A stretch of DNA of 64,000 bases from Bradyrhizobium sp. (lineage in GTDB: Bacteria > Pseudomonadota > Alphaproteobacteria > Rhizobiales > Beijerinckiaceae), in the NCBI GenBank assembly GCA_004799435.1, contig SSMV01000169.1:980-64979 (forward strand), in the 5' to 3' direction. A program made the position numbers and the translations under genes. Of the stretch, positions 1-64,000 are shown one piece after another. Numbering within the stretch: the stretch's first letter is position 1; each line of letters opens with the position of its first letter. The notes under the pieces are model-generated. The model was given only the letters and a program-made list of their open reading frames with translations. It ran no database searches and was not told where the DNA came from.

Positions 1-478
1 AGGAATCGACGAGCCGCGCCGCCAATGGCGACATGGTCATCGGCGCCATGCCCATACCAGCCGAGACCAGCGACACGGCGAGGCTGCGGTGGGTGTCGAA
101 CCAGCCGGTCACGCAGGCCATCATCGGGGCCATGATCGCGGCGGCGGCGCCGCCGACCATCAGGCCGAAAATCAACTGAAATTGAAGAAGCGAGGTCGCC
201 CGGCTGGCGAGCGCCAGACTCGCGGCGAGCAGGACCGAGCCGGTCAAAGTCACCGGCCGGGCGCCAATACGATCGTAAAGCGCGCCCCAGGCGACGCTTG
301 CCGGGGCCATCGCCAGAAAGGCGATCGTCATCGCCGCGGACACTCCGGCGACGGACCAGCCGGTGGCGTGCGAGATCGGCAAGAGAAAAACGGGGAGCGA
401 AAACATCGCGCCGATCGCCATGCAGCCGAGCAGCCCGCCCGCCGCGACAATCACCCAGCGATAATGGGAATCGGTCAT
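1..478 (-). CDS. MFS transporter, 5' part only (runs off the window edge; absent from the ORF track)
   Basis: Manual translation from the ATG at 478: MTDSHYRWVIVAAGGLLGCMAIGAMFSLPVFLLPISHATGWSVAGVSAAMTIAFLAM...WGALYDRIGARPV. Hydrophobic helices plus an MFS motif-A-like G-x3-D-R-x-G-x-R; open to base 1. Confidence 0.88.
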   Translation of the reverse strand, partial: MTDSHYRWVIVAAGGLLGCMAIGAMFSLPVFLLPISHATGWSVAGVSAAMTIAFLAMAPASVAWGALYDRIGARPVTLTGSVLLAASLALASRATSLLQFQLIFGLMVGGAAAAIMAPMMACVTGWFDTHRSLAVSLVSAGMGMAPMTMSPLAARLVDS

Positions 479-554
479 GAAGCGCGATCCTCAAGATGAC
501 GAACCCGGCCTGATTATCGGCCAGCGTTGCGACCATAAAGAGGCTTCCGTGGAA

Positions 555-574
555 AATCAACCCATCGGTTGATT
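555..574. promoter_or_regulatory. Perfect 8-bp inverted repeat AATCAACC-catc-GGTTGATT, candidate repressor operator
   Basis: Read directly from the sequence; lies in the AT-rich divergent intergenic region about 80 bp upstream of the MFS start. Confidence 0.5.
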
Positions 575-717
575 ATTACTCCGCCACCCGTTTTCGCGGT
601 GAACTGCCGAGGTCCGCCGATTGCCGGCCTGTCGGCCTCTGCTAAAATATTGAGCGGCCGGGCGAGAATATCAATTCAACAAACCGCCGATCGGGCGCGA
701 ACTTGGGGGGACGGCTC

Positions 718-1119
718 ATGATGACGTTTCTTTTTTCCGCGCAGGGTCGAATAAACCGGGCCAAATTCTGGTCCTCGATTCTCTATTATTTCGTCGCATC
801 GCTGATCATCGGTGCGATCTATTTTATTCTCTGGCAGATTGTCCCCGGCACGATCGGCGACGACGGGTCGATGCATGTCGAAGGCGTCGCTGCGATCCCC
901 TATTTGATCCTCACGCTAGTCTTTTCCGTGGCCCTGATTTGGTCCGGAGTCTGCATTGGAATCAAGCGTTTCCATGATCGCGACAAATCTGGCTGGTGGA
1001 TCCTGATTCAATTCCTGCCGATCATCGGGGCGTTCTGGTATTTCATCGAGGCCGGCTGCCTGCGCGGCACCGCGGGGCCGAATCGCTTCGGCGCCGATCC
1101 GCTCGCGGGAAGGGCCTGA
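718..1119 (+). CDS. DUF805 family inner-membrane protein
   Basis: FSAQGRINRAKFW at the N-terminus, IKRFHDRDKSGWW, and RGTAGPNRFGADP at the C-terminus. Start could be 703, 718 or 721. Confidence 0.9.
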   Translation: MMTFLFSAQGRINRAKFWSSILYYFVASLIIGAIYFILWQIVPGTIGDDGSMHVEGVAAIPYLILTLVFSVALIWSGVCIGIKRFHDRDKSGWWILIQFLPIIGAFWYFIEAGCLRGTAGPNRFGADPLAGRA

Positions 1120-1129
1120 GCCCTCGCTC

Positions 1130-1172
1130 AAAAAAACAAGCGCGCCGGGCGGAGGTCAGCCTCCCGGCGCGC
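1130..1172 (-). terminator. Rho-independent terminator downstream of the 1196-1477 gene (may also serve the convergent DUF805 gene)
   Basis: GC hairpin gcgcgccgg...ccggcgcgc flanked by an A-run (aaaaaaacaa), which is a U-tract on the minus strand. Confidence 0.75.
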
Positions 1173-1195
1173 TCGATTGGCGATCGGTTGTCGGC

Positions 1196-1477
1196 TCAAT
1201 AGCAGACGTTGATCGCGCGCTGACCGATATAATTGCCCCAGTTGTCGTACATCGGGCGATAGCGGATGCAGCCGGCGTCTTCGGAGGCGATGGCGGCGCC
1301 GGCAGCGAAGCCGATCACGCCGGCGGCGGCGTAGGGGCCCCAACCATGGTAGTGCCACGGATGCCAGGGATGCGGCCACGGACCGGCGGAAGCGGGCGCG
1401 ACGGCGGCGAAAGCGACGATGAGGGCCGCCATCGTTCCGGCGACCGCCTTCTTAAGCGAAACGTTCATTGTCTTCAC
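1196..1477 (-). CDS. Small secreted protein with a signal peptide, His/Trp/Pro-rich segment and two-Cys C-terminus
   Basis: Sec-type leader ending ..APASA, then GPWPHPWHPWHYHGWGPY, a Gly/Ala helix and CIRYRPMYDNWGNYIGQRAINVC. Followed by its own terminator. Confidence 0.75.
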   Translation of the reverse strand: MKTMNVSLKKAVAGTMAALIVAFAAVAPASAGPWPHPWHPWHYHGWGPYAAAGVIGFAAGAAIASEDAGCIRYRPMYDNWGNYIGQRAINVCY

Positions 1478-1592
1478 TCCAGGGTTCGATGCGGCGCCGA
1501 TCGGCGCTACGCCTGGAGCTTACGGGATGAAAAAAGCGCAGGACCGAGGACGGCCCTGCGCTTTGTCAAATCGCGCAAAGGAGAAGCGAGGC

Positions 1593-2855
1593 TTAGGCCG
1601 CTTCCTCCACCGCCGCTTCGTCGCCCTCGCCCGGCTCCGCCTTCGCGGTGCGGCGCTGCGAGCGGCGCAAATGGCTTTCGATCAGCTTCATCGCTTCGAT
1701 TTCGCTGAGCTTCTGCACGGCGGCGATCTCGCGAACGATCCGGTCCAGCGCCGCCTCGTAGAGTTGACGCTCGGAATAGGACTGCTCCGGCTGCGCCTCA
1801 GAGCGATAGAGGTCGCGCACCACCTCGGCGATGGCGTTAATGTCGCCCGAATTGATCTTCGCCTCATATTCCTGCGCGCGACGCGACCACATGGTGCGCT
1901 TGATACGCGCCCGCCCGGTCAGGATCTCAAGCGACTTGCGCGCGACCTCGGGCTCCGACAGCTTGCGCATGCCGACGGCGACGACCTTGGAGGTCGGCAC
2001 GCGCAGGGTCATCTTGTCCTTGGCGAAATTGATCACGTAGAGCTCGAGCCGGAAGCCGGCGACGTCCTGCTCCTCGATCAAGACGATCTGACCGACGCCA
2101 TGGGCCGGATAGACCACGAATTCATTGACCTTGAAGCCCGGACGCGGCGCGGCGGGCTTAACCGCCGCCTTGGCGGCCTCGAGGGGCCCAGCGACCGGCG
2201 CGGCTTCGGCCGGCCGGCCCTTGAAGGGGAACGGCGCGCGCTTGGCGAGCGACGGCGCGACGGCCGGCTGAACAGCGGCGGGGCTGGCGGCGACCGGCTT
2301 GCCCATAAGCGGCTTGCCCATAACCGGCTTGCCCATAACCGGCTTGCCAATGACCGGCTTGCCGGCGACCGGGCTGGCGGCCACCGGCTTCGCAGCCGCA
2401 GGCTTGGCGGTGGCAATTTTGGCGGCGGCGACTTTGGCGGCTTCCTTGGCGGCGGTCTGTTTGGCGTTCAATTTGATTTCCGCTGCCTTGTTGGCCTTTA
2501 CGGCGTGATTGCTCTTTGCTTCATGGGCCTTGGCGTCATGGGCGGCCTTGGCGGCCGCCAGGGCGCGCCGCTTCGCCGCCGCGGCCCGCTTGACGGCGGT
2601 CGCGGCCTTGGCGGCGTTGGCCTTTTTGGCGGCGCTGGCCGCCTTGGCGGCGCGTGCCCGCGCCGCGTCGCTCTTGCCCGATTTCGCTGCGGCTTTGGCC
2701 TTGGCGGTCCGGGCGCTCTTGGCGGCGGACGAGGTGCGGGCGGAGGAAGCCGCCTTGCGCTTACGGCTCGAGGCTGCCCCGGCCGAGGCTTTCGCCTTGC
2801 CGCCGGCCGCTCTCGACGCCTGTCTGGTTGCCTTCTTGCGCGCCGCCATGGCCAA
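1593..2855 (-). CDS. carD: CarD/CdnL-family RNA polymerase-binding regulator with a long Lys/Ala/Pro-rich N-terminal extension
   Basis: GFKVNEFVVYPAHGVGQI, KMTLRVP and MWSRRAQEYEAKINSG are CarD_CdnL_TRCF motifs; lies downstream of fdxA, as usual in alphaproteobacteria. Confidence 0.93.
   Translation of the reverse strand: MAMAARKKATRQASRAAGGKAKASAGAASSRKRKAASSARTSSAAKSARTAKAKAAAKSGKSDAARARAAKAASAAKKANAAKAATAVKRAAAAKRRALAAAKAAHDAKAHEAKSNHAVKANKAAEIKLNAKQTAAKEAAKVAAAKIATAKPAAAKPVAASPVAGKPVIGKPVMGKPVMGKPLMGKPVAASPAAVQPAVAPSLAKRAPFPFKGRPAEAAPVAGPLEAAKAAVKPAAPRPGFKVNEFVVYPAHGVGQIVLIEEQDVAGFRLELYVINFAKDKMTLRVPTSKVVAVGMRKLSEPEVARKSLEILTGRARIKRTMWSRRAQEYEAKINSGDINAIAEVVRDLYRSEAQPEQSYSERQLYEAALDRIVREIAAVQKLSEIEAMKLIESHLRRSQRRTAKAEPGEGDEAAVEEAA
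2279..2383 (-). repeat. In-frame 15-bp tandem repeat, 7 units, encoding PVAAS-PVAGK-PVIGK-PVMGK-PVMGK-PLMGK-PVAAS
   Basis: Plus-strand units such as ccggcttgcccataa, gcggcttgcccataa, ccggcttgcccataa, ccggcttgccaatga and ccggcttgccggcga read directly. Confidence 0.9.
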
Positions 2856-3067
2856 AACTCCAAACGCAAGCCTGACCGGCCGGACAATTCCCGAAACGCC
2901 GGTGCGATCAGACCTTAAGGTTAACGCGATTTGCGCCCTTTATCGCGATATGGGGGCGCAGCTGGTTGAACGCGAGGCCCGCAAGCCTCTTCAACCATTT
3001 CTTTATCACGATTTTGGCCAACAATCAAAAACGAGCAGGCGCCACAGTTAACTACCGGCGCTCCTGT

Positions 3068-3406
3068 TCAATCGCCTTCTCCGGGCTTGGGCGAAAAATA
3101 GGCCTCAAACTTGCCCGGCTTGCCGTCGAATTCCTTCCCGTCGGCCGGCGGCTCATGCTTGGTGGTGATATTGGGCCAGGACTTCGCGTAATCGGCGTTG
3201 ATTTTAAGCCAGGAATCGAGATTGGGCTCGGTGTCGGGCTTGATCGCCTCGGCGGGGCATTCCGGCTCGCACACGCCGCAGTCGATGCACTCGTCCGGGT
3301 GAATGACGAGCATATTCTCGCCTTCGTAGAAGCAGTCGACCGGACAGACTTCAACGCAGTCCATGTACTTGCACTTGATGCAGTTTTCGACAACCACATA
3401 CGTCAT
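3068..3406 (-). CDS. fdxA: 7Fe ferredoxin (FdxA family)
   Basis: [29 protein letters not shown]...[12 protein letters not shown] is the classic Fd I signature. Confidence 0.97.
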
Positions 3407-3486
3407 CGTCGTCCTTCGCCCCGTCCGTTGCTACTGGCGCTCTATATAGGAATTTCGCCGTTAGAAAAGCCGTCTTACGGCGCCTG

Positions 3487-5271
3487 TCATCGGCTCTTGT
3501 CCCGCGATTGCAGCAGCGGCTTGAGATCAAGCAGTTTGGCGAAGGGCGAGTCGAGATTGACGCTCGGCTTACGCGGTTCGGCCCCGGCCGGTCGCGCGGC
3601 GCCCGCCCCCGGTTTGGCGCTGGCCTGGGCGTCGGTCTTGGCCCCAGTCTCGCCGGCTCGGTCCCGGCGATCGTCGCGCCGCTCGCCTCCCCCGTGCGTT
3701 TTGCCGGGGCCTTTGCCGCCTTCGCGCCGCCAGGGCGGCGGTCCGCGCCGCGCCTCGCCGCTTCGTTCCGGTTTCGCCGCCTCGCCGCCTTGAGCCGGCG
3801 CGCCTTCCGCGCCCTTATTGCCGCGCCAGGGTTTGCGAGGCCGCGCGTCGTCGGGACGGCGCATTTGCGCTGGCGGATTGGCGTCGGCAGCGCCGGCCTC
3901 GCGGGGCGGCCCGCGATGACGATGATGCGGCGGATGGCGCGGACGGCGCGGCGCCAGTCGCCAAACCTCGATCATCTCGTCCTCGCCGGGCGCTTCGCCG
4001 GCGGCTGGGATGGTCGTCGGAGTTGGCTCGGCTTGGGCCGCGGCTTCCGACTGTGCGTCGGCCTGGACCTCTGGTTCGGCTTGGGCTTCGGCCTCGCCGG
4101 GGGCGGCCGATTCCGCAACCGGTTCGGATTGCAGGATCGCGTCTGGCTCCGCCGTCGCAATCGCCTTTTCAGGCGCTGCAGCCTCTGCGGCGGGTTCACT
4201 TGCCTGCGCTGCCTCGCCAGCGACAGCCGGCGCGTCGCTCGGCTGAACGGGAGCGGCGACAGAAGCAGCGCGGGATGCGGCGGCGGCGAGATAGGCCGAT
4301 TTCTTCACCGCATGGGCGACAAAGCCGAGCGAACGCAGGATCGAGGCGAAATGCTCGCCCGAACAGCCGGTTAGCGAGGTCATCTGATTGCTGACGACGA
4401 AGCCGTCGGCATCGTCCGACGAACCGGGCGCGCGCGGCAGCGCGACGCGGATCAAATCGGTCAGGCGCTCGACAATATCGACCCGCACCGCGCGTTCGCC
4501 GCAGAGGCGAAACCCGGCGACGCGATAGAGCTCGGCGGAAGCCGGCGGCTCCACGGCGAAAGAGGTGCGCCCCGACGCGGCGAAATGCAGCAGTTTTTCC
4601 GCCGCGCCCTCGCCGTCGCCTTCGGGGCGCGAGAGCGCCCAGAGATGGGCGCAGAGCGTGCGCGCCGACGGCTTCAGCAGGGCCGGAACGAAAATGTAAT
4701 GCGCGCCGAACCGCACGCCGAGCTTGCGCAGCGCCCCGCGCGCCTCCTGATCGAGGCTCTTGACCTGAGCCTTGACGCGTTCGCGTTCGAGCACGCCGAG
4801 CGCCTGCGAAACCTTGAGCGCGATCTCGCGCGCCGGCTCCGTGATCGCCTCGGCGTCGGCCAGGCCGATCAATGGCCCCAGCACTTTGCGCATATGCTCT
4901 GCAAGCCATAGCGACACGCGGCGCTCGGCGGCGGCGCGGCTTTCTGCGGAAAGCGCGTCGTCGGCGAGCAGCACGGCGCGCGGCGCAAGCGGCGCTTCGC
5001 CGGCCGCGAGCTTGGCGACGGGATCGCCGAGCCAGCGGATCGCGCCGTCATTGGCGAGCACCAAAGAATCGTCGACCGCTTCGGCCAGGCGCGCGGCGCG
5101 CGCGGCCAATTCGCTGGCCAGCGCCTCGCGACGCGCCCCATCGTCGACGCCGGCCGTCGCGTCGGCGGCCACATGCGCCCGCAAGCCGCGAATGGCGTTT
5201 GCATCGAAGGCCGGCGCGGACGGCGCGTCTATCGGCGGTTCGCCAGCCTGCGTCGCTTCTGGCTCTGACAT
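3487..5271 (-). CDS. C-terminal domain-only homologue of the alphaproteobacterial MgpS-type (SUV3-like) helicase, with no helicase core
   Basis: Contains LANDGAIRWLGDPVAKL, GVRFGAHYIFVPALLKP, SGRTSF, AVRVDIVERL, MTSLTGCSGEHFASILRSLG and terminal DSPFAKL, which I recognise from the C-terminal half of that family. No Walker A or DExH motif is present. Confidence 0.75.
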   Translation of the reverse strand: MSEPEATQAGEPPIDAPSAPAFDANAIRGLRAHVAADATAGVDDGARREALASELAARAARLAEAVDDSLVLANDGAIRWLGDPVAKLAAGEAPLAPRAVLLADDALSAESRAAAERRVSLWLAEHMRKVLGPLIGLADAEAITEPAREIALKVSQALGVLERERVKAQVKSLDQEARGALRKLGVRFGAHYIFVPALLKPSARTLCAHLWALSRPEGDGEGAAEKLLHFAASGRTSFAVEPPASAELYRVAGFRLCGERAVRVDIVERLTDLIRVALPRAPGSSDDADGFVVSNQMTSLTGCSGEHFASILRSLGFVAHAVKKSAYLAAAASRAASVAAPVQPSDAPAVAGEAAQASEPAAEAAAPEKAIATAEPDAILQSEPVAESAAPGEAEAQAEPEVQADAQSEAAAQAEPTPTTIPAAGEAPGEDEMIEVWRLAPRRPRHPPHHRHRGPPREAGAADANPPAQMRRPDDARPRKPWRGNKGAEGAPAQGGEAAKPERSGEARRGPPPWRREGGKGPGKTHGGGERRDDRRDRAGETGAKTDAQASAKPGAGAARPAGAEPRKPSVNLDSPFAKLLDLKPLLQSRDKSR

Positions 5272-5488
5272 CTCGTTTTCTCTGCCACCTCGATCTCGTC
5301 GATCGGCGCCCGGCTCGCCGCCGCCCTGAGCGAGCGCCGAGGTTCTTTACCTGAGGGGCGCGGCGGCGCCAATGGCGGGCGAAGGGGTTCGGGGCAGCGG
5401 CGCCGCGAGAAACCCATTATTTGCCGTCAAGGCCCCATGGTGCGAAGGGGCGTCTCCGGCCCCGGCCATGGTGATTCGCGACTTCGAC

Positions 5489-7021
5489 ATGTACCGCAAC
5501 TTTCTCTCCGTCGGCGGTTTCACTGCGATGTCGCGGCTGACCGGCTTTGCCCGCGATCTGATGATCGGCGCGGTCATGGGCGTCGGGCCGCTCGCCGACG
5601 CCTTCGTCGTCGCGCTGCGCCTGCCTAACCAGTTTCGCGCCATTTTTGGCGAGGGGGCTTTCAACTCGGCCTATGTGCCGACCTATTCGCGCGTTCTCGC
5701 CGCGCGGGGCGACGAGGCCGCCGCCACGCTGGCGAGCCGCATCTTCACGCTGCTGCTGATCTCGCAACTCGCGCTGCTCGCCGCCGCGTTTTTCTATACG
5801 CCGCAACTCGTCGGGCTGATCGCGCCGGGCTTTTCCGATCATCCCGAGAAATTCGCGCTCGCCGTCACGATGACGCGCATCACCTTTCCCTATCTCGCTT
5901 TCGTCACTCTTGCGACGCTGCATTCCGGCACGCTCAACGCCAATGGCTATTTCAGCGTCGCGGCCTTCGCGCCCGTCTTGCTGAATGTTTTTGTCGTCGG
6001 CTTTCTGGCGCTTGCCTCTCTCTTTCCCAACGCCGGCGAAGCGGCCTGCTGGGGTGTGCTCGCCTCGGGCCTTGCGCAGCTCGTGCTGTTGATGGCGGAG
6101 GCGCGCCGGCGCGGCGTGCTTGAGCGTCTCGCCATACCGCGGCTCGACGCCGACGTGAAACAATTCTTCGCCGCGCTCGGCCCGGCGGTGATCGGTTCGG
6201 CCGGCCAGCAGATCGCCATTCTCGCCGACACGATCCTCGCTTCGCTGCTGCCCCACGACGCCAACTCCTCGATGTATTACGCCGAGCGGCTCTATCAATT
6301 GCCGCTCGGCGTGATCGGCGTCGCCGCCGGCACCGTGCTGCTGCCGGAAATGAGCCGGCGTCTCGCTAATGGCGATCAGCGGGGCGCAGCGGCGGCGCAG
6401 AACCGCTCGATCGCGCTGACCTTCGCGCTCGCCGCGCCATTTCTCGTCGCCTTCCTCGTTCTGCCCGACGAGACGATGCGCGGAGCCTTTCTGCGCGGGG
6501 CTTTCACCGCCGAGGCGGCGCGCGGCTCGGCCCTGGTGCTCGCCGCCTATGGGCTGGGGCTCGCGCCGATGGTGCTGATCCGCTCGGCGATCGCGAGCTT
6601 CCAGTCGCGCGGCGACACAACGACGCCGATGCTGTGTTTCTTCGCCGGTCTCGCGGTCAATCTGGCGCTCAAGCTGACGCTTTATCGCGACCTGGGGCCC
6701 GCCGGCCTGGCCCTCGGCACGGCGGCGGGCGCATGGATCAATTTCGCCTTGCTGCTCGGCGTCGGCAAGCGCTGGGGATGGTTCGCGCCCGACAGGCGGC
6801 TGATCGAAAATGTCGCCGTGGCGCTGATCGGCGTGGGCGCGGCGGCGATCGCCGCGCCCTGGCTCTTCAGTTGGGTCGACGAGTACGTGCGCGACCTCGC
6901 AATGCTGCGAGGCGAACTCGACATTGTCGCCGCCGGCCTGCTTACGCTCGTGGTCTATGGCGCCGTATCGGCCCTGGCGCTGCTCGCGCTCGGCCGTTCG
7001 CCGCGCCGTCAGCCGCTCTGA
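5489..7021 (+). CDS. murJ: Lipid II flippase MurJ (MviN)
   Basis: SRLTGFARD, RLPNQFRAIFGEGAFNSAYVP and YYAERLYQLPLGVIG. Start placed at MYRNF (5489); the ORF track starts at 5372. Confidence 0.95.
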   Translation: MYRNFLSVGGFTAMSRLTGFARDLMIGAVMGVGPLADAFVVALRLPNQFRAIFGEGAFNSAYVPTYSRVLAARGDEAAATLASRIFTLLLISQLALLAAAFFYTPQLVGLIAPGFSDHPEKFALAVTMTRITFPYLAFVTLATLHSGTLNANGYFSVAAFAPVLLNVFVVGFLALASLFPNAGEAACWGVLASGLAQLVLLMAEARRRGVLERLAIPRLDADVKQFFAALGPAVIGSAGQQIAILADTILASLLPHDANSSMYYAERLYQLPLGVIGVAAGTVLLPEMSRRLANGDQRGAAAAQNRSIALTFALAAPFLVAFLVLPDETMRGAFLRGAFTAEAARGSALVLAAYGLGLAPMVLIRSAIASFQSRGDTTTPMLCFFAGLAVNLALKLTLYRDLGPAGLALGTAAGAWINFALLLGVGKRWGWFAPDRRLIENVAVALIGVGAAAIAAPWLFSWVDEYVRDLAMLRGELDIVAAGLLTLVVYGAVSALALLALGRSPRRQPL

Positions 7022-7111
7022 GCGATCCGCGGCTCGGGCTTACCTGACAAGACTTGCTCGAGAGCCGAATTGTGCTAGGCGAATGCCCCGCTCACGCTTT
7101 TTGGGGAATTC

Positions 7112-8347
7112 ATGTCGCGTCGTTCCATCGTCATCGTCGGCGCGGGTCACGCCGGCGTTCAGGCGGCCGCCAGCCTGCGCGAAGAAGGAAGCGACGATGC
7201 GATCACGCTGCTGAGCGCTGAGCGGGATCTGCCCTATCAGCGCCCGCCCCTGTCGAAAGCCTTTCTCAAAGGTGCGATGGACCTCGCCGGCCTGCCGCTG
7301 CGAGCCGAACAATTCTATCGCGAAAAAAACATCGATCTCCGCCTCGGCGTCGCGGCGACGCGCATCGATCTCGCCGCCAAACGGATCGAACTCGCGCACG
7401 GGCCGGCCGAGCCCTTCGATCATCTCATCCTCGCTTTAGGCGCCCGCTCGCGCCCCTTTGCACTGCCGGGCGTCGAACTCGACGGCGTGCTGTCGCTGCG
7501 CAACATCGCCGACGCGCAGGCGATCCGCGAGCGGCTGGGCGCCGGGCGGCGGGTCGTCGTCGTCGGCGCCGGCTTCATCGGCCTTGAGATCGCCGCCACC
7601 GCGCTGGCGCTGAGCGGCGCTGTGACGGTGATCGAAATCGCCGATCGGCCGCTCGGCCGCGCGGTGTCGCCATTGACCTCAGACTTTTTCCGCGACGCGC
7701 ATCGCGCCTTTGGCGCGAGTTTCCGTTTCGGCGTCGGCGTCGCGGCGATCGAAGGCGTGGGCGGAACGGTCACGGCGGTTGTGCTGACCGACGGCGAACG
7801 GCTTGAGGCCGACGTCGTCATCGTCGGGGTCGGCGTCTTTGCCGAGGACCGGCTGGCGCGCGAGGCTGGTCTTGAGAGCAAGGACGGCGTGATTGTCGAC
7901 GAGCATCTTGTCTCATCGAACCCGGCCGTGTCGGCGATCGGCGATGGCGCGCGCTTTCCGCAACATTCGGTTCGTCAGGCGCTGCGTCTTGAATCGGTGC
8001 AGAACGCGGTCGACCAGGGGCGAGCGACGGCGCGGCGATTGATGGGCAAGCCTGAGCCCTATCGCGCGCTGCCGTGGTTCTGGAGCGACCAGGGCGATCT
8101 GAAATTGCAGATCGCCGGCCTGTCGCATCGCGTCGATCGCTGGACGCTGCGCGGCGATCCGCAGTCGCGCGCTTTCGCCGCCTTCGGCTTCGCGGGCCCG
8201 ACGCTGGCGGCGGTGGAGACCGTCAATCGCGGCGCCGATCACATGGCGGCGCGACGCATTATCGGCGGCGGCCTGCCGCTGACGCCCGAAGAGGCGGCCG
8301 ATCCGGCCTTCGATCTGCGCAAGCTGGCGCTGTCCGTCAAGGCGTGA
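7112..8347 (+). CDS. NAD(P)/FAD-dependent ferredoxin reductase (putidaredoxin/rhodocoxin reductase-like)
   Basis: GAGHAG FAD motif, PYQRPPLSKAFL, VVGAGFIGLE NADH motif, RLESVQNA and PWFWSDQ. Confidence 0.92.
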   Translation: MSRRSIVIVGAGHAGVQAAASLREEGSDDAITLLSAERDLPYQRPPLSKAFLKGAMDLAGLPLRAEQFYREKNIDLRLGVAATRIDLAAKRIELAHGPAEPFDHLILALGARSRPFALPGVELDGVLSLRNIADAQAIRERLGAGRRVVVVGAGFIGLEIAATALALSGAVTVIEIADRPLGRAVSPLTSDFFRDAHRAFGASFRFGVGVAAIEGVGGTVTAVVLTDGERLEADVVIVGVGVFAEDRLAREAGLESKDGVIVDEHLVSSNPAVSAIGDGARFPQHSVRQALRLESVQNAVDQGRATARRLMGKPEPYRALPWFWSDQGDLKLQIAGLSHRVDRWTLRGDPQSRAFAAFGFAGPTLAAVETVNRGADHMAARRIIGGGLPLTPEEAADPAFDLRKLALSVKA

Positions 8348-8351
8348 ACCC

Positions 8352-9323
8352 TTACAGCGACGTCCATTTCAGCGCATTGGCGATCTCGCCGACCACGCCG
8401 CGCCGGAACATCAGAACGCAGGCGACGAAAACCGCGCCCTGGATCGCCGTGACCCACTCGCCATATTCGGCGAGATAATTCTGCATCGCGACGACGATCA
8501 CGGCGCCGACCACCGGGCCGTAGAGCGTCCCCATGCCGCCGACCAGCGTCATCAGAACGACTTCGCCCGAAGTGCCGAAACCGACATCCGTCAGCGAAGC
8601 GTTTTGCAACACAATCGCCTTGGTCGCGCCGGCGAGCCCGGCCAGCGCCGCCGACAGCACGAAGGCGACGAGCTTATAGCGGGCGACGCGATAGCCAAGC
8701 GAGACCGCGCGCAGCTCGTTCTCGCGGATCGCCTTGAGCACCTCGCCGAAGGGCGAATTGACGGTGCGATAAATCGCCAGAAAGCCGAAGAGGAAGATCG
8801 CGGCGACGAAGACATAGAGCGTCGCGGTCTGGCTGAGGTCGATCAGCCCGAACAGCCGCCCCTGCGGCACGCCCTGGATGCCGTCCTCGCCATGGGTGAA
8901 GGGCGCCTCGAGGCAGAAGAAATAGATCATCTGCGACAGCGCGACCGTGATCATCGCGAAATAGATGCCCTGGCTGCGGATCGCCAAGACGCCCGCGACC
9001 AGACCAAGCACGCCGGCGCAGGCGACGCCGGCGAGAATCGCCAGCGCCGGATCGAAGCCCCAGACCTTGGCCGCATGGGCGCAGACATAGCTCGCCAGGC
9101 CGAGAAACATCGCATGTCCGAAGGACAGCAGCCCGACATAGCCGATCAGCAGATTGAAGGCGCAGGCGAACAGCGCGAAGCACAGCGCCTGCATGACGAA
9201 ATAGGGATAGGCGACGAAAGGCGCGACGATCAGCAGCGCCAGCAATGCGAGAAAGACGCCGGCGAACTGGCGCCCGTCGCGCGAATGGGCGACGGGCGAA
9301 GCGGCGATCGGATCGACGCTCAT
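8352..9323 (-). CDS. livM: Branched-chain amino acid ABC transporter permease (LivM-like)
   Basis: GYVGLLSFGHAMFLG, YFAMITVAL, AIRENELRAVSLGY and LVGGMGTLYGP. Confidence 0.9.
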   Translation of the reverse strand: MSVDPIAASPVAHSRDGRQFAGVFLALLALLIVAPFVAYPYFVMQALCFALFACAFNLLIGYVGLLSFGHAMFLGLASYVCAHAAKVWGFDPALAILAGVACAGVLGLVAGVLAIRSQGIYFAMITVALSQMIYFFCLEAPFTHGEDGIQGVPQGRLFGLIDLSQTATLYVFVAAIFLFGFLAIYRTVNSPFGEVLKAIRENELRAVSLGYRVARYKLVAFVLSAALAGLAGATKAIVLQNASLTDVGFGTSGEVVLMTLVGGMGTLYGPVVGAVIVVAMQNYLAEYGEWVTAIQGAVFVACVLMFRRGVVGEIANALKWTSL

Positions 9324-9324
9324 C

Positions 9325-10212
<888 letters not shown>

Positions 10213-10247
10213 CGGCTCACGCCCTCTCGACTGTCAGGAAGACTCGG

Positions 10248-10970
10248 TCACACGCCCAGTCGCACATGCAGCCGCTCCATATTGTTGGGATCGAGGTCGG
10301 CGTTGGCGTAGCTAAGCGCAATGCGCCCGTTCTCCATCACGTAGTAGCGGTCCGAGACCGTCGCGGCGAAACGGAAGTTCTGCTCGACCAGCAGAATGGT
10401 GAAGCCCTCCCGTTTCAACTCGGCGATGGTGCGGCCGATCTGGCGCACGATGACCGGCGCCAGACCTTCGGTCGGCTCGTCGAGAATGAGAAACCGCGCG
10501 CCGGTGCGCAGGATGCGCGCGATCGCCAGCATCTGTTGCTCGCCGCCCGACAATTTGCCGCCGCCGCTGGAGAGCCGCTCGGCGAGATTGGGGAAGAGAT
10601 CGAAAATGCGCTCCAGCGTCAGGCCGCCGGTCGCGACGCGCGGCGGCAGCATGAGATTCTCGCGTACGCTGAGGCTGGCGAAAATCGCCCGCTCCTCGGG
10701 GCAGAAGGCGATGCCAAGTCGGGCGATGCGGTCGGAGGTCAGGCCGATCGTCTCGCGCCCGGCGAAACTGACCGAGCCGCTGCGCTTGGAAAGAACGCCC
10801 ATGATCGCCTTGAGCGTCGTCGTCTTGCCGGCGCCGTTGCGGCCAAGCAGCGTCACGACCTCGCCCGGCCGCACCTCGAAGTCGACGCCTTGCAGAATAT
10901 GCGATTCGCCATACCAGGCCTGCAGCCCGGCGACGACGAGCGAAGGCGCGGCGCGCTCAGCCATAGCCAT
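10248..10970 (-). CDS. livF: Branched-chain amino acid ABC transporter ATP-binding protein (LivF-like)
   Basis: [32 protein letters not shown] and LLVEQN. Confidence 0.92.
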   Translation of the reverse strand: MAMAERAAPSLVVAGLQAWYGESHILQGVDFEVRPGEVVTLLGRNGAGKTTTLKAIMGVLSKRSGSVSFAGRETIGLTSDRIARLGIAFCPEERAIFASLSVRENLMLPPRVATGGLTLERIFDLFPNLAERLSSGGGKLSGGEQQMLAIARILRTGARFLILDEPTEGLAPVIVRQIGRTIAELKREGFTILLVEQNFRFAATVSDRYYVMENGRIALSYANADLDPNNMERLHVRLGV

Positions 10971-11718
10971 GCCCGTCACCCATATAGGCCTGCCTGACCT
11001 GCTGATCGGCGGCGATGGTGCGATAATCGCCCTCGGCGAGAATGCGGCCGCGCGTCATGACCGTGATGCGGTCGGAGAGTTCGGCGACCACCTGCAGATT
11101 GTGCTCGACCATGAGAATCGTGCGATTGGCCGAGACGCGCCGGACCAGCGCGGAAATGCGCTCGATGTCTTCGACGCCGAGACCGGCCATCGGCTCGTCA
11201 AGCAGCATCATCTCCGGATCGAGCGCCAGCGTGGTGGCGATTTCCAGCGCGCGCTTGCGGCCATAGGGAAGTTCGACCGCGAGTGTTTTTGCGTGGCCTT
11301 CGAGGCCGACCGATTCCAGCAGCGCGACGGCGGCCTCGTTGAACGGGTCGAGCGCCGTCTTGGCGCGCCAGAAATCGAAATTGTCGCCGCGCTGGCGCTG
11401 CAGCGCGACGCGTACATTTTCGAGCGCGGTCAGATGGGGAAAGATCGCCGAGATCTGAAAGGAGCGCGCCAGGCCGAGGCGGGCGACATCGGCCGGACGC
11501 ATGCGGGTGATGTCGCGGCCCTTGAACAGGATGCGGCCGGCGCTCGGTGTAAGGAATTTGGTCAGCATATTGAAGCAGGTCGTTTTGCCCGCTCCATTGG
11601 GGCCGATCAGCGCATGGATCGAGCCGCGCTTGACCTTCAGGCTGACGTCACTGACCGCCGCGAAGTCGCCGAAGGATTTGCCCAATCCTTCGGTGACAAG
11701 AATTTCGTTTTCGCTCAT
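10957..11718 (-). CDS. livG: Branched-chain amino acid ABC transporter ATP-binding protein (LivG-like)
   Basis: [29 protein letters not shown] and LLDEPMAG. Start placed at MSENEIL. Confidence 0.92.
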   Translation of the reverse strand: MSENEILVTEGLGKSFGDFAAVSDVSLKVKRGSIHALIGPNGAGKTTCFNMLTKFLTPSAGRILFKGRDITRMRPADVARLGLARSFQISAIFPHLTALENVRVALQRQRGDNFDFWRAKTALDPFNEAAVALLESVGLEGHAKTLAVELPYGRKRALEIATTLALDPEMMLLDEPMAGLGVEDIERISALVRRVSANRTILMVEHNLQVVAELSDRITVMTRGRILAEGDYRTIAADQQVRQAYMGDGHGYG

Positions 11719-11850
11719 GGCCGTCGTTCGCCCGCCGGTCCGCGTTCCGCCCCACGTCTCGTTTCCACCAGTCAAGACATGGCTTGGCGGGGGTTGTAAA
11801 GTCCGAAGGACGGCTAAGCGACGAAAGTCGAGGACGAAACGTTTTGGCGC

Positions 11851-12855
11851 TCACACCGCGTCCGGCGGTTCGCCGAGCCGATTATGCAGGCGGCGCTCCC
11901 AATCGAGCGCCTGACGGACGATTTCATCGAGATCGTCGCGCTTGGGCCGCCAGCCGAGCGTCTCGCGCACCTTCTCGGCCTTGGCGATGATCGCGGCCGG
12001 ATCGCCGGGGCGCCGCGGCGCATGATTGACCTTGAAGTCGACGCCGGAGACGCGCTTGACGACGTCGATCACTTCGTTGACCGTCGCGCCGTGGCCGTAG
12101 CCGCAATTGCAGGTCACGCTTTCGCGGCCCGCCCGGAGATAGGCGAGCGCCGCCAGATGGGCGTCGATCAGGTCGGTGATCTGGATATAGTCGCGTAAGC
12201 AGGTGCCGTCGCGGGTCGGGTAATCCTCGCCAAAAATGTCCATGCTGGGAAAGCGGCCGAGCGCGGTCTGGACGCCGCGCTTGATCAGATGCGTGGCTCT
12301 GGGCGTCGATTGGCCGAGCCGGCCTTTCGGATCGGCGCCGGCGACGTTGAAATAGCGTAGCGCAACATAGCGCAAGTCGTAGGCGCGGCTCGCGTCCTGC
12401 AGCATCCATTCGACCATCAGCTTCGAGCGGCCATAGGGCGAGATCGGATTGAGCGGCGTGTCTTCGGCGACCGGCTCGGCCGAGGTCTCGCCATAGACGG
12501 CGGCGGTCGAGGAGAAAATGAAATGCTTGACCCCGCCCTCCACCGCGCTGCGGATGAGGCTCAGCGCCTTGGCGGTGTTATTGTCATAATAGCCGAGCGG
12601 GTCGCTCAGCGAGTCGGGCACGACGATCTTGGCGGCGAAATGGGCGATGGCGTCGACGCCGCGTTCGCGAATCAGCCGGCCGACCAGGGCGGCGTCGCCG
12701 AAATCGCCGACCACCAGTTCGGCCGGCGGCTGAACCGCCCAGGCGAAGCCGGTCGAGAGATTGTCGAGGACCAGAACCTGTTCGCCGGCGTCGATGAGGC
12801 CCAGCGTCATGTGGCCGCCGATATAGCCGGCCCCGCCTGTCACCAAAACCGTCAT
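11851..12855 (-). CDS. galE: UDP-glucose 4-epimerase
   Basis: VLVTGGAGYIGGH, FSSTAAVYG, PYGRSKLMVE and LRYFNVAGAD. The real start is the ATG at 12855; the ORF track over-extends it. Confidence 0.96.
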   Translation of the reverse strand: MTVLVTGGAGYIGGHMTLGLIDAGEQVLVLDNLSTGFAWAVQPPAELVVGDFGDAALVGRLIRERGVDAIAHFAAKIVVPDSLSDPLGYYDNNTAKALSLIRSAVEGGVKHFIFSSTAAVYGETSAEPVAEDTPLNPISPYGRSKLMVEWMLQDASRAYDLRYVALRYFNVAGADPKGRLGQSTPRATHLIKRGVQTALGRFPSMDIFGEDYPTRDGTCLRDYIQITDLIDAHLAALAYLRAGRESVTCNCGYGHGATVNEVIDVVKRVSGVDFKVNHAPRRPGDPAAIIAKAEKVRETLGWRPKRDDLDEIVRQALDWERRLHNRLGEPPDAV

Positions 12856-13042
12856 TATCTTGCCCGCCGGCCTTGCGGACGACGCCCTCTTTTGACAAAT
12901 CCACTGCGATCGGCGAGCCAAGATCGCCCGGCGGAACCGATGAAGGCGCAATACACTTAGATAGGCGGATTGACTAGACTTTCGCGCGCAGCAGCGGGGC
13001 CGACGCGCGCGACCTCCCATCCATCGGAAAGGCGTTTCTTCG

Positions 13043-13924
13043 ATGCGCAAACCTATTCGCAAGGCGGTCTTGCCGGTCGCCGGCCTCGGCACGCGTTTTC
13101 TGCCGGCGACCAAGGCGGTGCCGAAGGAAATGCTGACGGTGGTCGATCGTCCGATTCTGCAGCACGTCGTCGACGAGGCGCGCGAAGCGGGAGTCGAAAA
13201 ATTCATCTTCGTCACCGGGCGCAACAAGGGCGTCATCGAAGACCATTTCGACATCGCCTATGAGCTCGACGACACGCTACGCCGGCGCGGCAAGCATGAG
13301 GCGATCGCCGCCCTGCAGGCCGACATGCTGCCCGAGGGGGCGGCGAGCTTCACCCGCCAGCAGGCGCCGCTCGGCCTCGGCCACGCGGTGTGGTGCGCGC
13401 GCGACCTCGTCGGCGACGAACCCTTTGCGTTGCTGCTGCCCGACATGATCACCGCCGCCGGCCCGCGCGGCGGCCGCTGCCTCGCCCAATGCGTCGACGC
13501 CTATCGCGAATTTGGCGGCAATGTCGTTTCGCTCGAGGCGATTCCAGAATCGGAGACGCGCTATTATGGCGTCGTCGCGGTGGGCGCCGAACATGGCCCT
13601 TCGATCGAGATCAAAGGCATGGTCGAAAAGCCGCCGCCGGGAACAGCCCCGTCCAATCTGATCATCTCGGGACGCTACATCCTGCAGCCGGAAATCTTCG
13701 GCATCCTCGAAAAAGTCGAGAAAGGCGCGGGCGGTGAAATCCAGCTCACCGACGGCATGAGCGAACTCATCAAGACGCAATCCTTCCAGGGCGTACGTTT
13801 CGACGGACGCACCTATGATTGCGGCTCGAAGCTGGGCTTCCTCGTCGCCAATGTCGCCTTCGGCCTGGAGCGCGAAGACCTGGCCCCGGCGCTCAGAGCC
13901 GAATTGAAGAAGATGGCGCTGTAA
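13043..13924 (+). CDS. galU: UTP--glucose-1-phosphate uridylyltransferase
   Basis: KAVLPVAGLGTRFLPATKAVPKEML, QAPLGLGHAVWCA and GEIQLTD. Confidence 0.97.
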   Translation: MRKPIRKAVLPVAGLGTRFLPATKAVPKEMLTVVDRPILQHVVDEAREAGVEKFIFVTGRNKGVIEDHFDIAYELDDTLRRRGKHEAIAALQADMLPEGAASFTRQQAPLGLGHAVWCARDLVGDEPFALLLPDMITAAGPRGGRCLAQCVDAYREFGGNVVSLEAIPESETRYYGVVAVGAEHGPSIEIKGMVEKPPPGTAPSNLIISGRYILQPEIFGILEKVEKGAGGEIQLTDGMSELIKTQSFQGVRFDGRTYDCGSKLGFLVANVAFGLEREDLAPALRAELKKMAL

Positions 13925-13927
13925 GCC

Positions 13928-15496
13928 TCAGCGCTGCAGCCGCAAGCCGAGCATGAAGACATCGGCGACGTAATTGGAGTTGGGGAGGCTGGATTCATAG
14001 GCCTGCCGGGTGGCGCTCGCCTTCAGCACCAGATCGCGCGAGATGTGATATTCGGCGCGTAGCGCAAGATTGGTATTTGAATCGCGCTGCGTGACGCCGA
14101 CATAATCGTCGCCCGTCCAGCTTGCAGTCGCGCCCAGCGTCACGGCGCGGGTCAGCTCATGCGCGATGTCGAGCGAGTAGGTGCGAGTGACGGCGCCCGA
14201 GGCTCCGGCGACAACCGCGTCGCCGAGCGTCGTCTGGGCCTTGGCGGTTATCGTCGTCAGCGGCGTCATCGACCAGATCAGCGAAGCGTCGAATACGGGC
14301 GCGCCGAAATTCGGCAGGCGCGGATCGGCATAGGCGCGCGCGCCATAACCGACGCTTGCTTCGCCGGTCAGCAGTTTGGTGAAAGCGAGCGTCGCGCCGA
14401 CCAGACCCTGCCAGCCGTCGGAATTGCGGTCATAGCCAGTGTAGTCGATCGAAGCGTCGTAGCGACGCGCATCGGCGTCGAGTTCGACGAAGGGCGAGAC
14501 GGCCTCGCTTAAGCGATAGGAGGCGCGGCCGCGCAGGCCCCAGTCGTTGAAATCGTCGCTGGCGAGATCGACGCCGGTGATGCTCTGATAGTCGGTGCGA
14601 TCCCAGGTTCCGTGCAGCGCCAGCGTCAAATCGCCGAATTTCTGTGCGCCGCCGATCGTCGCGCCATAAGTCGAGACCAGCGGATGCTCGGTTGGCCCCG
14701 CGCCACCGCCAAGACCGAGCGAGGCGAGCGTCTGCTCGGCGATGTTGAAGCGTCCCTCTGCGTCAAAGGACAGATCGCGGCTCGCGTCATAGCGCCCGTC
14801 GAGCACGCCATTGGCGGTCGGCGTATTGGCGTTGGGGTCGGCGAAATAATCGGTGTAGCTCCCCTTGAGCAGCCCGTGCAGGTCGCTGCGCGGCCAATCC
14901 GATTGCAGCGCGACGCCGGCTTCGGTCGTCTCGAAACCGGAGCCTGAATGCGGTCCGGGGATGGAATTGGGATTGGCGGCCCAGCCGCCGTCCTCTTCGA
15001 CATAGGGCGTCAGTTTGAGATCGCCGATCCGAACGCCAACTGGATCGAAGGGCTTGTCATCGGGTGTCGGCTTGCGTCTGGCCAGCGTCGGCAAAGCGGC
15101 GACGCTCGCCGCCGGCGGCGTAGCGTCATTGTCAGTCGGACCGCCGCGCAACCCGAGCCGCTGGGCGCCCACATAGGGCTTCAGGGCGGGCAGCGTCTTG
15201 TCGGGCGGCTTGCCGGCGGTCTTGGCCGGTTTCGGCTTCGGCTTGGCGTCAGGGAGAACCGGCGGCGAAACGACCGGCGCGAGCGCGTCGGGCGCGGCAT
15301 CGGCCGCGGACGGCGCAACATTCTGATTGGCGGGAGGCGAGTTCTGGGGAACATTCTGGGCGAGCGTCTCATCAGCGCCGCGCAGACCCGGCGCCTGCTG
15401 CGCGAGGACCGGCGCATTCGCCGCGCCGAGCGCCAGGGCCAGCGCGCCGAAGGCGACGCCTCGGGCGCGACGAAGCTCGAGGAGGCGCGACAGCAC
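13928..15496 (-). CDS. Outer-membrane beta-barrel protein of the polysaccharide-export-associated type (DUF2320/BBP2-like) with a Pro-rich N-terminal linker
   Basis: Signal-like N-terminus, DKPFDPVGVRIG, alternating amphipathic beta strands and a terminal beta-signal VFMLGLRLQR. Start is uncertain. Confidence 0.75.
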   Translation of the reverse strand: MLSRLLELRRARGVAFGALALALGAANAPVLAQQAPGLRGADETLAQNVPQNSPPANQNVAPSAADAAPDALAPVVSPPVLPDAKPKPKPAKTAGKPPDKTLPALKPYVGAQRLGLRGGPTDNDATPPAASVAALPTLARRKPTPDDKPFDPVGVRIGDLKLTPYVEEDGGWAANPNSIPGPHSGSGFETTEAGVALQSDWPRSDLHGLLKGSYTDYFADPNANTPTANGVLDGRYDASRDLSFDAEGRFNIAEQTLASLGLGGGAGPTEHPLVSTYGATIGGAQKFGDLTLALHGTWDRTDYQSITGVDLASDDFNDWGLRGRASYRLSEAVSPFVELDADARRYDASIDYTGYDRNSDGWQGLVGATLAFTKLLTGEASVGYGARAYADPRLPNFGAPVFDASLIWSMTPLTTITAKAQTTLGDAVVAGASGAVTRTYSLDIAHELTRAVTLGATASWTGDDYVGVTQRDSNTNLALRAEYHISRDLVLKASATRQAYESSLPNSNYVADVFMLGLRLQR

Positions 15497-15560
15497 GAAA
15501 CCACTCCTTTCGCCCGCGCGGCGGCCGCCGGCGAGCTTTGCGAGGGTTAGGCCGGTATGG

Positions 15561-15575
15561 TTAATGGCGACTTAA
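15561..15575. promoter_or_regulatory. CtrA-type binding site TTAA-N7-TTAA
   Basis: Exact TTAA-TGGCGAC-TTAA in the divergent intergenic region between the beta-barrel gene and kdsD. Confidence 0.65.
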
Positions 15576-15631
15576 ATCGCCGTGCTGCGGAGGGGTGCAT
15601 GGGCGCGGGCGACCGTGCTAAGAGCGCGCGC

Positions 15632-16621
15632 ATGAGCACACCCGCCGCTGACGCCGTCGATGTCGCCCTGCGCACGATCGCCTTTGAACGACAAGGCCTT
15701 GAGGCCATGGCCGAGGCGCTGCGGGCGCAAGGCGACAATGGGCTCGGAGGGGCATTTCGCCGCGCCGTCGGCCTGATTTCCGCCGCCACAGGACGGGTTA
15801 TCGTCACGGGATTAGGCAAATCCGGCCATGTCGCGCGCAAGATCGCGGCGACGCTCGCCTCGACCGGCCAGCCGGCGATGTTCGTCCACGCCGCAGAGGC
15901 GAGCCATGGCGATCTCGGCATGGTGCAGAATGGCGACGTGGTGATCGCCATCTCCTGGTCGGGCGAGACGGTCGAACTCGCGGCCGTCATCACTTACGCC
16001 AAGCGCTTCGCCATTCCGCTGATCGCGGTGACCGCCAATCCCGACAGCGCGCTCGGCCGCGAGGCCGATGTGCTGCTGTGCCTGCCCAACGCGCCAGAAG
16101 CCTGCCCCAATGGGCTGGCGCCGACCACTTCGACGACCATGCAGCTCGTGATTGGCGACGCGCTGGCGATCGCGCTGCTGGAGAGCCGGCAGTTCTCGGC
16201 CCGCGATTTCCAGATCCTGCATCCCGGCGGCAAGCTCGGCGCCAAACTCGCCTATGTGCGCGACGTCATGCATCGCGGCGAGCGCGTGCCGCGCATCCGC
16301 ATGGGCGCCAAAATGGCCGACGCCATCGTCGAAATGACCAGCAAGGGCTTTGGCTGCGTCGGCGTTTTCGACGAGCGCGACGGGCTGCTCGGCATCATCA
16401 CCGACGGCGATTTGCGCCGGCACCTCAAATCGCGCCTGACCATCGACACGCCGGTCGAAGAGGTGATGACCCGCGCGCCGCGCACCATCGCCCCCGACGC
16501 CCTGGTCGCCGAGGCTTTGGAACTGATCAGCCACAAGATTTCGGCGCTGCTGGTGGTGGAGGCCGGAGCGGTCGTCGGGATCATCCATTTCCACGATCTT
16601 TTGCGGATCGGCGCCGCCTGA
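15632..16621 (+). CDS. kdsD: Arabinose-5-phosphate isomerase, KpsF/GutQ family (SIS plus two CBS domains)
   Basis: VIVTGLGKSGHVARKIAATLASTG, EASHGDLG, GLAPTTST, HPGGKLG and GIITDGDLRR. Start could be 15598 or 15632. Confidence 0.93.
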   Translation: MSTPAADAVDVALRTIAFERQGLEAMAEALRAQGDNGLGGAFRRAVGLISAATGRVIVTGLGKSGHVARKIAATLASTGQPAMFVHAAEASHGDLGMVQNGDVVIAISWSGETVELAAVITYAKRFAIPLIAVTANPDSALGREADVLLCLPNAPEACPNGLAPTTSTTMQLVIGDALAIALLESRQFSARDFQILHPGGKLGAKLAYVRDVMHRGERVPRIRMGAKMADAIVEMTSKGFGCVGVFDERDGLLGIITDGDLRRHLKSRLTIDTPVEEVMTRAPRTIAPDALVAEALELISHKISALLVVEAGAVVGIIHFHDLLRIGAA

Positions 16622-16718
16622 TCGGCGGACGCGGAGCGTTCCGCCGCTCCTTGCCTTGGCCGCCCCGCTATGGCAAAAGCCGCCGTCCGCCGCGGCCTCT
16701 TATCCCGCGTGCGCCAGC

Positions 16719-16793
<75 letters not shown>

Positions 16794-16861
16794 TTCAAGC
16801 CCTTGATGCGGCTTAGCCTCATTCAAACTGGATGCTGAATTTTGGCAGGCGGCCCCTCGTC

Positions 16862-18469
16862 CTAGAGGGCCGCGGGCGGCAAGGGCGGCTTGCCAAGGAT
16901 CATGTCGGCCGCCTTTTCAGCGACCATGATCGTCGGCGCATTGGTATTGCAGGACGGGACGAAGGGCATCACCGAGGCGTCGACGACGCGGATGCCCATG
17001 AGCCCACGCAGCTTGAGATCCGGCGTTACGACAGCCTCCGCGCCCGAGCCCATGGCGCAGGTTCCCGCCGGATGATGGTCGGTCTTGCAGGAGCGATAGG
17101 CGTATTGCGCCAGGTCCTCGTCGGTGTTGAGACCGTCGCCCGGCAGGCGCTCCGCCAGAACATAGGGCTTCAGCGCCGGCTGGCGCAGAATGTCGCGCGC
17201 CAGCCTAAGGCCCTTGATGGCGCATTGGCGATCGTAAGGGTCAGCCCAGTAATTGGGATCGATGAGCGGCGCCGCTTTCGGATCGTCGCTGGCGATCCGC
17301 ACCGTGCCACGCGAGCGGGGGCGCAAGAAGGCCGAGTTCAAAGTCACGCCGGGATTTTTCATCGCCGCGACCCCCGCCTCGATGCCGGAGCCGAGACCGA
17401 GGTGGAATTGAATGTCGGGCGAGCGCGCTTCTCTGTCGGCGTACCAGAAGCCGCCCGTCTCGAAGAGCGTCGAGGTCACCGGTCCGCTCTTGAACAAGAG
17501 ATATTCAAGACCTGCCCAGGCGGTGCGATGCGGGCGCGCGACGCGGTCATAGGTGTGATCGCCGGTGCATTCCGAGATCGCATAGAGATCGAGATGATCC
17601 TGCATATTCGAGCCGACGCCGGGCAGGTCGTGAACGACCGCGACTCCCGCGGCTTTCAGATCGTCGGCCGGACCGATGCCGGAAAGCTGCAGCAGGCGCG
17701 GCGAACCGATAGCGCCGCAACTGATGATGATTTCCCGGTCGGCGTTGAGGGTCGCCGTCCCCGTCCCGGAGGCGATCGTCACGCCCACCGCGCGGCCGTT
17801 GCTGACCTCGATCTTCATCGTTTGCGTATTGAGGCGAACGCTAAGATTTTTGCGACCGAGGATCGGCTTCAAAAAGGCGCTTGACGCTGATGAACGCTCG
17901 GCATTGCGCGTCGAGAGCTGATAATGGCCGATGCCGTCCTGCACGGCGCCGTTGAAATCGTCGTTGAAGGGAATTCCATATTCCTGCGCGGCGCGTAGGA
18001 AGGCGTAGCTGATTGGCGGCGGACTGACCGGATAGGAAACGCCGAGCGGACCGCCATAGCTATGGTAGGCGTTGTGCAGCTTCTGATTGTCCTCGCTGCG
18101 CTTGAAATAGGGGAGGACCTCGCGATAGCTCCAGCCCTGAGCGCCGGCGTCGCTCGCCCAGGAATCATAGTCCTTGGCGTTGCCGCGCGTATAGAGCTGC
18201 GCGTTGATCGTCGAGCCGCCGCCGATGATCTTGGCCTGCGTGTACCAGATGACGCGGCCGTCAAGATGCTTTTGCGGAACGGTGCTCCATCCCCAGCTCG
18301 CGACGCCCTTGGTCATTTTCGCGAAGCCGGCCGGCATACGAAAAAGCGGGTTCCAGTCGCCACCGCCCGCCTCGAGAAGCAGCACCTCGATCGAGGGATC
18401 GGCGCTCAGGCGGTTCGCCAGCACGCAGCCGGCGGGACCGCCGCCAACGACGATGTAATCGTAGCCCAT
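16862..18469 (-). CDS. GMC flavoprotein oxidoreductase, L-sorbose 1-dehydrogenase-like
   Basis: GGGPAG, MPAGFAKMT, GGGSTINA, PGVGSNMQDH, HPAGTCAMG and CNTNAPTIMVAEKAAD. Strongly resembles the Gluconobacter L-sorbose dehydrogenase as I remember it (MPVGFAKMT, GGAFWY, PDLQFH). Confidence 0.85.
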   Translation of the reverse strand: MGYDYIVVGGGPAGCVLANRLSADPSIEVLLLEAGGGDWNPLFRMPAGFAKMTKGVASWGWSTVPQKHLDGRVIWYTQAKIIGGGSTINAQLYTRGNAKDYDSWASDAGAQGWSYREVLPYFKRSEDNQKLHNAYHSYGGPLGVSYPVSPPPISYAFLRAAQEYGIPFNDDFNGAVQDGIGHYQLSTRNAERSSASSAFLKPILGRKNLSVRLNTQTMKIEVSNGRAVGVTIASGTGTATLNADREIIISCGAIGSPRLLQLSGIGPADDLKAAGVAVVHDLPGVGSNMQDHLDLYAISECTGDHTYDRVARPHRTAWAGLEYLLFKSGPVTSTLFETGGFWYADREARSPDIQFHLGLGSGIEAGVAAMKNPGVTLNSAFLRPRSRGTVRIASDDPKAAPLIDPNYWADPYDRQCAIKGLRLARDILRQPALKPYVLAERLPGDGLNTDEDLAQYAYRSCKTDHHPAGTCAMGSGAEAVVTPDLKLRGLMGIRVVDASVMPFVPSCNTNAPTIMVAEKAADMILGKPPLPPAAL

Positions 18470-18484
18470 CAGCCTACCTTCAGA

Positions 18485-19984
18485 TCAATGAAGCTCGGTC
18501 TTGACGATATGGTCCGCGACGCGCAGCGCCTGCGCCGCAATCGTCAGCGAGGGATTGACCGCCGCCGAGGTCGGCAGACACGAAGCGTCGACGACGAAGA
18601 GATTGGGGTGATCCCAGGCGCGGCAGTAAGGATCGAGCGGCGATGTCGCGGGATCCGCGCCGATACGAATGGTGCCGCATTGATGTGACGGCGTGCGGCG
18701 ATCGAAGGGCCGCGTCAGAACGATCGGATAGCCCGCCGCGCGCAGCCGCTCTTTGAAGGCGTCGACGAGTTTCAGATGCGTCCCCCAGTTGCTGCGCTTC
18801 CAGTCAAGATGGATTTGGCCGCCGTTCACGGTGACGCGGCTCTCCGGATTGGGAAGGTCCTCGCTCATCGCGTACCAGTCGACCGCGCGCCGCGACAGCG
18901 GCGAGAGAAGCCATTCCGGAAAACGCCGCAGGTTCGCTTTCAGGATCGGCGCGCTCACGCGGCCAAGCAACTGGATATTGCCGAGCGGCGCGCCGCCATG
19001 TCCATCATCGAAGTAGAAGTCGTTGACGCCGAGCGTCTTCTGATAGATCGAGTCATTGACGGCTCTGGGGTCGATCGCCAGCATCGCGGTCGTATTGTGA
19101 TTCATGAAATGCCGCCCGACCATGCCTGATCGATTGGCGATGCCGCCGTCGCGCGAGGAGAGCAGAAGGACGGCGGAATTGACCGCGCCGGCCGACAGGA
19201 TGACGGTCTTGGCCACTATGCGCTTGCGTTCGCCGTCGATCGTCGCTTCGACGCCGGATATTCGTTTTCCGTCGGCGTCCAGCAACAGGCGTTCGACCTT
19301 GGCGCGCTCGCGCAATTCGACATTGGGATAGCGAAACGCCTCGGCGAGCCCGCAGCTTTCGGCGTCCATCTTGCCGAAGCCGGTATCGGGAAATGCGTCC
19401 CAGGGCGTCTTCGCCCGCGCCAGCCAGCGATCGATGTCGACCCCTAGGGGCAGCGAGAATGGGTGCAGGCCGACGCGCGTCATGCGCTCGCGCACAAGCG
19501 CGATCGCCGGCTCGTCGGGAACGGGCGGAAAGGGATAGGGCGCGGAATGGTCCGGCTCAGTGGGATCGCCGCCGAGCGCGCCATGCGCGCGATAGAGTCT
19601 TTCCGCACGACCATACCAGGGTTCGAGCTCGCCATATTCGAAGGGCCAGCCCGGCGTCGCGCCGTCAGGATAGTCGACCGGCCGGAAGTCCCGCGCCCGG
19701 TAGCGCAGCAGGACCGCGCCATAGAGTTTGGTGTTTCCCCCGACGTAATAATAATTGCCGGGATTGAAAGTTACGCCGGCGCCGTCGATCCAGGATTCCT
19801 GCGGCCGGTACACGCCGCGCTGGAATATGGCGCGCGCGTCGCGCGCGTCGGGAGAATCCGGCAAGCGCGAGCCGCGCTCGAGGATGAGGATTTTCGCGCC
19901 GGAGGGCGCCAATCCGGCCGCGCAGGTCGCGCCGCCCATTCCCGATCCGACGATCAGAATGTCAACCGTCTCAGGATCTGTCAT
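18485..19984 (-). CDS. Second GMC-family flavoprotein oxidoreductase (different subfamily)
   Basis: GSGMGG, VGGNTKLYGA, GRHFMNH, SHQCGTIRIG and PTSAAVNPSLTIAAQALRVA. Confidence 0.88.
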   Translation of the reverse strand: MTDPETVDILIVGSGMGGATCAAGLAPSGAKILILERGSRLPDSPDARDARAIFQRGVYRPQESWIDGAGVTFNPGNYYYVGGNTKLYGAVLLRYRARDFRPVDYPDGATPGWPFEYGELEPWYGRAERLYRAHGALGGDPTEPDHSAPYPFPPVPDEPAIALVRERMTRVGLHPFSLPLGVDIDRWLARAKTPWDAFPDTGFGKMDAESCGLAEAFRYPNVELRERAKVERLLLDADGKRISGVEATIDGERKRIVAKTVILSAGAVNSAVLLLSSRDGGIANRSGMVGRHFMNHNTTAMLAIDPRAVNDSIYQKTLGVNDFYFDDGHGGAPLGNIQLLGRVSAPILKANLRRFPEWLLSPLSRRAVDWYAMSEDLPNPESRVTVNGGQIHLDWKRSNWGTHLKLVDAFKERLRAAGYPIVLTRPFDRRTPSHQCGTIRIGADPATSPLDPYCRAWDHPNLFVVDASCLPTSAAVNPSLTIAAQALRVADHIVKTELH

Positions 19985-20007
19985 CGCGTCACTCGCCCGG
20001 CCCGCAA

Positions 20008-21120
20008 CTAGACCCGGCGGCTGGTCTGCGGATCGAACAGAACCGCCTTGTCGAGATTGAATGCGAAGGAGACATTTTGTCCCGGCCGCACGTCGGCGTC
20101 GGCGCGCATCCGCGCGGTGACTTCCTTGCCGGCGATCTTCGTCACCACGAAAGTGTCCGAGCCGGCCGGCTCGACGAGATCGACATGCGAGGCGAAAGTC
20201 GCGATGTTTTTCGACTTGCGGTCGGCGCTTTCCGGGTCGCTCACCGCCTCCGGGCGAATGCCAAGAATGACGATACCGCCGTCGCGCAGCTTCGTCGCGT
20301 CGGCGCTGTTCGGCGCCGGCAGGACGATCGGTTCCGCGCCGGGGCGGTCGACCACGATCGAAGCGGCGCCGTTGGTCTTCGACACTTTCGCCTCGATGAG
20401 ATTCATCGAGGGCGAGCCCATGAAATCGGCGACGAAGAGATTGGCCGGCGTGTTGTAAATCTCGTAGGGGCTGCCGACCTGTTGCAATTCGCCGTCCTTC
20501 AGCACGGCGATGCGGGTCGCGAGGGTCATCGCCTCGATCTGGTCATGCGTGACATAGACGATCGTCGTTCCGGTCTGGTGATGAAGCCGTTTGATCTCGA
20601 TGCGCATGTCGACGCGCAATTTGGCGTCGAGGTTGGAGAGCGGTTCGTCGAACAGGAACACGCGCGGTTGGCGCACCAGAGCCCGGCCCATGGCGACGCG
20701 CTGGCGCTGGCCGCCTGACAGCTGGCTCGGCCGCCGATTGAGCAAATGCTCGATTTGCAGCGTCTTGGCGACATCGGCCACCGCCTTGTCGCGCTCCGGC
20801 TTCGGCACGCCGCGCATTTCCATGCCGAAGGCCATGTTCTGCGCGACCGACATGTTGGGATAGAGCGCGTAGGACTGGAACACCATCGCGATGTCGCGCT
20901 TCGAGGGATGGAGATCGTTGATTACGTCGCCGTCGATGCTGATCTCGCCGGAGGTGATCGATTCCAGTCCGGCGATCATGTTGAGCAGGGTCGATTTGCC
21001 ACAGCCCGACGGCCCGACGAGAACGAGGAAGCCGCCCTTCTCCAGGGTCAGATCGATGCCCTTGATAATCTCCAGCGCGCCGAAGCGCTTGCGCAGAGCG
21101 TTGATCTCAAGAAAGGCCAT
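20008..21120 (-). CDS. Sugar ABC transporter ATP-binding protein (MalK/MsmK family)
   Basis: GPSGCGKST, LSGGQRQRVAMGR, FDEPLSNLDAKLR and a C-terminal TOBE/OB region. Confidence 0.96.
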   Translation of the reverse strand: MAFLEINALRKRFGALEIIKGIDLTLEKGGFLVLVGPSGCGKSTLLNMIAGLESITSGEISIDGDVINDLHPSKRDIAMVFQSYALYPNMSVAQNMAFGMEMRGVPKPERDKAVADVAKTLQIEHLLNRRPSQLSGGQRQRVAMGRALVRQPRVFLFDEPLSNLDAKLRVDMRIEIKRLHHQTGTTIVYVTHDQIEAMTLATRIAVLKDGELQQVGSPYEIYNTPANLFVADFMGSPSMNLIEAKVSKTNGAASIVVDRPGAEPIVLPAPNSADATKLRDGGIVILGIRPEAVSDPESADRKSKNIATFASHVDLVEPAGSDTFVVTKIAGKEVTARMRADADVRPGQNVSFAFNLDKAVLFDPQTSRRV

Positions 21121-21123
21121 GAT

Positions 21124-22071
21124 CTATCCCTTCACCGCGCCGGCCATCAGACCGCGCACGAAATAACGGCCGCCGACGATATAGACGAACAGCGTCGGCC
21201 CCGCGGCGATGATCGCTGCGGCCATATTGACATTATATTCAACGATGCCCGTCGAGGTGTTGACGAGATTGTTCAAGGCGACCGTCATCGGCGAGGAGTC
21301 GCCCGCCGCAAAAGTCGAGCCGAACAGAAAGTCGTTCCAGATGTTGGTGAACTGATAGATCACCGTCACGATGATGATCGGCGTCGAATTCGGCAGAAGG
21401 ATGCGACGAAAGATCTGAAAAAAACTCGCGCCGTCGATCTGCGCCGCCTTCACCAATTCGGTCGGAAACGCCTCGTAATAGTTGCGGAAGAACAGGGTGG
21501 TGAAGCCGAGGCCATAAATGACGTGGACGATCACCAGATTGACGGTCGGATTGCCGAAGCCGAAAGCGTAGCCCGTCGCATCGATCAGCGAATTGCCGAT
21601 CTCGCCGAGATAGCCGAGGATCACCGCCATCGGAATGATGACCGACTGGAACGGGATGAAGCAAGCAAACAGCATCATGCCGAAGACCAGTTTATGGCCG
21701 GGGAAGCGCCATTTGGTCAGCACGTAGCCGTTCAACGCGCCGAGCATGGTCGAGATCGCCACCGCCGGCACGACCATTTTGATCGAATTCCAGAAATAGC
21801 CGGCGATGCCGGCCGTGTCCGAAACGCCGATGCGCGCCTCGCCCCAGGCCTGCACCCAGGGGTCGAAAGTCAGGTGATGCGGCAGGGCGAACATATTGCC
21901 GCCGGTCACTTCGTCGAGCGGCTTCAGCGATGTCATCACCATGACGACAAGCGGAATGAGATAGACGAAAGCAAAGAGGAGCAGCAGGCCGTAAATCACC
22001 ACGCGGGTGAGATTGGAGTGGCGCGCCGGCTCGCGGGCAGGCGGCGACGTGATGAGATCGGCGGCGCTCAT
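21124..22071 (-). CDS. Carbohydrate ABC transporter permease (MalG-type)
   Basis: EAA loop ELVKAAQIDGAS and IWNDFLFG. Its ATG overlaps the upstream stop (ATGA); the ORF track over-extends it. Confidence 0.93.
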   Translation of the reverse strand: MSAADLITSPPAREPARHSNLTRVVIYGLLLLFAFVYLIPLVVMVMTSLKPLDEVTGGNMFALPHHLTFDPWVQAWGEARIGVSDTAGIAGYFWNSIKMVVPAVAISTMLGALNGYVLTKWRFPGHKLVFGMMLFACFIPFQSVIIPMAVILGYLGEIGNSLIDATGYAFGFGNPTVNLVIVHVIYGLGFTTLFFRNYYEAFPTELVKAAQIDGASFFQIFRRILLPNSTPIIIVTVIYQFTNIWNDFLFGSTFAAGDSSPMTVALNNLVNTSTGIVEYNVNMAAAIIAAGPTLFVYIVGGRYFVRGLMAGAVKG

Positions 22072-23018
22072 CGACCCTTCTCCCGAAGCTCGGAATAGAG
22101 ATAGGGCACCATGATCGCGGCGATGGTCATCAACATGATGACCGCGGCGGTCGAGCCGACCGCCATCTGATTGCGGGTGAAGGTGAAGGAATACATGAAG
22201 GTCGACGGCAACTCCGCCGCGCCGCCGGGATTCTTGCCGGTGACCGAGAGCACCAGATCGTAGGATTTGATCGCCATATGGGTGAGAATGATGATGGCGG
22301 ACAGAAAGACCGGCCGCATGATTGGGATAATGATGCGCCGGTAGGTCTGAAAGGCCGACGCGCCGTCGATCTGCGCGGCTTTGATGATTTCGCCGTCGAC
22401 GCCGCGAAGCCCGGCGAGGAACATCGCCATGACGAAACCGGACGTCTGCCAGATTCCGGCGATGGCGACGCAATAGATCATCATGCGCGGATTGACGACC
22501 CAATCGAAATGAAAACTCGTCCAGCCCCAGTCGTGCATGGCTTTCTCGAGCCCGATGCCCGGATCGAGAAACAGTTTCCAGGCCGTGCCGGTCACGATGA
22601 AGGACAGCGCGAGCGGATAGAGATAGATCGGCCTCAAGATGCCTTCGCCGCGGATCTTCTGATCGAGCAGGATCGCCAGCGTCAGGCCCAGCACCAGACA
22701 GAAAAAGACATAGAGGCCGCCGAACAGGCCCATGTTGACGATCGCCGTGTACCAGTTCGACGGCGGGTCGGATTGAAAGGTCCAGTCCCACAGGCGCCGG
22801 TAGTTCAGCAAGCCGACGAGATGCGTGCTCGCGAAGGCCTTGGAATTGGTGAAAGAGAGAAAGAACGTCCACAGGTTGAAGCCGTAGACGAAGACGAGCA
22901 CCAGAATGAAAGACGGCGCCAGGACGAGCTTCGGCAAAAGATTTTGCAGGCGCTGTCGCGCCAGTCCGCGACGAGCGCGAGTCGTTTTGACCACGGTCGG
23001 CGCCACACTTACGGTCAT
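22068..23018 (-). CDS. Carbohydrate ABC transporter permease (MalF-type)
   Basis: EAA loop EIIKAAQIDGAS and IWQTSGFVMAMFLAGL. Confidence 0.93.
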   Translation of the reverse strand: MTVSVAPTVVKTTRARRGLARQRLQNLLPKLVLAPSFILVLVFVYGFNLWTFFLSFTNSKAFASTHLVGLLNYRRLWDWTFQSDPPSNWYTAIVNMGLFGGLYVFFCLVLGLTLAILLDQKIRGEGILRPIYLYPLALSFIVTGTAWKLFLDPGIGLEKAMHDWGWTSFHFDWVVNPRMMIYCVAIAGIWQTSGFVMAMFLAGLRGVDGEIIKAAQIDGASAFQTYRRIIIPIMRPVFLSAIIILTHMAIKSYDLVLSVTGKNPGGAAELPSTFMYSFTFTRNQMAVGSTAAVIMLMTIAAIMVPYLYSELREKGR

Positions 23019-23053
23019 CGAACGGACCCGGCCTTATCTGAAACGGGGACGAA

Positions 23054-23080
23054 CCCTCCCTCGCGCAAGGCGAGGGAGGG
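23054..23080 (-). other. 11-bp GC stem-loop immediately downstream of the substrate-binding protein gene (mRNA stabiliser or partial terminator)
   Basis: ccctccctcgc-gcaag-gcgagggaggg is a perfect stem; the U-tract on the minus strand is weak. Confidence 0.65.
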
Positions 23081-23091
23081 CTTTTATCAGA

Positions 23092-24357
23092 TTATTTGGC
23101 GTTATTGAGCGCCTTGTCCAGCTCCGCAACGGCGGCGTCGGACGTCTTGATCTCGCCGTGGAAGAACTTCGTCACCACGTCGTGATAGGCGCCAGCGACC
23201 GCCGGCGGCTGCGCGTAGTTCTGCGCCATGGAGCCGACGAAGGTTCCGGCCGCGTTGGCGGCCTTGACGTCGGCGATGCCCTTCTTGCCGCACATGTCGA
23301 AGGCGGTGTCGGGAACATCCATACGCGCCGGCACCGAACCCTTGACGACGTTGAACGCCGACTGGAAGCTCGGGCTCATCGTCGCGTCGGCGAGCGCGAG
23401 CTGCGCGCCCTGGCGGTCGGCCGAGACCTTGAACATCGCGAACATGTCGGTGTTGTAGATCACGGAGCCGTCGGTGCCGGGGAAGCGATAGCAAAGGAAG
23501 TCTTTGCCCGCTTCCTTGTTGGCGGCGCGGAACTCGCCCTTCGCCCAGTCGCCCATCACCTGAACGAGCGCGTCGCCCTTGATCACCATGGCGGTCGCGA
23601 GGTTCCAATCGCGGCCGGCGTAGTTCGGGTCGACGTAATCGCGCAGCTTGGCGAGATTGTCGAAGGACTTCTTCATCGTGTCGGACTTCAGAGCGCCTTC
23701 GTCCAGGTCGACGAACGCCTTCTTGTAGAATTCGATGCCGCCGGTGGAGGCCACGACCGAATCGAAGAGGGTCGCTTCCTGCCACGGCTGGCCGCCGAGC
23801 GCGAGCGGGATGACCCCCGCCGCCTTCGCCTTGCCAAGCAGCGCAACGAAATCGTCGAAGTTCTTCGGCTCGGTTCCGCCGATCTTGTCCATCACGGACT
23901 TATTGATCCACACCCAGTTGACCGAATGGATGTTGACCGGAACCGCGTCCCACTTGCCGTCCGTTGTGGTGAACTTCTGCAGGGCCTGCGGAACGACCTT
24001 CGCCCAATCCTCCTTCTTGGCTAGCGACGAGATGTCGCCGAGCTTGCCGGCTTCCGCGTAGTCGACCGCGAAATAACCGAGGATCTGCGAGGCGGTGGGC
24101 GGATTGCCCGCCGCGACCATCGCCTTCAGGGCGGTCATCGCGCCTTCGCCGCCACCGCCGGCGATCGGCACGTCCTTCCAGGCGTAGCCTTCTTTGGCGA
24201 GATCCTGCTTGAGGACGTTCAGCGCGGCTGCTTCGCCGCCCGAAGTCCACCAATGCAGCATCTGGATTTCTTTGTCCTCAGCGGCAATGGCGCCTGAGGT
24301 CAGGCCGAGCGCTCCCGCGGTCATCACGCTCGCCATCAAAATCGAACGAAGTTTCAT
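23092..24357 (-). CDS. Sugar ABC transporter substrate-binding protein (glucose/mannose GtsA-like family)
   Basis: Signal peptide, QMLHWWTSGGEAAAL, VPVNIHSVNW, LALGGQPWQ, DWNLATAM and MGDWAKGEF. Confidence 0.92.
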   Translation of the reverse strand: MKLRSILMASVMTAGALGLTSGAIAAEDKEIQMLHWWTSGGEAAALNVLKQDLAKEGYAWKDVPIAGGGGEGAMTALKAMVAAGNPPTASQILGYFAVDYAEAGKLGDISSLAKKEDWAKVVPQALQKFTTTDGKWDAVPVNIHSVNWVWINKSVMDKIGGTEPKNFDDFVALLGKAKAAGVIPLALGGQPWQEATLFDSVVASTGGIEFYKKAFVDLDEGALKSDTMKKSFDNLAKLRDYVDPNYAGRDWNLATAMVIKGDALVQVMGDWAKGEFRAANKEAGKDFLCYRFPGTDGSVIYNTDMFAMFKVSADRQGAQLALADATMSPSFQSAFNVVKGSVPARMDVPDTAFDMCGKKGIADVKAANAAGTFVGSMAQNYAQPPAVAGAYHDVVTKFFHGEIKTSDAAVAELDKALNNAK

Positions 24358-24445
24358 GGGCTAACCTTCCTATTACGCTCCCTCCGCCGGATACGGCCCG
24401 GCTGCCGGATACAGGAGTCTTTGCCGACTCCCGATTGCTGCGATT

Positions 24446-25975
24446 TCAGGCTCCGCGTGGGAGCCACCAACTCGTTCTCGGACCGGTGTGGACGTGAAAC
24501 GTCTTTTCCTCGGTGTAGTCTTTCACCGCGTTGCGCCCCAATTCGCGGCCGACGCCCGACTGGCGATAGCCGCCGAACGGCAGTTCCGGCGTTCCGTCCA
24601 TGAATGTGTTCACCCAGATCGTGCCGGCGCGCACGCCGCGACCGACGCCGATGGCCGTGTCGACGTCGCGGCTCCAGACGCTGGCGGACAGGCCGTAGTC
24701 GGTGGCGTTGGCGAGCGCGATCGCTTCCTCGCGCGTATCGAAACTCAGCGTGACGACAACCGGGCCGAAGACTTCAGCGCGTGCGATCGCCATCGCCGCA
24801 GTCACCTTGTCGACGATTGTCGGCGCCATGAAAAACCCGCTCGACTCCAGCCTGCCGCCGCCCGCCCGAACCTGCGCGCCGTCGCGTTCGGCGGCAGTTA
24901 CGTGATCCTCGATCTTCCCGAGATGATCCGAAGTGATGATCGCGCCGACGCGCGTATCCGCATCGAGTGGGTCCCCGACCTTCACGCTCCTGGCGCGCGC
25001 CGCCAGACCTTCGATGAACTCATCGGCGATGCTCGAATGAAGAAGCAAGCGGGAGCCGGCATTGCAGCATTCGCCCGCGTTGAAATAGGCGCCGAACGTG
25101 GCGGCGTCGAGCGCCGCATCCATATCCGCGTCGGGAAAGATCAATTGCGGGTTCTTGCCGCCAAGCTCCATCGAGACTTTTTTCAATGTCGCGGCGCCCG
25201 CCGCGACGGCCGCGCGACCCACCCGCGTCGAACCGGTGAAGGAGATCATGTCGACCTCCGGATCGGCGGTGAGCGGCGCGCCGACCTCCGGCCCGTATCC
25301 CGTCACGACGTTGCAGACGCCTTCCGGCAGGCCGGCCTCGGCCAACAGGTTCATCAGATGCAGCGTCGAGGCTGACGTCATCTCGCTCGGCTTCACGACG
25401 CATGTGCAGCCTGCGGCGAGCGCGAAAGGCAGCTTTTGCGACACGATCAGAAACGGGAAATTCCACGGCGTGATGATCGAGACGACGCCGATCGGTTCCC
25501 TCAGCACCACGCCCAACCGGTCGGCGCCGAGATTTGCGTAGCTTTCGCCCGAAAGCTCTCTCGCCAATGAAGCGGCGTAACGCCAGATGTCCGCGGCGCC
25601 TTCGATTTCGCCGCGCGCCTGAGCGAGCGGCTTTCCCGACTCCAAAGTGTCGAGAATTGCGATCAGTTCACGATCGCGGTCGATCAGATCGGCCGTCTTC
25701 AGGAGAAGACGCGCGCGGTTGGACGCCGTCTCGCGCGGCCACGGTCCATTGTCAAAGGCGAGGCGCGCAGCGGCGATGGCGGCGCGCGCATCCTCCGCGC
25801 GACCGCGCGGGATGCGCGTCACGACGACCCCATGCGCCGGGCTCGATCGCTCGATCATCTCGCCGTCGCCGCCAACCGCGCGACCCGCGATGCTCATCGC
25901 GCGATCGCGCGGAAAGCGCGCGAGCGCGTCGTTCAGCTTCTTCGTGTCAACGGCGATGCGTGCGGGGGCGTTCAT
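24446..25975 (-). CDS. NAD(P)-dependent aldehyde dehydrogenase, L-sorbosone dehydrogenase (SNDH)-like
   Basis: ITPWNFP, FTGST, MELGGKN, catalytic GECCNAGSR and GGYRQSGVGRE. ERSSPAH..VTRIPR and the C-terminal GPRTSWW recall Gluconobacter SNDH. Confidence 0.9.
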   Translation of the reverse strand: MNAPARIAVDTKKLNDALARFPRDRAMSIAGRAVGGDGEMIERSSPAHGVVVTRIPRGRAEDARAAIAAARLAFDNGPWPRETASNRARLLLKTADLIDRDRELIAILDTLESGKPLAQARGEIEGAADIWRYAASLARELSGESYANLGADRLGVVLREPIGVVSIITPWNFPFLIVSQKLPFALAAGCTCVVKPSEMTSASTLHLMNLLAEAGLPEGVCNVVTGYGPEVGAPLTADPEVDMISFTGSTRVGRAAVAAGAATLKKVSMELGGKNPQLIFPDADMDAALDAATFGAYFNAGECCNAGSRLLLHSSIADEFIEGLAARARSVKVGDPLDADTRVGAIITSDHLGKIEDHVTAAERDGAQVRAGGGRLESSGFFMAPTIVDKVTAAMAIARAEVFGPVVVTLSFDTREEAIALANATDYGLSASVWSRDVDTAIGVGRGVRAGTIWVNTFMDGTPELPFGGYRQSGVGRELGRNAVKDYTEEKTFHVHTGPRTSWWLPRGA

Positions 25976-25986
25976 GGTCCTCGGTC

Positions 25987-26760
25987 CTATCGGCCGCTGA
26001 AAACTGGCGCGCGCTTGGCGCGGAAAGCCGCTCGGCCTTCAGCCAGATCTTCGGTGTAAGCCGTAAGCGCGCCTGCGAGCCCCTCGATCGGAGCATCCCG
26101 ATCCTCCCCTTCGGCCGCATTGATCATCGACTTGATCATTTGAACTGCGAGCGGCCCACGCTTGGCTATATCTGCAGCAAGAACGTGCGCGCGAGAAGCC
26201 CCTTTGCCTTTTGCCACGACTTCATCGACGAGTCCGAGCGTTAGAGCTTCCTCCGCCGTGAAGACTGCGCCGGCCAGCGCCATTCGTCTTACAATAGAGG
26301 CGCCGAAGCGACGCACGAGTCTCTGCGTGCCCGACCAGCCCGGCGCCATGCCCAATCCCGATTCAGGAAGACCGAGTTTGACGCCGCTCTCGGCGATGCG
26401 AATGTCGCCAACAGCGGCAAGTTCCAGGCCTCCGCCCAAGGCGTGACCTGCCAGCACGACGATCAACGGCACGCGAAGACGCGCCAGGGCTTCCAGAGCG
26501 CGGTGTCCGGCGCGCGTCCAGTCGCGCCACATTTCCAAAGGCGGCAGATCGCCCCAAGCCGCGATGTCGCCGCCCGCGCAAAAGGCCTTGCCCTCGCCCG
26601 ACAGGATCGCCACTCGCATGTCAGTGGACGCGTCGATCGCCCGCGCGCTTTCCAAAAGAGCGTCGATCATCGATCGGTCGAGCGCGTTCAGCTTGTCCGG
26701 TCGCTTCAGCGTCAGGAACGCGCAAGGGCCTTCGAAACGCAATTCGACAAAGGCATTCAT
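25987..26760 (-). CDS. Enoyl-CoA hydratase/isomerase (crotonase) family protein
   Basis: RPDKLNAL, AFCAGGDI, GHALGGGLEL, LGLPESGLG and WSGTQRLVR; both catalytic-type Glu positions are present. Confidence 0.92.
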   Translation of the reverse strand: MNAFVELRFEGPCAFLTLKRPDKLNALDRSMIDALLESARAIDASTDMRVAILSGEGKAFCAGGDIAAWGDLPPLEMWRDWTRAGHRALEALARLRVPLIVVLAGHALGGGLELAAVGDIRIAESGVKLGLPESGLGMAPGWSGTQRLVRRFGASIVRRMALAGAVFTAEEALTLGLVDEVVAKGKGASRAHVLAADIAKRGPLAVQMIKSMINAAEGEDRDAPIEGLAGALTAYTEDLAEGRAAFRAKRAPVFSGR

Positions 26761-28358
26761 TGCAGCGTCTCCCGCGCCGGCCGTAGCTGCAGATTGAACG
26801 GCTCAGGGTTGAACAGCGCCGCGTCCATCGTCCGGACGTGCTGGGCCACGCGAAGCGGAAATTCCGCCTGCGCGAGAATGTCGCGCTCGAGATCGACGCC
26901 AAGCGCGATCTCTATGACCGTCACGCCGTCGCGCTCCAGGCGCATAACGCAACGTTCGGTGACATAGACAATGTCCTGTCCCTGCGCGACGGCGCGCGGA
27001 CCGGAGAAGGAAATCTGCTCGACCGCTTCGACGAGCTTTTTGACTTTACCTTCCTTGACGATCGAAACCGCGCCATCGCGCACGTCGAGCTTCGCCCCGG
27101 CCGTGAAATAGCCGGAGAAGACGATCTTTTTTGCCCGCGCGGTGATGTCGACAAAACCGCCGGCGCCGGCGGTCACATGCGGACGCACGCCGAGCTTGGA
27201 CACATTGACGGAGCCGCCCTTGTCGATCTGCAGGAAGGAGAGCAACGACATATCGAAGCCGGCGCCCTGGAAGTAAGTAAATTGGTGGGGCGACTGGACA
27301 ATCGCCTCGGCGTTGGAAGCGCAACCGAACTGGAAATCGAGCAGCGGCACGCCGCCGACGGCGCCCTGTTCGATGACCCAGGTCACCGCGCCGTGGCGGC
27401 CTTCCTCAATCAGGATGCGCGGCACATTTGCAGATATGCCGAAGCCGATATTGACGGCGTCGCCGTCGCGCAGCTCCTGGGCGACGCGTCTGGCGATCAC
27501 TTTGGCAATGTCGAACTTCGGGATTTCGAACGACGACAGCGGCCGAAAGATCTCGCCGGAGATCGCCGGCTCATAGACGGTGTTGGTCGTCTGCAACTGA
27601 TCGGGCGCGACGACGATATAGTCGACCAGAACGCCCGGCACGACGACGTCATGGGGACGGATCGTGTCGGCGGCGGCGAGACGCTTAACCTGCGCAATGA
27701 CGATCCCGCCATTGTTGCGAACCGAGAGCGCCTGATCGAGCGGCCCCAGCACGCCGCCTTCATGTTCGTAGGAGAGATTGCCGCGTTCGTCGGCCGTCGT
27801 GGCGCGAATGATCGCGATATGCGGAGTGATCGTCGGAAAGAAGAGCCATTCATCGTCAGCGAAATTGACGCGCTTGACGATCGGATCGACGGCGGCCTTA
27901 GCGTTCATCGCGCAGCCCTCATGGAGCGGATCGACAAAGGTCTCCATGCCGACTTTCGTCAACACGCCCGGCCGCTTGGCGGCGGCTTCGCGATGAATGT
28001 CGAAGAGAATGCCAGAGGGGACGTTGTAGGCCGGGATCGCGTCGTCGCAGATCATCTTCCAGATCGCCGGCGGCTCGGCCGAGGACGGCCCGGACGGATA
28101 AGAGCCCGCCAGCACTCGCGCCAGGCATCCGGATTTCGCGATATGATCGACGCCCTTGACGCCCCACATGTCGCCCGCCGCGATCGGGTGCAATGTCGTG
28201 AGATCGCGCGGGTGACCGTCGGCGTCGAATCTTTCTCCGATCGCTTTAAGAACCGCGTCCGGGCAGCCAAGCGCCGAAGAGGACGAGACCGTTACGATCG
28301 CGCCATCAGGAATGAGACAAGCAGCGGCGGCGGCGGAAATGACTTTTTTCTTCGCCAT
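26757..28358 (-). CDS. Acyl-CoA:acetate/3-ketoacid CoA transferase (family I, fused alpha/beta, YdiF/Pct-like)
   Basis: AIIRATTADERGN, NGGIVIAQV, NIGFGIS, catalytic IEQGAVGG and GAGGFVDIT. Confidence 0.92.
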   Translation of the reverse strand: MAKKKVISAAAAACLIPDGAIVTVSSSSALGCPDAVLKAIGERFDADGHPRDLTTLHPIAAGDMWGVKGVDHIAKSGCLARVLAGSYPSGPSSAEPPAIWKMICDDAIPAYNVPSGILFDIHREAAAKRPGVLTKVGMETFVDPLHEGCAMNAKAAVDPIVKRVNFADDEWLFFPTITPHIAIIRATTADERGNLSYEHEGGVLGPLDQALSVRNNGGIVIAQVKRLAAADTIRPHDVVVPGVLVDYIVVAPDQLQTTNTVYEPAISGEIFRPLSSFEIPKFDIAKVIARRVAQELRDGDAVNIGFGISANVPRILIEEGRHGAVTWVIEQGAVGGVPLLDFQFGCASNAEAIVQSPHQFTYFQGAGFDMSLLSFLQIDKGGSVNVSKLGVRPHVTAGAGGFVDITARAKKIVFSGYFTAGAKLDVRDGAVSIVKEGKVKKLVEAVEQISFSGPRAVAQGQDIVYVTERCVMRLERDGVTVIEIALGVDLERDILAQAEFPLRVAQHVRTMDAALFNPEPFNLQLRPARETLQ

Positions 28359-30403
<2,045 letters not shown>

Positions 30404-30443
30404 GCTTCACTCCCCCAGAATTCTTATGATTCTGGCGCTAACA

Positions 30444-30459
30444 TTTGGATCGCTCCAAA
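30444..30459. promoter_or_regulatory. Candidate LacI operator 1, TTTGGATCGCTCCAAA
   Basis: Near-perfect palindrome with a central CG, typical of LacI family operators, about 40 bp upstream of the LacI start. Confidence 0.65.
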
Positions 30460-30520
30460 AACAAACCCAGCAGCACCATAGACACGCTGGAACTATTGGA
30501 TTGATCATTTGCCTTGATTA

Positions 30521-30534
30521 TTGGAACGTGCTAA
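30521..30534. promoter_or_regulatory. Candidate LacI operator 2, TTGGAACGTGCTAA
   Basis: Degenerate copy of the same TTGGA-CG-CCAA-type palindrome upstream of the divergent flavoprotein gene. Confidence 0.45.
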
Positions 30535-30588
30535 AAATGTTAACGAGTTTCTAATTCCTCGTCAACTCCGAATTTCGCGGAAACGTCC

Positions 30589-32664
30589 TTGGCCCCGCCC
30601 GTCCCGCAATCCATCCTCGACGGATTGACCGACGTGACCATGCCTCGGCTGGCCAATGAAAGGCCGCCGGGGGATCTCGCGAGGGTCGGGCCCTATATCT
30701 TGCCCATCCAGCGCAGCGAAGCGCTTGTGCTTGGCAGCGGCGCGGCTGGCTTACGCGCCGCCGTCGAGTTGAAACGTCGCGATGTCGACGTTGTGGTCGC
30801 AAGCCAGAGCGCCTTCGGCGGAACTTCAGCCTGTTCAGGCTCCGATAAACAAACGCTGCACACCGCCAACAGCGCCGGACGCGGCGACGATTTCCAGGCG
30901 CTCGCCGATGCGCTGGGCGCCGGCGGCGCGATGGACGAGGACACCGCCTATGTCGAAGCGGTAGGTTCGGCGCGGGCGCTCGCCTCGCTTCAATTCATGG
31001 GCCTGCCGATTCCTCAGGATCGGCTGGGCGGCGTGTTGCGTTATCAAACCGACCATGACGAGATCGGCCGCGCGACAAGCTGCGGGCCTCGCACCTCGCG
31101 TCTCATGGTGCAGGCGCTGGCGCGCGAGGCGATCCGTCTTGAGATTCCGATCTTCAATCACACGACGGGCGTTCGCATTCTTGTTGCGGACGACGCGAGC
31201 CCGCGCGCAGTCGGCGTGATTGCCGCCGCGCCGGAAAAGAGAACGGCGGAAAATCCCTACGGTCTCACGGTCTTCCTTTCCGACGCCATTGTCCTTGCCG
31301 CCGGCGGCCCCGGCGAGCTCTATCGCGACAGCGTCTATCCGAAACATTGTTTCGGATCGCTCGGCCTCGCATTGGAGGCCGGCGTCGAGGCGGTCAATCT
31401 GACCGAAAGCCAATTCGGCATCGGCACGCCGCGCTATAATTTTCCGTGGAATCTGTCGGGCACTTACGTGCAATGCATGCCTTATATTTTTTCGCGCGAC
31501 GCGCGGGGCGTCGAACATAATTTTCTAACTGAGTACTACCGCACGACGCAGGAGCTCGCGTCCAACATCTTCCGCAAGGGCTATCAATGGCCGTTCCATG
31601 CCACGCGCATGCTCGACTTCCGATCGAGCCTGCTCGACCTCGCCGTCTATCGCGAGACCCGACTGCAGCGAAAAGTGTTCATGGATTTCAACCGCAACCC
31701 GCTGCCCGCGCCCGGCGACAGGCCGTTCAGCCTCGATCGTCTGGAGGACGACGTGCGCGCCTATCTAGAGAAGAGCGGTGCCCTGCTTGAGGCGCCGATC
31801 GATCGTCTGCGGAAAATGAACCCGCTCGCGATCGAGCTCTACAAGCGCTACAAATATGACATCACGCGCGATCCGCTCGAATTTGCGATCAACAATCAGC
31901 ATATGAATGGCGGCCTCGCCGTCGACGCCTGGGGCCGAACGACTCTCGCCGGCTGCTACGCCATCGGGGAGGCGGCGGGAACTCATGGCGTGACGCGGCC
32001 CGGCGGCGCCGCGCTGACCGCCGGTCAGGTCTTCGGTACGCGATGCGCCGAGCATATCGCCTCGATGCGCAAGCCTCACAAGACAGTCAATTCTGAGTCG
32101 CGCGCGATCGAAGCGGCCGTCGCGAGAATCATCGACGCCCTCAAAAGCGAGAACGGGTTGAGCGCGAAGTCGATCCGCGACGAAATCCAGGCGCGCATGA
32201 GCGATCACGCCGGAATTCTTTGCAAGCGCGATGACGTCAATCGCGCCAAGACGGCGGCGGCCGCCTTGAACCAATCGATTCGACAGCAAGGCGTCGCCTT
32301 CGCCGGCGCCAATGAGGCGCTGCGGGCGCTGCAGTGGCGGCAATCCGCTCTGGCGTCGGAAGCCATTCTCACGGCGCTGGCGTTCTATCTCGATCGCGGC
32401 GGCGGCAGCCGCGGCGCGCGCGCCGTTTGCTCGTCGAGCGGCGATCAGGTTCCCCAGGGCAGAAGCGGCCCCATCGAACAGGCCCGCTTCGTTTCGGAAC
32501 GGCCGCAGGATCGCGCCGAACAGATTCACATCCGATTGCGCGACGAAGCGTTCGTCTGCGAGCCACGGCCCATTCGCAAACGAAACCGCAACGACTCGCC
32601 GTTTTTCGAACGCGACTGGCCGGACTATCTGACGGGCGCGATCCATGATCCGCCTCCCGGATGA
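30589..32664 (+). CDS. Stand-alone FAD-binding protein of the SdhA/FrdA/NadB fold, function unknown
   Basis: LGSGAAGLRAA, VLAAGGPG, QHMNGG, GEAAGTHGVTRPGGAAL and the C-terminal GGSRGA. No Fe-S or membrane subunits are nearby. Start codon is uncertain. Confidence 0.82.
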   Translation: MAPPVPQSILDGLTDVTMPRLANERPPGDLARVGPYILPIQRSEALVLGSGAAGLRAAVELKRRDVDVVVASQSAFGGTSACSGSDKQTLHTANSAGRGDDFQALADALGAGGAMDEDTAYVEAVGSARALASLQFMGLPIPQDRLGGVLRYQTDHDEIGRATSCGPRTSRLMVQALAREAIRLEIPIFNHTTGVRILVADDASPRAVGVIAAAPEKRTAENPYGLTVFLSDAIVLAAGGPGELYRDSVYPKHCFGSLGLALEAGVEAVNLTESQFGIGTPRYNFPWNLSGTYVQCMPYIFSRDARGVEHNFLTEYYRTTQELASNIFRKGYQWPFHATRMLDFRSSLLDLAVYRETRLQRKVFMDFNRNPLPAPGDRPFSLDRLEDDVRAYLEKSGALLEAPIDRLRKMNPLAIELYKRYKYDITRDPLEFAINNQHMNGGLAVDAWGRTTLAGCYAIGEAAGTHGVTRPGGAALTAGQVFGTRCAEHIASMRKPHKTVNSESRAIEAAVARIIDALKSENGLSAKSIRDEIQARMSDHAGILCKRDDVNRAKTAAAALNQSIRQQGVAFAGANEALRALQWRQSALASEAILTALAFYLDRGGGSRGARAVCSSSGDQVPQGRSGPIEQARFVSERPQDRAEQIHIRLRDEAFVCEPRPIRKRNRNDSPFFERDWPDYLTGAIHDPPPG

Positions 32665-32725
32665 AGCCAGTCATTGAATTCGCGAGACGTCAAAACGCCG
32701 TCGAGGAGTTCATTTGGCAGTTGCG

Positions 32726-34432
32726 TTATTCGGAGACGCGCTCCAGCCGCAGGCAAGAGAACTCGGCGCTCTCCGCATCGCGGAAAATTCTGAACTCGAC
32801 GTTTTCGCTTCTCTCCGCCAGGCGGAATTCGAAAATTCCGTCGCGCGGCCAGCGCCGGCGTGAAAGGACGACCTCGTTTCCCTGGCTTTTGACGACGTCG
32901 AGCTTGGCCCCGTGATAGATAAGGTTTTCGCCGCTGGCTTTGAGATAACGGCCGCGCCACAGGCCCGCATCGAGCGTCATATGCGGCCCCCACATCGCGG
33001 ATAGGGCTTCGTCGACGGTCGGGTGCGGCGAAAAATAGGCGATGATCGCGCCGGCAGGATCATAGATCGGCCTGCCGAAGCCCGTTCGATAATGAAAGTC
33101 GGTCGGATCGAGGATATGAACGTGGCGGCCGGTAATCTGTTCGGCCGCCTGCTGCATCAGGCCGGCGCGCACATCGGCGGCGAGAAATTTGCGCAGCGCG
33201 AATGTCTGTCGATCGCCCGATACGTCCTGCCAGAGTTCGCTATATCGATAGTCCTTCTTACCCACGCCGGCATGGTGGAGGAAAAATGAATATCGCCAGT
33301 CCTGGGGAAACATTTCGCCGTCTGGCATGAAGTTGAAATCGGCGGTCAAGGGAAACAGGGGAATGCCGAGCGCGACGCGTTTCGCGTTGAGAAATCCCTG
33401 CTCGAATTGGGGCAGGCCCCACACGACCTCGTCCCGCAAGGCCTCAAGCAATTTGAGATTGCGATTCGCAAACACCATGACGCCGCTATTGAAATAGTCG
33501 CGCGACGGTAAACGGCCGTCGAGGCTGTAAAGCTCGTTCGTCTGCGAATAATAGTCGTCTCGGGAGAAGAACCTTCCCTCTGGAAAGGCGCCGAGCGCGT
33601 CTTCCGGGACGATCGCGAAGACGTCGGGCGAGCCGGGTCGGATCAGCACGTCGGCGTCGATCACTAGCGCGCGGTCATAGGCTTTGGCGACATCGAGCGC
33701 GGCGGCTTTGAGCCGCTGGGGCGGGAGGGGAGAATTGTCGCCCACGACGGCGCAATCCGCGCCGATTCGCCGCGCATAGGCCTCGGCGAAGGGCAAAGTG
33801 ATTTTAAGTTCGCCTTTGGCGCGTTCGCCCCGGGCGGGAATGACGATGACTTTACGACCTTCCTTCACTGGGGCGGAGCGCCGTTGTCGGATCGCGGCCC
33901 AGGGTCGAAGAACAAGGAATTGCTCGCCCTCGAAAAGCGTGTCGAATAATGCCCGCATGTTGCGATAGCGACTTCGCCGCCAATCGTGAACGAGGACAAC
34001 GCCGTCTTCTGTGACAATCTGCGCGGCCGTCAGCGCGCATTCCCCGCGGCGACGCCCGTCGATCAGCGCGACGTCAAACTCGGCGCCGATCAGAAAGGGA
34101 TAAGAGGAATAAGACGGATATTGATCGTCCTGCGATTCTGACGGCCCTTGAAGATCCAGGCGTCGAAAATGAAGAAACGGATAGCGAGGCAGGCTCGCCG
34201 AGACGCCCCGTTGATAGGAATCCTCATGGTCGATCGACAGCACCATGGGATCGCGGCGCGTCGCCGCAATCGCGCACAGGACTTTCGTCGATTCGCCGCT
34301 TCCCCATTCGAGAAATCGGCTTGCCGTCGGCGCAAAACGCTTGATCAGCGCGGTCAGTTCGCCGGAGAAATTGGCGCCGTAGCGGCCCTTGATTGAATCG
34401 AGGAAGGTCACGTCGCAGTCCGCTCGTATCAC
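32726..34432 (-). CDS. Fusion of a class I SAM-methyltransferase-like domain, a GT8-like glycosyltransferase domain and an unknown C-terminal domain
   Basis: FLEWGSGEST and FDVALIDGRRR (methyltransferase-like); LVIDADVLI (DxD), YFNSGVMV, EQGFLN and FFLHHAG (GT-A/GT8-like). Start could be 34432 or 34411. Confidence 0.7.
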   Translation of the reverse strand: MIRADCDVTFLDSIKGRYGANFSGELTALIKRFAPTASRFLEWGSGESTKVLCAIAATRRDPMVLSIDHEDSYQRGVSASLPRYPFLHFRRLDLQGPSESQDDQYPSYSSYPFLIGAEFDVALIDGRRRGECALTAAQIVTEDGVVLVHDWRRSRYRNMRALFDTLFEGEQFLVLRPWAAIRQRRSAPVKEGRKVIVIPARGERAKGELKITLPFAEAYARRIGADCAVVGDNSPLPPQRLKAAALDVAKAYDRALVIDADVLIRPGSPDVFAIVPEDALGAFPEGRFFSRDDYYSQTNELYSLDGRLPSRDYFNSGVMVFANRNLKLLEALRDEVVWGLPQFEQGFLNAKRVALGIPLFPLTADFNFMPDGEMFPQDWRYSFFLHHAGVGKKDYRYSELWQDVSGDRQTFALRKFLAADVRAGLMQQAAEQITGRHVHILDPTDFHYRTGFGRPIYDPAGAIIAYFSPHPTVDEALSAMWGPHMTLDAGLWRGRYLKASGENLIYHGAKLDVVKSQGNEVVLSRRRWPRDGIFEFRLAERSENVEFRIFRDAESAEFSCLRLERVSE

Positions 34433-34531
34433 CGCCCGGCGCCGACAGCGGCAAAATCAAGGTCGATCCCGGCGTCAAAAAGACCAAATCAATTTCGATA
34501 TTTTCACCGATATATCTTCGCGGCAAGAGCA

Positions 34532-35419
34532 ATGCGTCATGTGGTTTTAGTGGCGCTTCGCGATGGCGCGCCTCGCCGCAGTCACTGGGGACGAAATTTG
34601 ATTGGGCGATCGATCGGCGCCGGCGCTCTCCGAATCGCCTTCACGGCGCGGCGAAGGAGGCTCAATCCCGCCAAGACCGGGCTGCCGGTGGAAACCGTCG
34701 CGATCGCCTCGGGCTCAGGCGCGCGGCTCGCCGGCTGGTTTCTGCCGGGCGAAAGCCGTCGCGGCGCAGTCCTGCTGCTGCATGGCGTGACCGACACGCG
34801 CATGAACCTGGTCAAGCGCATGCGGTTCCTCAACCGAGCCGGCTTTGCGATCCTCGCCATCGACTTTCAGGCGCATGGCATGAGCGAAGGGCGGACCATC
34901 ACGCTCGGGGCTCGCGAGAGCCTCGACGCGCGGGCGGCGCTCGCCTGGCTGCGCGCGCGGCTGCCGGACGAGAAGATCGGCGTCATCGCAATCTCGCTCG
35001 GCGGCGCGGCGACGCTGATCGGCGACGAGCCCTTCGCCGCGGATGCGCTGGCGCTCGAGTCGGTCTATCCCGACATCGACCGCGCGACGCGAAAACGTTT
35101 CCGCCGCTTCGTCGGCCCGCTCGCCGAATCGTTCACCCGCGCGGCGCTCGCCTGCGGCGAAACCGCGTTTGGAATCGACCGGCGCAAGCTGCGCCCGGTC
35201 GATGCGATCGGCGGCGTTTCGGCGCCGATCTTCATTCTTTCCGGCGCGCGCGATCCCTGGACGCCAATCGAAGAGGCGCGTGAACTCTTCGCCTGCGCAC
35301 AACCGCCCAAGATTCTGTGGGAGGTTGCCGGCGCCGGACATGTCGACCTCTATGACTTCGCACCGGACGAATACCGGCGGCGGATGGTCGCTTTTCTCAC
35401 CGAGTCTATATCGCGCTGA
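34532..35419 (+). CDS. Alpha/beta hydrolase
   Basis: LLLHGV, IDFQAHGMSEG, nucleophile elbow IAISLGG, SGARDPWT and AGHVDL. Confidence 0.88.
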   Translation: MRHVVLVALRDGAPRRSHWGRNLIGRSIGAGALRIAFTARRRRLNPAKTGLPVETVAIASGSGARLAGWFLPGESRRGAVLLLHGVTDTRMNLVKRMRFLNRAGFAILAIDFQAHGMSEGRTITLGARESLDARAALAWLRARLPDEKIGVIAISLGGAATLIGDEPFAADALALESVYPDIDRATRKRFRRFVGPLAESFTRAALACGETAFGIDRRKLRPVDAIGGVSAPIFILSGARDPWTPIEEARELFACAQPPKILWEVAGAGHVDLYDFAPDEYRRRMVAFLTESISR

Positions 35420-35634
35420 GCGTCGCCGCTCAGTCCCGCAAACCAGCCTCGAGACGCCGGAGCGCATCTGGCGTGACAAAGGGCACGCTGGATTTGCGGG
35501 TGGACGCCGCTGGCTGGACAAGCGGGCGGCAATTGCTTCAATTCCCCCGCCGGTGGCCAACGAACGAACGCGGGCCATAGCCGCCTCAAAAACGACCGGC
35601 AGCATTGCGCCAACCTTCGAGCCTAAGTCGCATT

Positions 35635-36936
35635 ATGCAGGACAGAATTCATTTCGAAGCGCTGTTGCGCCACCCGTTCAACTCTGAAGAGCGGATGAGG
35701 TTCAGACGGAAAGCGAAAGGTACACCGCTGCGCCGATCTTCTGGATCGAGCGAGCCGCCTCAGCAATCCCACAAGGGCCCGCCAACGGCGGATGACTGGC
35801 TCAAGGCGCGCTGGGCAGCGGTGTCGGCCATCCCGATTTTTCCCGAATCGATGACGCAGCGGCGCATCACCATCGTCACCGACAGCATTGGCCCCTCATC
35901 GCTGTTCGGCGGGGTAGGAACCGCGCTGATCCTAGGGGCGCTGTGGGCCAAGCGGTCCAAGGCTCGGCTGCGGATCGTCACGCGGACCGAGGCGCCGGAG
36001 ACGGGCGCGCTGGCCAGGGTGCTTGCAGCCAATAACCTGACCTTCGACGGCCAGGCCGAATTCCGCCATCACCCAAGGGACGGCCACCGCGAGCTCGCCG
36101 TCGGCGAGCACGACCTGTTCCTGTCGACCTTCTGGGGGACAACGCGAGCCCTGTTGAACACCGTAGGCGCCAAACGCATCGTCTCTTTGCTGCAGGACGA
36201 CGAGCGAATGTTCTACCCCTACGGTGACGAGCGTCTGGAATGCGAGCTTGCGATGGCCGCTCCGCTCAGGCGTGTTGTGGTGAATACGATGCTTTTGCGC
36301 GATCATCTCACAACGGGCGCCGGCGCGATCGATGGGTTGACCGAACGCGCGATTGCCTTTGAGCCGGCCTTCATCGGCGGCGCCCGCAAACCCGATGGCG
36401 GCGAAAGGAAGCGCCGCCTCCTGTTCTACGCGCGTCCGCATAACCTGCGAAACCTGTTTGCGACGGGGGTCGCCGCCTTAAGCGAAGCCATCTTGCAGGG
36501 CCTGCTCGACTCTGAGGCGTGGGAAGTGCATTTCGTCGGAGGCGACGCGCCCGAGATCGAATTTCGCGGCGGCGTAAAGGTCATTCGCCACGACATGATG
36601 GGTTGGCGCGAGTACAAGACCTTCCTGACTTCGATCGACGCCGGCTTTGTGCTCATGTACACGCCGCACCCTTCCTATCCGCCTCTCGATCTCGCGGCCA
36701 TGGGCGTCCCGGTGCTGACCAATCAGTGCGGATTGAAGACAGATCTTGCGCGATATTCGGCGAATATCCTCAGCGCCCCTCTCGCCCCCCAGACCTTGGT
36801 CGAAGGGTTGGGGCGCTTGATCGCATTGGCCGAGGACCGAGACCGGCTCGAGAAGAACCTGGCCGAGGATCACATTTGCCGCGACTGGGCGCAGGCGCTT
36901 GACCCTGTCGTCGCCGACCTCGACACACTTTGGTAG
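35635..36936 (+). CDS. WsaF-like rhamnosyltransferase / GT-B glycosyltransferase
   Basis: SLFGGVGTA, FLSTFWGT, LLQDDERMFYP, LFYARPHNLRNLF and LMYTPHPSYPPLDLAAMG. Start is uncertain (35605, 35635 or 35695). Confidence 0.75.
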   Translation: MQDRIHFEALLRHPFNSEERMRFRRKAKGTPLRRSSGSSEPPQQSHKGPPTADDWLKARWAAVSAIPIFPESMTQRRITIVTDSIGPSSLFGGVGTALILGALWAKRSKARLRIVTRTEAPETGALARVLAANNLTFDGQAEFRHHPRDGHRELAVGEHDLFLSTFWGTTRALLNTVGAKRIVSLLQDDERMFYPYGDERLECELAMAAPLRRVVVNTMLLRDHLTTGAGAIDGLTERAIAFEPAFIGGARKPDGGERKRRLLFYARPHNLRNLFATGVAALSEAILQGLLDSEAWEVHFVGGDAPEIEFRGGVKVIRHDMMGWREYKTFLTSIDAGFVLMYTPHPSYPPLDLAAMGVPVLTNQCGLKTDLARYSANILSAPLAPQTLVEGLGRLIALAEDRDRLEKNLAEDHICRDWAQALDPVVADLDTLW

Positions 36937-36946
36937 GCTCGAGCGC

Positions 36947-38161
36947 ATGCAGCGCGAATTGATCCCGCAACCTGTGTCTTACAGCGCTCCATGGGACGCC
37001 GAGACGGTGGAATCGCGTGCAGCGGAACTGCTGCACGGCAAAAGCGCGAGGGTCGCGTATCTTTACGGACGTCTGGATACGTCCACATTCCGCTACCGCG
37101 TCTACAATATGGTCGAAGCGCTGCGTGCGGCGCCAGACTCCGGCGTCACGGCAAGCTGGTTCGCGCTTTGCGAAGCCGATGTCTTGATGCGCCTTCTGCC
37201 GCAGATCGATGTGCTCGTGATCGCGCGACTGCAATATGACTATCAGGTTGCGAATCTGATTGCGCGCGCGCGGACGCTTCGCGTGAGAGTGTTGGCCGAT
37301 TTCGACGACCTCGTCTTTGACGTCCGCTATGCCCACCTCCTGTCGGCCAACAACGATTGCGACACGACGGTCGAAGAGCACTGGCAGCGCGTGTTCGCGG
37401 CGTTTGGCCGGATGCAGGCTAGCCTATCGCTTTGCGACGGCGGCATCACGACAAACGGTTTTCTGGCCGAAAAAATGGCGGGCGTTGTCGACGGCCCGGT
37501 GCGGATCGTCCCGAACTTCCTCAACCGTCGCCAACAAGAACTGTCCGGCAGGCTGTTGGAGGCCAAACAGGCAAGGAATTTCGCGGGGGATGGCCGCGTC
37601 ACCATTGGCTATTTCAGCGGATCGGCAACCCACAATCTGGACTTTGAGACAGCGCTGACCGCGCTCGTTGAACTCATGCGCGAGGACCGGAGCGTTGACC
37701 TCAGGATCGTCGGTCATATGAGGGCGTTCGATTCCCTGACGGAGTTCGCCAACCGCGTGGAATGGATCGACCTTCAGGACTGGGTCAATCTTCAAATCAA
37801 GATTGCCGAGGTCGAAATCAATATCGCGCCTTTGCAGCAGAACGACTTCACGAACTGCAAAAGTGAGCTGAAGTTCTTCGAGGCGGCTGCCGTCGGCGTC
37901 TGGACCTGCGCGAGCCGTACCTTTGCCTTCGATGCGGCGATCGCCGATCCAGCGCATGGGCGGCTGACTGAAAACTCCGACTGGAGCGCGGCCCTGCGGG
38001 AAGCCGTTGCGCTTGCGCGCGACAAAGCGGCCTATAGCGAACGCGCGCGGACTACGGCGCGCTACGCGCTCGATCGCTACGGCTGGGATAGGAATACTTC
38101 CGCCATCGTCGGGGCCTTGCAGACTTCGAATCGATTGAGTGACAATGCCTTCGCTGGCTGA
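36947..38161 (+). CDS. GT-B (family 4-like) glycosyltransferase
   Basis: STFRYRVYNM, DFDDLVFD, IGYFSGSATHNLDF, NIAPLQQNDFTNCKSELKFFEAA. Confidence 0.8.
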   Translation: MQRELIPQPVSYSAPWDAETVESRAAELLHGKSARVAYLYGRLDTSTFRYRVYNMVEALRAAPDSGVTASWFALCEADVLMRLLPQIDVLVIARLQYDYQVANLIARARTLRVRVLADFDDLVFDVRYAHLLSANNDCDTTVEEHWQRVFAAFGRMQASLSLCDGGITTNGFLAEKMAGVVDGPVRIVPNFLNRRQQELSGRLLEAKQARNFAGDGRVTIGYFSGSATHNLDFETALTALVELMREDRSVDLRIVGHMRAFDSLTEFANRVEWIDLQDWVNLQIKIAEVEINIAPLQQNDFTNCKSELKFFEAAAVGVWTCASRTFAFDAAIADPAHGRLTENSDWSAALREAVALARDKAAYSERARTTARYALDRYGWDRNTSAIVGALQTSNRLSDNAFAG

Positions 38162-38292
38162 CTGGATTCTCGGCGCCATTGTCGCCGAAGACGTGTTTGC
38201 CAGCCGCAAATCGCCGGCGAGCGTGTCACGATCGGCGAGGCGAACGACTTTCGCCGTCATCTTGACCGCAGCAAAATAGGACATCTTGTTCG

Positions 38293-39348
38293 ATGTCACG
38301 AACCGAACGGATTCTCGAGGGCGTCACCAAGGATATGCGCGGCATCGAGGTTGCGCCTTGGTTTGCGCCGCTCGCGCCCAAGCGTCAGGGCTTCAATTGT
38401 CTCACCCTCGATATCTTCGATCGCGAAACGCTCATTCAACGCGCCAAAGCCGATCCGAACATTCCGCGCGACGGGGCCGACGCGATCGAGGCCGTCGATC
38501 TTGTGGGCAATGCCTCAGAAATCGAGGCGCTTGTTCCCGCGCGTGACCACGGCGCTTTCGACTACGTGGTCAGCTCGCATAATTTCGAACACCTGCCCAA
38601 CCCGATCAAATTCCTCCAGGGTTGTAGCCGCGTTCTGAAGCCGGGCGGCCTCCTGTCGATGGCCGTGCCCGATGGGCGGGCGTGTTTCGATTTTTTCCGT
38701 CCGCACACCACCGTCGGCGACTGGTTACTCGCCTATCGTGACGCCCGCATCAAGCCGAGCGCCGACCAGCTCTTCCAATCTCGCGCCTATAGGTCGGCGC
38801 TGCGCAACGACGGCAAGGATCTTTACGCCTTCTCGATCCAAGACGATCCGGCGCGCGTGACAATGACCGGAGACCTTGACGAGGCCTATCGCGCTTGGCT
38901 GAGCACGACCGAAGCCGATCCCTATGTCGACGCGCATTGCTCGGTCATGACTCCCGCATCTTTCGAACTTCTGATTGAGGAGTGCCGGCATCTCGGCTTG
39001 ACGTCTTTCGCGTGCGTCAGCGTTTCAGAGCCTGTCGGTTGCGAGTTCTACGTTCGCCTGGTGAACAAGGCCGAGGCGTCGTCCTCCGGGGACTTCAATG
39101 CGATCCGCACCGGCTTGGCGCACCGCATATGGAGTGAACGGGCGGCTGCTGCAGTGAACGCGGCCGATCGCACCGCTCCGTCGCCAGGTAGGATCGCCAA
39201 ACCGGAGGCCGGCGTAAAAGTGGCGCTTTCCACATCGGCAAACAAGCTAGATCGGCGTCCAGAGCCGAGTTTTCGTAAGAAGCTGAGCCTCAGGTACATT
39301 CACCCGCTCAAGAAGCGCATCGATGAATTCCGGGAGTCGATAGGATAA
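38293..39348 (+). CDS. Class I SAM-dependent methyltransferase of surface-glycan loci
   Basis: GIEVAPWFAP, FDYVVSSHNFEHLPNP and LKPGGLLSMAVPD. Confidence 0.8.
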   Translation: MSRTERILEGVTKDMRGIEVAPWFAPLAPKRQGFNCLTLDIFDRETLIQRAKADPNIPRDGADAIEAVDLVGNASEIEALVPARDHGAFDYVVSSHNFEHLPNPIKFLQGCSRVLKPGGLLSMAVPDGRACFDFFRPHTTVGDWLLAYRDARIKPSADQLFQSRAYRSALRNDGKDLYAFSIQDDPARVTMTGDLDEAYRAWLSTTEADPYVDAHCSVMTPASFELLIEECRHLGLTSFACVSVSEPVGCEFYVRLVNKAEASSSGDFNAIRTGLAHRIWSERAAAAVNAADRTAPSPGRIAKPEAGVKVALSTSANKLDRRPEPSFRKKLSLRYIHPLKKRIDEFRESIG

Positions 39349-39548
39349 CGAGCGACCCGGCCCGCGGCGGCCATCCTGGGACGATGAAATCCGGCTGACG
39401 TGACAAATCTGTCGCTCGACGCCGGCCGCTTCTATCGACTGCGCACGACCGAAGGCGCTCGTGAGCGCGGCTATGCGCGCTTTTCATTTGATCGCGATTT
39501 CCATGCGATCGGTCCATAGCCGCCGAATGAACAATCCGCGACGGCTCG

Positions 39549-41552
39549 CTATTGCTCAATCAGCGCGCGAACCTTCGCGCCCAGCGCATCCAGCGCAAAT
39601 GGCTTGGTCAGCATGTCCATGCCTGGGGCAAGGAAGTCGGCGCGACGCGTGGCCTCGGAAGCGTAACCGCTGACGAAGAGAATCTTCAAATTAGGCCGCG
39701 CGGCTCGGGCGACCTCGGCGAGTTTGCGGCCATTGATATGAGGCAGCACGACGTCGGACACCATGAGATGTATGGGTCGGTCGGATTTGAGGATCGGAAT
39801 GGCGACGCGCGCGTCGGGCGTGGCGAGAACCGAATAACCCAGCTCCTCCAGAACATCGGTGATGATCGATCGAACCGTGACGTCGTCCTCGACGACCAGG
39901 ATCCGCTCGCCTTTTCCACGCGGCGCGACAAGCGGCGCGGCGCTGATCTCGATGGCGTCCTGCAAGGCGCGGGGCAGGAAGAGTTCGACGGTCGTGCCGT
40001 AGCCGACCTGGCTGCGGATTTGCAGGTGGCCGCGACTCTGTCGGGCAAATCCGGCGATCATCGAAAGTCCGAGACCCGTTCCCTCTCCCACCTGTTTGGT
40101 GGTGAAGAAAGGATCGGTCGCTTTGGCGATCACCTCCGGCGACATGCCGGTTCCCGTGTCCGCTACGCTGATGACGACATAATCGCCCGGCTCAAGGCCC
40201 TCGTGGCGGGAGGTGTAGGTCTCCTCAAGCCGGGCGTTCGCCGTCGAAATCGTCAACGCGCCGCCCTCAGGCATCGCGTCGCGCGAATTGATCGCCAGAT
40301 TCAAAATGGCGTTTTCGAGCTGATTGGCGTCGGTGAAAGCGTTCCAGAGATTGTCGGCAAGACGGGCGTGCAGCTGAATGGGTTCGCCCAATGTCCGGTG
40401 AAGAAGATCCTGGATACTGGCGATCAGGCGATTGACGTCGTTCGGCCTGGGATCGAGCGGCTGACGGCGGGCGAAGGCGAGCAGGCGATGCGTGAGAGCG
40501 GCCGCGCGATGCGCCGATAGCGTCGCGGCGTCCATGAAGCGGGGGATATCGTCAAGGCGCGTCCCCGTCGCCATGCGCCTGCGGACGAGATCGAGCGAGC
40601 CGATGATGCCGGTCAGCAGATTGTTGAAATCATGCGCGATGCCGCCGGTGAGATGGCCTATGGCCTCCATTTTCTGGGACTGGCGCAGAGCCTCTTGAGC
40701 GCTCGCCAATTCGATCTCGGCCAGTTTTTCTGCAGTGATGTCCCGGCCGGTGCAATAGACAAAGCCGTCTTCCTGGATGCCGATCCATGAAATCCAGCGA
40801 TAGCCGCCATCCTTGCAGCGATAGCGATTGACGAAGCGAAGCGCCGGCTGATCGGCGAGCGTCAGTTCAAAACCAGCGCGCGTGTGTTCCAGATCGTCGG
40901 GATGCAGAAGTTCGAAAATCGACATGCTGGCGACTTCCGACTCGGACCAGCCAAGCACGGCCTGCCATGCCGGGTTTGACGTCTCGAAATAGCCTTTCGC
41001 ATTCAAGGCGCCCAGAAGATCGGGGCTGAGACTCCAGGTCAGGCTGCGCGCCTGGGCGCGCTCGATGACCCGTCTCTCAAGATCGAGATTGAGAGCGCGC
41101 AGACGCGCCTCGGACTCCCTCAGCGCGTTTTCGGTGGCGTGTCTTTTTGTCTGATCCGATCCCTCGACGAAAATCGCCGTGACGTCGCCTGCTTCATTCT
41201 TGACCGGCTGATAGACGAAATCGAGAAACCGGGTTTCTGGCGCGCCGCCATCGGGCGGTTGAAGCGCAATCTCGATGTTATGGCCGATGAAGGGCTTTCC
41301 GCTGGAAACGACGCCATCGAGCAGGGCTAAAAACCCCTGGCTCTCGATCTCAGGAAAGGCCTCGCGAACAGTTCGTCCGATGACAGGGCGCCCGACCAAA
41401 GATTTATAGGCCGGATTCGCCAATGCGAACCGATAGTCGGGGCATTGAAGAAGCGCTGAGAAACTCGGCGATTGAGCGAATATCTCGCGAAGTCTCGCCA
41501 GCTCGTCGCCGCCGTCCGTCTCTCCCGTGGAATTATCGTTGGCGCCGCTCAT
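39549..41552 (-). CDS. Hybrid sensor histidine kinase (two PAS, HisKA, HATPase, REC)
   Basis: [10 protein letters not shown]-box, [23 protein letters not shown], and receiver VVEDD..SDVVLP..SGY..KPF. The real start is MSGAND (41552). Confidence 0.93.
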
Positions 41553-41654
41553 AGGTCTATGACTACTCGAAGATGTCGCCGGGGTCAGCCCCGCTTTCCC
41601 GCCGTGCTGGTTTCGGGCTAAACCGCTTCTTCTCACCAAGCGGCGGGTTGGGGT

Positions 41655-42593
41655 GTGACGCAGCAAAAGACGACGAAGGCGAAAGCGCCGAGCGCGCAGC
41701 CGGTCGCCGTCGATCTCACCGCCGTTCTGGTCGCGGTGGCCGACGGGCGTCCGCTCGTCATGACGATTGAGGACGGGTGGGCGTTGCCGTCGGGCCCCTT
41801 CGCGGTCGAGCATCGCTCGCTGCAGGCGGGTTTGCGCGGCTGGGTGGAGCGCCAAACCGGGCATCCGCTCGGCTATGTCGAACAGCTCTACACCTTCGCC
41901 GATTCGGATCGCCGCCAGGGCGTCGAAGGCGCGCAGGCGATTTCGATCAGTTATCTCGGCCTGTTGCAGGCGCAACCTTCGATCGTGCCACTGACCGGCT
42001 GGCGGCCTTGGTACGACTACTTCCCCTGGGAGGATCATCGCGGCGGCGCGCCGCAGCTTATCGCCAAGACAATCGCGCCCGAATTGCGCCGCTGGGCGAA
42101 AAGCGGCGAGACGGGCGCGCGCTGGAACCGCGCGGCGATCGCCTTCGGTCTCGAGGGGCGAGGCTGGAACGAGGAGCTGGTTCTACAGCGCTACGAGCTC
42201 CTTTATGAGGCTCAGTTGATCGCCGAGGCGCAGCAGGCGTCACGCAAAGGCGCGGCGGAACTCGGCCGCCCGATGATCGGCGATCATCGGCGAATTCTCG
42301 CCACCGGCATCGCCAGGGTGCGCGCCAAGATCAAATACAATCCCGTTGTGTTCGAACTGATGGCCCCTGTCTTCACCATGCTGCAGCTGCAGCGCTGCGT
42401 TGAGGCGATTGCCGGGCTCGATGTCCATAAGCCGAATTTCCGGCGTCTCATCGAGCAGCAGCAACTCGTCGAAGAGACTGGCGAATCCGTCACCGACACC
42501 GGCGGGCGGCCAGCCAGGGCCTTCCGCTTCCGCGCCGCCGTCCGTGAGGAGCGCGCTGCGGCCGGAACGAAATTGCCGCTCGCCCGCTCTTGA
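41655..42593 (+). CDS. nadQ: NAD-responsive regulator NadQ (NUDIX-like plus wHTH)
   Basis: LPSGPF, QTGHPLGYVEQLYTFAD, FPWEDHR, LATGIARVRAKIKYNP and KPNFRRLI; lies directly upstream of nadABC. Confidence 0.88.
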   Translation: MTQQKTTKAKAPSAQPVAVDLTAVLVAVADGRPLVMTIEDGWALPSGPFAVEHRSLQAGLRGWVERQTGHPLGYVEQLYTFADSDRRQGVEGAQAISISYLGLLQAQPSIVPLTGWRPWYDYFPWEDHRGGAPQLIAKTIAPELRRWAKSGETGARWNRAAIAFGLEGRGWNEELVLQRYELLYEAQLIAEAQQASRKGAAELGRPMIGDHRRILATGIARVRAKIKYNPVVFELMAPVFTMLQLQRCVEAIAGLDVHKPNFRRLIEQQQLVEETGESVTDTGGRPARAFRFRAAVREERAAAGTKLPLARS

Positions 42594-42595
42594 CA
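42590..42595 (+). promoter_or_regulatory. Candidate sigma70 -35 hexamer TTGACA of the nadABC promoter, overlapping the nadQ stop codon
   Basis: Exact TTGACA followed by an AT-rich block containing the NadQ boxes. Confidence 0.5.
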
Positions 42596-42599
42596 CGCC

Positions 42600-42646
42600 T
42601 TATTCTCATGATAAGTATATCCTATATATTCTCGTTGTGAGTATAA
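42600..42646. promoter_or_regulatory. Two tandem NadQ operators: TTATTCTCATGATAAGTATAT (42600-42620) and ATATTCTCGTTGTGAGTATAA (42626-42646)
   Basis: Both 21-mers match the NadQ consensus as I recall it (ttATRCTCannntGAGYATaa), and sit immediately before nadA. Confidence 0.82.
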
Positions 42647-42650
42647 AGCC

Positions 42651-43631
42651 ATGCTTGCATTGGAGACGCCACAGCCGGCAAGCGTCCTCTATGCGCGGGT
42701 CAGCCGTGTCATCACGCCGATGGAATGGCCGGCCTTCGCCGCCGACGCCGAGGCGATCCTGCGCCTGAAGCGCCAACGCGAGGCGATCATCCTCGCCCAC
42801 AACTACCAATCGCCCGAGATCTTCCACTGTGTCGCCGATGTGGTCGGCGACAGCCTGGCGCTGGCGCGCGAGGCGGCGCGAAGCGACGCCAAAGTGATCG
42901 TGATGGCGGGCGTCCATTTCATGGCCGAGACCGCCAAGCTCATGAATCCGTCGAAGATTGTGCTGACCCCCGACCTAAAAGCTGGATGTTCGCTCGCCGA
43001 GTCGATCACACCGGCCGATGTCGCGCTGCTGCGGGCGGCCTATCCCGGCGTTCCGATCGTCACTTACGTCAACACCTCGGCCGCAGTGAAGGCGGTCTCC
43101 GATATTTGCTGCACCTCGGCCAACGCCCGCAAAGTCGTCGAATCGCTTGGCGTTCCACGCGTCATCATGATCCCCGATGAATATCTGGCGCGCAATGTTG
43201 CGGCGGAAACCTCGGTCGAGATCATCGCCTGGCGCGGACGCTGCGAAGTGCATGAACAATTCACCGCCGCCGACATTCGCGAATTGCGCGAGGCCCATCC
43301 AGACGCAATCGTCCTCGCCCATCCCGAATGTTCGCCCGAAGTCGTCGCGGCTGCCGATTTCGCCGGCTCGACCGCCGACATGATCGGCTATGTCGGACAG
43401 AAGCGGCCGGCGCGCGTGGCGCTCGTCACCGAATGTTCGATGAGCGACAATGTCGCGGTTCATTATCCGGAAGTCGAGTTCGTGCGGCCCTGCGCGCTCT
43501 GTCCGCATATGAAGCGCATAACGCTCGCCAAGATCCGGCGCGCGTTGGAGACGCTGTCGGACGAAGTGACGATCGATCCCGCAATCGCCGCGCCGGCGCG
43601 CCGCGCGGTCGAACGGATGCTGGCGCTATGA
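42651..43631 (+). CDS. nadA: Quinolinate synthase
   Basis: [40 protein letters not shown] and CPHMKRIT. Confidence 0.97.
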
Positions 43632-45172
43632 ACGCCGAGTTCCTGCCGCTGCGCGGTGGCGCCGTCATCATCGGCGCAGGCCTCGCCGGGCTGATGACGG
43701 CGCTGGAACTGGCGCCGCGGCCGGTCGTCGTCCTCTCCAAGGGGCCGCTCGGCGGCGAAGGTTCGACGCTCTTGGCGCAAGGCGGCCTCGCCGCCGCGCT
43801 CGGCGCCACGGATAGTCCTCAAGCCCATGCCGCCGACACGCTCCGAGCTGGCGACGGGCTCTGCGATCCGGCGGCGGTCGAATTTTTCACCGACGCCGCT
43901 CCGGCGGCGATCGAAATACTGGCGCGGCTCGGCGTGCGTTTCGATCGCGACGCCAATGGCGCTTATGCGCTCGGCCTCGAGGCGGCCCATCGCAGCGCGC
44001 GGATCGTCCGTGCCGGCGGCGACGGCAGCGGCCGCGAATTGATGCGGGCGCTTGTCGAGGCGGCGCGCGCGACGCCATCGATCGCCATTCTCGAAGGCGT
44101 CGAAGCGAGACGGTTGATCGTCGAGGAGAGCAAGATTTGCGGCCTTGTCGCCTCTGGGCCGGCCGGCGTCGTGTCGCTGGCCGCCGACAAGGTGGTGATC
44201 GCGACGGGCGGAATCGGCGGCCTTTTTGAGGACAGCACCAATCCGCCAACCAGCTTTGGCCAGGGCCTAGCGCTCGCCGCGCGCGCCGGCGCGGCCCTCG
44301 CCGATGTCGAATTCATTCAATTTCACCCGACCGCGCTCGATGTCGCCGGCCTGTCGCCGCCGTTAGTCAGCGAGGCGGTGCGCGGCGAAGGCGCGATCCT
44401 GATCGATGAGACCGGCGAGCGCTTCATGGCCGATACGCCGGGCGCGGAGCTGGCGCCGCGCGATATTGTCGCGCGCGCCATCTGGCGCCGTCGCGCCGCC
44501 GGCCGGCGCGTGTATCTCGACGCGCGCGCGGCGCTTGGAGCCCGTTTCGCAACGCGCTTTCCGACCATCGCCGCCGCCTGCGTGGCGAATGGCGTCGATC
44601 CGGCGCATGAACCGATCCCGGTGCGCCCGGCGCAGCATTATCATATGGGCGGCGTCGCTGTGGACGCCGAAGGCCGCAGCTCGGTCGCCGGCCTGTGGGT
44701 CTGCGGCGAGGCCGCGGCGACCGGATTGCACGGCGCCAATCGGCTGGCGAGCAATTCGCTGATCGAGGCGGTGGTCGGCGCGGCGGCCGTGGCGCGCTCG
44801 ATCGAAACGACGTCATCGCGCGAGGCGAAATTGCCGCGCGCTCTAAATCGTCCACCCAGCGCGTCCGATCCCCGGTCCATCCGGCCGCTGCTTTCGCGAG
44901 CGGCGGGGGTCGAACGCGACGCCGCCTCCTTGCGCGCCGCGCTCGCGCCTCTGGCGGCGCTCGCGCGTTCAACGGCTCCGAGCGCCGATCCGGCGGCGGT
45001 CGCGCTGACGATCGTCGCGGCGGCCTTCCGTCGCGAGCATAGTCTTGGCGCGCATTTCCGTCTCGATTTTCCGCAGCGCCCCGCCGCGCCGCGCCGCTCG
45101 CGCATCACGCTCGACGAAGCGCTGGCGACTGCGGACGCGCTCGCGCCGGTCGCCCTCGCCAAACGAGCTTAG
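43628..45172 (+). CDS. nadB: L-aspartate oxidase
   Basis: [36 protein letters not shown] and [12 protein letters not shown]. The ATG overlaps the nadA stop. Confidence 0.96.
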
Positions 45173-45190
45173 AACAGATCGAGCCAAACC

Positions 45191-46042
45191 ATGCCTCTTG
45201 TTCCGCTCCCTCAATTGCTCATCGAACCGATCGTGCGCGGCGCGCTCCTCGAAGACCTTGGGCGCGCCGGCGACATCACCACTGACGCGATCGCCGCGTC
45301 CGACAGCAAAATGAAAACCGTCATGGCCGCGCGGCAGGCCGGCGTCGTCGCTGGCGTCGATCTCGCGGCGCTGGCCTTCACATTGATCGATCCGGCGGTG
45401 CGATTTGTCGCGCTGGCGCCCGACGGCGCCACCGTCGCGCCGGGAACGCCGATTGCGACGATCGAGGGTTCGGCCCGCGGCGTGCTCACCGGGGAGCGCG
45501 TCGCGCTCAATTTCGTCTGCCGCCTCAGCGGCGTCGCCAGCGCGACTGCGAAGCTGGTCGCCGCCGTCGCGGGAACCAAAGCGCGCATCGTCTGCACTCG
45601 CAAGACGACGCCAATGATGCGGGCGATCGAGAAACACGCCGTGCGCGCCGGCGGCGGCGCCAACCATCGCTTCGGCCTCGACGATGCGGCGCTGATCAAG
45701 GACAATCACGTCGCAATCGCCGGCGGCGTCGGCGAGGCGATCCGGCGCGTGCGCGCGCATGTCGGCCATCTCGTCAAAATCGAAGTCGAGGTCGACACGC
45801 TCGCGCAGCTCGAGGAAGCACTCACTGTGGGCGCCGACGCCGTGCTGCTCGACAATATGACGCTCGACGACTTGCGGCGCGGCGTCGCCATGATCGGCGG
45901 CCGGGCGATCAGCGAAGCCTCGGGCCGCGTCGATCTCGAGACCGCCGCCGCCATTGCCGCCACGGGCGTCGATCTCATATCGGTCGGCTGGATCACCCAT
46001 AGCGCGCCGATCCTCGACATCGGGCTCGATTACGCGGCCTAG
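45191..46042 (+). CDS. nadC: Nicotinate-nucleotide pyrophosphorylase (carboxylating)
   Basis: EDLGRAGDITT, CTRKTTP, HRFGLDD, IKDNH, EVEVD and LLDNM. Confidence 0.97.
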   Translation: MPLVPLPQLLIEPIVRGALLEDLGRAGDITTDAIAASDSKMKTVMAARQAGVVAGVDLAALAFTLIDPAVRFVALAPDGATVAPGTPIATIEGSARGVLTGERVALNFVCRLSGVASATAKLVAAVAGTKARIVCTRKTTPMMRAIEKHAVRAGGGANHRFGLDDAALIKDNHVAIAGGVGEAIRRVRAHVGHLVKIEVEVDTLAQLEEALTVGADAVLLDNMTLDDLRRGVAMIGGRAISEASGRVDLETAAAIAATGVDLISVGWITHSAPILDIGLDYAA

Positions 46043-46215
46043 TGGCGACTTCTCGCAGGAAGCCTTAAGGCCGCATCGGACCGACGAACATTGTTATCGA
46101 ATGGCTAACCAACCCGAGGAAAACCGGCCCTATCGGGATCACTATTCGGTGACGAAAAGGCGAGGCCGTGAGACCTTGCGTCTTGCGCTGTTCGTCTTTT
46201 TGGCCGGGAACGCCG

Positions 46216-48342
46216 ATGACCGATGCTGCCCCCGACGCCGCCCTTGAGGCGGTCATCGAAGCCAGGGTTCATGCGGAGCTCCAGCGTCGGCTGCAGATCA
46301 CGCCGGCATTGTTCCATTCCATCGACGAGAAGGGTCGTCTCGTCGCGGTGAGCGACGCCTGGCTCGCCAAATTCGGCTATACGCGCGAAGAGGTCATCGG
46401 GCGCCTTTCCTCGGAGTTTTTGACCGAAGCCTCGCGCGAATTCGCGGTTTCCAAGGTGCTGCCGGAATTCTTTCGCACCGGGCGCTGCGAGAATGTCGCC
46501 TATCAGATGGTGCGCAGGGACGGCGAGATTCTCGACGTGCTTCTCTCCGCGATGCTCTACCGCGGGCCGTCGAGCCACGGCTGCCTTTCCTTCGCAGTCA
46601 TCACCGACGTCACAGCGCTCAGCCAGACCAAGCGCCGGCTCGCCGAGAGCGAGCAGCTCTACCGTTGCGTGGTCGAAGACCAGTCCGAGCTGGTTTCGCT
46701 GGCCTCGGCGGACGGCGAACTGCGCTTTGTCAATCGCGCTTACGCGGATTTCTACGGCCTTGCTCCAGAGGCGATGATCGGCAGAAATCTGTTCGACTTC
46801 GTTCCCGAGGATCAGCGGGAATCGCTGAAGGCGCATTTTGGCCGGGTCTGTGCGGCGAAGAGCGTCATCGAGGACGAAAATCAGGTGATCTCGCCGACCG
46901 GCGAGAAGCGCTGGCTCGCCTGGACCAATCGCGCGCTGGTCGACGCGGACGGGCAGGTGACCGCCATCCATTCGGTCGGGCGCGACGTCGAGAATCGCGT
47001 GCGCGCTGAACAGCTCCTCAACGAAAGCGAAGCCCGCTACCGGTTCCTTGCCGAGAACTCGACCGATGTGATCATGCTGCTGGATACGAGCGGAAAGCGA
47101 TTCTACGTCTCGCCTTCCTGCAAGGCGCTGACCGGCTTCACGCCGGAGGAAATGCTCGCCAGCCGAACCCAGGACAGCGTCCATCCCGACGATCTCGAGC
47201 GCGGGTTGACGGCGCTCGCCAATCCGCAAGGCGAAGTCACAATCTGCTACCGGATGCGCCGCAAGGCGGGCGGCTATGTCTGGGTCGAGGCGGTCTGCAA
47301 GCCGGTTGTCATCGAAGGGCAGGGCGAACGGCGGCTGGCGGTGCTGCGCAACATCGACGAGCGCGTCGCCGCCGAGCAACGTCTGCTTGAGAGCGAGGCG
47401 AAATATCGGCTGCTTGCCGACAATAGCAATGACATGGTCGTCCAGCTCGATCGCGACCTCGTCCGCCGCTACGCCTCGCCGGCCTGCCGGGAGATCCTCG
47501 GCTACGAGCCGGAGGAGATGATCGGCGTCAGGCCTGTCGACATGGCGCATCCCGAGGATGCGCCACAATTGGAACTGGCGCTGCAATCGCTGCTGAATGG
47601 CGAGGTCGACCGGCATTCGAGCGTCAATCGCCTTCGCCACAGCAATGGCTCCTGGATCTGGGTCGAGGCGACGCTGCGAGCGATCAGAGACGCGGCGACC
47701 AGCACGGTCACCGGCATAACCGGCGCACTGCGCGACATTTCCATTCGCAAGGCGGTCGAAGACGAACTCGAACAGGCCAATCGGCGATTGCAGACGCTCG
47801 CCGGCGAGGACGCCCTGACGGGTCTCGCCAATCGGCGTGCTTTCGACGAGGCGATCGCGCGCGAATTCCGGCGCGCCAGGCGCGAGAAAAGCGCCGTCGG
47901 CCTGATCATGATCGACGTCGATCGATTCAAGAGGTTCAACGATCGTTACGGGCATCTGGCGGGGGACGATTGCCTGCGACGCATCGGCGGCGCGATTGCC
48001 GGCGTGCTGAAGCGACCGGGCGACATGGCGGCGCGTTACGGCGGCGAGGAATTCGTCGTGCTGCTGCCAAATACCGACAAGCAGGGCGCCGCCAAGGTCG
48101 CCGATCGCATCCGTCAATGCGTCGCCGATCTTTGCATCCCGCACAAGGACAACGAGCGTGGATATGTAACGATCAGCGCCGGCGCGAGCGTGACGCCGCC
48201 CGGGGCCGACATCACGCCCGACACGCAAATCGCCATCGCCGACGGAGCGCTCTATCGCGCGAAAGGACTGGGCCGCAACACCGTCGTTGTCGGACTGGAG
48301 ACCCACACATCCCACCAGCGCCGACCGGCCGACGCCGCGTGA
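46216..48342 (+). CDS. Diguanylate cyclase with four PAS domains
   Basis: Four PAS-like repeats, then DALTGLANRR, DVDRFKRFNDRYGH, the RPGD (RxxD) I-site and GGEEF. Confidence 0.94.
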   Translation: MTDAAPDAALEAVIEARVHAELQRRLQITPALFHSIDEKGRLVAVSDAWLAKFGYTREEVIGRLSSEFLTEASREFAVSKVLPEFFRTGRCENVAYQMVRRDGEILDVLLSAMLYRGPSSHGCLSFAVITDVTALSQTKRRLAESEQLYRCVVEDQSELVSLASADGELRFVNRAYADFYGLAPEAMIGRNLFDFVPEDQRESLKAHFGRVCAAKSVIEDENQVISPTGEKRWLAWTNRALVDADGQVTAIHSVGRDVENRVRAEQLLNESEARYRFLAENSTDVIMLLDTSGKRFYVSPSCKALTGFTPEEMLASRTQDSVHPDDLERGLTALANPQGEVTICYRMRRKAGGYVWVEAVCKPVVIEGQGERRLAVLRNIDERVAAEQRLLESEAKYRLLADNSNDMVVQLDRDLVRRYASPACREILGYEPEEMIGVRPVDMAHPEDAPQLELALQSLLNGEVDRHSSVNRLRHSNGSWIWVEATLRAIRDAATSTVTGITGALRDISIRKAVEDELEQANRRLQTLAGEDALTGLANRRAFDEAIAREFRRARREKSAVGLIMIDVDRFKRFNDRYGHLAGDDCLRRIGGAIAGVLKRPGDMAARYGGEEFVVLLPNTDKQGAAKVADRIRQCVADLCIPHKDNERGYVTISAGASVTPPGADITPDTQIAIADGALYRAKGLGRNTVVVGLETHTSHQRRPADAA

Positions 48343-48343
48343 G

Positions 48344-49315
48344 TCACGCCTCGCGGCCCATATCCGTCAGGCGAATTCGGCACCACAGACCCTCCTGTCG
48401 ATAGTCGAGCGAGACCTCGCCATTGGACCCCAACGCGGCGAGCATGAGGCGGCTCCCCGATCCCGTCCGCGACGGCGGCGACACCGGCGGCCCGCCTTCC
48501 TCTCGCCAATCCAGCCAGATTTCTGAATTGTCCCGTCGCCATTCCATCGCGACATGACCCGTCTGCGATGTCAGCGCGCCATGTTTCAGGGCGTTGGTCC
48601 CCAGTTCGTGAACGACGAGCGACAGTCCGAGCGCATGATCCTGCGACAGATCGGTCGAAGGCCCGCTCAATCGAAACGCGGCGGCGCCAAAAGGTTCGAT
48701 GACCCGGTCGAGCAGCGTTTGCAGATCGACGAAGCCGCCGGTCGGCGCGTCGATTCTCTGGCTGCGCGCCAGCGCCTGGAGCCGGGCCTCGAAGGCGCTC
48801 CGATATTCTTCGATTGTCGCCTCGGGCGGAACCTGCTGGGCGATTGCGGCGACGGTCGCCAGCAGATTGCGCATGCGGTGTTGCATTTCGTCGGCCAGCA
48901 GAACAGCGCGTTCCTCCGATCGGGCGAGCGCGTCGACGAGAGCGCGCATTTGCGAGGCGATGGCGATGAGGACACCGCTGGCGATGCAGAAGATCGCCAG
49001 CCGATCGGTCCAGGAGAACACGAGGCTATGGGCGTCGGCGGGGCCGGACCACAGAAGCGTCGCCGCGACGCAGGAAAGAACGATGGCCGAGACGCCGGCG
49101 AGCGCGCCGCCCCATAGCGCGGCGGCGACCGTCGCCGGGAAATAGACGACAAACGGGGCGCCGCCGTGGAGCGCGGGATCGAAGAGGAACCGAACGAGGG
49201 TCGCGAAGCCGACGCAGCCCGCCGCGCCGACCTGGCCCTGCCAAAGCGGCGGCGATTTGGCCAGGCCGGCCCGCAGCCGGCGGCCAATGTCGGAAGCGCG
49301 CTGTCGCCAATTCAT
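48344..49315 (-). CDS. Membrane sensor histidine kinase (DUF4118-like TM domain plus HWE-type kinase)
   Basis: PFVVYFPATVAAALWGG, EMQHRMRNLLA, HELGTNALKHGAL and WREEGGP. Start placed at MNWRQ (49315). Confidence 0.85.
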   Translation of the reverse strand: MNWRQRASDIGRRLRAGLAKSPPLWQGQVGAAGCVGFATLVRFLFDPALHGGAPFVVYFPATVAAALWGGALAGVSAIVLSCVAATLLWSGPADAHSLVFSWTDRLAIFCIASGVLIAIASQMRALVDALARSEERAVLLADEMQHRMRNLLATVAAIAQQVPPEATIEEYRSAFEARLQALARSQRIDAPTGGFVDLQTLLDRVIEPFGAAAFRLSGPSTDLSQDHALGLSLVVHELGTNALKHGALTSQTGHVAMEWRRDNSEIWLDWREEGGPPVSPPSRTGSGSRLMLAALGSNGEVSLDYRQEGLWCRIRLTDMGREA

Positions 49316-49460
49316 TTTTGCCCCGGCGCCGCCAAAATCCAGGCTTGCGCCGGCGACGTCCAATTGTCGATTTTGGGCCGCTTTTATCAAATGATGAAAT
49401 TCCCCGCCGACGCCAGCTGTCCCATTCGACAGGCTTCTTTTTGCGCGCCCTCGCCGCTCG

Positions 49461-50069
49461 TCATTCCGGCTTCTGATCTTTTGCCGCCGCGCGAACCCGC
49501 GCTGGACGCGAGACGCAGCGGGCGACGTAATCCTCAAGCGCCTTGGTTTTCTTGTCGCCGAGGAGAGGCGAACTCATGAAAAGCGCGAAGGCCCCGGCGT
49601 AGAGCACATCCGCCGCGCTGAACCGCTCGCCGGAGATATAGGGTTGGGCCGCCAGACGCGCGTTTACGAAACTCATCGCCTCGTCGGAATCGACCCAGCC
49701 CGCCGTTCCTCGCGGCACCGCTACCTGCATGAATTTCGAGGTGAAGGCGGGCTCGATCACCCCGGAATAATAGGCGAGCGCGGTTAGAAACGCGCCGCGG
49801 CCGGGATCGCCAATCCTCGGCCCAAGACCCGCTTGGGGAAACTTGTCCGCCAGATAGAGCGCAATGGCGATCTGTTCGAAAACTTCGGCTGCGCCATCCT
49901 TCAGGAGCGGAACCTTGCCGTGGGGGTGCGGATTGGCGGAATCGAGCGCGCCCGATCCGTCGGCGCGGCGGATCGAGACATATTGGATTTCATAGGGTGC
50001 GCCGATCTCCTCCAGCAGCCACAAAAATCGCGACGAACGCGAGCGTGGCGCATGGATCAGCGTGAGCAA
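49461..50069 (-). CDS. Glutathione S-transferase family protein
   Basis: SRSSRFLWLLEE, NPHPHGKVPLL, FEQIAIALYL and FSAADV. Confidence 0.92.
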   Translation of the reverse strand: MLTLIHAPRSRSSRFLWLLEEIGAPYEIQYVSIRRADGSGALDSANPHPHGKVPLLKDGAAEVFEQIAIALYLADKFPQAGLGPRIGDPGRGAFLTALAYYSGVIEPAFTSKFMQVAVPRGTAGWVDSDEAMSFVNARLAAQPYISGERFSAADVLYAGAFALFMSSPLLGDKKTKALEDYVARCVSRPARVRAAAKDQKPE

Positions 50070-50191
50070 GGAAAATCTCCATCCAGCCGAACGCGCCCTA
50101 GAAAATCATATACTTTCACGAAGGGCCTTCACCGCGTGCGAAACCTGGCGCGAGGCTAGCAGAAACCGGCGGCCGGCAAAATCGGCGTTCC

Positions 50192-51013
50192 TTAGGCCCG
50201 CAGCCGATAGCCGGTGCGAAAAATCCAGACCAGGATCGCCAGACACACAGCGATAAACAGGGCTGTGAAGGCGAGGCTGGCTTCGATGCTGACGTCGCCG
50301 ACCCCGTAGAAGCTCCAGCGGAAGCCGCTGACGAGATAGACCACCGGGTTGAACAGGCTGAACGTGCGCCAGAACGGCGGCAGCATGTCGATCGAATAGA
50401 ACGAGCCGCCGAGAAAAGTCAGCGGGGTCAGAATCAGCGCCGGAACCAGATTGAGCTGCTCGAAACTCTTGGCCCAGATACCGATGATGAAGCCGAACAG
50501 GCTGAAGGCGACCGAGGTCAGAACAAGGAAGGCGATCATCCAGACGGGATGGAGGATCGTCACATTGACGAAGAGTTCCGCCGTCGCGAGGATGATGAGG
50601 CCGATGCCGACCGATTTGGTCGCCGCCGCGCCGACATAGGCGAGCACCGCCTCCACCGCCGACATGGGCGCCGATAACAACTCGTAGATGGCGCCGGTGA
50701 ATTTAGGGAAATAGATGGCGACGGAAGCGTTCGACACGCTCTGCGTCAATAGCGAGAGCATAATCAGGCCGGGCACGATAAAGGCGCCGTAGCTCACCCC
50801 GCCGACCTGGCTGATGCGCGAACCGATGGCGCCGCCGAAGACGATGAAATAGAGCGCGGTGGTGATGACCGGCGACACCACGCTCTGGATCAGCGTGCGC
50901 AGTGTGCGCCTGATCTCGTTGCGATAGATCGCCCAGACGCCTGGCCCGTTGAAAGCCAGCGACATCATGGGCCTATTCGTGATGGGCGTGTCGGTCATGG
51001 GCATGTTGCTCAT
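50192..51013 (-). CDS. ABC-2 type transporter permease (YadH-like)
   Basis: [30 protein letters not shown] and [13 protein letters not shown]. Alternative start at 50968. Confidence 0.88.
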
Positions 51014-51939
51014 GGGCGCTTGGCCTCCACCAGGCTGACAAAAATATCCTCGAGCGTCGAGTTCGACGTCTCGAGATCGGAATAGCCGACGCCGAGACTG
51101 TCGAGCTTTTGCAGCAGCGCCGGCATGCCATTGTCGGGCGCCTTGGCGTCGAAATCATAGACGAGCCGGCTTCCCTCGGCCGCGAGCGAAAGCGACCAGT
51201 CGGACAAGGCTTCCGGCAGAACCGCGAGCGGCGTCTTCAAAGTCAGCGAGAGATGCCGCTTGCCGAGCCGGCGCATCAGCGCGACCTTGTCTTCGACCAG
51301 CGCCAGTCTGCCTTCCTTCATGACGCCGACGCGGTCGGCCATCTCCTCGGCCTCCTCGATATAATGCGTTGTCAGGATGATCGTAACGCCGGTTTCGCGC
51401 AATTTGCGCACCAGCGCCCACATGTCGCGGCGCAGGTTGACGTCGACGCCGGCGGTCGGCTCGTCAAGGAACAGAATATCGGGCTGATGGCTCAACGCCT
51501 TGGCGATCATTGTGCGCCGCTTCATGCCGCCCGACAGTTGGATGACGGGCGAGTCGCGCTTTTCCCACAGCGAAAGATCCTTGAGCAGGCCCTCGAGATA
51601 GGCGTCGTCCGGTCGCTTGCCGAATAGGCCACGCGACAGACGGACGTTGCTCCAGACGGTCGAAAAAATGTCGAGCGCGATCTCCTGCGGCACCAGGCCG
51701 ATGCGCGAGCGCGTCGCGCGGTAATTCGTCAGATTGTCGAGGCCGCCGACCAGCACCTGGCCGCCGCTCTTGTTGACCGAGCCGCAGACGATCGAGATCA
51801 GCGTCGTCTTGCCTGCGCCATTCGGGCCAAGCAAGGCGAAGATCTCGCCCTGAGCGATTTCGAGATTGACGTCGTGAAGCGCCTCGAAGCCGCTCGCATA
51901 GACTTTGGAGAGATGGGCAAGCGAAAGAATCGGCGGCAT
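51010..51939 (-). CDS. ABC-2 type transporter ATP-binding protein (YadG-like)
   Basis: [26 protein letters not shown] and [15 protein letters not shown]. Confidence 0.92.
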
Positions 51940-52021
51940 TCAAAGCTCCGAAACGGAAGAGAACGCGACCCGGCGACCGGTCATCATCGAACGGGAGGGC
52001 GCCGCCCCGCTCGGGCGGCGC

Positions 52022-53326
52022 TCATTTCGCGCCGATTCGCGCCAGACGCAAGGCGACCGAGCGCGCATGAGCCGAAAGCCCCTCGGCTTCGCCCAATGTC
52101 GCCGCGGCGGGCCCGAGCGCCGCAAGCGCCTTGGCGTCGCATTGGAGAAGCGAAGTGCGCTTAAGAAAATCGCCGACGCCGAGGCCGGAGGAAAAGCGCG
52201 CCGAGCGGGCGGTCGGCAGCACATGGTTGGAGCCGCCGACATAGTCGCCGATCGCCTCGGGCGTATAGGGCCCGATAAAAATCGCCCCCGCATTGGCGAC
52301 CTGCTCGGCGAGCGCCTCGCCGTCGCGCGCAATGATTTCGAGATGTTCCGGCGCAAGTCGATTGACGAGCGCGATCGCCCTGGCCAGTGCGGGGACGAGA
52401 ATGATCGCGCCATTGTCGCGCCAGCTCGCGCCGGCGATTGCGGCGCGCGGCAGCGTCGCGAGCTGGGCCATCACTGCCGCCTCGACGGCGCGGGCGAGCG
52501 CGGGATCATCGGTGACGAGGATCGACTGCGCCGCCGCGTCATGTTCGGCCTGGGCGAGCAGGTCGGCGGCGATGAATTCAGCGTCGGCGCTCGAATCGGC
52601 GAGCACCACCACTTCCGACGGCCCGGCGATCATGTCGATGCCGACGGTCCCAAACACCTGACGCTTGGCGGCCGCGACATAGGCGTTGCCCGGACCGACG
52701 ATCTTGTCGACGGGCGCGACGCTCTCGACGCCATAGGCGAGCGCCGCGATCGCCTGCGCGCCGCCGATGCGGTGGATTTCGGTGACGCCGGCGATCTTCG
52801 CCCCCGCCAGCACCAGCGGGTTGAGCTTGCCGTCCGGCGTTGGCACAACCATGGCGAGGCGGCGACAGCCGGCGACCCGCGCCGGCGCGGCGTTCATGAT
52901 CACCGAAGATGGGTAACTCGCCGCGCCCCCCGGCACATAGAGGCCGACAGAATCGATAGGGCGCCAGCGCCAGCCGAGCCGGACGCCGAGCCCATCGACA
53001 AAGGACACGTCCTCGGGCGTCTGGCGGGCGTGATAGGCGACGACGCGCTCGTGAGCGAATTGAAGCGCCTTCAGCGCCGCGGGATCGCAGGCGGCAAACG
53101 CGGCCTCGATTTCGGCGGCGGTGACCCGCGTGCCCGAACGCGAAAGATCGACGCGATCGAAACGCAGCGTGTAATCGAGCAGCGCCGCATCGCCGCGCTT
53201 GCGCACGTCGGCAATGATCGCGGCGACAACGGCGTCGACGTCGGCCGCCGCCTCGCGCTTGGCGCCGAGCAAGGCTTGAAAGCGCGACTCGAAATCCGTC
53301 GCGCCCATGTCGAGAGTGACCGCCAT
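52022..53326 (-). CDS. hisD: Histidinol dehydrogenase
   Basis: GLYVPGG, GGAQAIAALAYG, GPGNAYV, DMIAGPSE, QAEHD, PEHLE and GSNHVLPT. Confidence 0.97.
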   Translation of the reverse strand: MAVTLDMGATDFESRFQALLGAKREAAADVDAVVAAIIADVRKRGDAALLDYTLRFDRVDLSRSGTRVTAAEIEAAFAACDPAALKALQFAHERVVAYHARQTPEDVSFVDGLGVRLGWRWRPIDSVGLYVPGGAASYPSSVIMNAAPARVAGCRRLAMVVPTPDGKLNPLVLAGAKIAGVTEIHRIGGAQAIAALAYGVESVAPVDKIVGPGNAYVAAAKRQVFGTVGIDMIAGPSEVVVLADSSADAEFIAADLLAQAEHDAAAQSILVTDDPALARAVEAAVMAQLATLPRAAIAGASWRDNGAIILVPALARAIALVNRLAPEHLEIIARDGEALAEQVANAGAIFIGPYTPEAIGDYVGGSNHVLPTARSARFSSGLGVGDFLKRTSLLQCDAKALAALGPAAATLGEAEGLSAHARSVALRLARIGAK

Positions 53327-53347
53327 CCTGCGCTCCGCAAACTCGGC

Positions 53348-53785
53348 CTAGACCGGCTCGGCGCTGGTCAAGGCATGGCCGGGGCATTCCTGCGCCGGGC
53401 GGCGCGGACCGATGTCTCTTAACTCGGCTTCGAGACATTCGACCTCGAGCCGCACCACAGCGCCGTCGGCGAAGGCGAGCAGCACCATGCCCGAGGGCGG
53501 ATCGGTCTTCTCGAAACTCACCGCAAGCAGATTGAGCACGCGGCCCTCCTCGCCCTCGTCGAGGCCGAGGTGAGACACTTTGAGCACGCGATCGAAGCGT
53601 AGCACCGAACCGACGCGCTCGGCCCGCCCACTCGCGGAGGCCGCCCAGTCGTAACGCAATCCGCTGATCAGGAACCGCTTCTGGCCCGGCAGCCAGCGCA
53701 GATCGGCGCGACGCAGGCAGGTGTCCTGCGTATGCGCGGAAATCACGCCGAGACCCTCGCGATCGAGCGCGATCAGCTTGAGCAT
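53348..53785 (-). CDS. DUF2948 family protein
   Basis: MLKLIALD..L.VISAH.QD and RLEVECLEAELRDIG; sits in its usual position between murA and hisD. Confidence 0.85.
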   Translation of the reverse strand: MLKLIALDREGLGVISAHTQDTCLRRADLRWLPGQKRFLISGLRYDWAASASGRAERVGSVLRFDRVLKVSHLGLDEGEEGRVLNLLAVSFEKTDPPSGMVLLAFADGAVVRLEVECLEAELRDIGPRRPAQECPGHALTSAEPV

Positions 53786-53807
53786 ATCCAGTGTGCGTTC
53801 CATCACC

Positions 53808-55097
53808 CTAGCCCGAAATGCGCTCGATGTCGGCGCCGCAGGCGGCGAGCTTATGCTCGAGCCGTTCGAAGCCGCGATCGAGATGATAGACGCGATTGAC
53901 CGTCGTTTCGCCCTCGGCGGCAAGCGCCGCGATGACGAGCGACACCGAGGCGCGCAGATCGGTCGCCATCACCGGCGCGCCGGCCAGACGATCGACGCCT
54001 TCGACGATTGCCGTGTCGCCCTCCAGCTTGATGCGCGCGCCAAGGCGCGCCAGTTCCTGGACGTGCATGAAACGGTTTTCGAAAATCGTTTCGGTGATCC
54101 GCGAGACGCCGCGCGCCCGCGTCATCAGCGCCATGAATTGCGCCTGAAGATCGGTCGGAAAGCCGGGGAAGGGCGCGGTCGAGATGTCGACCGGCGCGAT
54201 GCCGGAACCGTTGCGCGTCACGCGCACGCCGCGATTGTCGCTCGAAACATGCGCGCCCGCCTGCGACAAGACGTCCAGCGCCTCCTGAAACAGATCGGGC
54301 TGAACGCCTTCGAGTAGAATGTCGCCGCCCGTCATCGCAACCGCCGTCGCATAAGTGCCGGCCTCGATGCGATCGGGCAACACGCGATGGCGCGCGCCGT
54401 CGAGACGGGCGACGCCGACGATCTCGATCGTCGAGCTTCCCGCCCCTTTGATGCGCGCGCCCATCTTATTCAAACAATCCGCGAGATCCTTCACCTCCGG
54501 CTCGCGCGCAGCGTTGCTGATCAGCGTCGAGCCATGGGCGAGCGCGGCGGCCATCATCGCCACATGCGTGCCGCCGACCGTCACTTTGGGGAAGACGATC
54601 TCACCGCCGCACAGGCCCTTTGGCGCCCGGGCGACGACATAGCCGTTCTCGATTGCGATCTCGGCCCCGAGCTTCTCAAGCGCCATCAGCAGGAGATCGA
54701 CCGGCCTCGTGCCGATCGCACAGCCGCCCGGCAGCGAGACGCGCGCTTCGCCCATGCGCGCCAGCAGTGGCGCGACCACCCAGAAACTCGCGCGCATGCG
54801 CGACACGAGGTCATAGGGCGCGGTGGTGTCGACGATCGCGCTGGCGCGCAGATGCGCGGTCTGGCCGGCCATCGCCTCCTCGCCGAGCCGCTTGCCGTCG
54901 ACCGAATAATCGACGCCGTGATTGCCGAGAATGCGCACGAGCTGGCTGACATCGGCGAGGCGAGGCAGATTCTCCAGCGTCAGCGTCTGGTCGGTCAGCA
55001 GCGAGGCGATCATCAGCGGCAGCGCGGCGTTTTTGGCGCCGGAAACCGGAATCACACCCTGAAGCTTGGCGCCGCCGCGGATTTGAATGCGATCCAT
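53808..55097 (-). CDS. murA: UDP-N-acetylglucosamine 1-carboxyvinyltransferase
   Basis: [49 protein letters not shown] and DLRAS. Confidence 0.98.
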
Positions 55098-55139
55098 GCC
55101 TGGTTCCTTCTCGCCCAGTTCCTTCTCGCCGACCGGCTT

Positions 55140-55310
55140 TCACCGGTTTGGATTGTCGCTTGCCGCTTGCGGCTGCGCCGCCGCCTGACCCTCCGGCGAC
55201 GTCCGACCGCGCTGTTGCGCCTTGCGGCGCTTGAGGTTTGCCCGCAGTGCGGCCGCCAGCCGCTCTTGCTGTCGTCGCCGCGCTTCGTCCTGTCTCTCGC
55301 GCCCGACCAT
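55140..55310 (-). CDS. Small basic hypothetical protein upstream of murA
   Basis: ERLAAALRANLKRRKAQ motif, which I recall preceding murA in many alphaproteobacteria; GAGGCG-type RBS before the ATG at 55310. Confidence 0.6.
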   Translation of the reverse strand: MVGRERQDEARRRQQERLAAALRANLKRRKAQQRGRTSPEGQAAAQPQAASDNPNR

Positions 55311-55422
55311 TTCGCCTCTTTCGCGTCGCCTTTCTTGGGCGTCGCCTTTTCTGAGGGCAGCGCGCTTGATAGGCCGCCGGCGAAGGCCGGGCAAGCCAAA
55401 AGGGCTGGGGTTCGTTCGAGCG

Positions 55423-57093
55423 CTATCCGGCCTTTTCAATCAGGCTCTTGGCCGCCGCGCGCGCCGCGCCGGTGATTTCCGCGCCCGCCAGCATCCGGGC
55501 GATTTCCTCGCGCCTGGCCGCCGAATCGAGCGACAGAACCTGGGTCGCGACCCGCTCGCCCTTGGCGATCTCATTTTTGACGATGCGAAAATGCTGCTGC
55601 GATCGGGCGGCGACCTGCGGCGCATGGGTCACGGCGAGCACCTGCGCCCGGGCGGCGAGCCGGGCGAGGCGCTGGCCGATCGCATCGGCGACCGCGCCGC
55701 CGACGCCGGTGTCGATTTCGTCGAAGACCAGCGTCGGCGCGGTGCCGCGCTCGGCGAGCGAGACTTTCAGCGCGAGCAGAAAACGCGCCAATTCTCCGCC
55801 CGAGGCGACCTTCATCAGCGGGCCCGGTCGCGAGCCGGGATTGGTCTGGACGCAGAATTCGGCGCGGTCGCAGCCCTCGGGCGCGACTTGCGCGTCGTCG
55901 CGCGTCAGCTCGACGGCGAAACGCGCGCGCTCGAGCTTCAGCGCCGGCAATTCACCATTGACCGCTTTCTCGAGTTCGCGCGCGGCGGCAAGACGCGCCT
56001 TCGACAGCGCAATCGCCGCAGCAGCGTAGGCGGCCGCGGCGGTCTTCGTCTCGGCTTCGAGCGCAGCGATGCGCTGCTCGCCGGCGCTGAGATCGGCGAT
56101 CTCGTCGGCGAATTTGCGCGCCAGCGCGGGGAGAGCATCGACCGCCACCGCATATTTGCGCGCCATGCCACGCAGGGCGAAGAGACGCTCCTCGCATTTC
56201 TCCAATTCGCGCGGATCGAAATCGCAGGCGGCAAGCGCCGTTTCGACCGCCAGCGTTGCGCTTTCCAGCGCTTGCATCGCGTCGTCGAGCGCCTGCACGC
56301 TCGGCTCGATCAGCGTAGGCGCCTGGACCATGCGTCGCTGCAGCCGACGCGAGATTGCCGCCAGCACCGGCAGGATCGCCGAATCGCCCGAGAGATTGTC
56401 ATGCGCTTCGCGGATGTCGGCGGCGACCTTCTCGCCCTGCATCATCCGCTGGCGACGTTCGGCCAAGGCCTCTTCTTCGCCGGGCTGCGGATCGAGCTTG
56501 GTCAATTCGTCATGCGCGTGGCGCGCATAATCGGCCGCCTGGCGTGCGGCGGCGACGCGGGCGCGCTCGGCCGCCAGCGCGCTTTCAAGCTCGCGCAAAG
56601 TCACGCAGGCGGCGCGCGTCGCGTCGCAAAGCGCGCCATGGCCGCCGTAAGAATCGACCAGCGCACGATGGGTGGAGGCGTCGAGCAGGGCGCGCTCGTC
56701 ATGCTGACCGTGGATCTCGACCAGCCCGGCGGCCAGCGCGCGCAGGGTCTGAGCACTGACGCTCTGGTCGTTGACGAAGGCGCGCGTGCGTCCATCGGCG
56801 AGCTGGACGCGCCGCAGGATCAATTCACCTTCGGCGTCGATATCCTGCTCGGCCAATGCGGCGAAGGCGGCATGGTCGGGCGCGAGATCGAAAGCGGCGA
56901 CGACCTGGCCCTGGCTCTGGCCGTGGCGCACCAGCGCGCCGTCGCCTCGCGCGCCCAGCGCCAGGGACAAGGCGTCGAGCAGGATCGATTTGCCGGCCCC
57001 GGTCTCGCCGGTGAGGATCGTCAACCCGCTGGAAAACTCAAGCTCCAACTGGTCGATCAGCACAATGTCGCGGATCGAAAGCCGGGCGAGCAT
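55423..57093 (-). CDS. recN: DNA repair protein RecN
   Basis: GETGAGKS, IHGQHD, ASGGELARF and FDEIDTGVGG..VTHAPQVA. Confidence 0.98.
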   Translation of the reverse strand: MLARLSIRDIVLIDQLELEFSSGLTILTGETGAGKSILLDALSLALGARGDGALVRHGQSQGQVVAAFDLAPDHAAFAALAEQDIDAEGELILRRVQLADGRTRAFVNDQSVSAQTLRALAAGLVEIHGQHDERALLDASTHRALVDSYGGHGALCDATRAACVTLRELESALAAERARVAAARQAADYARHAHDELTKLDPQPGEEEALAERRQRMMQGEKVAADIREAHDNLSGDSAILPVLAAISRRLQRRMVQAPTLIEPSVQALDDAMQALESATLAVETALAACDFDPRELEKCEERLFALRGMARKYAVAVDALPALARKFADEIADLSAGEQRIAALEAETKTAAAAYAAAAIALSKARLAAARELEKAVNGELPALKLERARFAVELTRDDAQVAPEGCDRAEFCVQTNPGSRPGPLMKVASGGELARFLLALKVSLAERGTAPTLVFDEIDTGVGGAVADAIGQRLARLAARAQVLAVTHAPQVAARSQQHFRIVKNEIAKGERVATQVLSLDSAARREEIARMLAGAEITGAARAAAKSLIEKAG

Positions 57094-57112
57094 GGTGGGG
57101 CGTCTCTGCCTG

Positions 57113-58006
57113 TCAGGAGGGGACGACGGCGTGGTAGAGCTTGGAAATCCACGACTCCTGATTTTCCTTCGGCGCGAGGCCGCCGCCCTTCAGAAGATTA
57201 TAGGCGTCGTGATACCATTGCCCGTCGGGAAAGTTATGGCCGAGCACGGCCGCGGCAGTCTGCGCTTCATCCGTGATGCCGAGACCGAGATAGGCTTCCG
57301 TCAGGCGATAGAGCGCCTCTTCCGCATGGCGGGTCGTCTGATAGCTGGTCAGGACGTTGCGAAAGCGGTTGATCGCCGCCGTGTAATTGCGCCGGTTGAG
57401 ATAGAAGCGGCCGACCGACATTTCTTTGCCGGCCAGTTGATCCGACGTGACCTGAATCTTGTATTTCGAATCCTCGACATATTCGGAATCAGGATAGTCG
57501 TGCACCACCTGTTTGAAGGTTTCGAGCGCCTTGGCGGCGCGCTCCTGATCGCGCGAAATATCGGGAATCTGATTGTAATAGGAACTCGCCTGCAGATAGA
57601 GCGCATAGGCGGCTTCGGTCGATTTGGGATAGAGCTTGACGTAGCGCTCGGCCGTGGTGGCGCAGGTGTCGTAATCGCCCGCTTGATATTGGGCGTAGGT
57701 CGTCATCAGGAGACCTTTGCGCGCCCAATCCGAATCGGGGAACTTGTCGCCGAGATCGGTGAATTTCTTGGCCGCCTCCTGCGGCGCGCCATTGGCGAGC
57801 TGCGCCAGGCCCTGGTCATAGACCTTGCTCGCCGGGACATCCGGCTCGATCACCGTCTTATATTTCGCCGGGGCGAACGGATTCCAGTCGTCGAACGTTG
57901 AGCAGGAGGCCAAGCCGAAAGCGACGCCGGCCACCGCGCCGGCGAACAGTAGCTTGCGCGCGCCGCTGGCGAGGAACGCACGGAAATTCGAGGCGGCGAA
58001 GGTCAT
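57113..58006 (-). CDS. bamD: Outer-membrane protein assembly lipoprotein BamD
   Basis: Lipobox LASC, TPR helices, RDQERA, LAGKEMSVGRFY and ILGHNFP-type motif (VLGHNFP). Confidence 0.95.
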   Translation of the reverse strand: MTFAASNFRAFLASGARKLLFAGAVAGVAFGLASCSTFDDWNPFAPAKYKTVIEPDVPASKVYDQGLAQLANGAPQEAAKKFTDLGDKFPDSDWARKGLLMTTYAQYQAGDYDTCATTAERYVKLYPKSTEAAYALYLQASSYYNQIPDISRDQERAAKALETFKQVVHDYPDSEYVEDSKYKIQVTSDQLAGKEMSVGRFYLNRRNYTAAINRFRNVLTSYQTTRHAEEALYRLTEAYLGLGITDEAQTAAAVLGHNFPDGQWYHDAYNLLKGGGLAPKENQESWISKLYHAVVPS

Positions 58007-58153
58007 GCGTTGAACTCGGATGTTGCGTAGCGCGAACCACGGCGCCTCGGGGCGCTGTTTAGCGCAATGCGCGCCCCCGCGCCACCCGGCGACCCCATGA
58101 ACTATATTAAGCTGGAGGATTATGGCGACGAGGCGGCGGCGGCCCCGCCCGTG

Positions 58154-59101
58154 TCAGTCGGCGTTGGCGGCGTAGGCGGTCGCCACCCGGCCGATTGCGC
58201 CGGCGCCCATCGCATAAGTCCGGCGCGGCGCGCCGTCGACAACCTCATAAGCGCGGCGGTCGGCGAACAGCGCCGAGAGCATCATCGCATTGATCTTATG
58301 GCCGGGACGATAGGAGTGATAGGCGCCGATGATCGGCGCGCCGGCCAGGGCGAGATCGCCGATGGCGTCGAGCGCCTTGTGGCGCACGAATTCGTCGACG
58401 TAGCGCAGGCCCTCGGGGTTGAGCACAGCGTCGCCATCGAGCGCGACGGAATTTTCGAGCGACGAGCCGAGCGCAAAGCCGGCCTGCCAAAGCTTCTTGA
58501 CGTCGCTGACGAAGCCGAAGGTGCGGGCGCGGGAAATGTCTTTGCGGAAGGTCGCGGGATCGAGATCGAAGGCGCGACGCTGGCGGCCAATCGCCGCCGC
58601 CTCGAAATCGATCTCGATGTCGAGGCGCAGGCCGCGTCCGCCCGGTTTGAGTTCAGCGTAGGCGGCGCCGCTTTCGACGCGCAGCGGGCGCACAACGCGG
58701 ATGAAACGGCGCGGGCGTCCCTGATGGACGAGGCCGACCGAATCGATCGCCGCAACGAAAGGCGCCGCCGAACCGTCCATCACGGGGACTTCTGGCCCGT
58801 CGATCTCGATCAGCGCATTGTCGACATTGAGGCCGGCGAGAGCCGCCATGAGATGTTCGACGGTCGCTACCGCCGCGCCGCTCGAATCGCCCAGCACCGT
58901 GCAAAGCGCCGTCTGGGTTACGTTCGACCATTTCGCCTCGATCAGGCGTTCGCGCCCCTCAGGCAGGCCGGTGCGAAGAATGACAATTCCGGATTCGACG
59001 TCGGCTGGATGGATCACGACGCGGGCGGGCTGAGCGGAATGAACGCCGAAGCCGCAAATCTCGACACGATCGCGAAGCGTCGTCTGAAAACCAGGTTTCA
59101 T
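58154..59101 (-). CDS. lpxC: UDP-3-O-acyl-N-acetylglucosamine deacetylase
   Basis: GFGVHS, TVEHLMAAL, EVPVMDGSA, ARTFGF, EFVRHKALDAIGDL and GHKIN. Confidence 0.97.
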   Translation of the reverse strand: MKPGFQTTLRDRVEICGFGVHSAQPARVVIHPADVESGIVILRTGLPEGRERLIEAKWSNVTQTALCTVLGDSSGAAVATVEHLMAALAGLNVDNALIEIDGPEVPVMDGSAAPFVAAIDSVGLVHQGRPRRFIRVVRPLRVESGAAYAELKPGGRGLRLDIEIDFEAAAIGRQRRAFDLDPATFRKDISRARTFGFVSDVKKLWQAGFALGSSLENSVALDGDAVLNPEGLRYVDEFVRHKALDAIGDLALAGAPIIGAYHSYRPGHKINAMMLSALFADRRAYEVVDGAPRRTYAMGAGAIGRVATAYAANAD

Positions 59102-59320
59102 ATAACACATGTCCCCACAGGCGCGCCGGTTGGCAGCTTTCCCGTCCGACGGTTCTCGACGTCTATCGCGTCGCTTCGTCGTCCACCCCGGCCATTTTCC
59201 GCGTCTGGCGTTCCCCATCGGCGTCGATAGCCTGTCGACGATAGGCGCGCTGTTCCCGACGGCCAAATCACCTTTCGTGAACGAAAGTTACACATCTGGA
59301 TAACTATCATTTCATTATTT

Positions 59321-59335
59321 ATAACAATGCGTTAA
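59321..59335 (-). promoter_or_regulatory. CtrA-like box TTAA-CGCATTG-TTAT (one mismatch) upstream of lpxC
   Basis: Reverse complement of ataacaatgcgttaa, within an AT-rich patch between the ftsZ terminator and lpxC. Confidence 0.4.
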
Positions 59336-59376
59336 TCTCGTTGCCCGAGCTCGGCCACGAGCCCCGCACGACGACG

Positions 59377-59406
59377 AAAAACGGCCGCGGCGGGAGCCGC
59401 GGCCGT
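59377..59406 (-). terminator. Rho-independent terminator after ftsZ
   Basis: acggccgcgg-N6-ccgcggccgt is a perfect 10-bp stem followed by TTTT on the minus strand. Confidence 0.85.
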
Positions 59407-59443
59407 CAGGCCAATTCACCGATTCGCCCGGTTTAGCCGTGAT

Positions 59444-61042
59444 TTAGTTGGATTGACGGCGCAGAAACGCCGGAATCTCAAGCTGTTCGTCCTCAAGTGT
59501 GGCGGGGCGCCCAGGCGCCCGTCCATGCGGATCGAGCTGTCCCTGAGCCGGCCGCGGCGCGGTCGGACGGGGCTGCGGGCGCCCGTATTCGGCGTGCAGG
59601 GCGGCGGCGGTCGGCCGGGGCGGCGCGACGGGCGGGGCGATCGCGCGCGGCGCGGCCTCTTCCTCATGCCGGTTGATGCCGAAAGCCGCGAGCTTCTCCA
59701 GAAGCGAACGACGGCGCGTCTCGATTTGGGGCGGCGCGTTGGACGCTTCCCCGCGATGGGCGCGCAACTGCGTCTGGGCGATCGGCGGCAATTCGTCGAT
59801 CTGCGGCATGCGCGGGGCGCGCAGGGCCGGCTGCTCGGGCGCCGGCGGGATGAAAGCTTCCTCCTCGGCGTATTCTTCCACCGGCTCTTCTTGCGGCGGC
59901 TCGACATAGGCGACCGGCCGGGGCTGCGCCGGGCGGATGTCGACGGCGGCGATCGGCGCCGACTCGACATAGGGCTCAGCGGCCGGAATGGACGCGGGCA
60001 TCGGGCGCGGAATGGCGCGCGAGCGCGGCGGGACTTCGATCCTGAGCGGTTCAACCGGCTCGATCTTTTCCTGAGCCGCGCGGTCGATGCCGGTCGCGAC
60101 CACCGAAACGCGCACCACGCCGTCGAGCGCGGAATCGAATGTCGCGCCAAGGATGATGTTGGCGTCTTCATCGACCTCCTGACGAATGCGGCTTGCCGCC
60201 TCGTCGACCTCGTAGAGGGTCAGGTCATTGCCGCCGGTGATCGAGATCAGCAACCCGCGCGCGCCGCGCATCGAGGTCTCGTCGAGCAGCGGATTGGCGA
60301 TCGCCGCTTCGGCGGCGAGCACCGCGCGACGTTCGCCGGTCGCTTCGCCGGTGCCCATCATCGCCTTGCCCATCTCACTCATGATCGAGCGCACATCGGC
60401 GAAGTCGAGGTTGATCAGGCCTTCCTTGACCATCAGGTCGGTGATGCAGGCGACGCCCGAATAGAGCACCTGGTCCGCCATCGCGAAAGCGTCGGCGAAC
60501 GTGGTCTTTTCATTGGCGACCCGGAAGAGATTCTGATTGGGAATGACGATCAGCGTGTCGACGCATTTCTGCAGCTCGGCGATGCCGCCATCGGCGAGAC
60601 GCATCCGGCGCTGCCCTTCGAAATGGAAGGGCTTGGTGACGACGCCGACCGTCAGGATGCCAAGCTCGCGGGCGATGCGGGCGACCACCGGCGCAGCGCC
60701 AGTGCCGGTGCCGCCGCCCATGCCGGCGGTGACGAAGGCCATATGCGCGCCGGCGATGTGATCGCGGATCTCTTCGAGCGCCTCCTCGGCGGCGGCCCGG
60801 CCGACTTCCGGCTTGGAGCCAGCGCCCAGGCCCTCGGTCACCTGCATGCCCATTTGAATGATGCGTTCGGCGCGCGAGGACGCCAACGCTTGGGCGTCGG
60901 TGTTGGCGACGACGAAGTCGACGCCCGACAGACCCGACACGATCATGTTGTTGACCGCGTTGCCGCCGGCGCCGCCGACGCCGCAAACGATGATACGGGG
61001 CTTCAGCTCCCGCAGTTCCGGCGCCTTTAGATTGATCGACAT
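59444..61042 (-). CDS. ftsZ: Cell division protein FtsZ with a long C-terminal linker
   Basis: [13 protein letters not shown], tubulin signature [15 protein letters not shown] and the C-terminal [12 protein letters not shown]. Confidence 0.99.
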
Positions 61043-61129
61043 AGCTGGCCTCATCTCTTGGACGCCCGCTGGCGCCGGTTTAACGCATTTCTTCACTCGC
61101 GCCGCGCCGGGTCCCTCCGGCGTCGCGCG

Positions 61130-62443
61130 TCAAAAACTCTCTTTCAACCACCTGCCCACGCGCGCGACATAGCCGGCGTCGTCATCGGACGCGCGATCGG
61201 CGCGACCCGGCTCGAAATGTTCGATCCCCGCCACCTGCGGATAGACCAGCAGGCCGACCGCCGCCGCGAAGGCGGGGCTTTTGGCCGACTCGGGCAGGCC
61301 CTCGACGCCGATCGGCCGACCGATACGCGCCTGACTGGAAACGATGGCGCGGGCGAGCTCCGGCAGGCCGGTGAGCTGACAGCCGCCGCCGGTCAGCACC
61401 AGGCGGCGTCCGGCGTGAATGCCAAGCCCGGCCGCCTTCAGACGATCGCGCGTGAGTTCAAGAATTTCCTCGACCCTGGGGCGAATGATGCGCACCAGTT
61501 CGGCTTTGGGCAGATGGGTCGAATGATCGAGATCGTCGCCGACGCGCTGGACGGCGATCGAGTCGCGCTCGTCCGAAGGCGAAGCGATGCAGGCGCCATA
61601 GAGCGTCTTCAGCCGCTCGGCGTCGGCGAGACTGACCGAGAGGCCACGCGCGATATCCATCGTGATATGGCCGCCGCCGACCGCGATGGCGTCGACATGG
61701 ATGAGCCGCCCGCCGGCGAAGACGCCGATTGTCGTTGAGCCGCCGCCGAAATCGACCACCGCCGCGCCGAGTTCGACCTCATCGTCGATCAGCGTCGAAA
61801 GACCGGTGGCGTAAGGCGTCGCCACCATCGCGCCGATGCGCAAATGGCAGCGCTCGATCGCCAGCATGAGATTGCGCGCTGCGGCCGCCTCGCATGTGGC
61901 GACATGCATTTCGGCGCCGAGTTCCTCGCCGACCATGCCCTTGGGGTCGCGCACGCCGGCTGCGCCGTCGAGCCAGAAGCCGGTTGGCGCCGCATGCAAC
62001 ACGGCGCGACCGGAATAGGAGCCGGCGGCAGAGGCTGCTTCGAGCACGCGATGAATGTCGCCCTGGGTCACTGCCTTGCCGCGCAATGCGATCTTGGCGT
62101 CGAAGAGGCGCGACGACAGACGGCCGCCCGACATATTGACCACGACGCTGTCGACCTCGACGCCCGACATGCGTTCGGCCGCGTCGATGGCGAGCCGAAT
62201 GGCGCCTTCGGCCGCTTCGAGATCGACGATCGCCCCGGCCTTGACGCCGCGTGAACGCTGATGGCCGATGCCGAGCACGCGGCAGCGATGGGTGCGATCG
62301 GGCGTTGCGGCGGCAAGCTCGATCGGCGTCAGGCGGGCGATCAGGCTGACGACTTTCGACGCCCCGACATCGAGCACCGAGAGAACGGCCGATTTGCGCG
62401 GCGGCAATTGCCGCATTCGCGGCGTGAGGGGGCGGAAGGTCAT
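61130..62443 (-). CDS. ftsA: Cell division protein FtsA
   Basis: LDVGASKV, VVDFGGGST, AERLKTLYG, VLTGGGCQL and the C-terminal amphipathic WLKESF. Confidence 0.97.
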   Translation of the reverse strand: MTFRPLTPRMRQLPPRKSAVLSVLDVGASKVVSLIARLTPIELAAATPDRTHRCRVLGIGHQRSRGVKAGAIVDLEAAEGAIRLAIDAAERMSGVEVDSVVVNMSGGRLSSRLFDAKIALRGKAVTQGDIHRVLEAASAAGSYSGRAVLHAAPTGFWLDGAAGVRDPKGMVGEELGAEMHVATCEAAAARNLMLAIERCHLRIGAMVATPYATGLSTLIDDEVELGAAVVDFGGGSTTIGVFAGGRLIHVDAIAVGGGHITMDIARGLSVSLADAERLKTLYGACIASPSDERDSIAVQRVGDDLDHSTHLPKAELVRIIRPRVEEILELTRDRLKAAGLGIHAGRRLVLTGGGCQLTGLPELARAIVSSQARIGRPIGVEGLPESAKSPAFAAAVGLLVYPQVAGIEHFEPGRADRASDDDAGYVARVGRWLKESF

Positions 62444-63390
62444 TGCGCGACCTTCTTGGGCTTGGCGGCGTCGCGCGCGGCGGCGGCTTCCTCCGACAGG
62501 CGGACGAAGACGCGGCCGGGAACGCGCAGATCGACGGAGAGAATGTCACGCTCGAGAAGACGCGACTGGCGTTCCTCGGTCAGCAGCGTCGCCATTGCGG
62601 CGAGCGGATCGACTTCCGGCAATTCAACGTCGACGCCCGAGCGCATCTTGAGCGTCCAGCGGCGATCGCCGACCCGCACGCCGGCGACGATGCGCGGGCG
62701 TAGTTCGGCCGAAGCATCGAGCAGGGCCTGATATTCGTCGAGATGGGCATTGGCGCCTTCGCCGACGACGAAAGGCAGCGCTTGATATTTGTCGCGCATC
62801 GTGTCGATCGCCGTACCGTCGGCGGCCACCGCGCTGATTTCGCCGTCCTTCTGCCACAGCCCGGCTGGCGTGCGCTCGACGATGTCGATGACGATGCGGT
62901 CGGGATAGAGCTTGCGCACGCCCGCCTGTTTGATCAGCGGCTGGGCCTCGAGATTTTTGCGCGCTCTACCCGCGTCGTAGAAGGGCAAGGACGTCTTGCC
63001 GTCGACGCCGGCGAGCGCCAGGATTTCGTTTTCAGAGAGTTGCGACTGGCCGGAGATCGTCACCGCCGAGACGCCGAAGCCGAGCGCGCGCGCGGCATAG
63101 TCGCCGACGCCGCCTTCGCGGGCGACGAAAGCCTGATATTCGCCGCCGCGCTCAGCGCCATAGGCGGTCACGCCGGCAAGCAGCGCCGCGGCCAGCGTGA
63201 GGCCGAGGCCGCGCGGCGCGGGCTTGGCGAAATGCAGCGTCCAGCGGGTCGGGCCGCGCCGGGCGCGCTCGCCCCTGAGCAGCACGCGAGCAGGCGCGAA
63301 CGCGGCGCGCGGGGCGATGCCCAGCGCAGCCGGCGGCCGCAGACCATACCCGCCGCTCAACGATTGCACGACGCGTCCTCCACCATCCAT
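62440..63390 (-). CDS. ftsQ: Cell division protein FtsQ
   Basis: Single TM segment, POTRA domain (ISGQSQLSENEIL, VRKLYPDRIVIDIVERTP) and DLRVPGR. The start MDGGGR overlaps the ddl 3' end. Confidence 0.93.
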   Translation of the reverse strand: MDGGGRVVQSLSGGYGLRPPAALGIAPRAAFAPARVLLRGERARRGPTRWTLHFAKPAPRGLGLTLAAALLAGVTAYGAERGGEYQAFVAREGGVGDYAARALGFGVSAVTISGQSQLSENEILALAGVDGKTSLPFYDAGRARKNLEAQPLIKQAGVRKLYPDRIVIDIVERTPAGLWQKDGEISAVAADGTAIDTMRDKYQALPFVVGEGANAHLDEYQALLDASAELRPRIVAGVRVGDRRWTLKMRSGVDVELPEVDPLAAMATLLTEERQSRLLERDILSVDLRVPGRVFVRLSEEAAAARDAAKPKKVAQ

Positions 63391-64000
63391 TCCACCAACG
63401 CGCCGAAGGAAAGACCGGCGTGGGCCGCCATTTCCGGCACCAACGAAGTCTCCGTCATGCCTGGCTGGGTGTTGACCTCCAGGCACGCCAGCTCTCCGGA
63501 TTCCCCCTTCGACTCGTCAAAACGAAAATCGGCCCGGCTGACCCCGCGACAGCCGAGCGCGCGATGCGCCCTGAGCGCCAACTCTTGGACTTCATGGTAA
63601 ATTTTTGGTTTAATTTTCGCCGGAAGGACGTGGACGGAGCCGCCCTTGGCGTATTTCGCGTCATAACCGTAGAAGGCTTCCGAAACCGGCTGGATTTCGA
63701 TGACGTCCAACACCTTGTCGCCCATGACGGCGCAGGTCAGTTCCTTGCCGTCGACGAATCGCTCGGCGAGCAGCCGGTCGCCATAAGGCCAGTCGGCGCG
63801 GCCGACCTCCTGGGGCGGATGGGCGCGCCCCTCCTTGACGATCACGACGCCGAAGGACGAGCCCTCGCTGATCGGCTTCAGCACATAGGGCGGCTCGAGC
63901 ACATGGCGGCGCGCCGCTTCGGCGCGATCGACCACGACGCCATAGGCGACCGGCACGCCGGCGGCGGCGAGCGCCACCTTGGCGAGATCTTTCTGCATCG
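63357..64000 (-). CDS. ddl: D-alanine--D-alanine ligase, 3' part only
   Basis: KPISEGSSFGV, YGYDAKY, RADFRFD and LEVNTQPGMTETSLVPE; runs off the window edge. Confidence 0.96.
   Translation of the reverse strand, partial: MQKDLAKVALAAAGVPVAYGVVVDRAEAARRHVLEPPYVLKPISEGSSFGVVIVKEGRAHPPQEVGRADWPYGDRLLAERFVDGKELTCAVMGDKVLDVIEIQPVSEAFYGYDAKYAKGGSVHVLPAKIKPKIYHEVQELALRAHRALGCRGVSRADFRFDESKGESGELACLEVNTQPGMTETSLVPEMAAHAGLSFGALVEWMVEDASCNR

Follow-up and report, generated by a model that had tools for sequence, protein, structure and literature searches.

The gene at 30589..32664 of the window, by which we mean the whole 64,000-nt stretch of DNA analysed here, encodes a soluble, partner-less FAD enzyme with the SdhA/FrdA fold and a non-covalently bound flavin, which forms a dedicated part of a catabolic divergon under LacI control. 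At slightly below even odds (a probability of roughly 0.45), the site of action of this enzyme is C4-C5, next to the carboxylate, in a uronate-type intermediate or the CoA ester of such an intermediate, which in the window would derive from a sugar of 1,5-anhydro or hexose-like type. Few flavoenzyme scaffolds are as well studied as the SdhA/FrdA/NadB fold, yet it includes a branch of at least 433 clusters without an assigned reaction. This branch, to which the protein belongs, retains one carboxylate-binding Arg in an otherwise rebuilt active site and is tied to a conserved 12-gene pathway from sugar to sugar acid to CoA ester, which is itself undescribed. Solving the role of the flavoprotein would add a specificity, and perhaps a type of reaction, that is new to the fold, would reveal the fate of 1,5-anhydro-sugars in bacteria past the 1,5-anhydro-D-fructose reductase (AFR) step, and would assign a function to an accessory operon that most E. 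coli strains carry. Because orthologs occur in E. coli, Rhizobium and roseobacters, the question is directly approachable at the bench.

An SdhA fold with a rebuilt active site

The open reading frame is real, with a TTG start that is kept in four aligned relatives, and specifies 691 aa, of which the first 30 residues are conserved out to E. coli. Pfam FAD_binding_2 (PF00890) matches residues 45-476 over positions 2-414 of its 414 (E 5e-28, 98.8 bits against a cut-off of 20.4). The AlphaFold (AF2) model is confident (pLDDT 91.5) and superposes over its full length, with all four domains, on SdhA/FrdA, the top Foldseek matches (E 1e-31 to 1e-28; TM 0.67 for the query and 0.80 for the target), at an identity of 17-18%. 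The best profile-to-PDB match is NadB (E 1.4e-30). The features of the gene are listed below, with residue invariance counted in a 36-sequence family alignment (A2) and equivalences to SdhA and NadB resting on HMMER and hhalign alignments.

30589..32664, + strand: flavoprotein gene, SdhA/FrdA fold, 'GSDKQT' family (ORF, Pfam, AF2, Foldseek)
30727..30747, + strand: dinucleotide-binding motif GSGAAGL, residues 47-53; G49, G51 and A53 invariant in A2
30838..30855, + strand: GSDKQT, residues 84-89, in place of the SdhA covalent-FAD segment H-T-x-A-A-Q-G-G; invariant in 36/36
31411..31419, + strand: Q275-F276-G277, with an invariant Gly for the catalytic His of QFHPT (HMMER/hhalign to NadB and SdhA); G277 in 36/36
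31576..31596, + strand: KGYQWPF, residues 330-336, family-specific, in the remodelled capping domain; K330, G331, Y332, W334 and P335 invariant
31897..31914, + strand: QHMNGG, residues 437-442, counterpart of SdhA HYxMGG with the His moved by one position; Q437 and H438 both in 36/36
31984..32007, + strand: HGVTRPGG, residues 466-473, with the retained carboxylate-binding Arg; R470 in 36/36

Likeness to SdhA/FrdA (E. coli FrdA 1kf6 and SdhA 1nek; M. smegmatis Sdh 6lum and 7d6v) comprises the four-domain fold, the N-terminal FAD motif, the GE..G.HG..R..G segment with its carboxylate-binding Arg, and the RLP and SRG motifs. In contrast, the flavoprotein has no covalent-FAD His, a Gly for the QFHPT His, no catalytic Glu, a remodelled capping domain with new invariant motifs, no Fe-S or anchor partners, and a sugar-acid/CoA operon as its setting. 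NadB (E. coli 1chu and 1knr; the NadB of the window at 43328-45172) is likewise a stand-alone, soluble protein of the same fold with non-covalent FAD, but the flavoprotein is about 150 residues longer, has a full SdhA-type C-terminal domain and has lost the equivalents of His244 and Glu260.

An earlier note on this DNA had quoted five strings from the flavoprotein, all of which are present: TSACSGSDK (79-87), ESQFGIGT (273-280), WNLSGTYVQ (287-295), QHMNGG (437-442) and HGVTRPGGAAL (466-476). The five NadB motifs that it set against them are all carried by the genuine NadB of the window. Its pairing of QFHPT with QFGIG holds, which makes G277 the equivalent of the catalytic His (SdhA His242, NadB His244), as does that of HGANR with HGVTR, which makes R470 the equivalent of the carboxylate-binding Arg (SdhA R399, NadB R386). 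WNLSGTYVQ, however, is not the counterpart of SE..RG: NadB 'SEAVRGEG' pairs with FSRDARG (300-307), where SdhA Thr254 is kept as S302, SdhA Glu255 falls on a variable position, so that the catalytic Glu is lost, and NadB Glu260 corresponds to R303, also at a variable position. The note further held that one catalytic His and one Arg are kept. This is right for the Arg and only partly so for the His, since SdhA His354 (and the NadB His) aligns to Q437, with H438 as the next residue.

As the same note had stated, the covalent-FAD His (E. coli SdhA His45, 8-alpha-N3-histidyl) is absent, no His being aligned at or near its position; HMMER places position 82 there, which family members fill with N, C, M or Q, and in hhalign the SdhA RSH segment falls in a gap. 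In the capping domain, the alignment to SdhA and NadB is of low confidence. SdhA has no segment corresponding to KGYQWPF, and position 340, just after it, is K or R in 33/36; this basic residue may stand in for the proton-shuttle Arg (SdhA Arg286), on which HMMER and hhalign disagree. The SdhA dicarboxylate set (His242, Thr254/Glu255, Arg286, His354, Arg399) is thus reduced to R470 and S302, and the NadB set His244/Glu260/Arg290/His351/Arg386 is not found as such either. Foldseek and HMMER/hhalign together bear out the description of an SdhA/NadB-fold flavoprotein in which the dicarboxylate machinery is largely replaced, and the profile alignments support a rewired active site.

Public databases label the protein generically as 'succinate dehydrogenase / fumarate reductase flavoprotein subunit', and this annotation, like the overall fold, agrees with a conventional enzyme, be it a soluble fumarate reductase, an SdhA or a second L-aspartate oxidase. 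However, the protein scores 4- to 10-fold under every NCBIfam SdhA, FrdA, NadB and TfrA equivalog cut-off (98.7 bits against 567.3 for the best SdhA/Frd model, 123 against 718 for TfrA and 101.6 against 452.75 for NadB, TIGR00551), its active site differs in the catalytic His, the Glu and the covalent-FAD His, and the genome already has a canonical SdhA, on another contig (C147), and a NadB. The gene lies between a LacI gene and a methyltransferase-GT8 gene, and no sdhB/C/D genes (Fe-S, membrane anchor) were found among its neighbours, in agreement with the earlier reading. The term 'orphan' that went with that reading applies to the missing Fe-S and anchor partners and fails as to uniqueness, the family being very large and present in 58% of complete E. 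coli genomes. True Frd and NadB functions were rejected on residue and context grounds, as was a role as electron sink (see below), and we hold any of these to be very improbable.

Operators and the neighbouring operon

LacI-type palindromes had been proposed for the region between the flavoprotein gene and the divergent lacI gene. There are two, both conserved in relatives.

30404..30588, no strand: divergent lacI/flavoprotein control region; sigma-70-like sites on both strands, conserved blocks in four relatives
30445..30458, no strand: LacI-type operator O1, TTGGATCGCTCCAA; match to TTGGAACGTTCCAA; aligns with AATTGGnACGTTCCAATT in relatives L001 and L003
30521..30534, no strand: LacI-type operator O2, TTGGAACGTGCTAA; second match to TTGGAACGTTCCAA; 14-nt block invariant in four of four aligned relatives
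29366..30403, - strand: LacI-family repressor gene (Pfam LacI and Peripla_BP_1/3); adjoins the flavoprotein gene in relatives too

O1 and O2 are the sole matches to TTGGAACGTTCCAA (up to 3 mismatches) in the 64 kb, and O2 sits a short way downstream of the -10 elements predicted for the two divergent promoters. The sequencing runs containing the locus are metagenome DNA runs only, with no RNA run among them. Beyond lacI, the leftward genes are the following.

28359..29438, - strand: 1,5-anhydro-D-fructose reductase (AFR) homolog, Gfo/Idh/MocA family (PDB 2glx E 1.6e-137, 4koa E 9e-134)
26757..28358, - strand: fused family-I CoA transferase, YdiF-like (Pfam CoA_trans; PDB 2ahu E 3e-94)
25987..26760, - strand: crotonase-family (de)hydratase (ECH) with both catalytic Glu (Pfam ECH_1; GGGLELA and PESG motifs)
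24446..25975, - strand: aldehyde dehydrogenase (ALDH), BADH-like (Pfam Aldedh E 5e-164; NCBIfam BADH 460 bits, under the cut-off)
20008..24357, - strand: CUT1 ABC transporter (Pfam), with binding protein (SBP) 23092-24357, two permeases 21124-23018 and MalK-like ATPase 20008-21120
16862..19984, - strand: two GMC flavoenzymes (Pfam, PDB, NCBIfam)
18485-19984, - strand: GMC2, like the large subunits of FAD-glucose/fructose dehydrogenases
16862-18469, - strand: GMC1, like choline dehydrogenase/alcohol oxidase

The neighbour that had been taken for an anhydro-sugar enzyme is truly a close AFR homolog, with the homology beginning near residue 27 of the ORF as listed. The top PDB match of the crotonase is 3-hydroxypropionyl-CoA dehydratase 5zai, and the binding protein best matches 4r2b (E 4e-158), followed by the glucose/galactose-binding proteins 5dvf, 8hqq and 2b3b; the ligands of 8HQQ and 8KD0 are taken from PMC11485210. 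A 582-aa 'fused permease' ORF at 21124-22872 is an artefact of ORF calling: relatives have two 315-aa genes, and the window has a second frame at 22068-23018.

A widespread family among sugar-acid genes

The flavoprotein carries all of the 70-odd invariant columns of the 36-sequence alignment and is therefore a member of the 'GSDKQT' family. At E below 1e-30, this family numbers at least 433 clusters (50% identity); its members come from at least ten phyla, and about 58% of the complete E. coli genomes have an ortholog. Family proteins of about 650-700 aa share the invariant motifs GSDKQT, Y-x-T-D, GPxTS, QxG, WNxSGxYxQ, FxKGYxWP, SSxxD, QHxNGG, GExxGxxGxxRPGGxAL, RG and a C-terminal (W)FE. 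No curated model covers the family, and a full-text literature search found no paper on it or its operon. Hosts include aerobes and strict-anaerobe lineages (Sedimentisphaerales, Peptococcaceae, Succinatimonas), a range that speaks against an obligate oxidase and is in keeping with a redox-neutral or partner-flexible reaction.

Linkage of the flavoprotein to the sugar operon, as the earlier note proposed, is strongly supported by synteny in more than 30 genomes, by co-operons in Rhizobium and roseobacters and by the shared LacI operators. In Roseiarcus-type relatives, the lacI-AFR-CoA transferase (CoAT)-ECH-(ALDH)-ABC-GMC order is retained on the left, while the right flank differs every time. 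In Rhizobium, Ruegeria and Yoonia, the genes form one co-directional 12-gene operon (LacI-CoAT-ECH-ALDH-SBP-perm-perm-ATPase-GMC2-GMC1-Gfo-FLAV) with the flavoprotein (FLAV) gene last; the Gfo gene overlaps FLAV, which in Ruegeria is followed by a KdgK-like kinase gene. CoAT and ECH are present in Rhizobium and the roseobacters just outside the 10-kb flank of the flavoprotein gene, the CoA transferases being orthologs with 63-74% identity. An in-frame TGA in the roseobacter CoA transferases is an artefact, a stop codon read through at the match end.

The two GMC enzymes co-occur with the flavoprotein gene in more than 25 loci, and an electron sink that re-oxidises them had been suggested. This is not supported, because conservation of the family is equally strong where the operon has no GMC enzyme (E. 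coli, Planctomycetota, strict anaerobes). The E. coli cluster reads SDR-TIM-ECH-CoAT-FLAV-MFS, where TIM is a xylose-isomerase-like TIM barrel and the MFS protein is of the D-galactonate-transporter type; its FLAV is 55% identical to that of the window and is ATGA-coupled (translational coupling) to a CoA transferase with 38% identity to that of the window, which PGAP names 'acyl CoA:acetate/3-ketoacid CoA transferase'. An Enterobacterales MAG has ECH-CoAT-TetR-SDR-FLAV-SDR-TRAP, with a TRAP binding protein closest to the D-glucuronate binder 4N91, and Brenneria has an SDR and a xylose-isomerase-like TIM barrel but neither a CoA transferase nor a crotonase alongside. Distant members (37-40% identity, about 32 loci) have KduD-like SDR, KDG-kinase-like and Eda-like genes as neighbours: an SDR in 19 loci, an aldolase of the Eda type in 13 and PfkB in 7. 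Among the SDRs, those from E. coli and a Sedimentisphaerales locus pass one and the same NCBIfam equivalog, PRK12745. Genes 3-6 positions from the distant homologs are not enriched in polysaccharide lyases, GH88/GH105, KduI or KdgF, which leaves an unsaturated-uronate substrate without independent support; GH28 is near in 3 loci only. Since the family is seated among genes for sugar-acid and CoA-ester breakdown, it probably marks an undescribed catabolic step.

Candidate reactions

What the analysis shows is the fold, the residue pattern, the synteny and the operators; the substrate, the direction in which the reaction runs and a role in ring opening are inferred. Action on a sugar-derived or enol-ether intermediate, as envisaged in the earlier note, is plausible and is one leading reading. 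The glucose-type ABC transporter would import a hexopyranose-like sugar, of which 1,5-anhydro-D-fructose, -glucitol or -mannitol would be the likeliest, given the AFR homolog. The GMC enzymes, AFR and ALDH would convert this sugar to a C6-carboxylate, a (1,5-anhydro)uronate-type acid, to be processed as a thioester by CoA transferase and crotonase. In the flavoprotein, we infer that the R470/Q437-H438 pocket holds the carboxylate or thioester carbonyl while flavin N5 chemistry takes place on the neighbouring carbons C5/C4, with D86-K87-Q88, W287/N288/Y293/Q295, K330/Y332/W334 and K/R340 probably supplanting the His/Glu/Arg dicarboxylate machinery.

The likeliest single step is a tentative proposal with the odds against it: CoA transferase and crotonase would generate an alpha-alkoxy-enoate with a C4=C5 double bond (a vinyl ether), which the flavoprotein would process. 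The pyran ring would be opened, either by hydration with the help of the flavin or by redox chemistry at C4-C5, to give 2-keto-3-deoxy- or 2,5-diketo-3-deoxy-hexonate, and an NAD(P) reductase (AFR, Gfo or a KduD-like SDR), KDG kinase and Eda aldolase could complete the route. As a counter-point, GMC, AFR, GMC, ALDH, CoAT and ECH would in theory suffice for a route from 1,5-anhydro-sugar to KDG, so that the necessity of the flavoprotein depends on the argument that vinyl-ether hydration requires a catalyst. The Brenneria cluster, with neither CoAT nor ECH alongside, and the lack of enrichment in genes for unsaturated uronates near distant members also count against the preferred reading.

The CoA transferase, crotonase and NAD(P) dehydrogenase that accompany the flavoprotein in E. 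coli, Rhizobium, roseobacters and the window also suit a surrogate acyl-CoA dehydrogenase, which would carry out C-alpha/C-beta desaturation in a beta-oxidation-like cycle. In this cycle, CoA transferase would be followed by the flavoprotein, hydration by crotonase, an NAD(P) dehydrogenase (AFR, Gfo, SDR) and a 3-ketoacid-type CoA transferase freeing the beta-keto acid. No cluster has an ACAD or ETF gene, the ancestral chemistry of the fold is C-C desaturation beside a carboxyl group, the crotonase resembles short-chain hydratases and has both catalytic Glu, and the PGAP name of the E. coli transferase agrees. Nevertheless, a sugar-derived uronate already bears the beta-hydroxyl, which makes desaturation needless, distant members have KDG kinase and aldolase instead of CoAT and ECH, and the electron acceptor is not encoded. 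Moreover, non-covalent FAD in the SdhA fold is usually too low in potential for the oxidation of an unactivated C-C bond, as the comparison of SdhA with Frd illustrates. We regard this cycle as unlikely.

KstD and the urocanate, cinnamate and acrylate reductases are FAD_binding_2 proteins with non-covalent FAD, which, as stand-alone enzymes, desaturate C-C bonds or reduce C=C bonds next to a carbonyl or carboxylate. Compared by description only, KstD, a two-domain enzyme with a Tyr/Tyr/Gly catalytic set, and the soluble enoate reductases differ from the flavoprotein in lacking the helical and C-terminal SdhA domains, and none of them figures in the top 50 Foldseek matches. A KstD-like desaturase could take 3-keto-1,5-anhydro-hexitol, after oxidation of C3 by Gfo, SDR or GMC, and remove the C2 proton and C1 hydride to yield a 2-hydroxy-3-keto-glycal, from which hydration and re-reduction would give a free aldose. 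Such a route would parallel the levoglucosan / 3-keto-glycoside pathway in oxidative form, and it might account for the 'C-1 oxygenation' of 1,5-anhydro-mannitol that Kuhn et al. reportedly described in Sinorhizobium morelense in 2006. AFR and the glucose-type binding protein of the window are in line with it, as are the Rhizobium Gfo overlapping FLAV, of which the best family match is levoglucosan dehydrogenase (307 bits, under the cut-off), and the SDR and TIM barrel of E. coli and Brenneria, the latter having the fold of the LgdB eliminase/hydratase. It leaves the most conserved partners (ALDH, CoAT, ECH, KDG kinase/aldolase) without a role, however, no KstD is found within the top 50 Foldseek matches, and the invariant R470/H438 pocket and the acid-type transporters of Enterobacterales indicate a carboxylate substrate, which makes it decidedly unlikely.

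Since NadB, of the same fold, oxidises a C-heteroatom bond alpha to a carboxylate and R470 is kept, the flavoprotein might instead oxidise the C-H that is alpha to the carboxylate and whose carbon bears the oxygen of the ring or hydroxyl (in a uronate or 1,5-anhydro-uronate, C5), to an oxocarbenium or 2-keto acid. Ring-opening by hydrolysis would then amount to an oxidative ether cleavage, and the associated SDR/Gfo reductases could reduce the keto group formed. We give this a slim chance: the product, a 2-keto-hexonate rather than a 3-deoxy acid, fits the Eda-like and KDG-kinase-like neighbours poorly, CoAT and ECH are unexplained, and strict anaerobes would require an electron acceptor.

For the preferred action at C4-C5, a chemical lead comes from the 2-haloacrylate hydratase Caa67YL of Pseudomonas sp. 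YL, which, according to the account of Mowafy et al. (2010) in the review PMC6100074, needs reduced FAD even though its reaction, in which an alpha-hetero-substituted acrylate takes up water, is redox-neutral. The likeness is one of chemistry only, namely that needed to open an alpha-alkoxy-enoate ring. As a new reaction class of the SdhA fold, flavin-dependent opening of the ring in cyclic-ether sugar acids may be conceived in two versions, which even taken jointly are speculative, with the odds clearly against them. Water would be added, in the style of 2-haloacrylate hydratase, to the alpha-alkoxy-enoate (C4=C5 vinyl ether) of 1,5-anhydro-uronate made by CoAT and crotonase, or 3-keto-1,5-anhydro-hexitol would be desaturated at C1-C2. 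If true, either version would be the missing ring-opening step in the bacterial catabolism of 1,5-anhydro-fructose, -glucitol and -mannitol, and would also explain the unassigned operon that about 58% of the complete E. coli genomes carry.

Fold and active site of the flavoprotein

The gene lying divergent to the sugar operon is the following:

30589-32664, + strand: flavoprotein ORF, TTG start, 691 aa

When the upstream regions of three relatives are aligned with that of the gene, the TTG start is unchanged throughout; the N-terminal 30 residues are conserved out to the E. coli ortholog, hence the long form is taken as the real protein. Residues 45-476 form a FAD_binding_2 domain (Pfam, 98.8 bits). 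An AlphaFold2 model, computed from a 36-sequence family alignment, reached a pLDDT of 91.5 and a pTM of 0.93. The closest PDB structures to this model are complex II flavoproteins, matched over their full length (TM 0.67/0.80, 17-18% identity), with NadB and APS/PAPS reductase ranking below them. The SdhA/NadB fold put forward in an earlier note on this DNA is therefore right, and the protein is predicted to retain all four SdhA domains.

Although the flavoprotein resembles SdhA, FrdA and NadB in fold and presumed mode of working, it has neither the covalent His, the catalytic His, the Glu nor the partner genes of these enzymes, and it fails their equivalog scores. It scores 4-10 times below the cut-off of every NCBIfam model of SdhA, FrdA, NadB, TfrA and AprA (nadB: 101.6 against 452.75). 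As previously noticed, no Fe-S or anchor genes adjoin it, its neighbours being the divergent lacI gene (left) and a convergent methyltransferase-GT8 gene (right), while the canonical SdhA of the same genome is encoded on a different contig. That it is an ordinary Frd or NadB, or else an electron sink, is barely credible. The convergent neighbour (32726-34432, - strand) encodes 568 aa with weak matches to methyltransferase (N-terminal) and GT8 (central) domains and no NCBIfam hit; it heads a glycosyltransferase block with no relation to the flavoprotein.

Residue equivalences were obtained with HMMER (family profile against PDB sequences) and with hhalign (family profile against SdhA and NadB of the same genome), and conservation was taken from the 36 sequences.

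Active-site residues of SdhA/NadB and their equivalents in the flavoprotein family (36 sequences)
QFHPT His (SdhA His242): G277 in QFGIG, invariant, both methods agree
HYxMGG His (SdhA His354): Q437, followed by H438, both invariant, both methods agree
HGANR Arg (SdhA R399 / NadB R386): R470 in HGVTR, invariant, both methods agree
SdhA His45 (covalent-FAD His): no His by either method; N, C, M or Q at position 82, variable
SEAVRGEG of NadB: FSRDARG (300-307), both methods agree; Ser in 35/36, positions of Glu and Arg vary

By one method the proton-shuttle Arg (SdhA R286 / NadB R290) falls on position 340, occupied by K or R in 33 of the 36 sequences, and by the other on a non-conserved position. 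The family has its own invariants, G84-S-D-K-Q-T89, Y152/T154/D155, G166-P-x-T-S170, W287-N-x-S-G-x-Y-x-Q295, F328-x-K-G-Y-x-W-P335, S346-S-x-x-D350 and R608-G609, and this set appears to stand where the SdhA/NadB residues were lost. The FAD motifs and the R470 pocket are kept and the dicarboxylate residues are gone. The rewired active site of the earlier note thus holds in substance; in detail, SEAVRGEG pairs with FSRDARG and not with WNLSGTYVQ, and His354 with Q437 rather than with the adjacent H438. All five peptide strings quoted there for the flavoprotein are present, and the five quoted for NadB are all carried by the genuine NadB of the window (43328-45172; Pfam FAD_binding_2, E 1e-84). 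The longest frame of the latter (+ strand) is 614 aa, yet its FAD domain begins at residue 112, so that either translation starts about 100 codons downstream or an unusual N-terminal extension is present.

In SdhA, the half of the site that is kept here clamps a carboxylate beside the proton-exchanging carbon, and the neighbouring carbon exchanges a hydride with N5. A mono-carboxylate would therefore be expected to react at its alpha/beta carbons, corresponding to C5/C4 of a uronate-type ring. Our main reading, with a probability of roughly 0.45, is that the flavoprotein is an FAD enzyme dedicated to its pathway, where it acts on the uronate-type intermediate at a position next to the carboxylate. 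NadB-like oxidative ether cleavage seems very unlikely.

Operators and operon partners

The 185-bp spacer between lacI and the flavoprotein gene contains two LacI-type operators:

30445-30458: O1, TTGGATCGCTCCAA
30521-30534: O2, TTGGAACGTGCTAA

The palindrome TTGGAACGTTCCAA, with up to 3 mismatches, has two matches in the whole 64 kb, O1 and O2. The O2 14-mer is invariant in four relatives, and sigma-70-like elements on both strands flank the two operators. Together, these features give good grounds to expect that LacI co-represses the transcription units on the lacI and the flavoprotein sides.

The genome is a soil/peat MAG. In its operon, the Gfo/Idh/MocA gene matches the Sinorhizobium 1,5-anhydro-D-fructose reductase (AFR) at E 1.6e-137. 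A KstD-like C1-C2 desaturase acting on 3-keto-1,5-anhydro-hexitols would suit such a partner, but is quite unlikely. The ABC binding protein (23092-24357, - strand) matches PDB 4R2B at E 4e-158, with glucose/galactose-binding proteins next; since it groups with these and not with binders of polyols or disaccharides, the substrate of the operon is narrowed to a monosaccharide-like pyranose. GMC1 resembles choline dehydrogenases and alcohol oxidases, GMC2 the large subunits of FAD-glucose and fructose dehydrogenases, the aldehyde dehydrogenase (ALDH) betaine-aldehyde dehydrogenase, and the CoA transferase YdiF. The crotonase retains both catalytic glutamates and is nearest to 3-hydroxypropionyl-CoA dehydratase. 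An Eda homolog is encoded elsewhere in the genome.

A 582-aa "permease" ORF (21124-22872, - strand) was discarded as an ORF-calling artefact, relatives having two 315-aa permease genes; the second permease frame of the window lies at 22068-23018 (- strand). No Pfam match at E up to 1e-3 or 1e-4 was obtained for three further long ORFs, 1419-2918 (+; 499 aa), 10396-11799 (+; 467 aa) and 46105-48315 (-; 736 aa), some of which may be shadow frames in a sequence of 64% GC.

Gene neighbourhoods and distribution of the family

Comparison with other genomes added a conserved 12-gene operon, a triad of flavoprotein, CoA transferase and crotonase reaching from E. coli to Alphaproteobacteria, and a link to enzymes finishing 2-keto-3-deoxy-gluconate (KDG)-type acids. 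In relatives at 69-79% identity, lacI-AFR-CoA transferase-crotonase-(ALDH)-ABC transporter-GMC is kept on the left and the right flank differs each time. In Rhizobium and roseobacters (61-65% identity), the flavoprotein gene is co-directional with the Gfo/Idh/MocA gene, after binding protein-permease-permease-ATPase-GMC2-GMC1, and the two genes overlap in Rhizobium binxianense. A whole-genome search placed CoA transferase and crotonase (63-74% identity) just outside the 10-kb flank, completing the order LacI-CoA transferase-crotonase-ALDH-binding protein-permease-permease-ATPase-GMC2-GMC1-Gfo/Idh/MocA-flavoprotein. In Ruegeria, a KdgK-like kinase follows. In Rhizobium ruizarguesonis Vaf-46 (L023, locus 7136-9045 and G002:C1:3058432-3059996), GMC1 and the CoA transferase each appear split into two overlapping frames, which suggests frameshifts, hence cluster decay or sequencing errors.

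The E. coli ortholog (55% identity over 686 residues) occurs in 3,123-3,137 of 5,426 complete genomes, in an island with only generic annotations:

NZ_AP038814.1 432160-450329 (L096), genes at locus 2885-11164: between ytfB and yjfZ; TetR, then divergently SDR-TIM barrel-crotonase-CoA transferase-flavoprotein-MFS

The CoA transferase and flavoprotein genes share an ATGA overlap there, and the MFS protein belongs to the D-galactonate-transporter type. An Enterobacterales MAG has crotonase-CoA transferase-TetR-SDR-flavoprotein-SDR-TRAP, its TRAP binding protein being nearest to the D-glucuronate binder Apre_1383 (4N91). An acyl-CoA-dehydrogenase surrogate within a beta-oxidation-like cycle would fit the triad, but is unlikely. 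Among about 32 loci of distant members (37-40% identity), the neighbours include an SDR in 19, an Eda-like aldolase in 13, a PfkB kinase in 7 and a Gfo/Idh/MocA enzyme in 6. The usual order in Planctomycetota/Sedimentisphaerales is OYE-FeS-FAD protein (875 aa)-SDR-aldolase-flavoprotein-KDG-kinase-like, and the SDRs of E. coli and of one Sedimentisphaerales locus both pass the NCBIfam equivalog PRK12745. The first gene of this operon, conserved upstream of the flavoprotein gene in L070, L071, L075, L076 and L083 (e.g., L076:5687-8314), encodes a fusion of 875-950 aa with OYE-type FMN, DPD-like 4Fe-4S and pyridine-nucleotide-disulphide oxidoreductase domains; its part in the same pathway may be that of redox partner or of ene-reductase.

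Constant companions of the flavoprotein are thus NAD(P) sugar dehydrogenases, together with enzymes that either complete the conversion of keto-deoxy sugar acids or process acids in the form of CoA esters. Loci with an acid-type transporter have no GMC/ALDH genes and those with a neutral-sugar-type transporter have them, as would be expected if GMC and ALDH produce the acid in situ. The family is equally conserved in operons without GMC (E. coli, Planctomycetota, strict anaerobes), which argues against an electron sink for GMC enzymes.

A word-indexed search gave more than 4,450 relatives, the best 120 of which are all about 690 aa, 72-79% identical and labelled just "FAD-binding protein" or generic "sdh/frd flavoprotein". 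Scanned exhaustively with HMMER, the 50%-identity representatives yielded 433 clusters at E < 1e-30, mostly full-length at 35-45% identity, and when a single genome of each species was scanned, more than 594 loci were found, in Alpha-, Beta- and Gammaproteobacteria, Planctomycetota, Verrucomicrobiota, Lentisphaerota, Armatimonadota, Acidobacteriota, Spirochaetota and Firmicutes. A full-text literature search found the family in no publication, and no NCBIfam curated model covers it; judged by its motifs, the flavoprotein belongs fully to this unnamed family. The observation itself stands and the core idea of the earlier note is largely right, with "orphan" and the electron sink to be dropped. 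Within the taxonomic order of the window's genome, the gene is rare, occurring in 2 of 151 evenly sampled genomes, hence an accessory trait, and it was not found in three other genera of the same taxonomic family; the cluster is patchily distributed and has probably spread horizontally.

A candidate pathway

With the flavoprotein placed in the operon, a scheme of six steps gives every gene a use. After sugar uptake (step 1), GMC2 and AFR would set the C2 configuration, manno mapping onto the D-erythro diol of KDG (step 2), and GMC1 and ALDH would oxidise C6 (step 3). CoA transferase and crotonase would then eliminate the 4-OH to give a C4=C5 vinyl ether (step 4), the flavoprotein would open the ring of this alpha-alkoxy-enoate and so yield the 2-keto-3-deoxy acid (step 5), and KDG kinase followed by Eda would complete the route (step 6). 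The conversion assigned to the flavoprotein is itself tentative and less probable than the main reading. To our knowledge, its sole precedent is 2-haloacrylate hydratase, the likeness lying in the chemistry. That enzyme is described as a reduced-FAD-dependent, redox-neutral hydratase (PMC6100074). The occurrence of the flavoprotein family in aerobes and strict anaerobes alike is consistent with a reaction that is redox-neutral or partner-flexible.
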